Below are positions 1-64,000 of a stretch of DNA of 64,000 nucleotides, in pieces. Location of the stretch: NCBI RefSeq assembly GCF_002105155.1, contig NW_019029020.1, positions 1 to 64,000 on the forward strand, read 5' to 3'. The first letter of the stretch is position 1. Each line of letters opens with the position of its first letter. The stretch is from Lobosporangium transversale. Its lineage: Eukaryota. The position numbers were made by a program, and so were the translations under genes. Below the pieces are notes generated by a model. It saw only the letters and a list, made by a program, of their open reading frames with translations. It was not told the origin of the DNA and ran no database searches.

Positions 1-1004
1 AGACTGGTGTTCGTCATAGATCTCGATGGTGCTTCGAACATTGGTGATATTGGTGATACTGGTGACATGGATGCTGATGATGGGACAGAGACTGACATTG
101 GTGAGTTAGAGTATCTACTACTGGCGATAGTCTTGCTGTCATCGCTTCTGCGCCATTTAGCTGGACCACGAGGGGTCCCTACAGGTTTATAATAAATATT
201 ACATTGTTCCTGTTTCAGAATCTCAGAATCATTGTTGCAATTATTAGACTGTGCTTTAGTAGAAATTGGGAAAGCAATATCCTGGCTTAAGATAGCGGTC
301 TGTGCGAGATTACCCTCCTCAATCGTGGGGGCCATTGCTGACTGATATTTAAGCCGCTGTTGTTGTTTCTGTTGTTGCTGCTGGCTGAGAGGAAGAGTAG
401 CAATCTGAGACGGAATTTGTTTTCGACGATAATTAGGAAGAGAGTTACTACGGGATAAGGATGTGGATGAGGATACGGATGCGGAGGGAGAGAAAGAGGT
501 TGGAGTATGCTGGACGTCGTAATGACTATTGATCAATGGACGAATGGTTGGAGAGCCAGATTGTCTACATGTTTTGGATGCTGAGACTGTTGTCATGGAT
601 CTCGTGGGTGATGGGAAACTCAGGACGTCCTTTGGTGTTGTCTTGGCGGCTGTTGTACAATGTTGTGCCTTAATGGTACCTGGTGCAGGAAGAGTACTGT
701 CGGTGTTGCGTCGACGTTGAAGTGTATACAAAGGGGAATCATACTTTTCTGTCCGATAGGTCTGATGATGATGTTGAAAACTAGCAGGATGATGATGGCT
801 ATAGGAAAGTCTCCGGCCATTTGAGTGCTGAAAACTGGATGTGGTGGATGCAGTGGATGTGAATGATTCAGAGATGGAGCTTGAGGTTGTTTTGGTAGAG
901 TCTTTTGGTTTGGTAGAGCTCTTTTTGTCATTAGATCTATTCAGTGTTCGCAGAATCTTTGCTGCCACTCTTAGATATGATGTGGGTTTTGTTGGTTGTG
1001 ACAT
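1..1004 (-). CDS. Partial (5' part) of an unknown Ser/Thr/Pro/Gln-rich protein; runs off the left window edge
   Basis: ATG at 1004 (MSQPTKPTSYLRVAAKILRTLNRSNDKKSS...) opens a frame that I read as stop-free to base 3 (~334 codons). It is missing from the ORF track because no stop lies in the window. No domain recognised. Confidence 0.7.
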   Translation of the reverse strand, partial: MSQPTKPTSYLRVAAKILRTLNRSNDKKSSTKPKDSTKTTSSSISESFTSTASTTSSFQHSNGRRLSYSHHHPASFQHHHQTYRTEKYDSPLYTLQRRRNTDSTLPAPGTIKAQHCTTAAKTTPKDVLSFPSPTRSMTTVSASKTCRQSGSPTIRPLINSHYDVQHTPTSFSPSASVSSSTSLSRSNSLPNYRRKQIPSQIATLPLSQQQQQKQQQRLKYQSAMAPTIEEGNLAQTAILSQDIAFPISTKAQSNNCNNDSEILKQEQCNIYYKPVGTPRGPAKWRRSDDSKTIASSRYSNSPMSVSVPSSASMSPVSPISPMFEAPSRSMTNTS

Positions 1005-3344
1005 TTTTTTTTGTTTTGTTTTCTTCTTATGATATACGGGGCGTCAATGAAGAGCAAATGCACAAATTGCAGACAGATCTGAGACAGATAAGGGAAAGAA
1101 AAGAAAGAGAAGCAAAAAAAAAAAGAAAGGAAAAAAGAGAGGAGAAGAGGAAAAAAAAAAAAAGAGAGAGAGAGAGAAGAGGGGGATGATATATAAGGGA
1201 TGGTCTCTGTTGTGGGAAGAGGAAGTGGCGGGAAATAGGCAAAGAACAAAGAGATAATTCTGTGCGATCTGTGATAACCTTCGCCTGTATTGAAATTTAG
1301 ACCAAAACGGGGAGAAGTCGGCAAATATACAAATGAAGGAGTGATAAATAAATAAAGTGAGGACTGTCATGGCAGATAAAATGAGCCAAAAAAGAAGGAG
1401 TTGATGCATTGAAAAATAGAATACATTCCTATTGTTTGTCTCAACACACTTTTTATTAATATATCCATTGTATTACCATATCTATTCTATTCTATTAAGC
1501 AATTGCTATGCCAAGAGTTATATGTTATTAAATAGTGCTTACATTATTGAGATGCTGACGTGGGTTTGGAAAGTGAATGAGGATGGATGCGGACTAATCA
1601 GGCCTGTCAGAGACCCTGCTTGGCGGTTATTTTTTTTTTTTTATCCATATTTTAACCCTTTTGAATCGGGGAACGAATTAAAAGGAAAAGGTTGGAATCG
1701 GACACGTCCAGTTCACTGTGCAGCTAGACTGCCTAGTCCGACTTTGGTAAAGACTGTTAAAGAATAAGAGCAGAAACGAATATTTAAAGAATGGAAAAAG
1801 ATCCCTTGCCAGTTGGTTGGTTAGTTTGTTGGTTAGTTAGCTGATTGGATAGTTGGTTAAATCCTTAGTCGTTACTCATCCCTTGTCTACTAATAGACTT
1901 TTTGAACTATTTGACTGAATCGTACTTGATTTTGGGCGTCGACAAATGAATCAAAATGTGCCCTTAATCATTTTCACTCGTCCTGTCGAGATCAAACAAC
2001 AATAGTAACAATAACCAGCAGCAACAGAAGCAGCAGCACTAGAAATACTTCGCTACATGTTCTAGAGTTTATTCAATTTGCTCCACCGCCTCATCGCTAC
2101 TCAGGGGCAGTGGAGAAAGGGAAAAAAAAGGAGGAAAAAAAAAGTAGAAAAGAGCAAGGAACCTACATTTTTGTACTGTTGTGGTTATAGTCAAAGAGAA
2201 CTTTTTTAATTTTAGTGTTCACACGCTGCAGCTCCATTTGTAAAGAAATGCATGCTTATACTGCGAGGACCTACGGATCTTATGCAAGGCATTCGAGAGC
2301 ACCCATAATTTCGGGAGAATATTATTAAAAAAAAGTTGGCGCGCAAAAAACAACCTCGTTCTATCCGTAATCTGTCATTGATAATCCATAATCAAGCTCT
2401 CTCTTTCCTTTCATTTGGTTTCCCTCTTACTCAAGCAGCTGAACACGCCAATGAACAAGCTCTGTTCTTTTTGCTTTTCTTGTGAAGTTTTGAAAATGTT
2501 CCTAGCGTTTCCAATATAAAGTGAGGTTTTGTATCACCATGAGTTTATTTAGTCCAGTGCATGCCTGTGTTCCCTTCTCTTGGTCAGGGGTGAATCCTTT
2601 TTTCCTTAGAGCCTGAAGAATAATAATAAAAAGCCATCGTAATCTAGAGTTTGCTGGTGATGGAAACTCTACAGACATTCATACTCAGATAGGACGACCT
2701 GCACTCTTTTTCATAGCTCAAGAATCAACTTTCCTTTTTTTTTTTTTATTTTTTTTTTTTTTTTTTATTTTTTTTTTAGTCCCGGTCACCGCAAAGGTTG
2801 AAGAGAAACTCTACCGTAAAGGATGATTGTGATCCTAATGTTTCAGTCACCCTGACAAACTCTCTTTACTTCGGATAAAGAATGATTGGCTCTGTCTTTT
2901 GTTCAATGTTTATATATAAATTTATATACAATGTCTGCCCTAGATCAACTTTTCTCTAGAAAACGCTGGACGCGTCGTGTAAATGTGCATCAAAGCAACC
3001 ATGTTTTTTGCAAGTGTATATAACATATGAACAAATAGGTCTTCTTTTTCTTTCTTTCTTTCTCTCCTTTTCATATTTCTATTTGCATGTGCAGAGAGGG
3101 CACCATGAACTTTGTAAGCAAGTCGATCACAACCAAGCCCCAGCTCTTGTCTGACAAATAAGTATATCCTCACACACATGCGGCTTTGCTTTCCCACTGA
3201 TTTTTTTTTTCTCACAATATAAATTCGATTTGCAAGAGCTGCTTCTCCTTGTTCTCCTCTCCACTCTTTTCTTCTTTCATCCTATAATTGCTTTTTCAGT
3301 CTTTTTGTTAATATCAAAAGGAAAAGAGAAAAGAACAGCTTCTC

Positions 3345-4428
3345 ATGACAACCCCTTCCCCTGTCCACGGTCCGTACCCTCGTGTGTACCTTGTTCGTCA
3401 TGGCACAACCGAATGGAGCCAGAATGGCCGCCACACTGGTCTGACAGATATTCCCCTCCTACCAAGCGGGATCGAGCAAGCCAAGTTGTTGTCTGAACGG
3501 TATTGAGGAAACAGAGCAAAAAAAAAAAAAAATAATCAAAAACTGATGCAGAACAGTCTAAAGCACGAAGAACGAAATGCATCTAATCGGCGGATTGCTC
3601 CTGTTGTTTTCTTTTTTTTTTTTTTTTTTTTTTTTTCCTCCTAGTATTTTCGAGAATCCATTCCAGGATATGGTCCATATCGATAATATTTCTCTAGTTC
3701 TCGTCTCACCTCTTCAACGCGCTCAACAGACTTACCAACAGTTATTACAAGGAGGCCTCTCCAAGGAACAACGTGAAGGAACGAGTCAACACCATTCTTC
3801 TTGTTTTACTCGAACACAAGCTCGTACAACCTCTTTATTGACCGAATGGGATTACGGCGACTATGAAGGAATTACCACCAAAGAGATCCTTAAGTCCCGC
3901 CCGACCTGGTCTTTATTCGGTGATAATGCTCCTGGAGGTGAAACCGTTGAACAAGTCTCGGCTCGTGCAGATGCTATCATTGAACTCATCCATAATTTCC
4001 AACGAGGCCAGAATTCCGATGGGAAAAAGACCAACACATTGAGAATGCCTTTTTCAGGACCGGAAATTGTTAACGCTGCCGCTTCTGCCGAGACTTTACG
4101 ACAGTCAGAACATACCATTCAAGAAAACAGAGATAATAATCAACGTCATCATGATCACGCTAACAATGTCCAACCCACAATCGATAAGGCAGTCGTAACC
4201 ATTCCTGATAATCCTACGACGCGTGACGTCTTGGTAGTAGCTCATGGACATTTCTTGCGAGTCTTTGCAGCCCGATGGCTCAGATTAGATGGCATCCAAG
4301 GCAAGAACTTTGTCCTCGACACGGCTAGTGTTTCTGTTCTCGGATATGAACATACTCTGGAGGAACGTGTCATCAAAGTCTGGAACCAAAGCAACCATCT
4401 CTGGAAGGATAACACTCGTATCGGCTAG
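3345..4428 (+). CDS. Histidine phosphatase / phosphoglycerate mutase family protein, SHB17-like; exons 3345-3499 and 3645-4428
   Basis: Exon 1 encodes [26 protein letters not shown] (RHG motif). A GT-AG intron at 3500-3644 joins in frame to [18 protein letters not shown] and [17 protein letters not shown]. Confidence 0.9.
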
Positions 4429-4571
4429 AGGAAGAAAGAAGAAAGGAAAAAAAAAAAAAAAAAAAAGTAAAGACACGCTTCACGTAATTGTATCTTTGAA
4501 AGGAAAAAGTCTCGATTCATTTTATTTTATTTGTTTTATTAAGCGCCCAATATGGATTACATCTAAGTTTC

Positions 4572-6282
4572 TTAAATCTTGACAGCGGTCCATGTGGCGC
4601 ATTCATAAACATATTTCAACATTCCATGGGGATTGGCCATATATGTACTCTTAGTTGTTCCCTGTGTCTCAAACCTAAAACCAATCGTCTTGGCCAAATC
4701 AATCACCTCTTCAAGACTCAACTCGATAGAAATCTCGTTGGCTGTGTTCTCGAAATGCCATAGCAGTGGTCCTAAGAAATCGTTGGATAGGAAAGAAAAA
4801 AAAAAGCGGATATCGATTAGTCAGTCGATTCTCTCCACTGCCAACTTAATCAACTGGGGCACAGGATTAGCTGATCTTTTTTTTGTCTAAGATTAGATCC
4901 CTGGGCCAACTCAAATCCCGTAAATAGATAGCTGTTCTAGTTAATTTTATTTTTTTTACCCCAACTAGGGTGGATCAAAAAAAAAAAAAAAAATTCCTGC
5001 AAAGTTGGTCATTAATGTCGCTGTTGTCGGCATCCACACGATCACTTCCGAATAGCAATTCTCCATACTGGGCAATGTGTGTCTTTCGGTGGTAGGAGTT
5101 TCAACCGAGGGGAAAGCCCCAGTCCTGCTTCATTTTGTTGATCCGTATGATATTCCTACAAATGATTAGAAATCCGCGTAGTGATATATTTTTTTGCCTT
5201 CTAGAGCCTCTATCTCCCCACATTGTGTATATTTTATATTAGGATTCACAATAGCAACAATAGAAAAAGGGCCTGTCTTGGATTCAAAACTTACCAGCAT
5301 TGATCCAGATACCACCCTTCTTAAGGATCTTGTAGATTGTTTCTAGATAGTTGACGATATTCTTGGCCGTATCAATGAAGAAGCACGTCACCACAGCATC
5401 CCATTTTCCTATTTGAGTCGCCCCCATTGATATGAAAAAGAGAATGTAGAAAAAAAGGTCAGCGAAATAGAATGATTATAGATATATGGAGAAAAGGAAG
5501 AAGAGAAGCGAAAGGATCCCAATCCGAGCCAGTGCATTTGATCCGATTTTTGCAAGAGTTTTTTTTTTTCTCTTTACCAAAGTTTTCGTTTTCCAATCCA
5601 TAGACTTCCAAAAAGTCGCCTGCAACCATTGAAAAGTCCGTGCCCGGAGGAATCTCCCGGGGGTCCACATCTGGGATTCTCGCCTCCATCAAGACATCGT
5701 CCGACTTTACAATATTTGAAAATGAATGAATATATGGATAAATCAAATGTTGATTCACAGCCGTTGTCTTGTTGAGAATGAAGTTCGAAGCCAATAACAT
5801 GTAGTATGAAAATTCGTTTCCTTGAGCACTAAATCCTGCATGTGCGATGTCGAACGCTAAACGTCCTAATCCTGAACCCGGTACTAAAATATGAATCCCT
5901 CCACGAGCTTGCTTGGAAATATGAGAGAACCGAGCTTCCAGTTCTTCTATAATGGGATCATAAATGGCTTCTCTTTCTGATTTTCCCTAGGTAATAAAAA
6001 AATAAAATTAGATCTTTTTGCCTTCTCTTGCCCTGATGATGAAAAAAAAATTTACCTCTTCGCTCCAATCGCGCACAAACTGCTTAATCGTCCCTTGTAC
6101 TTTTTCCATATCAGGCTGCCGAATCCGAAGTGCCGCTGCATTCTTGGCTCTGTCATTCAAGTCTAACTATGCAATAAAAAATAAAATAAAAAGAAATTCA
6201 CTGCTGGGGTCAGAACATAAAAGAGACATGAACATGAGTACGGACTCGGACACAAGGGTTGACACGGATGAGCAAGGGAATT

Positions 6283-6315
<33 letters not shown>

Positions 6316-7055
6316 CCGTTATATATATACCTTAGCCATAGGTCGATCATCATTCACAAAGATCTGTTGATCTTCACAGATGATCTTGATGATTTCATAG
6401 TTGACTTCGATTGCCGTATCAATTTTCTCCATCCTCTCGAGGTAAGAAGGAAGCATCCTTGTAAATGAACAAATAAAAATAAACATTAAAAAGAAGATAA
6501 TGAAAATAAAGGCAAAAGTGCGTTATCGTAAATAGCATTTTTTTCCCCCTCTTTTCCTTGTCATTGTATCTTTTTTTTTGTACTTTACTTTTGTTGTCTC
6601 TCTGGTAAAGAATAAAAATCTGTCCGTCTTCGATGGTTCGCATACATGGCTGAAGCTTTATATTGTGAAAATGCCTTGATGATCTTATGAAAATGTAATG
6701 CTTCTTCATGGATATCATTCTCTTCTGACGTGCTACTTTCGTGTTCCTGTTTATGATCGTGTCCATGGCTATGATCATGGCTATGGCTATGACTATGGCT
6801 ATGGTCGTGACTATGTCCAAGCTCACGATGATCGCCAAAATGATTATGGTCATGCTCGTGATTATGGTCATGGGAGTGTCCATGCCCAACAAGGTGATTT
6901 CTCTCATCTATACTAAAGCTCATGTCAAAGTCTTCATCGTGGTCAATTTCGTCCGTAAAAGGATCCTTGCCTTGTCCCTGAAGAGGGAAATCCTGTTGTC
7001 GGATGCCGGGCTGAAGGCTAGAAGACTGTTGTCCAATATTTGGCGGGTTACTCAT
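4572..7055 (-). CDS. CARNMT1: Carnosine N-methyltransferase (CARNMT1/N2227-like) with a His-rich N-terminus; 6 exons
   Basis: Spliced motifs: [23 protein letters not shown] (SAM-binding), [56 protein letters not shown]. Start MSNPP at 7055; TAA at 4572-4574. Confidence 0.9.
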
Positions 7056-7885
7056 GGCTTTACAAGTCTTGGAACTGAGAGTTGATATTCTTTTTTTTTT
7101 TTTTTTAAAATTGAAAAAGGGATATCCTTCGATACTGAAGGAGTCCCCATAGATACTCAAGTAACCAAATATGCAACACCCTTAAACAAAAAATATAAGT
7201 TATTTCCCTACAAGTCATGTGGGTCATGCGGGTCATGTGAGCCAAAGTATATTTGAAAGTTCTGTCTCCACTGCCTCCATCGCCTCCAGTCTTCGCTCTT
7301 GACAGTGACTCTATTGAGCAAGAAGCACACTCTTTTTTCAGCAATATTGGCACTAAAGAGGATATTGTCTTCAACAGTCTTCAACAGTCTTCAAAAAGGA
7401 GAAGGTTTACCTACCTGGGCTAAAAACTGCCCAACATGTACTTTCAAAAAGATTGGGGTCCTCGGGTTACATGTTTGTATGAAGATGCGAAAATAAAGCC
7501 TGTCTTGGACCATACCCATATAGATGAAATAGCGTATGTGTCCAAGTGTTATGAAGACTGTAATGATTGCATATAGTACTATGATAATTGATATTTGTGT
7601 TTTGTTATACTTTTAATTTTATTACAGGATACTCTCTGGAATAGTTCATTTAAACAAGAAACAAGTCGGGTTCACTCCCTCAGAGATGTCAAGGATTGTA
7701 GGAGAAACTCTTCAATTATTTTATACCAATGAAATGGGAGATTCTTTTCCTTTACAGCATACAAGCAAGTAAACAATCGATCGTACATCGTATGTACAAG
7801 GAAGCGAAGCTTTGGGATCTTTGTGTTATATTTTCCATTACTCTTCATCTCCTCACTGGTATTTATTTAATTTATTTGTTTTTCT

Positions 7886-10871
<2,986 letters not shown>

Positions 10872-12424
10872 GAGGAACGCAAAATGAGATGTAGTTCTGG
10901 TTTTATATTGCTTGTGGTGTAAGGTATCAAGGCCAAGACAGAGTGCGAGTTTGTGAGAGTGTGAGTGAGAGTGCGGAAGTGAGAGTAAAAGAGTGAGAGT
11001 GAATGTGGATGTGTTGAGAGCGTGTAATATGCAGATAGTTAAAATGGTTTGTGTATTTTTATAGTGAGTGTGCAACAGATTGTGGGAAGGACAAGTAAAG
11101 GTGTTGGGATATGAAAAAGAGAGCTCTGAGGTTTTATAAGGCCATGGTATGGCGAAAAATCATGTTGACTGGTCTCTTTTTATCTTTTTCTATTTCTTTC
11201 TTTGCTGCCTTCTCTTGATGGGCATGCATCCTTTGGGAAAGACCGAGCATGGACTCCAATGACTCTTTTGTTGACAATGGCAACAACAACAACAACAACA
11301 ACAAAAAAGACCTCTTTAACTCTTTTCATTTTGAATTGATGCGTTTTTGTTTACCTTTCGCTTTTTTCTCTTCCGTTCCTTTCTTCCCACTCTGACTGTT
11401 ACCCGCTTACTTTCCCTCAAATAGTTTGTTCGCATAGTAATTAGAATATGTGGTTGTCCCATCTTTTCTTTTTTTGATCTTCACTCCAGTTGTAATAATA
11501 TCTCGCCCATGTGCCTTGTCTTTGACATTTTGTTTGATGATCACTCACCAATTATATCTTTTGGCTGATCGACACTGGTTACTTTATGACTTTGCAAATA
11601 GACAAAGAAAAAAAAAAAAAAAAAAAAAGGCGCGTTTCACCTTTTTTTCTTACGGATTGCTGGTGTAGACAGGGTTATTTATTCAGGGTCATCTGAGCTC
11701 TTTCAATACGGCCGGGAAATCCGTTTTGTGTAATGTGTCCTTCCCCTTCCGACCATATTGAAAGTCTTAAGAATAAATATCCCATGCAATTCTGTCGAGA
11801 GAGAGGCGGGAAGTCAAAGCATGGCCTGCAATGGGATGAGGGGTGGCATGATAATGAGAGGCAAGGGACTTGTTCGTACTACATATACACATTAATAGAA
11901 ATATATTTTTATACACACACACACACACACACTGCAAGAGAAAATATTTACAACGTTGAGGTAGATCTGTCCTTGAAATTCAATCCTGACACTATAGAGC
12001 TTTTTGATGACGTGAGTGCCGATTTCGGCACAGCCATGATCGTGATTATGTGGCTGGGTTGCCAAGTGCATCACTATTATGGCAGAAAGCAAACATGTGG
12101 TCTGTCGCGTCTGAAAAGCTGATATGAAGAAATGAAACAGGAAAAAAAAAATTGTCGCAAAGTCATGCTCGATGTCGTAGTTAAAGTCATGGGCATTCTC
12201 AGCCCATATGTCAAATGCCGGGCACCGATAGATTTTCCACTCTAGCTGAAATAAATAAAGAACGGGCTGTTTAAGAAGTAGTGTCTCTTTCTCTTTGTCT
12301 CTCTCTACTCCTTTGTTCTTACTTTTCTCCTACATTTCATTCACTCATTCAACTTGCCTCTAATTGCATTTACATTCATTTACTCGCTCACTCATTCAGT
12401 AAAGAAAAGAAGAATATTAGAAAC

Positions 12425-13605
12425 ATGTCTTTGGTCGACGAGTTCAAATCCGGGAACTTTTCTCTTTATGGACAATGGTAATAGTATGATTCAAACGGCA
12501 TGGACGAATAAAAGGGAACTTTCAATTTTAAAACTACACCACAAGCTGGAATAAATGTGCATTGCATAAATGCATTGACCACATCAACATCAAACAAACA
12601 ATAAGTTACAAGAACGAATAAGTCCAAGGATTATTTTATCTCCCTTTGACTGATCTCTATTCAATTGTTCAAATGATAGGCTCGGGCTTCTTTCCATTGT
12701 TGGTATGAATAACAACACTGCGCGTTTTTTTTTTTTTTTCTTCCAAGGAACGGCTAAACTGATGCGCCTTCTCCTTTTCGTTAGCATTGATTATTTTTGG
12801 TATTGTCAATTTTTCGCTTGGATGGTCTCTCATCGGATGGTAATAAAAAAAAAAAAAAAAAAAAAAAAAAAGCAATCCTTCATCAGACATAATAGATATT
12901 AATCCCATTTTTCTAACATCGCGTAGGATCATCGCCTTCCTCTTGGTCTTCATTGAAATCCCTCTATGCATGAAGGTAAAAGGATGAAAGAATTTTACCA
13001 CGCTATTTATTATCGCTGTTTCAATTACAAAACAGTGTATGAAGATCCGATCTCAGTCGTCTAATTTACGTTTTTTATTTTCGTCATCACAGTGTTGTCC
13101 AACTAGTGAGAAATTGTATGTTTTATTGTTTTATTGATTCAGAGAAATGTATCATATCTTTTGCTTCTTATTTTTATTTTTAAAAAAAGATATCGGAACT
13201 TACAAGTTGATGGGCTAACACGACAACGAGTTTTCTTCGCGTCACTAGTGACAGCTTCATGACCCAGTTTCACAACCCAGTTTTCCGTACCGGAGCCTAT
13301 ATTGTGTAAGTTGGGTTAAAATGCTTTGATTTTTGTGTTGGATATTTTTATCACCGGAGCGCCACCAAAAAAAAGACCAAATAGATGTTCATCGTATCAC
13401 ATGACTCACAGCTCCTTTTTTCCATTGATACAGCTTCGCTGTCTTAATGTGGGTGGCAGTTGGCGCTGGTCACAGGGGTGTACAGACTGTTTCCGCTCTG
13501 TTGTTGACTTTTGCTGCTCTCTGCTATGGATTCGCTGCATTCCGTGGTCAGACTCCTGCCTCCAGCACCATCACTGGTGGCACAGGTGTCTCCACTATTG
13601 TATAA
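12425..13605 (+). CDS. TVP18: Golgi membrane protein TVP18-like; 7 short exons
   Basis: The spliced product reads MSLVDEFKSGNFSLYGQWLGLLSIVALIIFGIVNFSLGWSLIGWIIAFLLVFIEIPLCMKCCPTSEKFDSFMTQFHNPVFRTGAYIVFAVLMW...TGGTGVSTIV*. NFSLYGQW and EIPLxxxxCPTS are Tvp18 hallmarks. All junctions are GT-AG and in phase. Confidence 0.88.
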
Positions 13606-13828
13606 AATTTGAACAACAAATAACATGAAAATGCCCAGTTTCAAACTCGTCTTTCTATAAAATTCCTTCCCTTCCTTTTTTTTCTTTTCTTTTTTTTTTT
13701 TTTTGTCACTCAACTTCTTTCTCGCTTTCTCGCTTTCTCGCTACTATAATAGTAATAAACACTAATAAATAAAACAAGAATGAATGTTTCCATCGCAGAG
13801 TTTTCTTGACAACTTTTATGAATTGTGC

Positions 13829-16800
13829 TTAATAGTTGCGTATCGATACGGCTGGAAACCTTTCATGTCTTGTAACACCTAGTGGTAATGGGCTAGGAGA
13901 ACGTTGGCGGCGATTAATGGCTGGCTCCCGAGCATGCCTCCGCCATTGATCACCTTGACTAACATTTTCTTCTTGCATTGACTGTAAATCATTGTTATCA
14001 TTAAAGTCCAGATCGATTAGCGGTGTATTGGTAGCCTCAGTCAGCTCTCTAGTCATGAGTTCGTCGTAAAGATCCATGATTGGCTCACTTGACTCTACTA
14101 CTGGAGCTGGCATAAAAGAGTCAAAAACTCCTCCCATCCGAGACCCCGACCCAGAGCTGTCATGACTAGAAGAGCGAGGTACGGAAGGATTCTGGTGAGA
14201 TTGTTGTTGACTGGTAACTGGAGGTTGAGACTGAGGCAAAGATTGAGTCAAATCGACAGGATTGTGATCGACTTGTTCCCAACTCTGTCGCTCAAGCTCT
14301 TGACTCTTCCTATCCTCCTGAAGAACAGCACCTGAAGTAGCACTAGCCTCGTCTCTCCCAATCTGGAGCCCCATCTCAAAATTCTTGATCATTTCCAGAT
14401 TCTCCATTTCTTCATGTCGTATCTCCAGATCAGCCCAAACCGCTAAAAGACATTTGCGACGCTCTTCTTCATTGCCATCGCCTCCCAGCAGATGTTTGAA
14501 AAGAACAGAGCCAATCTGAAGGGTCGGACAAAAAATGAGACCCAAGTTTGAAATGTTCATCTTGGTATGATGATCATAGTCCGCAAGATTAGAAAGGTGA
14601 CGGCAGAGTGTTCCCATAAGTAGATAGTTTTCTAAAGGTAAGAGGCGAAGGTTCTCTCTCAGCTTTCCAATAGATCGTGATTGGTCCTGATCTGAAAAGT
14701 CAATGTTGTTGAAGGCAGACATTGCGTCTAGTGGTATAATAGGAGAGGGCACTTAAAACAACAAAATATTGGCAACGTATACTGCGTTAATTTTCTTGAT
14801 ATCTATAGTCATCTCATATCAATACAAATAAACCATGATCTATCTTACATTCACGTAGGTAAAGCTTGAGCAAAGTCGCAACATCATGGGGATGCTGAGG
14901 CTGATTGCCCTTTTGTAAAAAGTCGTAGTCGTGGCCTACAATTAAAGTTTAGCTCATACTTATGAACGTCCAGTTACCCCTTTTATGAAGTAATACAATG
15001 TCTCATCATTTAAAAAACAATCCCAAACCCTTACCGCTATCGAACATAGTCTTGAGCCGAGCCACGTTCGAGGTACTTCCAGGCACGCGATAGAGTCCTA
15101 CCTCCTCAACACCCATGACATCTAAATACTCTATGCATCGTGTCACAACTGCTGGTACTCCTGTGGATGCCGATATCTTTGAGAGTCGAACAGCTTCCTC
15201 TAATGGGATGCCGAAAATCTGCGCCGCTGGACCAGGACCAGGATAGTCTGGTGTTCCATCATTGGCTCCATCGACTAATAGTTAACAAGCAGGCCAATAT
15301 AATGTTAAACAATCCAGAAGCTAGAATTATGCTAGCTTAATGTCTAAATAAAATCTTCATGTTCCTAGTCCTCTTACCTCGTCGCTTCCAGCGGTCTGCA
15401 AATCCCCCAGCAATGCCTCCCATGCCACCACGATCTTCCCATACTTTTTTAGCAATCCCGCCCCATTCTGCCCCCCGTGCTCGCCAAAGTGAGCTTTTTT
15501 CATATACAGCTTCAGCTAAATCTGCCTTCTTTTCTGCATAATTGATCTGTTTCATGCGCTCTGTCTGTCCCTGGGCTAATGCTTGTATTTTATGTAAAGA
15601 TGCAGCTAGCTTTTCTGATGCAGCTGTTCCTGAGGATCCGTCGTCCACTATATCCGCATATGGGTATGTGCCATTCCTTCCAGAATGTGGAGGCAGGTAG
15701 GTTGGTGAAACTAGAGGAGCGCTAGTACATCCTTTGTTATTCAAGAGCCCAAATCCATCATTATCAAATAATGTGGTTTGTGTTGTTGGTGATCTGCTTG
15801 ATTGTGAAACCGCCATAGTCAGGGATGTAGATGCCTTGGCATCCGATACAGATCTAAGTCTCGATCGTGCGCCGATCAATGTTGGGTTGGTTCCTGTTGC
15901 ACTATCAAATTGTCTTTCAGATGTAGTTGGTGTAGCCAATGACTCTGAACCAACATTGGGGTGCGACTTGGACATATGTGGGGGTGGAGACGAAGGTTGC
16001 TCCCGCATTTGGCTCTGCAACCATTGCTGCTGCTGCAAAGTCGATAATGGTTCTATAGGATTAAAAGGAGCATTCAAAGAGGACTCTTGAGATCTAGGCT
16101 TTTTGGCGGGAGGGGTTGGTGGCGTTAGTGGTTGTACTTGTGTTTGTGACGCGATCGCGAATGCATTGTTCGCCGCGATAGATTTAGGTTTGACAGACTC
16201 CTGAGATTGATTGGCGCTAGGTATCTTTTTGTGGGCCGTTGATGGAGATGCAGATGATGATGTTGTTGTTGTCGATGATGATAGTGCAACATGTGACGGC
16301 GTTGGTATAGATGGTAGAGAAGTTGACGAGCGTGCAGGGGCTTCGGTTTTTGAAAGGAGCGGGACCGACTGCAAACTTAAAGGTTTTGCTTTAGGTTGGG
16401 GTGCAAGCGATATCCTTTTAGGTTTCGGGGGGGGCATTGGTGCTTCTGAAGCCTGTGAAGAGACTTCCTGCTTATTGAACGAAGAGCTTGAGCCATTGTT
16501 ATTACTCTTGCTATTGTTGTTGGCTGTAGTGGCAATACTTTGGTTCGTGTATTTATTGTGGCTACTTGTTGGTTTTGGAGGAATGCCAGGTGGTCCCTGA
16601 GGGTTTCCTGCTCGTCTCTCAATTGGCCCTGTAGCTGACCTAGATTCTGCGTTCGGCAGCTGCAATTCGGCTGATACAGTTGCTATAGGAATACTACTGA
16701 GGTATCCTCCTGTCTCTGCTAGAATTGTTTTCTGAGCTGAACGAGGTATGGGAACGGGTGCCCTTGTGGCGAGTGAATGTGGGATGTGTACATTGATCAT

Positions 16801-16893
16801 GACTCCATTGTTTGGAGGAATTGATTTAGTAGGGTTAGAAGAAGCACGACTTCGTGTTGGTTTTGGAGGAGGTTTGACTTCGGAGAGAGCCAT
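13829..16893 (-). CDS. Rho GTPase-activating protein with a long Pro/Ser-rich N-terminus
   Basis: Motifs IFGIPLEEAV...VPAVVTRCIEYL...EEVGLYRVPGS (arginine finger), HDVATLLKLYLRE, LPLENYLLMGTLCRHL, KMNISNLGLIFCPTL. Start MALSEVKPPPKP at 16893. Confidence 0.88.
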
Positions 16894-17889
16894 GGCATTG
16901 GGTTGATTCCAATGAGAGTGAAAGTGAATGAATGTAATAAAGAGTGTCCGAATGGAATGGCGGGAACGATACGAGGGTCTTAAAGACAAGACAATGGGGG
17001 GTTAACTTACAAGGTCAGTCAAAAACAAAAAAAAAAGGAGTGCAATTGAGCACAGACAGCTACCCGTGACGCAGAATTGTCCATCGTTCTCAAAGTCATT
17101 TAGTTATAACTTGGTGTACTTTATTTTCTGCATTCATAGTAGTAGTCGAGGAAACACATCGCGTTTTCTTCTCTTGAACCACCCGTGTCTTCTGATATTT
17201 GAATCGAAGATTGAAGTCCTTCCTCTTCAAAGAGTCAATGGCGCTTCAAACCTTCATCTATCCAGCTATGGCCATTCCATCTGTAAACATGTTTCGTCAT
17301 GGGTTAAAAGGAAAAGGAGAACACCGACATTTGGTTGCACAAAGAGCTCATTTGTCGGATCAGACAAACAAAGTATATGTACAGTCGATACTGTGTACAG
17401 TACATTAACGGCGTCAATGAGAACCTGTTATTGGAGGCATAAAAGAAATACCAATGATTAAAACTTCAAGGTATATTCCCATTAACAAGAATGAGGCTGT
17501 GTTTATTTACCTATCCTCATTACAGGCGCAGCTACTTGATCAGTTGGAGGTGCAGTAGTTCGAGCAAGTCGAATGTGCTTAAGGCGCAGTATTGCAGAAG
17601 AATGAAGATTCTATTTCTTTTCTTTTTTGTTCCATCTAGAAAGGTCTAGCCTAATCGCTATGGCGCTGGTTCAAATGAAACACACAAAACTGTAGTCTAC
17701 CATTGAAAAAGAGACAAATGGAAAGTGAGAGAAGCCTGTGTGAAAATGTCGAGTTGAATCTCCCACACTAACGAATAGTTCAAGCCCAAGAGCGTTGGTG
17801 CCGGAGCCATTTTAAGCTAGAGAAAAGAACATTGAGACTCAGTTTTGACACAAAAACAATGAAAAAAAAAACTTTTTTGGACATGTGTA

Positions 17890-17955
17890 TTATGATTGGT
17901 CAAAAAGCCTTTAGAAAGAAAAATTATTCAACAGTCACATATGCATATAAAATAT
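17890..17955 (+). promoter_or_regulatory. Putative TEF1 core promoter (reverse CCAAT box and TATA box)
   Basis: GATTGG near 17894 and CATATAAAA near 17944, followed by a pyrimidine-rich stretch (~17979-18005) just before the 5'-UTR intron donor. Confidence 0.5.
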
Positions 17956-18014
17956 CCCCTTGGGCATGCGGCCGTGTGCCTCTTCCCTTTCACTTCAACT
18001 TTTCGTTCTGACAA

Positions 18015-18593
18015 GTAAGTTCTATTAGCTGATGAATTTAATGTTGTTTGTTGTCGTACGCACTATTTTATTTTTTGTGTACCTTCACCTACCTATGTTT
18101 TGCCCATCCTTGAATCTATCTGTCTATTTATCCATCCATCCATCCATCCATCTATTTTCTTGATCCATCCATCCCCTTTCGATCTGCTCTTTTTTGCTGC
18201 TATCTTCATGAAAAACCGTTATTGTCATTTTAGTATGTTTCACAGGAGCTTGCTGCTGCAAATACACACTTTAGAAATGAGATTTGAGAGGGCCATCTTT
18301 CTTGTATCCTATGTCCTTGGAGGTTGTAGCGATCAAAAAAGACTTGGGGTTTTGTTTCTACGTTAGTGCTATTTTTAAAGCTTGGAGCAGCAGCAGCTTT
18401 TTCTGTTGAGTTTTTTTTTTTTCTCTTTTCTTCGGACATACCAATTTTGCTTTTTTGGATTCTTCGCTGTTTTGCCCCTTCCCGTGCCCCCAAAAATATT
18501 TTTTTTTCTCAAGCAAACCTTACCCAGGTCATATGCTCTCTTGATTGGATAGAATATCTAACCTCAATTTTTTTTCTCTTATTTCTGCATTAG
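18015..18593 (+). other. Probable 5'-UTR intron of TEF1
   Basis: Donor GTAAGT at 18015; pyrimidine tract and TAG acceptor ending at 18593, 1 nt before the ATG at 18595. Confidence 0.6.
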
Positions 18594-18594
18594 T

Positions 18595-19977
18595 ATGGGT
18601 AAAGAAAAGACTCACGTTAACGTCGTCGTTATTGGACACGTCGATTCCGGCAAGTCCACCACCACTGGTCACTTGATCTACAAGTGCGGTGGTATCGACA
18701 AGCGTACCATCGAGAAGTTCGAGAAGGAGGCCGCTGAGCTCGGAAAGGGCTCTTTCAAGTACGCCTGGGTTCTTGACAAGCTCAAGGCTGAGCGTGAGCG
18801 TGGTATTACCATCGATATTGCCCTCTGGAAGTTCGAGACCCCCAAGTACTACGTCACCGTCATTGACGCTCCCGGACATCGTGATTTCATCAAGAACATG
18901 ATTACTGGTACCTCCCAGGCTGACTGCGCCATTCTCATTATTGCTGCTGGTACTGGTGAGTTCGAGGCTGGTATTTCCAAGGAAGGTCAGACCCGTGAGC
19001 ACGCTCTCCTTGCCTTCACCCTTGGTGTCAAGCAGCTCATTGTTGCCATCAACAAGATGGACTCCACCAAGTGGAACAAGGAGCGTTTCGAGGAAATCGT
19101 CAAGGAAGTTTCCACCTTCGTCAAGAAGGTCGGTTACAACCCCAAGGCTGTTGCCTTCGTCCCCATTTCTGGCTGGCACGGAGACAACATGTTGGAGGAG
19201 TCCGTCAACATGCCCTGGTACAAGGGATGGGTCAAGGAGACCAAGGGTGGTGAAGTCAAGGGTAGGACTCTCTTGGATGCCATTGATGCCATCGAGCCCC
19301 CAGCTCGCCCCACCGACAAGCCCCTCCGTCTTCCTCTCCAGGATGTCTACAAGATTGGCGGTATCGGAACAGTGCCGGTCGGTCGTGTTGAGACCGGTAT
19401 CATCAAGGCCGGTATGGTTGTCACCTTCGCTCCCACCAACGTCACCACTGAAGTCAAGTCCGTCGAAATGCACCACGAAGTCCTCACTGAGGGTATTCCC
19501 GGTGACAACGTCGGATTCAACGTCAAGAACGTCTCTGTCAAGGATATTCGCCGTGGTAACGTCTGCTCTGACTCCAAGAACGACCCCGCCAAGGAGGCTG
19601 CTTCCTTCAACGCTCAGGTTATCGTCTTGAACCACCCTGGTCAGATCTCGAACGGATATGCTCCCGTTTTGGACTGCCACACTGCCCACATTGCCTGCAA
19701 GTTCTCTGAGATTCTTGAGAAGATTGATCGCCGTACCGGTAAGGCCACCGAGGAGTTCCCCAAGTTCATCAAGTCTGGTGATGCTGCCATCGTCAAGATG
19801 GTTCCCTCCAAGCCTCTCTGCGTTGAGACTTTCCAGGAGTACCCCCCTCTTGGACGTTTCGCCGTCCGTGATATGCGTCAGACCGTTGCTGTCGGTGTCA
19901 TCAAGTCCGTTGAGAAGACTGATGGCAAGGGCGGTAAGGTCACCAAGGCTGCCCAGAAGGCTGGTGGCAAGAAGTAA
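18595..19977 (+). CDS. TEF1: Translation elongation factor 1-alpha (intronless CDS)
   Basis: 460-aa [58 protein letters not shown]. Strong codon bias. Confidence 0.99.
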
Positions 19978-20193
19978 ATAATTTGCTCCATAGGATACTT
20001 CACACTCTTCTCAAAAATCGCCCATCCAAAATGGTTGTTTTGTATTAAAATTGAACGAACGAATAAATGCATTTTTTATCAGTACTTTTATATTTTTATT
20101 TTTTGACTAAGACAACCTTTTGTGGTATGTATAACACATTGTCATTTTTATTGAAATGGATGTAATCATTTGCTTCTACAAAATCGATCTGGT

Positions 20194-21408
20194 TTACTCG
20201 TAGAAACGATAGCCAGGATGAGCATCGGTTGCATCCTTCTGATCACTTTCCTTCTCGAACTCCTCTGGTGTGAGTTGATCCCGTCGCTTGTTCTCTCGCC
20301 TGAGTAGAAACTTCAAACCAAGAATAAGGATAGAGTTGATGAACATGAGCACGGCATTGATGGTGTGTCCACGGACGTAGAGGGGAGCTATTGGAGGTAG
20401 AGGAGTTATTGGACTTTTTAGTTTAAATCATGCATCATCCACCACTCACAAAAAAAGAAAATATTCATGGAAGTCATTGGAATACTCACCATCGTCCTCA
20501 CGATAGATTTGCCCGCCAATGATACCCCCGACTTGTGACACGGCGATGATGAAACCAATGGCGACGCCCTTTTTGGTATGGCCACCAAAATTGCCACTTG
20601 GCCAGCATAGATGAAGAGGAATTGCAGCATACACTCCACAAGCACAGATAACAAGACTGACATATCGCACTATGGTCGAGGAATGGCTTGTAAGGATCAG
20701 AAGAACAAATCCCGCCGCCATGAGAAAAGTTGTTGCAAAGACATGAAAACCTCGTTCTTGAAGTCGATCAGATGAAATTGCAAACAGAAGGGTAGCCACA
20801 CATGCGACCACGAAAACTGGCGCGGTCATGATCTGAGTCGTCACATGGCTTTGTTAAGATTTAAAAAAAAAAAGAAGAATGGATTGTTATTAAAGAGAGA
20901 ATAAACGATAACAAAAAAAATAGAAGAAAAGAAAAAGAAAAACCAGTTAAGGAAGGATCTTTACTCATATCCGAAACCCATGGTAATGGATGGGACAAAC
21001 AAGCCCACAGAAGCAAAAGCAACATTATGGAGCAGCAAAAGCAACGTATGCGCATAAATCTTCCAATCTTTAAAGGCTGCCCAGAGTTGCTTCCAGGAGA
21101 AGGCAGTGTCCGTGGCAGGACCAGCGTCGAGCTTTAATCTTTGGATTGTCAAGGCCTTTTCTTCAGGAGTTAACAAGCGAGAATTTTCAGGGAGACCTGG
21201 TAGGAGCCACAATGCTAACAAAGCACAAAGGATAGTAGGCAGACCTTCTAAAATAAAGATCCATTGCCATGCCTTCAATCCCCCCGCCGTATGGAGTTGT
21301 GCAATTGCGTAAGCGATCAGTCCACCAAACGCTCCTGCAATTGTCGCAGCTGAGAAGTAGATGCCGATTCTGAGCGCGTGCTCGCATCTGCGGTACCATA
21401 GAGAGATG

Positions 21409-21450
<42 letters not shown>

Positions 21451-22790
21451 ATAAATATATATATATATATAAATAAATAAATAAGTAAAGAGAGAGTGGA
21501 GAGTAAGCGATACGTAAGTGTGCATTGAAAAAGCTTATTGATGCATGCTTCAAGGGATATCTGGAATCTACTTACATACACAGGAGCCGGTGCAAATCCC
21601 TGCATATGGTAAAAAAAAAAAAAAAAAAAAAAAGGTTAGAAAGTTGAGATGACGCTAAAAATGAAACACGCGTACATCTTACACACATGCCAAAAAATTC
21701 CCCTTTTTGACAAGTGAGTAACATTCCGCATAATACGCATAATAAACAACAACACCAAACCAAACAATCCATGTCCATAAACGGTTTTAAACAAAAAATA
21801 TTACCGATTCTGCCAATCCAAGGAAGAAGCGCGTAGCAATCAGCCCTGCTCCATCAGTGATCGCTGCCATACACATCGACACAACGCCCCAGGCGGTCAT
21901 CACCATGAAAACCCATATTCTTGGCCCTATTTTCTTTAGCTAAATTATTCCGTAAGGAAGAGGAAGAAGAAAAAGAAAAAGAAAAAGAAAAAGACAAAGA
22001 CAAAGAGAAAATAGATATATTTCAATAAGCAAGCCTTGTTCACTCCTTCGCTATTTAAAGAGTATCTTCTATGCTCAATAAAAGATAAAAAACTTACTGC
22101 AACGTTGGCAGGAACATCACCTTAAAACAAAAACAAGGTCAAAGTTTAGGGGTGAGGTGGATAACACAGATGATAATATGTATAAGATGTATAAGAGTTT
22201 GAGCTGCTCAAACATGCTACAGTCCATACTAACATATGAAAAAAAAAAAAAAAAAAAAAAAAAGTTGTTACCCAAAATATAGCCGACGTAAAAAACACTG
22301 AGTGCAACGTTATAAACGCCTGGTTCGAGGTTTAAGTCCTTATCAAGATGGGCTACTTTCGCATTGCCTGTCCGTCCATAATGTTGAACAAGTAGAAAAA
22401 TAGTAGAGACAAGAAAAGAAGGCGGTTCATCATTAATATAAAAATAATAATAATAATAATAATAAAAAAAAATTGATGTTTCACAATACCAATGTTGGAT
22501 CGATCCAAATATGAACACAAGTAAAGAAGTCCTAGCAATGGTATAAGACGTCGATCGACCTTCCATCGTACTCTCCGTACTTCTTTTGAATCGTGATCAA
22601 AGCAGTCATCAGACATCGTTTCCTGATCAAGATGAGCGTCCTCTACGTCTTTCATTTCTTCTATAACACTAGGTATAAAATATTTCGGCTCCTTATCGAT
22701 GTTACTACTTTGATTACATTGTTGCTGTTGTTGATGTGCAGGAGGGCTAGCGCCTTCTCTTTTGTCATTGAGGGATGTGCTGATCTCCAT
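20194..22790 (-). CDS. MFS transporter, anion:cation symporter / allantoate-nicotinate permease family (paralog 1, ~8 exons)
   Basis: Motifs WKVDRRLIPLLGLLYLCSYLDRSNIGNAKV, RFFLGLAES, ISLWY, AGAFGGLIAY, WQWIFILEGLPT, SSDRLQERG, GGHTKKG, HPGYRFYE*. Confidence 0.9.
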
Positions 22791-23326
22791 GTTTTGTGCG
22801 GGCCAATGGTTTGGAGGGGAGTGAAGTTGAGGACTGGGGAGATGGAGGGAGGAGAATACCAAAGAAAGAAGACGAAACGAAATAAATATGTTTAAAAAAA
22901 TATATATCTTAATAAAATATAGACACTGGCTTCGAAGCAGGAGGCTCATGAGATCACCTCCTACAATTATTTTTGTAAACGATTGTAAACGATCTATTCA
23001 AGGGTTCAGCTGTGAGGAAATCGGAGCAATTTTTTTTTTTTTTAGCCACTATTCAAAGGACACCTGCATAGTTGCATACTGGAATTGATGCTTTACTTTT
23101 CTATCCACATGCACAGCATGTACTTATGCACATGTATATTTCAACTGAAAGAAAAGAAAATGTACTGCTTGCTGATTAAGCAATGCTCATAGATCTGCAT
23201 CCTCAAAGTAACAATGCAGGTAGTTTATTTGTTACGTATATCATTTACTAAAAAAAAAAAAGGTGCTTGAAAGCTATGTACAGAATTATATCGGAAAGAT
23301 AGTGTCCTCTCTCTTTCTCTTTTTTT

Positions 23327-24961
23327 TTACGTATAATAAGTAAAGCCAGGGTGGTTGTCACACAGGTCTTCGCCCTCAGCTTCTCTTGCATACTCTTCGG
23401 GGGTCAGATTGGCGCGACGTTTGTTCTCACGTTGCAAAAAGTACTTCATTACCAAGATCAAGACTCCAGAAATCCCCATCATGCAAGCACAGATGGTATG
23501 TCCGCGGACAAACCCATTTTTAGCATCCGGGGCCCTGTAGATTTGTCCTCCAATAGCTCCTCCGATGTTTCCAAACGAAATAATAGCGGCCGTAGCAACT
23601 CCACGCTTTGTATGGCCTCCGATGTTGGTTGTGAACCAAGACAGCATTGGGGGCACAGATGAGAAGACACCAATTGCAGTAATAGTCAAGCTCACATAAC
23701 GAACGATTGTCGATGAATCCTTTGTAATGATCAAAAGAATATATCCAAGGCAACCGAGGAAAGTAGGAAGAGAATAATGCAAGCCACGCTCGCGGAAACG
23801 ATCTGATGAAAAGGCGCAGATGATTGTAAAGAGGCAGGCAATGATATATGCGGGAGCTGTCATAGCCTGTGTTGTCAAAGGGCTAATAAGAAAAAGGTTT
23901 GTAAAGTCTTAGTATAGGCTGTTGAACATTTTTTTTTTTTTTTATCTTTCAACAAAAAGAAATGTATAGCAAAACAAACTTACCTAAACTTAAAACCTTG
24001 GACAATGGATGGGAAGAAGAGGGAGAGAGAGTAGAGAGGCGTTGCATTGAGGATGTAGGTAATCATATGCATATACACTTTCCAGTCAATGAACACTGCG
24101 CGGAACTGTTTCCACGAGAACTCAGTCTGAGTAGCTGGACCTGCATCGATGACCAGACGCTTAACAGCCAGCTCCTTCTCAGTATTGTTCAAAAAATAGG
24201 CCGTGGCAGGGAAATCAGGCAGGTAGAAGAACACAACAATTGTCAGCAGAACTGTAGGCAAACCTTCCAGAATGAAAATCCATTGCCATCCTATTTGAAA
24301 TTTACACATAAAAACCCTGTTAGACAAAAAATAAATTGCTTCAAATCTCGCTTGTTCCTTGCCGTTCTTGTTTGCTTTCCTGATTTACAGACATTACCAT
24401 GAAGACCCTGAATACCATCCATTTGCGCAATTCCATAAGCCAAGACACCCCCAAAGGCACCTGCCATAGTCGCTGTACTGAAGAACAATCCATTACGAAG
24501 GGCTTGTTCCGAACGAGTGTACCAGAGTGAAATCAAGTAAACCGAGCCTGGGAAGAGTCCTGATTCAGCCAACCCAAGGAAGAAACGAGCTGCAAGTAAT
24601 CCAGCTGCATTCGTGACAGCAGCCATGGCCATCATGATAGTTCCCCATGCAATCATCACAATCGTAATCCATTTTCTTGGCCCCATCTTCTTGAGCAAAA
24701 TGTTTGAGGGAATTTCAAAAAGGACATATCTATTTTTTGTTTGTTTTGTGAAACGTTGTTAGTGGGAAAAAAAACTCTAGTAACAAGAAAGTCCAAAGGA
24801 TCAAGTCGCATGTCTATTTTCTCCCTTATGCAGTTGCTTTTTTTTTTTTCTTTCTTCCTTACCCAATGAAGAAGATAGAAAGGGCCCAGTTGTACTCACT
24901 TGGAGTAAGGGCAACATCGTCTTCCAGACCAGCCACCTTTGCATTTCCTGTTGAATTTATT

Positions 24962-24998
<37 letters not shown>

Positions 24999-25289
24999 TT
25001 TATTTATTTAGCTGATAGAAGATAATCATTTTTATTAACCTACCAAAAAAAAAAAAAAAAAAAAAAGAGTGAAAGCCTCACCGATATTGACACGATCCAA
25101 AAATGAGCAAAGGTATAGCACTGAGATCAATGGGATTAAATGCCAATCAATTTTTCTTCTTAGTTTACTAACGGCAATAGGGTCAATTTCATCAGACGTG
25201 ACGCTATAGGCACGCTCAGCGTCGGCAACGTCGGCGATCTCCTGCTTCTCCGAAGCATATTGGGGTGTTTTGTTGTCAATAGTACTCAT
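23327..25289 (-). CDS. MFS transporter, ACS / allantoate-nicotinate permease family (paralog 2, 5 exons)
   Basis: Motifs RKIDWHLIPLISVLYLCSFLDRVNIGNAKV, EIPSNILLKKMGPRKW, RFFLGLAESGLFPG, WQWIFILEGLPT, SSDRFRERG, GGHTKRG, HPGFTYYT*. Confidence 0.92.
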
Positions 25290-25384
25290 GGTACGATTAA
25301 ATCCGTGCTCCAATGTCCTGCTGTTGAGAGATGGGTATATGTATTATGGTAGGGGTAAAAGCAAGAGGAGCTGCACGAAAGATG

Positions 25385-25440
25385 GGAGAAGGCAAAGGAG
25401 AAGAGAGTGGAGAAGACAAAGGAGAAGAGAGTGGAGAAGA
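25385..25440. repeat. 24-bp purine-rich tandem repeat (~2.3 copies) upstream of MFS paralog 2
   Basis: GGAGAAGGCAAAGGAGAAGAGAGT / GGAGAAGACAAAGGAGAAGAGAGT / GGAGAAGA. Confidence 0.8.
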
Positions 25441-26986
25441 AGTAATAAAAATATTCTCCCAGTGATATGGCGACGAAAGTTTGACTGTCCGATCTTTGGT
25501 TTTATACATTCATCGTCGTACGCACTGAATGACACGGGGCGCACTTAGTAGATCAGAAGAGGCGCTAGTTTGGGAAGCACAAGCTTAATCATCTCGATCA
25601 TGTATATGGCTATAGAAGGCCCAACGGCGATTTCATTCGAAATCATAAAAAAAACCCCCAAAGTCAAAGAAGACAGATTACTGTAAATTTTTATTATGAG
25701 CATGATGTGATGAATATGAGTCTAATTTTCCATATCAATCCTATATGATTGTGGGTAAAAAAGAGAGCATGCTTTTGCAGCGGGCTGGTGGATGAAGTCC
25801 GATTGGGGGAAATGGCGCCTGTAAGAATATCGCCATTTCATATGACACATTCCACACAGCCATCGGAGACTCTCTCTTCTCTCTGATAGTCATAGCATGT
25901 ACATGTAGTTGCTCTTACTCCATGTTAGATTCAGGATTCAAAGATACGGAGAAGGCCAGCCCTGTGTCCAGATGTGTTTCTCTTGTTTCGCCTACTCTTA
26001 TATCTTCTATTTTGGTTCCTGATGCCTTGTGGTATTCGGTGCCCTGAAAAAAAAAGAGACCACAGTTCTTGATAAAAGAAAACTGACTGGCAATGTCCCA
26101 ATCACCTAATCAGTTCTCATCAATTCTTAATATTTAAGGAATAGTCCTTTTTAGTCAATAATCCATACATTATTTATTGAGAGTCAAACGATACGGGCGA
26201 TACAACTCTCAAAGAGCTTCAGGTTAGGGAGTAAACAAAAGAAGGTTGACAGCCAAGGTTTCACCAACTGTTAAGTATTACAGGTAATGTTTTTGATCCC
26301 CTGCTCCTTGGTAGTGAAAACCCCTATTCCCCGCTTATTATAAAATACAGAGAATTAGCCTCTGTAAAAGACCTCTTTCATTGGTCCATTAGAGGAATGC
26401 TTTCAGAGCTGTTGTATTCATTTGTTAGGGTCAGATCTGTGAAGTATTCCTTTTTGAGAAGTGTTTGTTAGAGCTTGTCTATTGGTCAACGAAAATGCCA
26501 TTCTCTCAAGCAGACAGATTTAAGTAGTCTCGATAGGCATCAAAATATGATTAACAGTTACTATCATCTCATACCACGACATCTGCTCGTCCTGGGAATT
26601 GATGTGGCTCTGCACGCGTCCAGACCCGCTTGATATGCTTTGTAACTTTACAACGGTCATTAGCCAATCACTTTTCTTAATGCGATCTTGGGAAAACGCT
26701 CACTGCGCAGTTAAGTCCAGTCATATGCAGATGCCAATGTATATGTAGTGTTGCTTGGATTCATTGACACCAGTACCACCACTTAGCACCACCGACTCAA
26801 AGTTCGGTGCTGCTGTTCTCAGTTATATAGAAGCACCATCAGATTTTACAATGTCAATGCAGATGTGTTTATGAATGAAAGAAGTAATAAAAGTAAGAGG
26901 TTCAAAGACTAATACAATTAAACAATTAAAAAAGGAGCCAACTATAGACTAGCTGATGAGTAAAACTACACTTGTTGCTTTGGTCT

Positions 26987-27016
<30 letters not shown>

Positions 27017-27023
<7 letters not shown>

Positions 27024-30000
27024 TTGCGCTTCTTGGCAGATTTCCCACCATCACGTCTTGATGCCTTACCACGAACAAATTCTTTGGCCTCCTTATCCAT
27101 TACGTCCTTAGCCGTTCCACCCATCACCAAGTTTCTCTTCTTGGTCGACTCAGGATTCTTGACTGATACTACAGTGGATTTACCCTTTTTATCAATCTGT
27201 GCCTCCGCTGCTGACCAGTCCATGGAGCTGTCATTAGCAATTGCATATATCTTCTCCACATCGCCTAGCGCTGCTTTCTGGAGCTCACGCAAACGTTCGC
27301 GCCCTTCCTTACCGAGCTCATCATCTAGATCCTCCGTATTAGGATCCCACTCTTCTTCCCTAGTCACATCTCGCTTTTTACTGTTGACATCCTTGATCTT
27401 CAACTGCGCTGAAGCATTAGCGCGTGAATTGTTAATCTCTGTAGTGTACGCAAGTGTTTTCTGCTCTTTGAACAGATCAGAGAATTTGCGGATCATCTTA
27501 ATAAAGAAGGCGAGTAACTGTGATACTGAAAGTCCAATTTCCTTCTGTTAAATTTGAAGTAAATCAGGTCAAGAAAAATATAAACAGTTTAGAAACAACT
27601 AGTCAATCATGTTACTTCACTTGCCAGCCGAATGCAGTCAAAATAATAGTAATAAAAATAAATAAATAAAAGAAGGCATTACCTCAAAATCATCAACGGT
27701 CTTGCGTTGCAAGCCCAGAGCTAACAAGAGCGCAGCCTGAATGTTAGTGAGCTTGAACCCAGCATTCTGAACACGGCCGTCGAACCAGATACTAGCAATC
27801 TGAGGCAATAAGTCCAAGATAACATGGTAATCCAGCAGCTGGTTTGCATAACTTTCTAGGCGCTTCAAGTCATACGCCGAGAACAACAGATCAACCAATT
27901 CTCTGGTAACTTGACCATCACGTAAACTCTTGATCAATCTATCTGTTGTGTCCTTGTTATTGTCTTTCTCCTCGTCCACCTGCTCATCTTGCTGTTCGTT
28001 TTGTGCCTTAGCGGCGCGGGCAGACTCCAGAATCGAGAGTGCCAATGTGGCAGGGAAAGAGCGGAATTGGAATGAAAGTAAGCTTTGGAAACGGTGATGG
28101 AAATCCTTGGCAAATAAGGAAAGCCACATGGGATCACATTGTGTTTGTGTCTGAGAGCTCTCAAGTGTACGAAGCATCACACAAGTATGCTCTCCTGTCA
28201 ACTCGTTAGGTGTTTGACGAAGATAGACAGGGACATACCCTGCTTTCGACCAAAATCTAGGGTTTAAATCCATATGAGTTATTCATGATCTTTTAGTTTC
28301 CTCTACCTCAAAAAAAAAAAAAAAAAAAAAAAAGTAGACACAGATATAAGGTATCAACAAATCACTTACTTGTGAAGAGGAGCGGTCAAGCCATAAGAGA
28401 CACCAAGCCAGTGGAGTTTCTCTGCCCTTTTTTCACTCAATTTAAGAAGGAGGGGAGGCATCTTCTTGGGATCTCGAATCTTAATATCATCTGTCATCAA
28501 AGTGACTCCCTCAAGTTCACTGTCGTCGACATGGTTCATTCTATACTCTGGCTTTTCTTCGTCATCCTCAGAAAGCATTGAGAATTGTCCTTCGTAGAAC
28601 TGAGAAAGTAGCTCAAGCGCTCTAGATCCATACCCCATCTTAACATAATCAGGGTGGGTTGCAATGCGAACGACACGGGCCCCAGAAAGAGAAGCAAAGT
28701 CATCATCCTGGAATTGTTGTGAAATTAACCAAGGGATCAAATCGCCTGCCGCACGAACACCTCGACTCAAGCTGTTGAGTACAGTCTGCTTGGAAATCTC
28801 TCCTTCCAAACAGACCTGAAGTACACACAGAGGATCGGGCAATGAGCGATCGCCTTCCTTGACAGGCGGTAAAAGCACAAAAAGATGATGTGAAGGTGCG
28901 TCGCTGAGCAGCTGTAAGTCGTTTGGGGTATTCTTGTAGTGACTAGCGACGTAGAGGGCCATCATACGCTGCAAAAATGTCTCCGAAACAGGATGATAGG
29001 AGAACAAGGTGTCGCGATTAACGTAGAATAGCTGACATTCCTCTTTGGCGGGACAACCTGAGATATTCTTTTGCACAATGGTAGCGTCCAAGCAAAGAAG
29101 CTTATTAAGCCATTTCTCCGTTGGATCTTCTGGTGCATAACGAATAGGCTCTTTCAACTCGATCTCTCTTAACGTCCTTGCACCCGTAGCAGATCCTGTT
29201 GCCTTGCTCTTAGCCAACTCGGAAGCATTCAGTTCTTTACCAACAAATCCGCGTGATTGCTCACGAAGCTGCTGGATCAGCTTTAATGACAGAGACCGTC
29301 CAGTGCCCTCATAGCCGTTGATGGTAGAGGCCATAAAGACTAGGTAGGGTCCTAAAAGCGCCTTGACCAAAGGCAGTGGGATAGCGGCAGCTTCATCAAT
29401 AACAACCAACTCAGCTTGTCCCAAAGTATGCGCATCCTGTGGTTGAATGTACTGAATAGTCTGACGATGATCACGCTTGAAGACATTGACGCGGACGATG
29501 GCATTGTTGAACTCTGGGTTAGTGGACTGGATGATATCATAGTCCATATGCTCCTCATACCCAAGTGCATCGAATCCTTTGAAAACAAACTCGAACAGTG
29601 TCTTTAAATTTTCAGGGCTTGGCGAAGTGACAAAGATATTGGAGTATCCATAGGCAATAGCAGAGGCCATTGCAATTCCAAGAGCAGCCGATTTACCACG
29701 ACCGCGAGAAGCAGTTAGAGTAACAGTGGATCGGAGCGTTTTCTCTGCGATAGCTTCTATAAATTTCATTACAGCAATTGCCTGATCCTTTGTCTTTGCT
29801 GTGCCGACAAGTGCGCCCATGGGTTGCTGGTCCTGAACGCTCTCTTTGATCTTGATCAAATCTTTCTGTTCATCTGTTAGAGCATCTTCGCCAGTTTTGA
29901 TTGGCAAAGGTTTGACATTCTTGCCCAGAGAGATAGGAAGTACATTGAGCTCATCGTCGACTACTAAGCACGAAGGGCATGTTCCAAGCGAGAGGATAAA

Positions 30001-30694
30001 GCGTTCATTGAAGCGTGCCACTACATCATGATGTGATTCTGTGCGATATCTTGAATGTACATCCTAATACGATTCCCAAGAAAACAAGTATATCGTTTTA
30101 ATGTCAATCGTCATTGCCATGCCGGATATTACAAAGGATCTTTATCCTCATTTGACCTGCTTCGGTAGTATTAGCTGTAGAGACAGAGTATTCACTTACC
30201 ATGGTCATGGTATAAAGCTGCTTCAATGATGACATGCTCTTCAACAGAAGCACAATGATTCCACCGCCTTCAACTGTCTCAATTGTTCTTGCCAACAAAT
30301 TGGGAGTTAATGCCTCGAAATCCTGTAAGACGCACATGCCGTAGGTGTTTCCGAGAATCTTTTGTGTTTCTTTGTAGTAGGTGTATCGAATGTTTGTCAC
30401 AGAGATAAAGAGCTCAAACGGATCCTCTTCATTGACTTCACGGATACCCCGCTTAACATCGCGCTTAATCTTAGCCTCTCGTTTCTTGCGGTGGGAGCTG
30501 AAGCCCAGGTCCTTCTTATAGCACCACAGAACAGAAGGTCTAGCTGTGACCTGTGCCTGTGACAACAGCCAATGAAGGTTCACAACCTGGTCCTTGCCCT
30601 TGTCGCCGATAATAACAAAGAAGGAGCGGTGCTTAGACTGCACCCCGTTCTTGATGAGCGTATGAATGCGTGAGTCAATAACCTTCTTCACCAT
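27017..30694 (-). CDS. KRE33: RNA cytidine acetyltransferase Kre33/NAT10; 4 exons
   Basis: Motifs MVKKVIDSRIHTLIKNG...HRSFFVIIGD, LQDFEALTPNLLARTIETVEGGG, TASRGRGKSAALG (Walker A), IDEAAAIPLP, STINGYEGTGRSL, RVVRIATHPDYVKMGYGSRAL (GNAT), YLRQTPNELTGEHTC. Confidence 0.97.
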
Positions 30695-30866
30695 GGTTGT
30701 CAAGAATGAGGGTTATGGAAATGAGGTGGGCCAAGGGTTTGTACAAGCAAAAAAAAAAAAAAAAAAAAAAAAAATCAAAACAAGCAAAATATAAGGTGGC
30801 TTTATTTAGCAGTCCTACGATACAGCGGCGCAGCACAAAAAGCCTCGTTTTATTACAATCTATCTT

Positions 30867-33800
30867 CTATTTGGCTCCGCTGGTCGATTTATTTGATTTA
30901 AGCACCTGCTTCCCAAAGCCCCATTGCTGACTACCTCTCTTCCTCTGCGCATCAGATAGAATATTGGGCATTGTATTGCTGCTACCCCATCCATGCTGTT
31001 GCAGAGACTGTCCAGTTGAAACTCTTGCTGATTTACTACCTGTATCCGTACCATCATCCGTTGGTTCCACGGCCTGAGAAGAATGACGCTTCCGGGAAGT
31101 ATCTCCATGTGCCTCCTCATCCATTGAGGTGGCGCTTTGTTGTTGTTTCTGCTCATTAGCCGTTGACACGGATGTCCGTCGATTTACGAGCACACTGCTA
31201 CTTGGACCACTTGCACTACCGTCTTCAATCTCTTTTTGGATTTGCTCCACACAAATGGAACTTCTGTGCCTAAGCGCTTGAGAAAATTCAAACTTCTTGT
31301 ATCTAGAGTTATAAAAAGTCATTGGGTTGGGTGGATTTGTCACTGAGGCAGCACGAGCATGATTGGAGGAGAATAGTTGACTGAGTCGATGGTTTGATGA
31401 TGTCGAGGGTTGGTTCGAGTGAGTAGCGGCTTGAGCAGCAGCACTCTCAACAATGTTAGTGACAATATCAGAGGGGAAACCACCTCCGAAGACGGAAAGC
31501 CTTGGGTTCGAAGCAGATGTCGGAGATGCAGCATAAAATATACTGGCAGGACGAGCCTCCTTCCCAGGGCCTTTGACAATCCATTGGAACTGCTCCAATG
31601 CTGCCTGCGACAAATGAAGTCTCTTGTAAAGGAGCTCTCCCAGCTTAAAGAAAAAGAAAAAAAAAAAATCAGCAGATGTAATGATAATGTATAAGTACTG
31701 TTTGTTAATAAAATGAGAAGTATACCTCGTAGTGACAGTGAGGGACAACCCACATTTCGCTCTCGATTGCCGACTCGAGCAACAAGCAATCTGTTAACGC
31801 CGTGTATGCAAATGTCGCATCATCAGGGAGCAATTGGCGATGTACGACAGCACTCAACAGAAGGTAGATCGCTTGTGTATCAGCATCGGCTGTATGCTGC
31901 GCAGACTGCGGGAAAAAAGGAGTTGATAGTTAGCAGGCTGAGCTTGAAGACTATTCAGCTTGCAACGCATTAGAGTATACTCACCTTCCAAATTGTCTCC
32001 AGAAGCGTGCGATATTTTCGCAGCAGGACAGGCTTCATGTATGCAAGGTCCCTACGGAGATATAGGATCACTAGAGGTAGGAAGGGCGAAATGCGTCCAC
32101 GCTGTAGACTTTTCTGGCATTGGTTCCAGGCAAACTTATTGAATCTATTGAGCTATAAAAGCGTGTTAAAAAAAGTTTTAGTTCATGAATCTGAATTTCT
32201 CGTTATGGTAGTGGCCATTGTTATCATTTGTGTAAGCCTATATGCGCATTACCTTGCCAGCTTGAGTGGGTACTGGTGAAGACAGGAGATGGGAAGAGGC
32301 CGTCGAATGAGTCGATCCTGCCTTTGAATGTTCCAAAATAGTATTTCCACTGAGGCCAGCGTCAGCATCAGCACCAATGCTTCCACTTCTAGATCTTATA
32401 CTTGCTATTGGTGTACTATTTTCAGCTCCTTCAGGTTGTCTTGATGAAAGCTGGTCGGCTCCAGACATGACGATCAGCACTTCTTGAGCTGCCATCAGTA
32501 AGTCGAAATCTGGCCCAGGCCTCGAGAGATGAAGGGGCATAGTTGACCCAGACACTGTGCTATCGAAGAACAATCCAGAAGAGGAAGACATCATAGTGCT
32601 ACTGCTTCCCCCATCCCCATTACCAGCACTCATACTATTTTTGTCGCTAGAGCTGATGTGATGACCAAACCCATCACGACCATATCCAAAGTACCCATCC
32701 TGGCCTTGTCGAATAATTGTTTTACTGGCAATTAAGCACAGTCCGCAGAATGGCGCCAGCTCAAAGTCATCCTCTTCTTCGTCTTCTTCAGGCGTAAATC
32801 CTCTTCCAGGTCCGGGTCCAGCGGCATGGCCGAGACCGAAATTAATAACCCCAGACGAAGTGTCAGTCCTGGTCGCTTGGCTCATGCCCTGGCTTCTTCC
32901 CTTCGTTCTACGCCCTAGTCCCCCACCTGCTGTATTTTCTGTGCTACCATCGCTGATGGTTGCAATGAATCGTCTCCAAAGGATCTCGAAAATATCGGCT
33001 GCTTTGCCAAACTCTTGATTAACGAAGAACGTCAGTCCTAACTCAAACCGATAATTGATCGATGGGATGCCTGCAGCTTCACAGGTTTGGATACCACGAG
33101 TGATATGGTTCAATGCGGCAGGGATAATGTTGCCTGTCTTGCGGGCATGGTGGCAGGCCATCAAAAGGTAGCTTGAACCGTTACTATGCCAATACAGAGA
33201 GTTTAGAAAAGATTATATTAGATTTTGCTTAAAAAATAAAAATAAAAAAGGAGTGGTGGAGGTGACATACGGGCAAGTCTTAAGGGATTCTTCTACAATC
33301 TCTCCTGCTCTTCCAAGCGAGATACATGGGTCATTCATTCCTCTGGGTAAGAACAAGTAGTTGATCAACAAGAACAATGCTGCGAAGGGTGCTCGGCCGT
33401 TTTTGTTAGATGAGACGAGTTCCAAGTTCTTGATTGCTTGCTCATGGTTTGCTTGCAAGCCAATCGTCCTCAATGCCGGTAATAGAGATTTGGGAACGAT
33501 AGATACAATAAAATAGAATAACCCAATGCCATAATGCATGTAATCTTCAACATCTTCAAGCACTTTGACAGCGGTCTTAATCTCTTCTACGGCTTTAGTC
33601 TGATCCCGAAGGAGACTAGCCAAACCTTTGGCTGTAGAAGGGCTTGAAGCCAAAAATCTAGAACCTGGTAGACGCTCTCCGTCATGAAGCAGATCAAAAC
33701 TACTGTTATCCACGGGAGGGGATGACGACAGTGACGCCGCGGACTGGTTCCAGCTACTTCTTTTCCCGAATAATGACCAACGCGAGCCGCCATCCGATGT

Positions 33801-36800
33801 ATGTGATGTCGACAGCGGTGCGCTTTTCTTGCTGCTTGGAGACGCTGTGAGGCCTTGGGTCTTGGTAGCAGTGGGGATTGGGATAGGCATAGTCTGAGTT
33901 TTTGATAAGCGAGTTGGACGGGATGCCTTGGTTATCGGCAGATCAATCTCATCATTGTTACCCACATCCTCTTCACCAGTCATCATCTTTTGTGTTTTGT
34001 GCTCCTGCTCTATCTTTGCCTGAACAAGGGTTGAGAGCTTTTGCCACTTCTCTTTAGCCATCTCCATCTCTTGTTTGATTCGTAAATAGCCCTTCCAGGC
34101 GCGCCTAAGCTGCAGTCCTCCCTTGATATCCGAGAATGTACCCTTTGTATCGGAGGCTGAGGTCAGCTGGAGAACTCCACGATATAATAACGTGTCGTAG
34201 AATGTCATCTCACAGTCCCATTTGTAGTTTTGCCGAAGCGAGTTGTCATTAGCTGTAGCCAGCGTAGCATCAGTACTGCAGACAGATTTGTAGGCCATAA
34301 AGCTCGCATCCTGTAGAAGACATAGACAATGCATCATTAGAAATAAGGAAGATACAATTCATATTGCGTCGTATACAATAAGCTAATGATAAAAACCATG
34401 TGGACTTACAAATTCCTGCCGTCTATCCAATACACGAGATGCAACCTTCTCGGAAAGCTGAAGTGCATCCATGAGCTCTGAATCGGCTTCAGAGAGCTGG
34501 CCGCTGATCAACTGCCGGACAATATGAACCTATCGATTATTGTCAAAATAAAGACAATAAGTGTAAATATTAAAGTCAACAGTAAAGAAAAGCGCGTTTC
34601 TTTTATCTCGTACAAAATTACCTCCGCTGCTGCAAGGCTCCATCTTGGATATGCGCCTTCATACTCTTTGAATATGTTCAATGCTGTACCAAATTCATTA
34701 TTCCAGCATGCCATAATTCCTTCCTGTAAAAGCAAAGGATGCAGATGATGGCGACTCGATGGAGGAATATCTTGTTTTCGTTTGCTTTTCTTAGATGTAG
34801 CGGCCATCCCTATTCTTTGTCCAGGGCTACTGCTTGCAGTTGAGACGGCAATTGTATCCTTCACCTTCATGCGGGGATCTGGTGATGGTAACTTTTCGGC
34901 AGCATCCCTAGTGGTACTTGCGGTAGTTGCAGTGTTGATGCTGATAGCGCTAGTCGAGAAGACTGATTCCGTGATAAGTGATCGCACTCGAAAGGTGGCT
35001 TTGGCTGCATCTTCTTTGCCTACGAGAATTTCCTGGGCTTCAGTCGTGATTGGATTGCTTGTTTGGCTCCTGTCCTGTAGCATGATATTTTCTGCATTTC
35101 GAGCTGAAGTTGACAAAATAACAAGATCAAGGTGACTATCAACGCTGTCCTTGCGAGTAATGTTGCTATCGACACCATTTTTTGCATGTACTCGATTCCG
35201 CTGGCTCGATAGTGCGGAGGCTGTTCGTGTTTGTGAGGATGATGGGCCTATTTTTAGTCCTCTAGTTGCCAAAAGGCGTACTGGAGGTGGACTCAGTGGT
35301 GGCTTTGGGAAGTTAAGTGTTGGTGGAGGTTGCGGCTGCGGCTGCTGCTGGAGCTGCTGCTGGTGCTCAAGCAGCGTACGAGGTGGAGACATTAGGAGCG
35401 AGCCAGATATTGGAAGCGTTGTTGTTGAGGGAAGAGTGGCTATTCGACCCGACATCGAGGGCGAGGGTAGTTTACATAATTCTTTCTCTTCTGTCTCTGG
35501 TCGTGGCGGCTGCTGTTCCTCTGGATGAGTATGCTGGACTTGCTCCTGCTTTACCTCATTTTTTTGCATCTCAATGGTCACTCGCTGGCTCTCCCTCTCC
35601 TGTACTCGCTGTTGCTCCCGTAACTCATCATCCTCTCTTTCCATCTGTTGGATCCGCAGTTGTCTCTTTTTCAGCTGTTGCGCCATTTCTGAAAGCAGCT
35701 GTCCTTGTTGTTCTCGTACCTTCATTTGCGACTTAGTGGTATCATAATATGTCTCGAGCGACATCTCTTGCAATGGTGACATTACAGGCATGCCCCCTTG
35801 GAGTTGTAATTCTTGATATGATACTTCGGTGTTGGCAGAGTCAGAAGGGAACGCGGCGTGCCTTGCTGCCGCTGAGGCTCGCAGGTCGTGTTCATCCACA
35901 TCCATGTTTGATCGTTCCATCATAATGACGGTGTCAATAGCGTTAGTTGAGGCAGAGATGATACGACGTGAGTATTCACCCATATCTTCTGCCTGATATT
36001 CTGGAAGGTTCGAAGCGCTGTCATATAAATGCATATGGATATCAGATTTGCCTTCTGTAAAAACATCTCGTGCCTCTTGTGCTCGCTGAAGATGTCTCGC
36101 TTGCATTTCTACACTGGGCTCTTGTATAAACGCATGTGCTCCTGAGGTTAATGGCCGACTTGAAAACTGATGACTGTATGCATTCTCTGGAAGCGGCTGG
36201 GTACTTCTCAGCCACGGCTGCTGCTGCTCTACTGCTGCTGCTGCCATCGTGCCAACTGCAGCCCCAGCTCCAATACCCAATGCCGTTGCGGGCATGACCA
36301 TCCCAGTAGCATGCCCTTCAAGTTCATGAATAGATGCAACGCTACGATGGTCATATATGGATGCCACAGAGTAGACATCGTCATCATATATAGAAGCAAC
36401 AGAGTATCTCTGAGTCACCGGTGCCGCACTTCCGGATGGTCCTCTCATTCCCACCCCCTGTGGTGCTCCTGGAACAATGGTCTCATAGGTACCATACGCC
36501 GGTTGCGTTGTCGAAACCATGGGCCCAATTGGAGCGGCTGAGGCTACGATCTGTGGCTGAGATGCGATCATCTGGGGAGCTGGCTGAATGATAGGTTGTT
36601 GAGGCGGAGCCACCACTACTGGTCGTTGCTGGGTCATGGGTGGCAGCGGTAGCATACGTTGAGGAGGAGGAGCGATAATGGGCCGTGATGGCGGTGTATA
36701 GACCATGGGGAGTGGTGGCCGTTGGATTACCCGTGGCTGTGGCAGGATATGGGGCTGAGGTTGAAATATTCCTGACATTGGCTCGGGTGTCTGTACTATT

Positions 36801-39800
36801 GGGTATGCTGGAGGGATGACGACCTGCTCAGGCGTGGTTACCGCAATGGGCCTTGGCGGCTCCACAATGGCTGTGCGTTGTGGAGGAATATATACAGCAG
36901 GTCCAGGATTTGGTTCGATGGGTATATCATCCTGAAGGGATGGAGGGATGTCGTCTACGATCCCCCAGGTAATCACCCCTTCCGGTGGTCTCATGTCGTC
37001 TATTTCTATCCACTGCCCTGGGATTGTTGGGTGAGGTCTTCGTCTTGGTCCTGTAATGATGGTTGTGGCTGTATTCGAAGAAGAATCAAAAACGACTACA
37101 TCTCCGATGACATTGCTGTCGCTGACAGCTGGGCGTATGATCTCATTATTATCACCCTTTTCCACCATAATCTGTTTGGTCCGTTCGTGGATACGGTTTT
37201 CTTTGTCCTTATCACTCTGCTGCTCTTCTCCCATGACGGCATCGGACTCTTGGCGGCGCGAATTATCTGGATCGACCTCTGGCAGAAGGATATTTAGAGT
37301 ACTACCAATTCCCTCACTAGGTTCCTGCTCAGTCTGCTCAACCTGCTCAATCTTCTCAACTTCTTTACAATCAAGGCCTTCTTTATGATAACGGCTGTCT
37401 CTTTGCCCATGATCATGCTCATCTCCCCCCTTTTTCAACTCAGGCTCTAAATCCTCAATTTTGGTCTCAATTATACTGCTTGGTGTTTGCGGTAGTAATG
37501 GTAGTGGTGATAGTGTTGTCTCGATGCAATCTGGGATCACGATTCCATGAATTTCATTCACTGGTCCTTCAATCGGATACGTTATAAATTCAGGGTTGAT
37601 TCCATCTCCTGTCCGTTCCACAGCAACTGTGGAATTCTCTTTGATGTCCAGATTTATAATGTTTCCGCTATGAAATTCAGGACCAAGGATTGCCTCTAGC
37701 TCAGCAGCGGGACCTTCTTGAAATTGATGTTCTGAACAATTATCCTCTTCGCACATCACAGCAGTTATATCTTTATGCGAAGATAAGTGAAGCTTTAGAG
37801 TTGAGAGTACATGTGGGTGATGTTTTATATCCTCATGATCTTCTTCTATTCCTTCAAACGTATTGCTTGCCTTTGCTTCTACTAACATGAAATAAGAGCC
37901 AGACACATGGAGAAAAGGAAGGCATTTCATTTAGTCTTGAAGTTTTATTAAACATGGATAGATGTAAAGCGGCGTATTATTACATACCTGTAGCAGCGAC
38001 ATCAATCATAGTGTCTGGCGTCTGGGGCTCACATATCGCCTCCTGAGACTGTGCTTGTGGCTGAGAGCGGCTTGCCTTGAGGTCATTCTCCTCTAGGGCT
38101 ACTACTGCTACTGTTATATCTGTTCTATCCAGATCTATAGGGCTTATTTCTTGATCCTTCATGACCGTAGCAATAGCTGTTACTATCGTTCCTTGTTCAA
38201 CTGCAATGCGCACATTTTCACTGCTAGGCTGCTCTTCAATTTCTGCAGTTTCATCCAATGTCTTTCCTTCAATAATATTGACTTCAACTTTGATGGTATC
38301 ATCAAGTTCTAAATGCTTTCTTTGGTCCTCCTCCTCATCATCTTCCAGCATCGTTGATGCATCTGCTTTCCCTCCATCTGTTTGTCCACTTTGTTCGATT
38401 TCATCTTCATCTGAGTCTTCCACAAAGATGCCTGAGTAAATGATGTTATGTCCGCCAGTCCAAGTCCTACGTCCAGTTCCGTTCGGGCCCATGTTTGATC
38501 TCATTAACCGTTTCCGTGGTGTATAACCAATAGTAAGCCCTCCTGCAGCTGCTGTTGCAGAGCTTGATGCATTTGCGGCCGCTATCCGCATATCGTATGA
38601 CGACGCATATGAGCCGCCAATGCCGCTGCCACCACTTTGTCGTCCTTGGTATGCCCACGACAATGGCATTCGATGACGACTGAGGCTGCTTGAATCAACT
38701 GGCAGTGCTTGTGGAGAGGATAGTATGGATCGTGCAGGTATAACAGCTGAGGAAGCGGTAGGTGAAAATGCAAGTACTTGTTGCCTCCGAGCATCCTGAA
38801 ATGCTAAGAGTGTTGCCATATCCTGCTCTTCATCATTTTCTTCAGCCTCATCATTGCCATCATCGTCGTTGTATTGGCTCCTAACGATACTATATTCATC
38901 ACGAAGGCCGCTATATCCTCTGTTAGCCTCCTGGCTGGCCCTACGGCCACTACCACTAGCGCTATTCCTACTGCTATTGCTACTGCTACCATCAATACCA
39001 GTTGCACTTCCTAATCCTTGCCGCGAAGTCATACTCTTATTACGGTCAATATCGACTTTGATGAAAACATCCTGATCCTCATCTTCACCATCCTGTTCTT
39101 CGTCTAGTTCTTGGACGGCATCAAAAGGCGAATTGACCATCGTACCATATGATGTCCCTCGTCTCAACGACAGTCGTGAATGATGAGTACTAGTTGCAGA
39201 TGGGGGAAATGCATTAATGTGTCGTGACTCTCGACTGAAAGTGATGCTATCACTCAAGTGTGGATCATAGTATTCAAGAATTGCAGACATGGGTGTGTGT
39301 GCAGAATAAGAAATCCAATGCAGCTGCGTCAAGACAATGGAAAACGAATACTGAGCGATCAAAGTCATCGTCAGCGCAACTCTTTGTTGGATCAATCTAT
39401 TAATTTCAAACAGGATCAGCAGAGTGATCAACTACTTCCCCACCCAAGATACAGAGAATGACCGTATAAGTAAGTTGTTAATTAGCTTCCAAAGATAATG
39501 GTACTAAGCTTTTCCTTCTCTTCCGACAGTAACTGCGACCACATTGTGTATCACATACCACGCAGACAAAAATGACAGCTGTGTTGTAATTCCCGTCTCT
39601 ATATCGCACTGTGAACAACATCACTGAGATCCGCGCAATGGCCATGGCTGTCAATGACAACGATACCCAGTCCCATTCTAATATCCTGTCCTCTGGGTTC
39701 CATCCTAGTAGCAGCGTAAACATGATCAGCACAATTAGGTCTACCCAGCAAATCAGTTTAGATCGACGAGCTCTCTTCTGTTTTAACATGTAATCTTGTC

Positions 39801-40533
39801 CTGCAGATCCAAAATATGACAGTCGATCGTTCCCTTCTATCTCATGACGATGATAATCCAGCTCATGCTCTGCTAACGCTGCTACAGGGACTGTCGTTGA
39901 GTGATGGTCAATGGTATAAAGCGAGTTGATTTCTGACTCTGAATCTCCTTGATAATGCAGTAAGGGCTCATGAACTGTTGTTGCCCTGGGCTTCATCAGG
40001 TGGCTACTATGGCCTCCCCTCGCTGTGCCAGTGAACGTTGTGCTGCTGTACTTCTGCTGTTGCTGTTGAACAGCTGTATCCGCACCTGTCCCTGTCCCTG
40101 TTCCATAGGCAAATGAAGCAGGAGTCGCATTGTCTATAAAGCTATAATTATGGTTTCGAGCTGCTGTTGTACGTCGGCCAGTAAAACTGGATGTGGAAAT
40201 AAGAGGAGGTGCTGGCCCATGTTGATAATGGGACTGACCAGAGAAATTAAAGTAACTACTACTACTGCCGTTGCTGCCATTCGACTCTGCGCTGGTGCCC
40301 TGTTGAAAAAGCGACAAACGGGTCGAGTCATTAGGTCCCAAGAAACTAGAGGAGGAATAGGTTGAGTTACGGAAAGAGAAGGAAGAAGTTGAGGATGGGA
40401 ATGGCTGATGTTGATGGATAACTGAGTGTTGTTGTTGCTGTGTATGGTTTCGCGGCAGACTTTGTTGCCTGGGCTTAGAGATGGTTCGAGCTGGATTCGA
40501 ACTGGACGTTGCTGAAGTTACACTAGCCATCAT
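30867..40533 (-). CDS. Large (~2,900-3,000 aa) protein: N-terminal multi-TM segment, long disordered/Pro-rich middle, C-terminal TTC39/Iml2 (DUF3808)-like TPR region; ~9 exons
   Basis: Iml2/TTC39-like motifs: EGIMACWNNEFGTAL, GGLQLRRAWKGY, HYGIGLFYFIVSIVPKSLLPALRTIG, RAPFAALFLLINY. The five upstream exons (40533 to ~33270) join by in-phase GT-AG introns with no intergenic gap. The single-gene model is an inference. Confidence 0.7.
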
Positions 40534-41294
40534 TTCAATTCAAGAGGCATAGACACTTCACTCAAAGATTGAAACCTGTCAAATCGATAATGTCGATTGC
40601 TATCTGAGCAAAGCTCGTAACTGTATGGTCTTAAAAAAAATGGGGGTGACTATTGATCTGACAAAAACGTTTATTCCTTCCAATACTTTTTCTTGTGGTA
40701 CTCCGCAATGGGTAAAAGTCTGGCCCAGCTAGGAGGGATAGGCGGAGCAAGGAAGTTCGGAAGAGAAATCAGGAAGTGAGTGCGGTCCAGCAAAAGGTGA
40801 AGAATAAAGACATGGACTCTTGGAAGAAGTAGCAAAAAAAAAGGTGTGTTGTTTTGTGTGCCTGTGCCATATCCGCATGTTATCAAAAGAGTAAAGAAGG
40901 GGTTCAGTGTAATCGAAGACAGGAATAAAAAAAGGGGTTATCAACAACATTGACATCAGCTGAGCACAAACAATATGTTGCTCTTCTTTTTTTTTTTTTT
41001 TTTTTTTTTGCGACTTGGTGCTTTGCAAAGCCCGCAACGCTGATATACAACTCCGTCACTCTACTTTCTATGCCTCCCCTTTTTTTTTTTTTTTTTTTTT
41101 TTTTGAATAGAGAGTACCTCTCACTAAGGCGAAGTAGAAGCATTATGTTTCCAGAAAACCAAGAGTTCAGCCCTCTATTCTATTTTCATGCAAATGTTAT
41201 CGTGATATCCCATAGGATAGTTATGAGCGACCATTAAGAGTATGGATATGTGATTGTATAAATGTTAATGTGCACCATGAAGATGTGTGTCTGT

Positions 41295-44089
41295 CTACAA
41301 ATCTAATCTATAGAGTTCGCCATACAAATGATGGACGAGGGTATCTAGTGGTCCTATTGAAAGTAGAAATGGATCGACAAAAAACGACGCGTCAACAATA
41401 TGAAAATTAAACATTCACACGCGAGCGTCTTCTTTCTTTATACCTGGCATCATGAAATTGCTACAGTGCCGCGTGCTTGCTACAGAGCCCTTAAATTCTC
41501 TGAGGAATTTTGTGTCTACGAACGAATATAATGGATCTTGCATCCTTGCTACCACAGTCTATGAGACCAATCAACCAAAATAAAAATAAAAAAAAAACAT
41601 ATTAATAAAAAATAGTAACAACAACACTATATTTGTATACTGCATACATTTTTTTTTTTTTTTTTTTATCATTTCCTTCTCATCTATACCTTGGTCAGTG
41701 TGTTCAAGAGAGCTGCTTCTTGATCCTTCAGCTCTTCAATTGATTTGTTGTATTTATCAGAATCATTACCACACGGCCTACGCCTGACACTGGTTTGGAC
41801 GAAGACTCTCAGGTCTGGATACTTTTCTTTGATGTAATCCAACATGTTAGTCAACACCCTCATGTACTGCTGTCTTAACAATTTCTTGCGCTTATCTCGA
41901 CTCTGTCTAATCTGATCTCGCTCGGCCTTCGACAGCGCTTTCATCTTTTTCGCCTCTTCATGACCTTTGCCAGCATCATTCGACCATCCGTCCATAAACC
42001 CCGTTGTCACATCCTTAGGATCATACTCCCAAAAATGTCCACTACTGATCATCACCAAAGGTTTGCGTTCAATATCTTCTTCACTTGTACTTTTACGCAT
42101 TGACGCTCTAGCTCGATGTTCTGCGGTATCACTCACAATCGCCTCAAGTAACTCAGTCCACTTCAAATTAATTATATCATGGTCCAGATCCGATCCATAG
42201 AGCATCTCTTCTTCCTCTTTATCGCCATCCTGATCTCCTAGATTATTATTGCTTCCAGTACTACTTTTTGATTGTTCTGAAGGAGCATTATCCGATCCTA
42301 TCCACCATTGCCACCAATACGATGACGTTGATGATGCAGCCGTCGTCGTCAAACCTTCAGATTTATCCCTCTCGTTTGCTTCCGTTTTACGGTAATGTTC
42401 GATTCGTGCTGGTTCACAAAGTAAGGCCATTCCAACGACCTTACAATCTGGATGGAGCCCATTAGCTTCCATTTCTGAAATCTCCTTTGCGGTTTTGACT
42501 GTATGCTTATGGATTGGATCCACTAAAAACATTCCAGGGTCCCAAAGAACATCTGAACGGATGAATGTGATTAAGCTCAAATTGGAGACACGGTCGACAA
42601 GTCGCATTTGACCAGGCTTAGCTTTCCTGTAGATAGATGGATGATGGTTTTGTTTTCTTGATCCAGGGGCGATCTTGAGCTCAATCACAGAAGGCATCTC
42701 CGACTCGATTCTGTATTCGAATCCTGCTACCAAGGCTTCTTTACCTTCTTCATATGCTGCTGATTTATCGTTTGTGTCTATTCTGCCTGTTGTGGGCTTG
42801 ATCCCAGCATCCATATAAAGCTGGTCCTGCATCCCAAGAATCATACATTCGATAGCAAGATATTCTTGCTCTAGAAACTTATCTCCTATCATTACGATAG
42901 GCGTTCGCTTGAGAATATCAACAAAGTCACTAACGTCCATCTCTGGTTGTTGACATTCGCTGAGAAACTGATTAGGATGCCTTGGATCCTGACGAGGACT
43001 TAGCTGCCACCGAAAGTTTTTGAGATGTTGTGCATATTGTAGGTCTGCCTGCAAGTAGCTGCTGCTGTTGAGGGGTGTTGTTGTAAAGTTGCTGTTGAAA
43101 CCATAAGATGGTGTCAAAAGGTATCGTTCATTCCATATGTGAGGTCGACAGCCATTTTGCCCATACCCTGTCCAACTCAAGTTTTGATCAACGGGTGTTG
43201 TAGTAACTTCTACTTTTTCTTGTTTGCTTTCTTTTACAGAAGTATAGATCCACTCTCCATTAGCCACATCCTCCAGGCTACATATCCTAACAGATGATGA
43301 GCTACTCTCATGAGATGGTAGATGTTTGGCTGGTTTATCGGATTCGTCTGTTGTTTCCCCCCCTTTGCTCGCTCCGAAAGGTGGATCTTCCTTTGCAGGG
43401 ACAGGCTGCTTCTTCCCCCAACCCTTATCTCTTCTAGATCCACTAGTTGGCCCTGTGTCTAATTGAAGGCCGTTAGAATTACTACTGTCAGTCCCTTCTC
43501 TCAACAATGGCACAGTACCCAAATCATTAGGATGCTGTAATTGGCTCAAAAGATATCCTCCAGAAAGTGCTGTCAAGACAACTGAGATCAGAATTAGGCT
43601 CATGAACCAACTCTTGCGCCACTTGCTGCTCACGGCGCCCGTGATCATCAAAGAAGTATACATCTGGATTTTGCGAATCATGTTGTATGCTGAACTTGTT
43701 ATTGTTGATGTTGTTGTTGTTGACGTTGATGATGAAGGGATACGGGTATATAGTGAAAACCCTAACCATGACCGACTATTATTGCTGTTGAGGTTATGAC
43801 GATGTTGTTGGGATCTATGATATCTTTTTTTCCAAGGGTTTCGTAGAAAAACTAGCCATGAATAGCCTCTTGTAGGTGCGCCATTAGCATCACTACTACT
43901 GCTGCTGGTAGCAACCGTACTGTTGATGGAATTCATAGTATCTTTGCTGTCACTCATTCGTCGTCCTAAACCCTGTCGCCGCTCTGGTTCATCGTCACTG
44001 TCGACATGATGAGCTACACGCTGTTCGACCTGACTACCAAAGAGACCTTCAATAGACCCACTTTCATACGAGTCAATCGAGATGCTCAT
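41295..44089 (-). CDS. Type II membrane protein with a PC-esterase / trichome-birefringence-like (SGNH) fold; catalytic motifs degenerate; 3 exons
   Basis: One TM segment (WFMSLILISVVLTALSGGYLL), then CSLEDVANGEWI, FRWQ...C, IVMIGDKFLEQEYLAIECM, LVMISSGHFW, RVFVQT, and a spliced C-terminus RHCSNFMMPGPLDTLVHHLY. These are colinear with the TBL motifs CD..GxW, WRWQP..C, FVGDS, NTGHWW and DCxHWCLPG.PDTW. Confidence 0.7.
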
Positions 44090-44494
44090 TCCGGTGTTTT
44101 TTTTTTATTTTTTTTATAATGCTTTCTTGCCTAATGTCAAACTGAAATTATGAAAAAAAAAAAAAAAAAAAAAAAGCTAAAAAGCAAAACAAACTCTGAC
44201 CGTGACAGCTCTGCATTCCAAGGATAACACTCATAACTAATGTTTTATTTTCTTTAATATTTATTGGCTATTGGTGCTGGTATATTGCAGAAGAATAAAA
44301 GTACACACTGCCATTGCCAATGCCAATATCGAATGAATAAGAATAATAAGGAAATAAATATAAGCAGACAAAAACCAAAAAAAATAAACTGGCACAAAAA
44401 TGAAAGCGGACAAAAAAGCAGGATAAAAACAAAACAATAATAATAAAGTAACAAAGTGAAATGACTAAATAGTAGTACTTTGGAAAGGAAATGA

Positions 44495-47400
44495 TTACTT
44501 CTTGTTGTTGTAAAAGTTAATCTTGGGATCTTGTTGAGGGTTATAGCTCAATCGCAGATTTGGAAATTCGAAATATGGATCATGTTGTGCGAGATCCGGA
44601 CAGTTCTTAGGCGGGAACTTGTTAATTGTCGCAATTAGCTCGTTGACACGAAGTGGTTTTGTGATATATTCGTCCTATAGGAAAAAAGAAAAACAAATTA
44701 GATCAAGAAATGAACTAGAAAGCAGGAAGTTATAGCACTTAGTACAATGCATAAAATAAAAACTTACCATGCCAGCAGCAAGACACTTCTCTCGATCACC
44801 AATCATAGCGTGTGCAGTCAAGGCGATAATGGGCAAGTGTTCGGTCCTGCCTTTGAGTAACTCTAGCTTTCTGATCTCCTGCGTAGCCTCAAATCCTCCC
44901 ATGATCGGCATCTGGACATCCATCAAAATCAAATCAAAGTGCTTGCTATCGTAGAACTCGACTGCCATCTTGCCGTTCGAGACAATCGTCACTTTGTGTC
45001 CAAACTTCTCCAAGATACGGACCGCAAGCTTCTGATTCACAACATTATCCTCTGCCAGCAAAATATGCAATGGAATCGCATGCTCAGCATCAGATGGCAA
45101 CGCTGATGCAGACTCGAAAGCAGGCAATAAGGCATTCATCAGATCAGGTAGTTGCACTGGTGGGTTAAAATAGCTGGCAATGCCCAATTCCTGGCAGACC
45201 TTCATGCTGATATAGGGTGTGGTCATGGACAACAGCACAATGGGCAGGAATCGAAGCATGGGGATCTCCTTGATCTTGCGGATATCCTTTACATTGTCAA
45301 CAATCACCACATCAAACATTGATTTCTCAGATGAAGAGCCCGAGCCCGAGCCCGGAGCTTGGACTAGAGTATGGGCTTGCTCGAGTGATGACATATACGT
45401 AGCCTTGAATTTGAGCTCCTCCAGCGTTCTTACGACTGAGCTAGAAATGACATCGTCGCGCATCGTTCCCAAATAAAGGATATGACGTCCAACATATGGC
45501 TTCGTCTTGAGATTGATCTGATCCACAGACATGGTACCTGTGTTAAACCGCACTGTAAAGAAGAATTGTGATCCTTTTCCGAAGATACTATTCACCCACA
45601 GATCACCTCCCATCAACGTCACCAGACGCTTGGAGATAGAGAGACCGAGCCCAGTACCACCGTACTTGCGTGTGGTGGAACCATCAGCCTGACAGAACGT
45701 ATCAAAGACGACTTCGATCTTATCACTTTGAATTCCAATTCCCGTATCCGAGACACAGAATTGAAGTTCAACACCAACATCCGTTTTGTTTTTGCAGACA
45801 CAGTCTAGAACAACACTACCCTCGGTTGTAAACTTGATGGCATTTCCGATCAAGTTAGTGATGACTTGGCGAAGGCGAAGTGGATCGCCCACAAGTTGGT
45901 CAGGGAAATCGTTATGGACATTGTAAATCAAATCCAGTTTCTTCTGATGAGCTTTCACGGCCAGAGTCTTAAGTACTCCAAATGCCTGGGTTCTCAACGA
46001 GAATGGAGCTTGCTCAATTGTCATCTTACCAGCCTCAACTACGTAGTTTTTTTTTTTTTATAAAAAAAAAAAAAAAAAAAAGGAAGAAAAAAAAAAATTT
46101 ACATAAATATTTCATTATAGACAAAAAATTCAAATCACCAGCTACAATGCTGTAACAAAAGAGCATCAACTTACTCTTTGAGATATCAAGAATATCATCA
46201 ATAATCGTCAGGAGTGAATGGGCCAAGTGACTAACAATCACCAAGTTTTCACGTTGTTGACGGGTAAGCTCAGTTTCCAGAGTGAGACTGGTCATTCCGA
46301 TGATTCCGTTCATGGGGGTTCTAAATAAAAAGAAGAAGAAAAAAAAAGTTAGGTGCTTTCAAAAATTACAGTAAGGACTTTAAAACATAATAAAAAGTGC
46401 AGTAATTACCTAATCTCGTGCGACATGTTTGCCAAGAACTCGGATTTGGATCGATTGGCAAGCTCAGCGGCTTCACGAGCAGCGGTGTTCTTTTGAATAC
46501 TCTCGCGAAGGTTGTAAACCATCTGATTGATCTTGGTCTTAAGCGAATCCATCTCTCCGGAGGCCTCAACAGTGATAAACTGAGTGAAATCACCATCCGT
46601 TGCAGCAGTCGAAATGGAGGCAAATGCACGTACTTGTGCTGTCAAATTGCTAGCCATTGTATTGACGTTTGATGTGATTTCCTTCCATGTTCCACGTACA
46701 TCCTCCACCTGTGCTTGCACGCCCAATTTGCCTTCGGTACCGACCTCTCGAGCGACACGCGTTACCTCATTAGCAAACATGGAGAGCTGATCCACCATGA
46801 TATTGATCGTGTTCTTAAGGTCCAACATCTCACCCTTGACCTCGACTGAAATCTTCTTGGAAAGATCACCTCGAGCAACGGCTTTACTGACATCGGCAAT
46901 ATCACGTACTTGTGCTGTAAGATTGGCAGCCATGGTGTTGACGTTGTCAGTCAGCTCCTTCCAGGTACCATCAACCCCTGTGACTTCAGCCTGACCTCCT
47001 AGACGACCTTCTGTACCGACTTCACGAGCTACACGAGTTACCTCGGCGGCGAATGTTCTCAGCTGTTCGACCATAGAGTTGACAGTAATCTTCACCTCAG
47101 AGATCTCTCCTTGTGCTTCGACATCAATGGTCTTACTCAAGTCTCCTGCTGCGACAGCGGTGGTAACTTCAGCGATGGATCGTACCTGTGTTGTCAAGTT
47201 CGAGGCCATGGTGTTGACATTATCTGTGAGTTCTTTCCAAGTTCCATCAACACCTTTGACAATGGCTTGACCTCCAAGTTTGCCTTCTGTTCCGACTTCA
47301 AGACTGACTCTGGTAACCTCGGTGGCAAACTCTTGCAGCTGGTCCACCATGATGTTGATCGTGTTCTTAAGATCCAACATCTCACCCTTGACCTCAACTG

Positions 47401-50400
47401 AAATCTTCTTGGACAGATCACCTCGAGCGACGGCTTTACTGACATCAGCGATATCACGTACTTGTGCTGTAAGATTGGCAGCCATGGTGTTGACGTTGTC
47501 AGTCAGCTCCTTCCAGGTACCATCAACTCCTGTAACCTCAGCCTGGCCTCCTAGACGACCTTCTGTACCGACTTCACGAGCCACACGAGTTACCTCGGCA
47601 GCGAATGTTCTCAGCTGCTCCACCATAGAGTTGACAGTAATCTTCACCTCAGATATTTCTCCTTGTGCTTCGACATCGATAGTCTTACTCAAATCACCTG
47701 CTGCGACAGCGGTTGTGACATTGGCGATGGATCGTACTTGAGTTGTCAAATTGGCAGCCATGGTGTTGACATTGTCTGTGAGGTTCTTCCAAGTACCGCT
47801 AACATCCTTAACAACAGCCTGTCCTCCAAGTTTGCCTTCAGTTCCGACCTCTAGACTGACTCTGGTGACCTCAGTGGCAAACTCTTGAAGCTGGTCCACC
47901 ATGATGTTGATCGTGTTCTTAAGATCCAACATCTCACCCTTGACCTCGACTGAAATCTTCTTGGACAGATCACCTCGAGCGACGGCTTTACTGACATCAG
48001 CAATATCACGTACTTGTGCTGTAAGGTTGGCAGCCATGGTGTTGACGTTGTCAGTCAGCTCCTTCCAGGTACCATCAACCCCTGTGACTTCAGCCTGGCC
48101 TCCTAGACGACCTTCTGTACCGACTTCACGAGCCACACGAGTTACCTCGGCAGCGAATGTTCTCAGCTGCTCCACCATAGAGTTGACAGTAATCTTCACC
48201 TCAGATATTTCTCCTTGTGCTTCAACATCGATGGTCTTGCTTAAGTCTCCTGCTGCGACAGCGGTGGTAACTTCAGCGATGGATCGTACCTGTGTTGTCA
48301 AGTTCGAGGCCATGGTGTTGACATTATCTGTGAGTTCTTTCCAAGTTCCATCAACACCTTTGACAATGGCTTGACCTCCTAGTTTACCCTCGGTACCGAC
48401 TTCAAGACTGACTCTGGTGACTTCAGTGGCGAACTGTTGCAGCTGGTCCACCATAATGTTGATCGTGTTCTTAAGATCCAACATCTCACCCTTGACCTCA
48501 ACTGAAATCTTCTTGGACAGATCACCTCGAGCGACGGCTTTACTGACATCAGCAATATCACGTACTTGTGCTGTAAGGTTGGCAGCCATAGTGTTGACGT
48601 TGTCAGTCAGCTCCTTCCAGGTACCATCAACCCCTGTGACTTCAGCCTGACCTCCTAGACGACCTTCTGTACCGACTTCACGAGCCACACGAGTTACCTC
48701 GGCAGCAAAGGTCCTCAGTTGTTCGACCATAGAGTTGACAGTCTTCTTCACCTCAGAGATCTCTCCTTGTGCTTCAACATCGATGGTCTTACTCAAATCA
48801 CCTGCTGCCACAGCGGTTGTGACATTGGCGATGGATCGTACTTGAGTTGTCAAATTAGCAGCCATGGTATTGACATTGTCTGTGAGGTTCTTCCAGGTAC
48901 CACTGACATCCTTGACAACAGCCTGTCCTCCAAGTTTGCCTTCAGTTCCGACCTCAAGACTGACTCGGGTGACTTCAGTGGCGAACTGTTGCAGCTGGTC
49001 CACCATGATATTCATCGTGTTCTTGAGATCCATCATTTCTCCTTTGACTTCGACAGAAATCTTCTTGGACAGATCACCTCGAGCGACGGCTTTACTGACA
49101 TCAGCAATATCACGTACTTGTGCTGTAAGATTGGCAGCCATGGTGTTGACGTTGTCAGTCAGCTCCTTCCAGGTACCTTCAACACCTTTGACTTCAGCCT
49201 GGCCTCCTAGACGACCCTCTGTGCCGACTTCACGAGCTACACGAGTTACCTCGGCAGCGAATGTTCTCAGCTGTTCGACCATAGAGTTGACAGTAATCTT
49301 CACCTCAGATATTTCTCCTTGTGCTTCGACATCGATGGTCTTACTCAAGTCTCCTGCTGCAACAGCGGTGGTAACCTCAGCGATGGATCGTACCTGTGTT
49401 GTCAAATTGGCAGCCATGGTGTTGACATTGTCTGTGAGATTCTTCCAAGTGCCGCTAACACCTTCGACCTTAGCCTGTCCTCCAAGTTTACCCTCGGTGC
49501 CGACCTCAAGACTGACTCGGGTGACTTCAGTGGCAAACTCTTGTAGCTGGTCCACCATGATGTTGATCGTGTTCTTAAGATCCAACATCTCACCCTTGAC
49601 CTCGACTGAAATCTTCTTGGAAAGATCGCCGAGAGCAACAGCTTTACTAACGTCCGCAATGTCACGAACTTGTGCAGTAAGATTGGCAGCCATGGTGTTG
49701 ACGTTCTCAGTCAGTTCCCTCCAAGTACCAGCAACACCTGTGACCTCAGCCTGGCCTCCTAGACGACCTTCTGTTCCTACTTCACGTGCGACACGGGTGA
49801 CCTCGGCAGCGAACATCCTAAGTTGCTCCACCATGGAGTTGACAGTAATCTTAACTTCGGAGATCTCTCCTTGTGCTTCGACATCGATGGTCTTGCTCAG
49901 GTCTCCAGCTGCGACAGCGGTGGTAACCTCGGCGATGGATCGTACTTGAGTTGTCAAATTGGCAGCCATGGTGTTGACATTGTCTGTGAGGTTCTTCCAG
50001 GTACCACTAACATCCTTGACAACAGCCTGTCCTCCAAGTTTGCCTTCAGTTCCGACTTCAAGACTGACTCGGGTGACCTCAGAGGCGAACCGTTGTAGCT
50101 GATCTACCATGATATTCATCGTGTTCTTAAGGTCCATCATTTCTCCTTTGACTTCGACAGAAATCTTCTTGGACAGATCACCTCGAGCGACAGCCTTACT
50201 GACGTCGGCAATATCACGTACTTGTGCAGTAAGGTTGGCAGCCATGGTGTTGACGTTGTCAGTCAGCTCCTTCCAGGTACCTTCAACACCTTTGACTTCA
50301 GCCTGGCCACCTAGACGACCTTCTGTACCGACTTCACGAGCCACACGGGTGACCTCGGCAGCGAACATCCTAAGTTGCTCCACCATGGAGTTGACAGTAA

Positions 50401-53400
50401 TCTTCACCTCAGAGATCTCTCCTTGTGCTTCGACATCGATGGTCTTACTCAGGTCTCCTGCTGCGACAGCAGTCGTAACATTGGCGATGGATCGTACTTG
50501 TGTTGTCAAATTGGCAGCCATGGTGTTGACATTGTCTGTGAGGTTCTTCCAAGTGCCACTAACACCTTCAACCTTAGCCTGTCCTCCGAGTTTACCCTCG
50601 GTACCGACCTCAAGACTGACTCTGGTGACCTCAGTGGCAAACTCTTGAAGCTGGTCCACCATGATGTTGATCGTGTTCTTAAGATCCAACATCTCACCCT
50701 TGACCTCGACTGAAATCTTCTTGGAAAGATCGCCGAGAGCAACAGCTTTACTAACGTCCGCAATGTCACGAACTTGTGCAGTAAGATTGGCAGCCATGGT
50801 GTTGACGTTGTCAGTCAGCTCCTTCCAGGTACCATCAACACCTTTGACCTCAGCCTGGCCTCCTAGACGACCTTCTGTTCCTACTTCACGAGCTACACGA
50901 GTTACCTCGGCAGCGAATGTTCTCAGCTGTTCGACCATGGAGTTAACAGTAATCTTCACCTCAGAGATCTCTCCTTGTGCTTCGACATCAATAGTCTTAC
51001 TCAAGTCACCTGCTGCGACAGCGGTGGTAACCTCAGCGATGGATCGTACTTGAGTTGTCAAGTTAGAGGCCATGGTATTGACATTGTCTGTGAGTTCCTT
51101 CCAAGTACCGCTGACATCCTTAACAACAGCCTGTCCTCCAAGCTTACCCTCGGTACCGACTTCAAGACTGACTCGGGTGACCTCAGAGGCGAACCGTTGT
51201 AGCTGATCTACCATGATATTCATCGTGTTCTTAAGGTCCATCATTTCTCCTTTGACTTCGACAGAAATCTTCTTGGACAGATCACCTCGAGCGACAGCCT
51301 TACTGACGTCGGCAATATCACGTACTTGTGCAGTAAGGTTGGCAGCCATGGTGTTGACGTTGTCGGTCAGTTCCTTCCAAGTACCTTCAACACCTTTGAC
51401 TTCAGCCTGGCCTCCTAGACGACCCTCTGTGCCGACTTCACGAGCTACACGAGTTACCTCGGCAGCGAACATCCTAAGTTGCTCCACCATGGAGTTGACA
51501 GTAATCTTCACCTCAGAGATCTCTCCTTGTGCTTCGACATCAATAGTCTTACTCAAGTCACCTGCTGCGACAGCGGTGGTAACGTTAGCAATGGATCGTA
51601 CCTGTGTTGTCAAATTGGCAGCCATGGTGTTGACATTGTCTGTGAGGTTCTTCCAAGTGCCACTAACACCTTCGACCTTAGCCTGTCCTCCGAGTTTACC
51701 CTCGGTACCGACCTCAAGACTGACTCGGGTGACTTCAGTGGCAAACTCTTGAAGCTGGTCCACCATGATGTTGATCGTGTTCTTAAGATCCAACATCTCA
51801 CCCTTGACCTCGACTGAAATCTTCTTGGAAAGATCGCCGAGAGCAACAGCTTTACTGACATCAGCAATATCACGTACTTGTGCGGTCAAATTAGCAGCCA
51901 TGGTGTTGACATTCTCGGTCAACTCTTTCCAGGTGCCATCAACTCCTGTAACCTCGGCCTGACCTCCTAGACGACCTTCTGTTCCGACTTCACGAGCCAC
52001 ACGAGTTACCTCGGCAGCAAAGGTCCTCAGTTGTTCGACCATAGAGTTGACAGTCTTCTTCACCTCAGAGATCTCTCCTTGTGCTTCGACATCGATGGTC
52101 TTGCTCAGGTCTCCTGCTGCGACAGCGGTGGTAACCTCGGCGATGGATCGTACTTGAGTTGTCAAATTAAAGGCCATGGTATTGACATTATCTGTGAGCT
52201 CCTTCCAAGTACCGCTGACATCCTTAACAACAGCCTGTCCTCCAAGTTTGCCTTCAGTTCCGACCTCAAGACTGACTCGGGTGACTTCAGTGGCGAACTG
52301 TTGCAGCTGGTCCACCATGATATTCATCGTGTTCTTAAGGTCCATCATTTCTCCTTTGACTTCGACAGAAATCTTCTTGGACAGATCACCTCGAGCGACA
52401 GCCTTACTGACGTCAGCAATATCACGTACTTGTGCTGTAAGATTGGCAGCCATGGTGTTGACGTTGTCAGTCAGCTCCTTCCAGGTACCTTCAACACCTT
52501 TGACTTCAGCCTGGCCACCTAGACGACCTTCTGTTCCGACTTCACGAGCTACACGAGTTACCTCGGCAGCGAATGTTCTCAGCTGTTCGACCATAGAGTT
52601 GACAGTAATCTTCACCTCAGATATTTCTCCTTGTGCTTCGACATCGATGGTCTTACTCAGGTCTCCTGCTGCAACAGCGGTGGTAACGTTAGCAATGGAT
52701 CGTACCTGTGTTGTCAAATTGGCAGCCATGGTATTAACATTGTCTGTGAGGTTCTTCCAAGTGCCACTAACACCTTCAACCTTAGCCTGTCCTCCGAGTT
52801 TACCCTCGGTTCCGACCTCAAGACTGACTCGGGTGACCTCAGTGGCAAACTCTTGAAGCTGGTCCACCATGATGTTGATCGTGTTCTTAAGATCCAACAT
52901 CTCACCCTTGACCTCGACTGAAATCTTCTTGGACAGATCGCCGAGAGCAACAGCTTTACTAACGTCCGCAATGTCACGAACTTGTGCAGTAAGATTGGCA
53001 GCCATGGTGTTGACGTTCTCAGTCAGTTCCCTCCAAGTACCAGCAACACCTGTGACCTCAGCCTGGCCTCCTAGACGACCTTCTGTTCCTACTTCACGTG
53101 CGACACGGGTGACCTCGGCAGCGAACATCCTAAGTTGCTCCACCATGGAGTTGACAGTAATCTTAACTTCGGAGATCTCTCCTTGTGCTTCGACATCGAT
53201 GGTCTTGCTCAGGTCTCCAGCTGCGACAGCGGTGGTAACCTCGGCGATGGATCGTACTTGAGTTGTCAAATTGGCAGCCATGGTGTTGACATTGTCTGTG
53301 AGGTTCTTCCAGGTACCACTAACATCCTTGACAACAGCCTGTCCTCCAAGTTTGCCTTCAGTTCCGACTTCAAGACTGACTCGGGTGACCTCAGAGGCGA

Positions 53401-56085
53401 ACCGTTGTAGCTGATCCACCATGATGTTCATTGTATTCTTGAGATCCATCATTTCTCCTTTGACTTCGACAGAAATCTTCTTGGAGAGATCACCTCGGGC
53501 GACTGCTTTACTGACGTCGGCAATATCACGTACTTGTGCGGTCAAATTAGCAGCCATGGTGTTGACATTGTCAGTCAGTTCCTTCCAGGTACCTTCAACA
53601 CCTTTGACTTCAGCCTGACCTCCTAGACGACCTTCTGTACCGACTTCACGAGCCACACGAGTTACCTCGGCAGCAAATGTCCGCAGTTGTTCGACCATGG
53701 AGTTGACAGTCTTCTTCACCTCAGAGATCTCTCCTTGTGCTTCAACATCGATGGTCTTACTCAAATCACCTGCTGCGACAGCGGTCGTGACATTGGCGAT
53801 GGATCGCACTTGAGTTGTCAAATTGGCAGCCATGGTATTGACATTGTCTGTGAGGTTCTTCCAAGTGCCGCTAACACCTTCGACCTTAGCCTGTCCTCCG
53901 AGTTTACCCTCGGTACCGACCTCGAGACTGACTCTAGTAACCTCAGTGGCAAACTGTTGCAGCTGATCCACCATGATGTTCATCGTGTTCTTGAGATCCA
54001 TCATTTCTCCTTTGACTTCGACAGAAATCTTCTTGGACAGATCACCTCGAGCGACAGCCTTACTGACGTCAGCAATATCACGTACTTGTGCTGTAAGATT
54101 GGCAGCCATGGTGTTGACGTTGTCAGTCAGCTCCTTCCAGGTACCATCAACACCTGTCACCTCGGCTTGGCCTCCTAGACGACCTTCTGTACCGACCTCA
54201 CGTGCGACACGTGTGACTTCTGCGGCAAATGTTCTAAGCTGATCCACCATGGTATTCATAGTCTCCTTCAGTTCAAGTATTTCTCCCTGGACAGGGACAC
54301 TAACTTTCTTCGTCAAATCTCCGCATGCGACGGCTTTACAGACTGTGGCGATATCTCGAATATGGCCTGTGAGATTCGAAGCCATCAAGTTGACATTGTC
54401 CGTGAGTTCTTTCCACGTTCCGCTGACATCTTTAACGTGGGCCTGACCACCGAGTTTTCCTTCTGTACCTACTTCCAGACTCACGCGGGATACTTCTGTG
54501 GCAAACTCCTGCAGTTGATCTACCATGGTGTTGATTGTGTGCTTCAAGTCTCCCATCTCTCCCTTGACTTCAACAGAAATCTTCTTGGACAGATCACCTT
54601 TTGCGACAGCTTTACTAACACTTGCAATATCTCTGACCTGCGCTGTGAGGTTGGCGGCCATGTGGTTGACATTGTCAGTCAGCTCCTTCCAGGTTCCATC
54701 AACGCCTTTGACATGTGCCTGGCCTCCTAGGCGACCCTCAGTACCGACTTCATGTGCCACCCGAGTAACTTCAGAGGAAAATGAACGCAATTGATCAACT
54801 AGTTGAAATATAATATTTAGAGAAAAAAGATTAGACACTGACGAAAGAAGTAAAAATAGAGTGGGGCGGTCGACAAGTGTGTTTGAAGTATAAATAAAAG
54901 AGTCCTTAATCATGCTCACTTACCCATCGTGTTGATCGTATTTTTCAATACAAGTGTTTCACCTTGGACAGCAACTGTGATCTTTCGGCTGAGATCACCA
55001 TGAGCGACAGCTGTACAGACAGAGGCAATATCACGTACTTGCTCTGAATGGATGATGCTCATGGTATTCAGGTTGGACACAAATTGTTTCCAGATACCGT
55101 GCTCGTTCTTCATACTCGCTTGGAAGCCCAATTTACCTTGCACTCCCTGGGCTGTAACCTGGATGACCTCATTTGTAAATGTGGATAGCTTATTAAGCAT
55201 TTGATTGATGGAAACGACTAGGTCTGACTGACTGCAGGCGGGGTTGCTGCATTTTATCCGTACAGCCAGGTCGCCTCTAACCACTGCAGCTGCGAGCAAG
55301 GCACATTGATGGATGCAGTCAACACATGGGGCGATACCCGTAGTTGCGGTAGTTGTCTTTGGTGTTGGTGCAGCAGCAGTTGTCGTAGTTGTTGTCGTCA
55401 TAAGATTGGATAAGATGGGGGTGCGCAAAGGTGAGATTGGTGTGGTGTCCTTGACAGCTGCGGCTGTTGTGATGGGTGATGAGACCATGGTCTGGCCATG
55501 TCCGGATGGCTGACCATTCAGATCCGTAGGTTGAACAAAGCAAAGCGGGCCATTGTCGGTTGCTTCGATCGAATGTGCTGCTAGTGCTGATGCAATCGGC
55601 TTGGGACGATGAATAGTGACTGATGATTGATCAGACACTTGGGTATGAGCGGCCCTTGCTTGCGAGAGCGTATGCAGTGGGTGGGATGTGCGCTCCTGTT
55701 GTATACTTGAGTGAGTAGGAATATGATTGACAAATTCCCAATTACCATCGTTCAACCGAAAAGACGAAGCTGAACCTGGGGGCGAGAGTGAGTCGACAGG
55801 GGGGGTGAGAATAGGAGGAGCGAGGACAATGTCGGATACGACAGGATGAAGGGGCTTCCGGGTGCGTGCAAGTTCCTGCTCCATCAAGAGCATCTTTTTC
55901 ACTACCCGCTGTAATGAGGCATCGACCTTTTGAATATATTGTGGTGTGGTGGCATCAACAAAATCAAGTGGAAGAGGGTGTGGCGAGACAAAGGAGAAAT
56001 AAACTGGGTCAAAGTCCTTGTCCTGCGCTAACAGGTCGAAGACGTTGCCGACATGCTTAATGTATTCCTCTTCGTACGTGGTCAT
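44495..56085 (-). CDS. NIK1: Giant group III (Nik1/Os-1 type) hybrid histidine kinase, ~3,715 aa: poly-HAMP array, HisKA, HATPase, degenerate receiver, receiver. Exons 56085-54924, 54798-46410, 46320-46175, 46038-44768, 44674-44495
   Basis: H-box [18 protein letters not shown] (split by an intron); N-box [22 protein letters not shown]1 [10 protein letters not shown]2 [21 protein letters not shown]; receiver [11 protein letters not shown]...LILMDVQMP...YITKP. The exons sum to 11,148 nt (3,716 codons including stop) and all junctions are GT-AG and in phase. Confidence 0.95.
46500..54798 (-). repeat. Coding tandem array of 276-bp (92-aa) poly-HAMP units: 30 copies arranged as 15 A/B dimers
   Basis: The GTEG motif runs from aa 59 to aa 2727 of the 2837-aa ORF (29 x 92 aa). 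Type A is RLGGQ...[21 protein letters not shown]; type B is KLGGQ...[21 protein letters not shown]. Confidence 0.97.
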
Positions 56086-56403
56086 TGTGAAGAGGAAAAG
56101 AGAAAAAAAGGAAGAAGAAGGAGAAGAAACAATGGATGGGGAGGATGGGGGATGCTGTAGCGGTTGTATTAATAGGTAGAAGGAGTGGTGGAAGGGTTGG
56201 CGTCAGGTATTTGTGAAGGGCACCAAGGAGTAGAGATGGAAAGGAAAGTAGAATAGAAGGTTAGAAACCACAGAAACAAAGCATGTATGCAATTCAGTTA
56301 TAAAAAAAAAAAAAAAAAAAAAAAAGCACAGGCAACACACATACACTCTCACACTCTCCCTCGTTCACTCACTCTGGGAAATAAAAAAGGGAAGAGAGAA
56401 TGT

Positions 56404-56456
56404 AATGATAATAACAATAACAATAATAATAATAATAATAATAATAATAGTAATAA
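56404..56456. repeat. (AAT/AAC)n microsatellite upstream of the histidine kinase
   Basis: aataacaataacaataataataataataat... Confidence 0.9.
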
Positions 56457-57071
56457 AGAGGTAGAGAGAAAGGATGGGGGGGGGAATGGGTGCGAGGACG
56501 ATGAAAAGAAAGGAAGAGGTGAGGAAAGAGAAAGAAGAGGGAATAAAAATAAGGATGGAGCCAGGGGGGCGGAAGATAAAATAAAATTGGAGAATAAAGA
56601 ATGGACTGCCCTGACTGTTATGAATGTGTGTTTGGGGAGTGGAGAGGAAAGAAAGAAAAGAAAAAAAAAAAAAAAAAAAAAAAGTTGCCTTGCCTGCAAA
56701 AGCGAAGGGAAGTTCTGTTTTCACTTGAGCATGCACACACAACACACAAACGCAAATTAATAATCCGTCTTGTGGTCGTCTTTGTCAATAAGGAGAGGTT
56801 AAAAGATGGGAAAAAGAGAGAGAGAGAGACAGAAAAGGATTAGTGCGATATACGGATTTCCTTTAAAAAAAACAGAAAAGGAAAGAAAAATGTGATTTGC
56901 TGATCATACAGGGACAATAACAAAAGGAAAGGAATTGAGAGGAAATGGAATGAATCTGTTTCGAGGTAGTGGTGAGATAGTGCTTTGTGAAAAATAGTTT
57001 AGAATGAAGAAAGTATTAGTTGTTAGTAGAGTTGAGGGAAGTAGTCGGGTTGGAGCATGGGAGCAGAAAAG

Positions 57072-57108
<37 letters not shown>

Positions 57109-58744
57109 GCAAGAGCATGCTAATCCTATCCTGTCCAATTCACACACAAAACAAGCGAAACGCATCACTCCTAAATCCCTATTCATCATCAAATCACATT
57201 TCTGTCGTCTCTGAACCATTCAAGACCTCTTCTGGCACAGGCACGGAACACTAAGGCTCTCTTCACACACACAAACCATTGTGCATGCATGCATGCAAGC
57301 AAGCACAACTGCACAAAAATGCGGAAACAAAAAAAAAAAAAAAACAATAGCACATGGATTACACAACAATCAAATCAGGCTATCAAGCAAGCGATGTCAA
57401 ACATTTCTTGACCCTTATTTTGGTCCGCGCATGTTCACAGCTGCCTCATTCAAACACCATGAGCATGTTGCACTACAGCAAGCTAATGCAAAAAGTATAA
57501 AACTGTCGAGCCCATCCAGACATGAAAAAATTCAATAAAAGAAAACCCCCGTACAACCAATGAATATAAAAATAAAGATCTTCTGAACCTGATCATTGCA
57601 CCTCTGAGCCATCCGTCCAACCATTTTTTTTTTTTTTTTTTTTAAAAGAGAGCTTTTTTTTTATACATATTGTTGTCGTTGCACAAGAACCAGCACATCC
57701 ACACACCGACAAGACACAGCATTTCACAAATACAATTCAGCCTGCCTGAGATCTCCTGGATCGTCTCTATACCCTCACAACTTCTTTATCACCTCTTTAA
57801 AATGGAAATAAAAAATAAAAAAGATTTTTTCCCCTAATGCTTTGCCCTTTAGCGCTTTACTTAGCCTATTAAACATGTAGTAGTATGAACCATACTAATC
57901 ATCAAGGAACATTGTACGGTGTGGACGGAAGAGGAAAAAATGGCCGAGTCTGGACCCAAAATTTGCTTTTTTTTTTTTTTTTAACTCTTTTTGTTCAACC
58001 AAGGAAAAAAGGGGCATGCAATGTGTCTCTTGAACCTTTGTCTGTCTACCATATTGGCCCCCGCCCGTGCGTGTGTGGGGTGAGAGCCCCTTAAAGTAGC
58101 TTCCAACAACCTTTGCGGCCTTTATATTGCATTTATCCCCCCCATCATTCTCCTCCAATCGTTTTTTTTAAAAGTTGGTCTTTAAACCTGAACCCTGAGA
58201 GTGGATCCCGATCCATTCAACAAATGCACCAACATAATCAACGACAACAACAACGATAGAGAATAAATAAATCACTGATGGGTCAGGATAGGATCAAAAT
58301 GGAGATGTTTAGAAGACATGCAGGGGAATAAAATATCAAAAGCTGTAATCCATCTTTTGCATGAACATGTTGATGTTGTGTACAAAACAAAAAAAAAAAA
58401 AAAAAAAAAAACTCGTTCAGCCTGAAGCCTGAGGAACCCGTGTTACAAAGGAAGACACCTTGAATGTTATTGCACAATCATACTCCCTTTTTTTCGATGC
58501 AAGGTAACATGCATGTTGGATGAGAAAATGAAGCATTAATCTGCTCACCCAAGCAAAGAGCATGTTCCCAAAAAGGTCATTACGGCCAGTTTCACCTTCC
58601 AGAATCCATGCGGACACGCGGCAAAAAAAAAAAAAAAAAAAAAAAAAAATACCGCCTTTTCGTCTGCCTCGTCCATGTCTTTTGATAGTTTTTTAATATT
58701 TATTTCTGCTTGAGATGTTCGAGAACATTAAAACAACTCAAAGA

Positions 58745-58795
58745 GACAAAGACAAAGACAAGACAAGACAAGACAAGACAAGACAAGACAAGACA
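58745..58795. repeat. (GACAA)n pentanucleotide microsatellite
   Basis: gacaaagacaaagacaagacaagacaagacaagacaagacaagacaagaca. Confidence 0.9.
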
Positions 58796-59971
58796 GCGCC
58801 TCCTCCCCTCCTCCTCCTCCCCTATTTTTTATCCATACAAAGATGTGCCAGCATGGTCTGTCTAGTTTTGCCTAATGCTCAACCCTTGATGTCACTCGAA
58901 GGCGCTTCGGAGACAAAAAAAAAACTGATGCGCATGGATGGCAGCATGAATATGGGAACTGATGTTCTCAATCTCAAAAGTAAACACACGCACACACACC
59001 CCTCAGAATTTGTGCAACCCAAGAAAGAAAAAAAAAGAAAAAAATTCTCTGTGTCTGGCATGCAGACAACTTTTTCCCTTGTTTCCCGTTTTTTCAGTTC
59101 ATCACTTTCATTTGCCAGCTTAGGGATAGCACAAGGAAAAAGGAAAGAATGAAGAAAAAAAAGAAAAAAGAAAAGAAAAGAATAAAAGAAAAGAATAAAA
59201 GAAAAGAGAAAAAAAACAAAAAAAGTAAAGAATAGACAAAATAGGTAGAATACAAGGGGAAACAGACACAAAAGAGAGTGTGTGAAAGTAAGACGCACGC
59301 ATCGATCCTTATCGAAATAGTCCCTCTTCCATCTTACCAGCTAGCTGACTGTGCAAAAAGAGAAAGGATGATGTTCAAGTGTCGTTGCTCCTGCCCGAGT
59401 GGAGAGAGATCAGTTTCCAACTCGATAGATGCGTTTTTTCTTTCTTTTGTCTATCCGGTTTCAATGGATAGGTATTAATTCGGATATAATCAAAAATCCT
59501 GGCTTTTGTCCGTTTGTGTTGATTAAAAGAATAAAGTTCCTGATCGAGAAGCGTCGCCAGTCTAGAGTGATTAAATACAAAGAAAGAAGGGGAAGTAAAA
59601 AAGAAAGAAAGAAAGAAAAAAAAACGCAGTCAATCAGATGGGATAAAAAAAAAAAGAGAGCGAGAGAGAGAGAGAGAGAGAGAGAAAGAGGGAGTACAGA
59701 ATTCTGAGGAGGAAAAGTAAAGCATCGACATCAAGCATGACATAGTTTAGCTTAGCATAGCGTCTGGCATGTAATGAAAGAATGCCAGGGCCAAAAAAAA
59801 GTACCTGTTCTGCCCAATCCCAATGTTCCTGAGTGCCGCTCAATAAATTATTTTTAATCACACGTGGCAAAGACGAGGATCCACTACTTTATGGAAAACA
59901 TGTACATGAATAAATAATAATCAATCGTACAGAATGAGCACAAACGAAAGAGCTTTAGTTATATCCCGTTT

Positions 59972-60002
<31 letters not shown>

Positions 60003-60149
60003 GTTTGCCAATGCATGTTGATTATTACACTGTGAAGTGATGAAATGTTGCACTACCAGAGATTAGACGGATAGACAAACACACAACGAAAAAAAATAAA
60101 AAAAAATAAAAAAAAATAAAAAGTTACAATGATGTTCTACAAATGTAAT

Positions 60150-60331
<182 letters not shown>

Positions 60332-61098
60332 TGACAATGGGATGAAGCACTCGAATGATTGAGACTAAGCCAAGTCTGCAATCTCAATTCGAACAGAAGT
60401 AAAGTGTGTGGCTGGGTGATTATTGAAGGAAACGATGCGAGGGGTGCAGAAAATGTGTCCTAAAGATTAAGAAAGAGAGAGGACATTAAACATGGCCCTC
60501 TGCTTCCCTTCATTCAATCCTCTGCGTTATTTCTCTCAGGGCAATTGCAAATGCAAATGAACCAATGCTGAAGCTGAGCTTGTAAACTCGCTTTTGTAAC
60601 GTTAAGATTCGTGGGGTGCGTGACAATCTCATTTAGGGCATGTTGCTCTCCCGAATGTGGTTATTTTGTGTTACCCTTTTAGCCACCAAATGAAATTACA
60701 AACTAAGATAATTTTTTTTTCTCCCCCTTTTTTTTTATTTTTTGGAAACAGCTCTTAGGGATGGGATCAGTTGTGGCGGATAGACATGTTTCCTGATTTC
60801 TATCCTCTTTGGATGTAGTAGCATCTACACCCATTAGTATCATTACCATTATCAAAAAATATATAAAAATAAAAATAAAAATAAAAAAAAGTTCTCGATA
60901 AGCTTCTTTTGGTTATCACCAGAAAAGGATAGACCAAATAGGGATCAAATGAGTGTTGAAAGTAGATCATTACTTTGATTAGCAACCCAGATAGTCCAAT
61001 AGGTCTAATAGTTTTCATGCTTCTTGACGACACTGATACTAAGCAAATTATATGCAGCAAACTTAAGCTATTTATTCCCTATTGTTGTCTACCTCTTT

Positions 61099-61130
<32 letters not shown>

Positions 61131-61470
61131 CGCCCAACTTTTTGGGTGAAGCACAAACAAATTCCATTTGGCGGTTACAGTTGCATTTTCCCGCCCTTTT
61201 TATTTTTTTTTTAGAACAATTGCTTCTATCTGGAGCTTATGTACACGTACTTCTTCTGTCGTATATGATTCTCAGATGCAGTATTTTCCTTGAGTTAATG
61301 TAGACAGACTTGGGTTCAGACATGTAACAGAATCTGCATACATTTTATGTACGGTGTTCACATTGTACATATTCATCGAAACATTTTAGGTACGGCGTGC
61401 ATACGTGCATGCAGAGATGAGAGAACGGTGCAAGATGACGACGATGACGCGTTTCGCATCCAAGTATATA

Positions 61471-61510
<40 letters not shown>

Positions 61511-62627
61511 GGCACTGAATAGACTACAACAGACATTTCATGTCAAAGATTACGCTAGACAACTGAAGTCAATCATCGAAATAGCTTATTAACTCTTCAG
61601 CGCCTTCTATGCATGCCCAGTCAATTAAATAAATAAAATAAAATAAGACGGTATCCATGCACCATCTCTTTTTCTCTCTCGCACAGTCCCATCGAAATAG
61701 ATGCAAGACCACATCAAGGTTTCTGATCAGGTGACATGAATTTATCAATGTTTTGTTTCTGATAACTGTAGCCTCGAGGAACACTAAAGAGAGAGAGAGA
61801 AATGTATACACGACCAAGTATATAGATATTCATGGTGTGTAAATGTATAAATATGTCTTTGTTTATGCGCCTTAAGAAAACGGAGTAAGAGAGAGAGTTG
61901 TCGAGCGATAAACATATTCGTGTTGAATATGTAGCGTCGCTAAATAGAATGCATGAATATAAGGCACAATTGCATTGCATTTGGATATCAGGAAAAAGAG
62001 ATGATTGCAAACCGTCAACATCTATAAGAGGATAAAAGTAAAAAGGATGAAAGCAGAAAAATCCAAAAGACTTTAGCAACATCAGCAATTTTTTATGAAG
62101 CTTCGTCTCTGCCACCAATATCTCCATTATAGTTAATTCGATCACCAAGACCCAAATAAGGTGCCTGAAAGCTTAAACAAAATATCAGTTAAACGTTGCT
62201 ATTACAGGTAGACAGAACAGAAAAAGAAACACAAACACCGTTAACCCAATCGCACCAATAGAAAGAAAGAAAAAAAAAGTTGTACACGTACTCCTCAGGG
62301 GTGGGAGAAAGTAAAGATAGACAAGACTTTGAGAGCAACAAAAAAAAAAAAAAAAAAAATGGATAAATGCGCGAAAAGAAGAATAGGCATTTGTATTCTC
62401 ATTTTTCGTTTGTATATTTATATAATAAAGAAATTCAGAAATGTACGATGAGTCGCAGAGTACAAATATGACATAACGCATGTGTTGTTGTTCCACTTGC
62501 CGAAGTGAAAGTAACAAGTAACTATGAGCTTATTTCGAGGAAGAAGGAAAAAAAAAAACTTTTTACTTGAACCCACTTTTCTGCATGACTGATATAACGA
62601 CGCGTCAAAACTCAGATGGCGATGACC

Positions 62628-62658
<31 letters not shown>

Positions 62659-63319
62659 ATTGGATTGGTTGAAGAGAGAGCCAATCAATGTCTTTTGATG
62701 CGGTATTTATACATGTACACTTCTTTTTATTGAGCGTAATAAAGAAACCTCTCTTCTCTTCCTGGAACTCCCGCACCAGCAAAAAACGATCCTAACCTTT
62801 TTTAGAAATTCATTTCTAATTTTTAGGGCTGACCGAGGACAAGGCAGGGCTCTCGTACAACCACCAACCCCAAACAACTCGCCCAAAGAGTTTATTGAAT
62901 CTTGAACGAACACATCATCCGTAAATATTTTATATGAATAAATACACAACATTAATAAACTATATGGCCATAATAAACAACGCTGTAAAATGCATCTACT
63001 GTGGAAAAAGGTCATGTGGTCCCTTGCTTGCATGTTACACAGCTTGCTATGTAGGTACCCTCATGCTCCGCGGGGTTGTATGGCGTTTATACGAAAGGGA
63101 TCGCTCTTGCATTTTTCCATCTCTATTCAATTATTCGCTCAAAGGTCCTACATGATTGACCGACATTAAATCTGTACACAAAGTATATACAACCAACCAA
63201 AGTAAACAGTAAGTATCCAATTGCTTATCTCTGGTACAGACGGTATTTTCGATACACATCTTTGCCTTGCTTTGTTCATCTCAATGACCTCACCTTGTAA
63301 TATACTTCTTGTATGCATA

Positions 63320-63351
<32 letters not shown>

Positions 63352-64000
63352 CTTTCTCCTTTCTTTTTTAACAAATCATAGGAAAGAAAGGAAGAAAAGA
63401 AAGTTGGACTAATTTCCTGCAACCAGAGTACAGTCCATTTTGGATTCAATCAATTGTCAAGACATAATGCCTGAAAGCGACTTCACATTTTCTTTACGTG
63501 TTCAATCTAGCCTAGGCGACTAAGAAACAAGAGAGTGGATTCTTTCTCGTGTACATTCACAAAATAGCTCCGATCTGTTTTTCAACGCCTCTTTTCTTAT
63601 TTATTTAATTTTCGTTCGCGTAGTAAAAAAAAAAAAAAAAAAGTAACACTGCCGTCCTGCCTCATTATATTTTTTCTTTTTTTTAAAAAAAATAAAATAA
63701 AATAAAATAAAAAATATATTTATATATATTTATATATATAAATATATATATATATATCCGTAACTGCATATTCATGAATGAAAAATAAATGGAAAATTGC
63801 GTTTATTTTTGGCCCTCGGAGAGCATAACAATCTGCTTTGGTCCTGCGGGAAGGATGATTGGCAGTGATAGTTGTAATGAATGGTGTTGCGTTTTTTTTT
63901 TTTTTTCTTTTTTCTTTTTGAAGGGGTTTAAAAACTTGTCTGATGGCCAATTAGAGGTTGTCATACCAATCTCTTATTGCACATTTTCAACATGCAATAA

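What the first reader, a model, noticed from the sequence alone, without database searches (positions are those of the whole stretch)
44495..56085. Giant group III histidine kinase with ~31 poly-HAMP repeats
Seen: an intact ~3,715-aa hybrid kinase with 30 in-frame 92-aa repeats in a single 8,389-nt exon, plus one degenerate repeat in exon 1. No TM segment or other sensor domain is apparent. Established: characterised fungal group III kinases (Neurospora Os-1/Nik-1, Candida Nik1, Blastomyces Drk1) carry only about 5-7 such repeats. In them the array is the input module for HOG signalling and for phenylpyrrole/dicarboximide sensitivity, and deleting repeats changes output. Inference: an array several times longer could act as a long cytosolic coiled rod with a different sensing threshold (osmotic, crowding or mechanical), making this a length-tunable two-component sensor.
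Basis: partly seen in the sequence, partly recalled or inferred. Interest (0 to 1): 0.88.

Follow-up and report, generated by a model that had tools for sequence, protein, structure and literature searches.

The report
Giant 63-HAMP fungal stress kinase
This soil-fungus gene really encodes a spliced 3,715-residue kinase of the known fungal osmotic-stress sensor family, with 31 repeats of its relay module instead of the usual 5-7; similar giants occur in many early-branching fungi, where the long predicted rod, topped by a conserved cysteine cluster that may bind zinc, likely tunes how the kinase responds to stress.

Summary
Observation confirmed to the base: five exons, 3,715 aa, 31 92-aa repeats, 30 of them in one 8,389-nt exon. 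It is not an assembly artefact. 29 of the 30 exon-2 repeats differ in DNA, contig depth follows predicted copy number, all four introns are spliced in one public run, and dN/dS between repeats is 0.05-0.07. Each repeat is two HAMPs, so the array holds 63, twice the longest I saw named in print (AskB, 31). It is a group III (Nik1/Os-1-type) hybrid kinase of a Mortierellaceae fungus. It is not unique: relatives carry 21-30 repeats (Mortierellaceae), up to 26 (Mucorales), 32-38 (Kickxellales) and 24-27 (Dacrymycetes). Arrays of about 17 were drawn in a 2019 supplement, and length tuning was proposed in 2026. Not found in print: arrays of 30+ repeats, their lineage-wise expansion, a strict A/B 184-aa period, and a CxxC...C cluster on the first HAMP (98 of 108 zygomycete-grade proteins, 0 of 61 others). 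Function is inferred. This scan had earlier noted only bacterial relatives.

The parts
44495..56085 (-). Gene for a 3,715-aa group III hybrid histidine kinase; 5 exons, 4 GT-AG introns
   Evidence: Gene model; all four introns skipped in run X5 contigs; public protein P0021 equals residues 1502-3715 exactly
54924..56085 (-). Exon 1 (1,162 nt): N-terminal helices, low-complexity linker, first HAMP, most of the divergent first repeat
55861..56076 (-). N-terminal helical region (res 4-75), conserved among Mortierellaceae; no Pfam family; followed by a predicted disordered linker (res 76-250)
   Evidence: Model helices 4-20 and 49-75, pLDDT 55-78; similar N-termini in P0001, P0005, P0016; Pfam
55180..55326 (-). 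First (D1-type) HAMP, res 254-302, with the cysteine cluster C254-x2-C257, C261, C279, C284; candidate metal or thiol site
   Evidence: Motif counts; HAMP-like by language-model features (0.96); four-helix dimer model. Metal binding not tested
54782..55179 (-). Repeat 0 (divergent 91-aa di-HAMP, res 303-393), interrupted by intron 1 (54799-54923)
46502..54781 (-). Repeats 1-30: 30 x 276 nt di-HAMP units in strict A/B alternation (552-nt, 184-aa higher-order unit)
   Evidence: 24 columns separate A from B without exception in repeats 3-29; match to AskA poly-HAMP structure 9TRK, E 3.9e-80
46410..54798 (-). Exon 2 (8,389 nt), holding repeats 1-30 and the H-box
46418..46420 (-). Codon of the phospho-accepting His3181 in the H-box; the dimerisation domain continues through exon 3 (46175-46320)
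   Evidence: Motif map; same H-box text as the ascomycete osmosensor P0284
45551..45913 (-). ATP-binding (HATPase_c) domain with N, G1, F and G2 boxes
   Evidence: Pfam PF02518 E 8e-28; motifs
45131..45523 (-). Likely pseudo-receiver domain (inferred from position and sequence; borders approximate)
   Evidence: Sequence; Drk1 has one at this place (PMC6433957 figure legend); not detected by Pfam as a separate stretch
44618..45088 (-). Receiver domain with Asp3606 (codon 44918-44920) and the conserved acidic, Thr and Lys motifs; split by intron 4
   Evidence: Pfam PF00072 E 8e-22

Best explanation
This is an intact, spliced group III (Nik1/Os-1-type) hybrid histidine kinase whose 63 chained HAMP domains are predicted to form one dimeric four-helix rod that likely sets how readily the kinase flips its output to the HOG stress pathway. 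Shown: the gene, its splicing, 31 distinct repeats under purifying selection, intact catalytic motifs, no membrane anchor. From family knowledge: group III kinases are soluble dimers that phosphorylate the phosphotransfer protein Ypd1 at rest and switch to phosphatase activity under osmotic or fungicide stress, which activates HOG (PMC13452588); kinase-type di-HAMPs pack as one continuous, conformationally coupled bundle (PMC13446029). Inferred: the rod is about 140 nm long (helices of 28 and 31 residues in the model, each spanning two HAMP layers, about 4.4 nm per repeat); stress shifts the packing equilibrium along it; the last, most conserved repeat passes that state to the kinase; and the extra units change threshold or cooperativity, which would explain why this family keeps 21 or more. 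The array grew by unequal crossing-over of a 552-nt A/B unit with patchy homogenisation (inferred), separately from the long arrays of other lineages. The cysteine cluster on the first HAMP likely binds a zinc ion that caps the free end of the bundle (untested).
For: Architecture and motifs. Fungal group III clade, SH-aLRT 100 against seven bacterial poly-HAMP kinases; 53-54% identity over about 618 C-terminal residues to P0284 and P0269. Repeat matches AskA structure 9TRK. Dimer model of res 248-387: score 0.78, best of 3 controls 0.00, runs agree in at least 85% of contacts, pLDDT about 80; the mark was reached by 21 of 30 solved one-chain pairs and 0 of 23 single chains (eukaryotes 17 of 29 and 0 of 30). 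A like complex is solved, so this may be memory of AskA. It reproduces a Trp332-Gly271 cross-chain contact like the Trp contact described for AskA. dN/dS 0.054 (A-A, 91 pairs) and 0.069 (B-B, 78 pairs). All 13 full-length Mortierellaceae proteins (window included) have 21-31 repeats, and 0 of 25 family hits of 679-2,000 aa hold a kinase. 495 of 502 inner repeats from 31 proteins have their nearest match in the same protein or lineage, while the last repeat's best match in another lineage is a last repeat in 29 of 29 cases.
Against: No functional data for any kinase with a long array. Low dN/dS shows that each repeat must fold, not that the number matters. In A. fumigatus TcsC the last HAMP alone suppresses the aberrant activity (PMC13452588), so inner repeats could be dispensable. 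Counts vary widely among close relatives with 98-99% identical kinase cores (21-31), which fits drift. The first protein search ranks by array length, so it over-represents long arrays (best 120 of 7,996 scored). No full-length transcript or protein was seen. HOG-pathway partners could not be checked because no genome is held.
Confidence: 0.55

Rival explanations
1. Same kinase, but the length is nearly neutral: unequal crossing-over lets the inner repeats wander in number, only the first and last repeats matter, and selection merely removes misfolding changes.
For: Counts differ freely among close relatives and between paralogues in one genome (M. alpina 30 and 23; Absidia cylindrospora 23, 18, 16). 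The A/B order is strict here but irregular in most relatives (6 of 121 long arrays alternate, all Mortierellaceae). The last repeat is the one conserved by position. HAMP6 alone restrains TcsC.
Against: No complete short version was found in Mortierellaceae although unequal crossing-over would make one easily (0 of 25). A 399-kDa protein is costly. Long arrays arose or persisted in at least six fungal lineages. Deleting repeats changes output in yeasts.
Confidence: 0.3
2. The array is a transmission line or spacer: the real input is the cysteine cluster (zinc release, oxidation or aldehyde adduct) or the N-terminal helical domain, and the roughly 140-nm rod carries that signal to the kinase or holds it at a distance from an anchor.
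For: The CxxC...C cluster with a fourth Cys/His is kept in 98 of 108 Mucoromycota and Zoopagomycota proteins, while CxxC occurs 0 times in 334,064 array residues. C254, C257, C279 and C284 are not among the confident interface residues of the dimer model. A HAMP cysteine of Drk1 (C392) mediates part of the fludioxonil response (PMC6433957). The N-terminus of TcsC is essential and targets it to the nucleus (title of PMC11253588).
Against: Long-array basidiomycete kinases (0 of 9), Entomophthorales (0 of 2), bacterial or unnamed ones (0 of 52) and the one named ascomycete seen lack the cluster, so arrays work without it. Short-array Glomeromycotina have it (4 of 6), so it is not tied to length. 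Zinc was not scored and no coordinates were available. A structural cap is the simpler role.
Confidence: 0.12
3. The copy number is an assembly artefact, or most repeats are spliced out.
For: No contig spans the array. One 482-nt block is duplicated exactly (repeats 6-7 and 18-19). Skips between repeats would be hard to see in short-read contigs.
Against: 29 of 30 repeats are distinct, with mostly synonymous differences. Depth follows predicted multiplicity, and contig ends match unitigs simulated from the window (46838-46925, 51020-51125, 52140-52229). Runs from 4 studies lay on it with no other letters. Copy-specific pieces of repeats 10, 11, 14 and 29 are in run X5, with no joints in the array. 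Relatives have 30-38 repeats.
Confidence: 0.03

Closest known systems
Fungal group III hybrid histidine kinases (Neurospora Os-1/Nik-1, Candida Nik1, Aspergillus TcsC, Blastomyces Drk1, Debaryomyces DhNik1)
   Same: Soluble; 92-aa HAMP repeats, then HisKA, HATPase, likely pseudo-receiver and receiver. Same H-box text and 63-66% kinase-core identity to an ascomycete 'histidine kinase osmosensor' (P0284, 5 repeats) and a basidiomycete 'nik-1 (Os-1p)' relative (P0269, 6 repeats).
   Different: 31 repeats against 5-7 (PMC5159414); near-identical inner repeats in strict A/B order; a cysteine cluster on the first HAMP that P0284 and P0269 lack. The characterised proteins themselves were not fetched; their features come from papers.
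Group III kinases of early-diverging fungi drawn in PMC6324907 (Kabbara et al. 2019) supplement: Mortierella elongata, Umbelopsis ramanniana, Ramicandelaber brevisporus
   Same: Long HAMP arrays: runs of about 13-18 HAMP labels on those pages; my counts for the Umbelopsis and Ramicandelaber proteins are 17 each, so one box equals one 92-aa repeat.
   Different: This protein has 31. The main text names HAMP once and says only that the number is variable; no mention of 30+, of higher-order periods or of a cysteine cluster in the passages I read.
Myxococcus xanthus AskA (21 HAMPs; PDB 9TRJ, 9TRK) and AskB (31 HAMPs): kinase-type poly-HAMP arrays (PMC13446029)
   Same: Same D1 + (C-D2)n di-HAMP build, conserved Trp and Gly, strong sequence match (E 3.9e-80 to 9TRK), expansion by intragenic amplification.
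   Different: 63 HAMPs; fungal kinase core only about 40% identical to bacterial poly-HAMP kinases; no GAF domain, which many bacterial hits carry; a separate clade.
Uncharacterised giant relatives in public databases: Mortierella alpina P0001 (30 repeats), Coemansia P0009/P0011/P0121 (32, 32, 37), Martensiomyces P0008 (32), Linderina P0004 (38, irregular spacing), Calocera P0017 (27)
   Same: Same architecture and comparable or larger arrays.
   Different: Arrays are lineage-specific in sequence. The window's array is the most regular alternating one (lag-2 minus lag-1 identity 0.24; next 0.18).

Membership tests
Fungal group III hybrid histidine kinase | Tandem HAMP repeats in the N-terminal region (PMC4965123) | tested here: met
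   31 repeats; Pfam HAMP and HAMP_2
Fungal group III hybrid histidine kinase | Conserved group III H-box signature with the phospho-His | tested here: met
   H-box at res 3175-3192 has the same text as P0284 (named osmosensor) and differs by one residue from P0269 (named nik-1 relative). The paper's own alignment figure was not visible
Fungal group III hybrid histidine kinase | Hybrid core: HisKA, HATPase_c and C-terminal receiver with Asp and Lys | tested here: met
   Pfam PF02518 and PF00072; N/G1/F/G2 boxes, Asp3606; PF00512 on the identical protein P0021
Fungal group III hybrid histidine kinase | No transmembrane segment | tested here: met
   Highest hydropathy window (1.78, res 251-269) is the first HAMP helix in both models; next 1.66 in HisKA. 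Hydropathy scan only
Fungal group III hybrid histidine kinase | Kinase domain groups with Nik1/Os-1-type proteins | tested here: met
   13-row clade (11 named fungal, 2 unnamed) with P0269 and P0284, SH-aLRT 100, against 7 bacterial rows; no other fungal HK group was in the tree; P0261 left out (no H-box match)
Fungal group III hybrid histidine kinase | Signals through Ypd1 to HOG; confers phenylpyrrole sensitivity | not testable with these tools
   Needs expression tests; no genome held to look for partners
Kinase-type poly-HAMP array (AskA-like) | N-terminal D1 HAMP followed by tightly joined di-HAMP repeats with conserved junction Gly and Trp | tested here: met
   42 invariant columns including W and G across 30 repeats; 9TRK match; D1 helices pair in the dimer model
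Bacterial AskA/AskB kinases proper | Bacterial kinase core, GAF domain, several receivers | tested here: not met
   No GAF; fungal clade; about 40% core identity. It works like them in the array but is not a member
Cys4-type zinc site (candidate, first HAMP) | Four Cys/His ligands in tetrahedral geometry that bind zinc | tested here: inconclusive
   Conservation met; geometry not readable (no coordinates, zinc not scored); binding not testable here

The most novel reading that the evidence does not exclude
Zygomycete-grade fungi run a group III kinase as a roughly 140-nm, 63- to 77-HAMP allosteric rod with a dedicated input at its far end: a zinc/thiol cysteine switch on the first HAMP that senses redox, aldehyde or metal stress and sends the signal down the array, whose length, expanded separately in several lineages and varied between paralogues, sets the gain. 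That would supply the upstream input that poly-HAMP kinases are said to lack.
Probability: 0.15. Interest if true: 0.85.

Novelty: new variant of a known kind. Interest (0 to 1): 0.5.

Why it matters
What poly-HAMP arrays do is an open question: the 2026 structural paper says their role 'remains unclear' and suggests length tuning. This gene and its relatives give a natural series from 5 to 38 repeats on one conserved kinase, with paralogues of different length in single genomes and an 11-kb allele built from interchangeable A/B units, so the idea can be tested in yeast with existing assays. The cysteine cluster offers a concrete candidate input or cap. Group III kinases mediate phenylpyrrole fungicide action, and fludioxonil is listed for use against Rhizopus (PMC5159414), whose kinases carry 16-21 repeats here, so array length bears on how that drug class acts in Mucorales. 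Practical point: the public model identical to this gene (P0021) is truncated to 18 repeats, and many family models break inside the array, so surveys undercount these giants.

Tried and rejected
Assembly expansion: rejected. Uniqueness of about 30 repeats: rejected. Transmembrane anchor: rejected. Bacterial origin of this gene: not supported (introns; fungal clade). Own-genome search: no genome held, so paralogues and HOG partners in this organism were not examined. No run was on record as RNA; X5 counts as RNA only because its contigs skip the introns. Summed depth per bin was not used as copy number. The kinase exons have no cover in X1 and X2 and little in X4; the tool filters records, so this is no finding. 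Fold search of the exon-1 model gave nothing at E <= 0.001; best hits were Aer2 poly-HAMP structures (E 0.013-0.26). The longer-protein search stops at 5,000 residues, so still longer arrays cannot be excluded. The 46-row tree has several long branches and open forks; I use it only for the Mortierellaceae clade (100/100). The cysteine pattern was drawn from the same sequences it was counted on; the strict version gave 91 of 108, the relaxed one 98 of 108, and a separate search found it in 15 of 86 mostly unnamed proteins. Literature searches that found no account of 30+ fungal arrays, of a cysteine/zinc site or of concerted evolution. Papers not held: Mina et al. 2024, Meena et al. 2010. Not read: Defosse et al. 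2015, Dunin-Horkawicz and Lupas 2010, the Ewers 2015 thesis. Any of these may give counts for long arrays. The accession list in the PMC13446029 supplement was cut, the figures of all papers were not visible, and the supplements of the Ancylistes preprint were not seen.


Full report
Observation. The gene lies on the minus strand from 56085 to 44495. Four GT-AG introns (125, 89, 136 and 93 nt) give an 11,148-nt CDS and a 3,715-aa, 399-kDa protein with no internal stop. Exon 2 is 8,389 nt and holds 30 exact 92-aa repeats (res 394-3153); a divergent 91-aa repeat (res 303-393) lies almost wholly in exon 1. Contigs of public run X5 skip all four introns at the modelled borders, so both ends of the gene are transcribed and spliced as modelled; the tool lists X5 as RNA only by guess.

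Is the copy number real? Among the 30 exon-2 repeats, 29 differ in DNA and 22 in protein; same-type copies differ by 27-33 of 276 nt, mostly at silent sites, and the longest exact duplication is 482 nt. An assembler that over-expands a repeat gives identical copies, not these. Four runs from four studies lay on the stretch with no differing letters; one may be the source of the assembly. For 12 array pieces from the three DNA runs, depth relative to single-copy flanks followed the 31-mer multiplicity computed from the window, and contig ends coincided with unitigs simulated from it. In X5, 172 contigs match the array at 100%, among them copy-specific pieces of repeats 10, 11, 14 and 29, with no joints (8 of 172 pieces were shown). 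No contig spans the array, so the order of inner repeats and a single full-length transcript remain unproven. dN/dS is 0.054 among A repeats and 0.069 among B repeats: every copy is kept at the protein level.

What it is. The C-terminal part has the H-box with His3181, N, G1, F and G2 boxes, a likely pseudo-receiver and a receiver with Asp3606. The H-box reads as in a named ascomycete osmosensor (P0284, 5 repeats) and nearly as in a basidiomycete nik-1 relative (P0269, 6 repeats); the last repeat to the receiver is 53-54% identical to them, and the kinase core groups with them against bacterial poly-HAMP kinases. A public partial protein labelled Lobosporangium transversale (P0021) equals residues 1502-3715 exactly, and the core sits in a Mortierellaceae clade at 100/100. 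That public model starts inside repeat 13 and shows only 18 repeats. The repeat matches the AskA poly-HAMP crystal structure 9TRK (E 3.9e-80). By PMC13446029 (read: outline, first parts of the Introduction, 2.2 and 2.5, Conclusions, 4.2, passages, supplement with cut cells), such arrays are one D1 HAMP plus di-HAMP repeats, so this protein has 1 + 2 x 31 = 63 HAMPs; the longest array named in what I read is AskB with 31.

How unusual. The search with exon 2 scored 7,996 candidates and listed the best 120, which favours long arrays; 89 of these carry fungal names (lineage assignment from source names and my recall of taxonomy). Repeat counts in full-length proteins: Mortierellaceae 21-31 (13 proteins, window included), Mucorales and Umbelopsis 10-26 (50), Kickxellales 32-38 (5), Dimargaritales and Ramicandelaber 17-24 (3), Basidiobolus 18-20 (2), Glomeromycotina 8-9 (5), Entomophthorales 9 (2); Dacrymycetes 24-27 and Mycena 14-20. 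Of 240 proteins fetched, 5 have 31 or more, 13 have 25 or more and 57 have 20 or more. The named bacterial hits reach 18. Proteins above 5,000 aa could not be searched. So this is among the longest, not the longest. In print, the supplement of PMC6324907 (read: passages and supplement part 3 as machine text) already draws runs of about 13-18 HAMP boxes for Mortierella, Umbelopsis and Ramicandelaber kinases without comment, while reviews state 5-7 (PMC5159414, passages) or a variable number (PMC13452588, passages and first part of section 12). Ten searches found no account of 30+ arrays, but key subscription papers were not held or not read.

How the array grew. Repeats 3-29 alternate strictly between two types that are 69% alike to each other and about 95% within type; 24 columns separate them without exception. 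The working unit is thus 184 aa (four HAMPs, 552 nt), with a weaker 368-aa period in the DNA and patchy near-identical blocks, as expected from unequal crossing-over and conversion (inference). Only 6 of 121 long arrays alternate in this way, all Mortierellaceae, one being the truncated record of this same gene; the same two types occur in irregular order in M. alpina and Linnemannia. Across 31 proteins, 495 of 502 inner repeats have their nearest match in the same protein or lineage, whereas the last repeat's best match in another lineage is a last repeat in 29 of 29 cases. This fits separate expansions, or continual homogenisation of older long arrays, between fixed ends; the data do not tell these apart.

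The first HAMP (res 254-302) carries C254-x2-C257, C261, C279 and C284. A CxxC...G...[IVL]xC pattern at this place, always with a fourth Cys or His nearby, is present in 98 of 108 Mucoromycota and Zoopagomycota proteins with enough N-terminus (Mortierellaceae 34 of 37, Mucorales 50 of 51, Kickxellales 5 of 6, Basidiobolus 3 of 3, Dimargaritales/Ramicandelaber 2 of 3, Glomeromycotina 4 of 6, Entomophthorales 0 of 2), in 0 of 9 Basidiomycota and 0 of 52 bacterial or unnamed proteins, and CxxC never occurs in 334,064 array residues (pattern drawn after seeing the sequences). The segment models as two HAMP helices with pLDDT 88-95 and as a four-helix dimer (score 0.78, best control 0.00, at least 85% contact agreement, pLDDT about 80; may be memory of AskA). 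C261 is in the interface; the other four cysteines are not listed there, which says little by the tool's own caution. By HAMP topology the start of helix 1 and the end of the connector meet at the top of the bundle, so a zinc site capping the rod is plausible (inference). Zinc binding was not tested. A HAMP cysteine matters for Drk1's fungicide response (PMC6433957, passages), and the TcsC N-terminus is essential (PMC11253588, title and passages).

Mechanism. Most likely (0.55) the protein is the usual cytosolic kinase/phosphatase switch upstream of Ypd1 and HOG, and the array is a coupled rod of about 140 nm (estimate from helix lengths) whose length tunes the response. In favour of length being kept: all 13 complete Mortierellaceae proteins have 21 or more repeats, and a search with the N-terminus among 679-2,000-aa proteins listed 25 family members, none with a kinase (best 120 of 1,075 shown). 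Against: counts drift among near-identical kinases, and one HAMP suffices to restrain TcsC. Neutral length gets 0.30, a cysteine or N-terminal input sent down a spacer 0.12, artefact 0.03. Length tuning was proposed in PMC13446029; it is untested.

Verdict. A real, expressed, giant member of a known family; a new variant, not a new kind. What remains is a lineage-wide set of 20-38-repeat kinases beyond what I found described, a regular four-HAMP period, and a conserved cysteine cluster, together making an open question directly testable. Interest 0.5. Earlier notes of this scan concern bacterial AskA-type relatives only. Other papers seen as passages only: PMC4965123, PMC7643160, PMC4904012, PMC5285503 and bioRxiv 10.1101/2023.12.22.573025.

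Noticed in passing
P0021 (public record) against window 44495-51457: The public model identical to this gene starts inside repeat 13 (res 1502) and so shows 18 of 31 repeats; many Mortierellaceae models are partial and break in the array.
   Followed up: yes
P0121, P0004, P0008, P0009, P0011, P0394, P0398: Kickxellales kinases of 4,268-4,990 aa carry 32-38 repeats (up to about 77 HAMPs) plus long C-terminal extensions; longer than the window's protein.
   Followed up: partly
P0017, P0040, P0047, P0067 and other Mycena proteins: Basidiomycetes also have long arrays (Dacrymycetes 24-27, Mycena 14-20) without the first-HAMP cysteine cluster; some have a short CxxC motif further upstream.
   Followed up: partly
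P0001 and P0012: Two giant paralogues with the same M. alpina locus-tag prefix (30 and 23 repeats) have 98% identical kinase cores; several Mucorales also hold 2-3 paralogues of different length.
   Followed up: partly
window 32241-40539 (-): A run of long open frames (324, 381, 1,140, 483 and 353 aa). Only 33216-34358 has a Pfam match (Iml2/TPR39); the 1,140-aa frame has no Pfam or Atlas hit. Possibly one or two very large genes.
   Followed up: partly
window 41687-44104 (-): 806-aa open frame just downstream of the kinase gene, no Pfam match.
   Followed up: partly
window 27020-30712 (-), 18562-19974 (+), 13832-17001 (-), 3562-4425 (+): Ordinary genes: NAT10-type RNA acetyltransferase, a translation elongation factor 1-alpha-like frame (name recalled from its N-terminus), a RhoGAP, a histidine phosphatase.
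   Followed up: no
window 56100-64000: About 8 kb upstream of the kinase with no convincing long coding frame, low GC (34-39%) and many simple repeats, including (GA)90 at 60150-60328.
   Followed up: no
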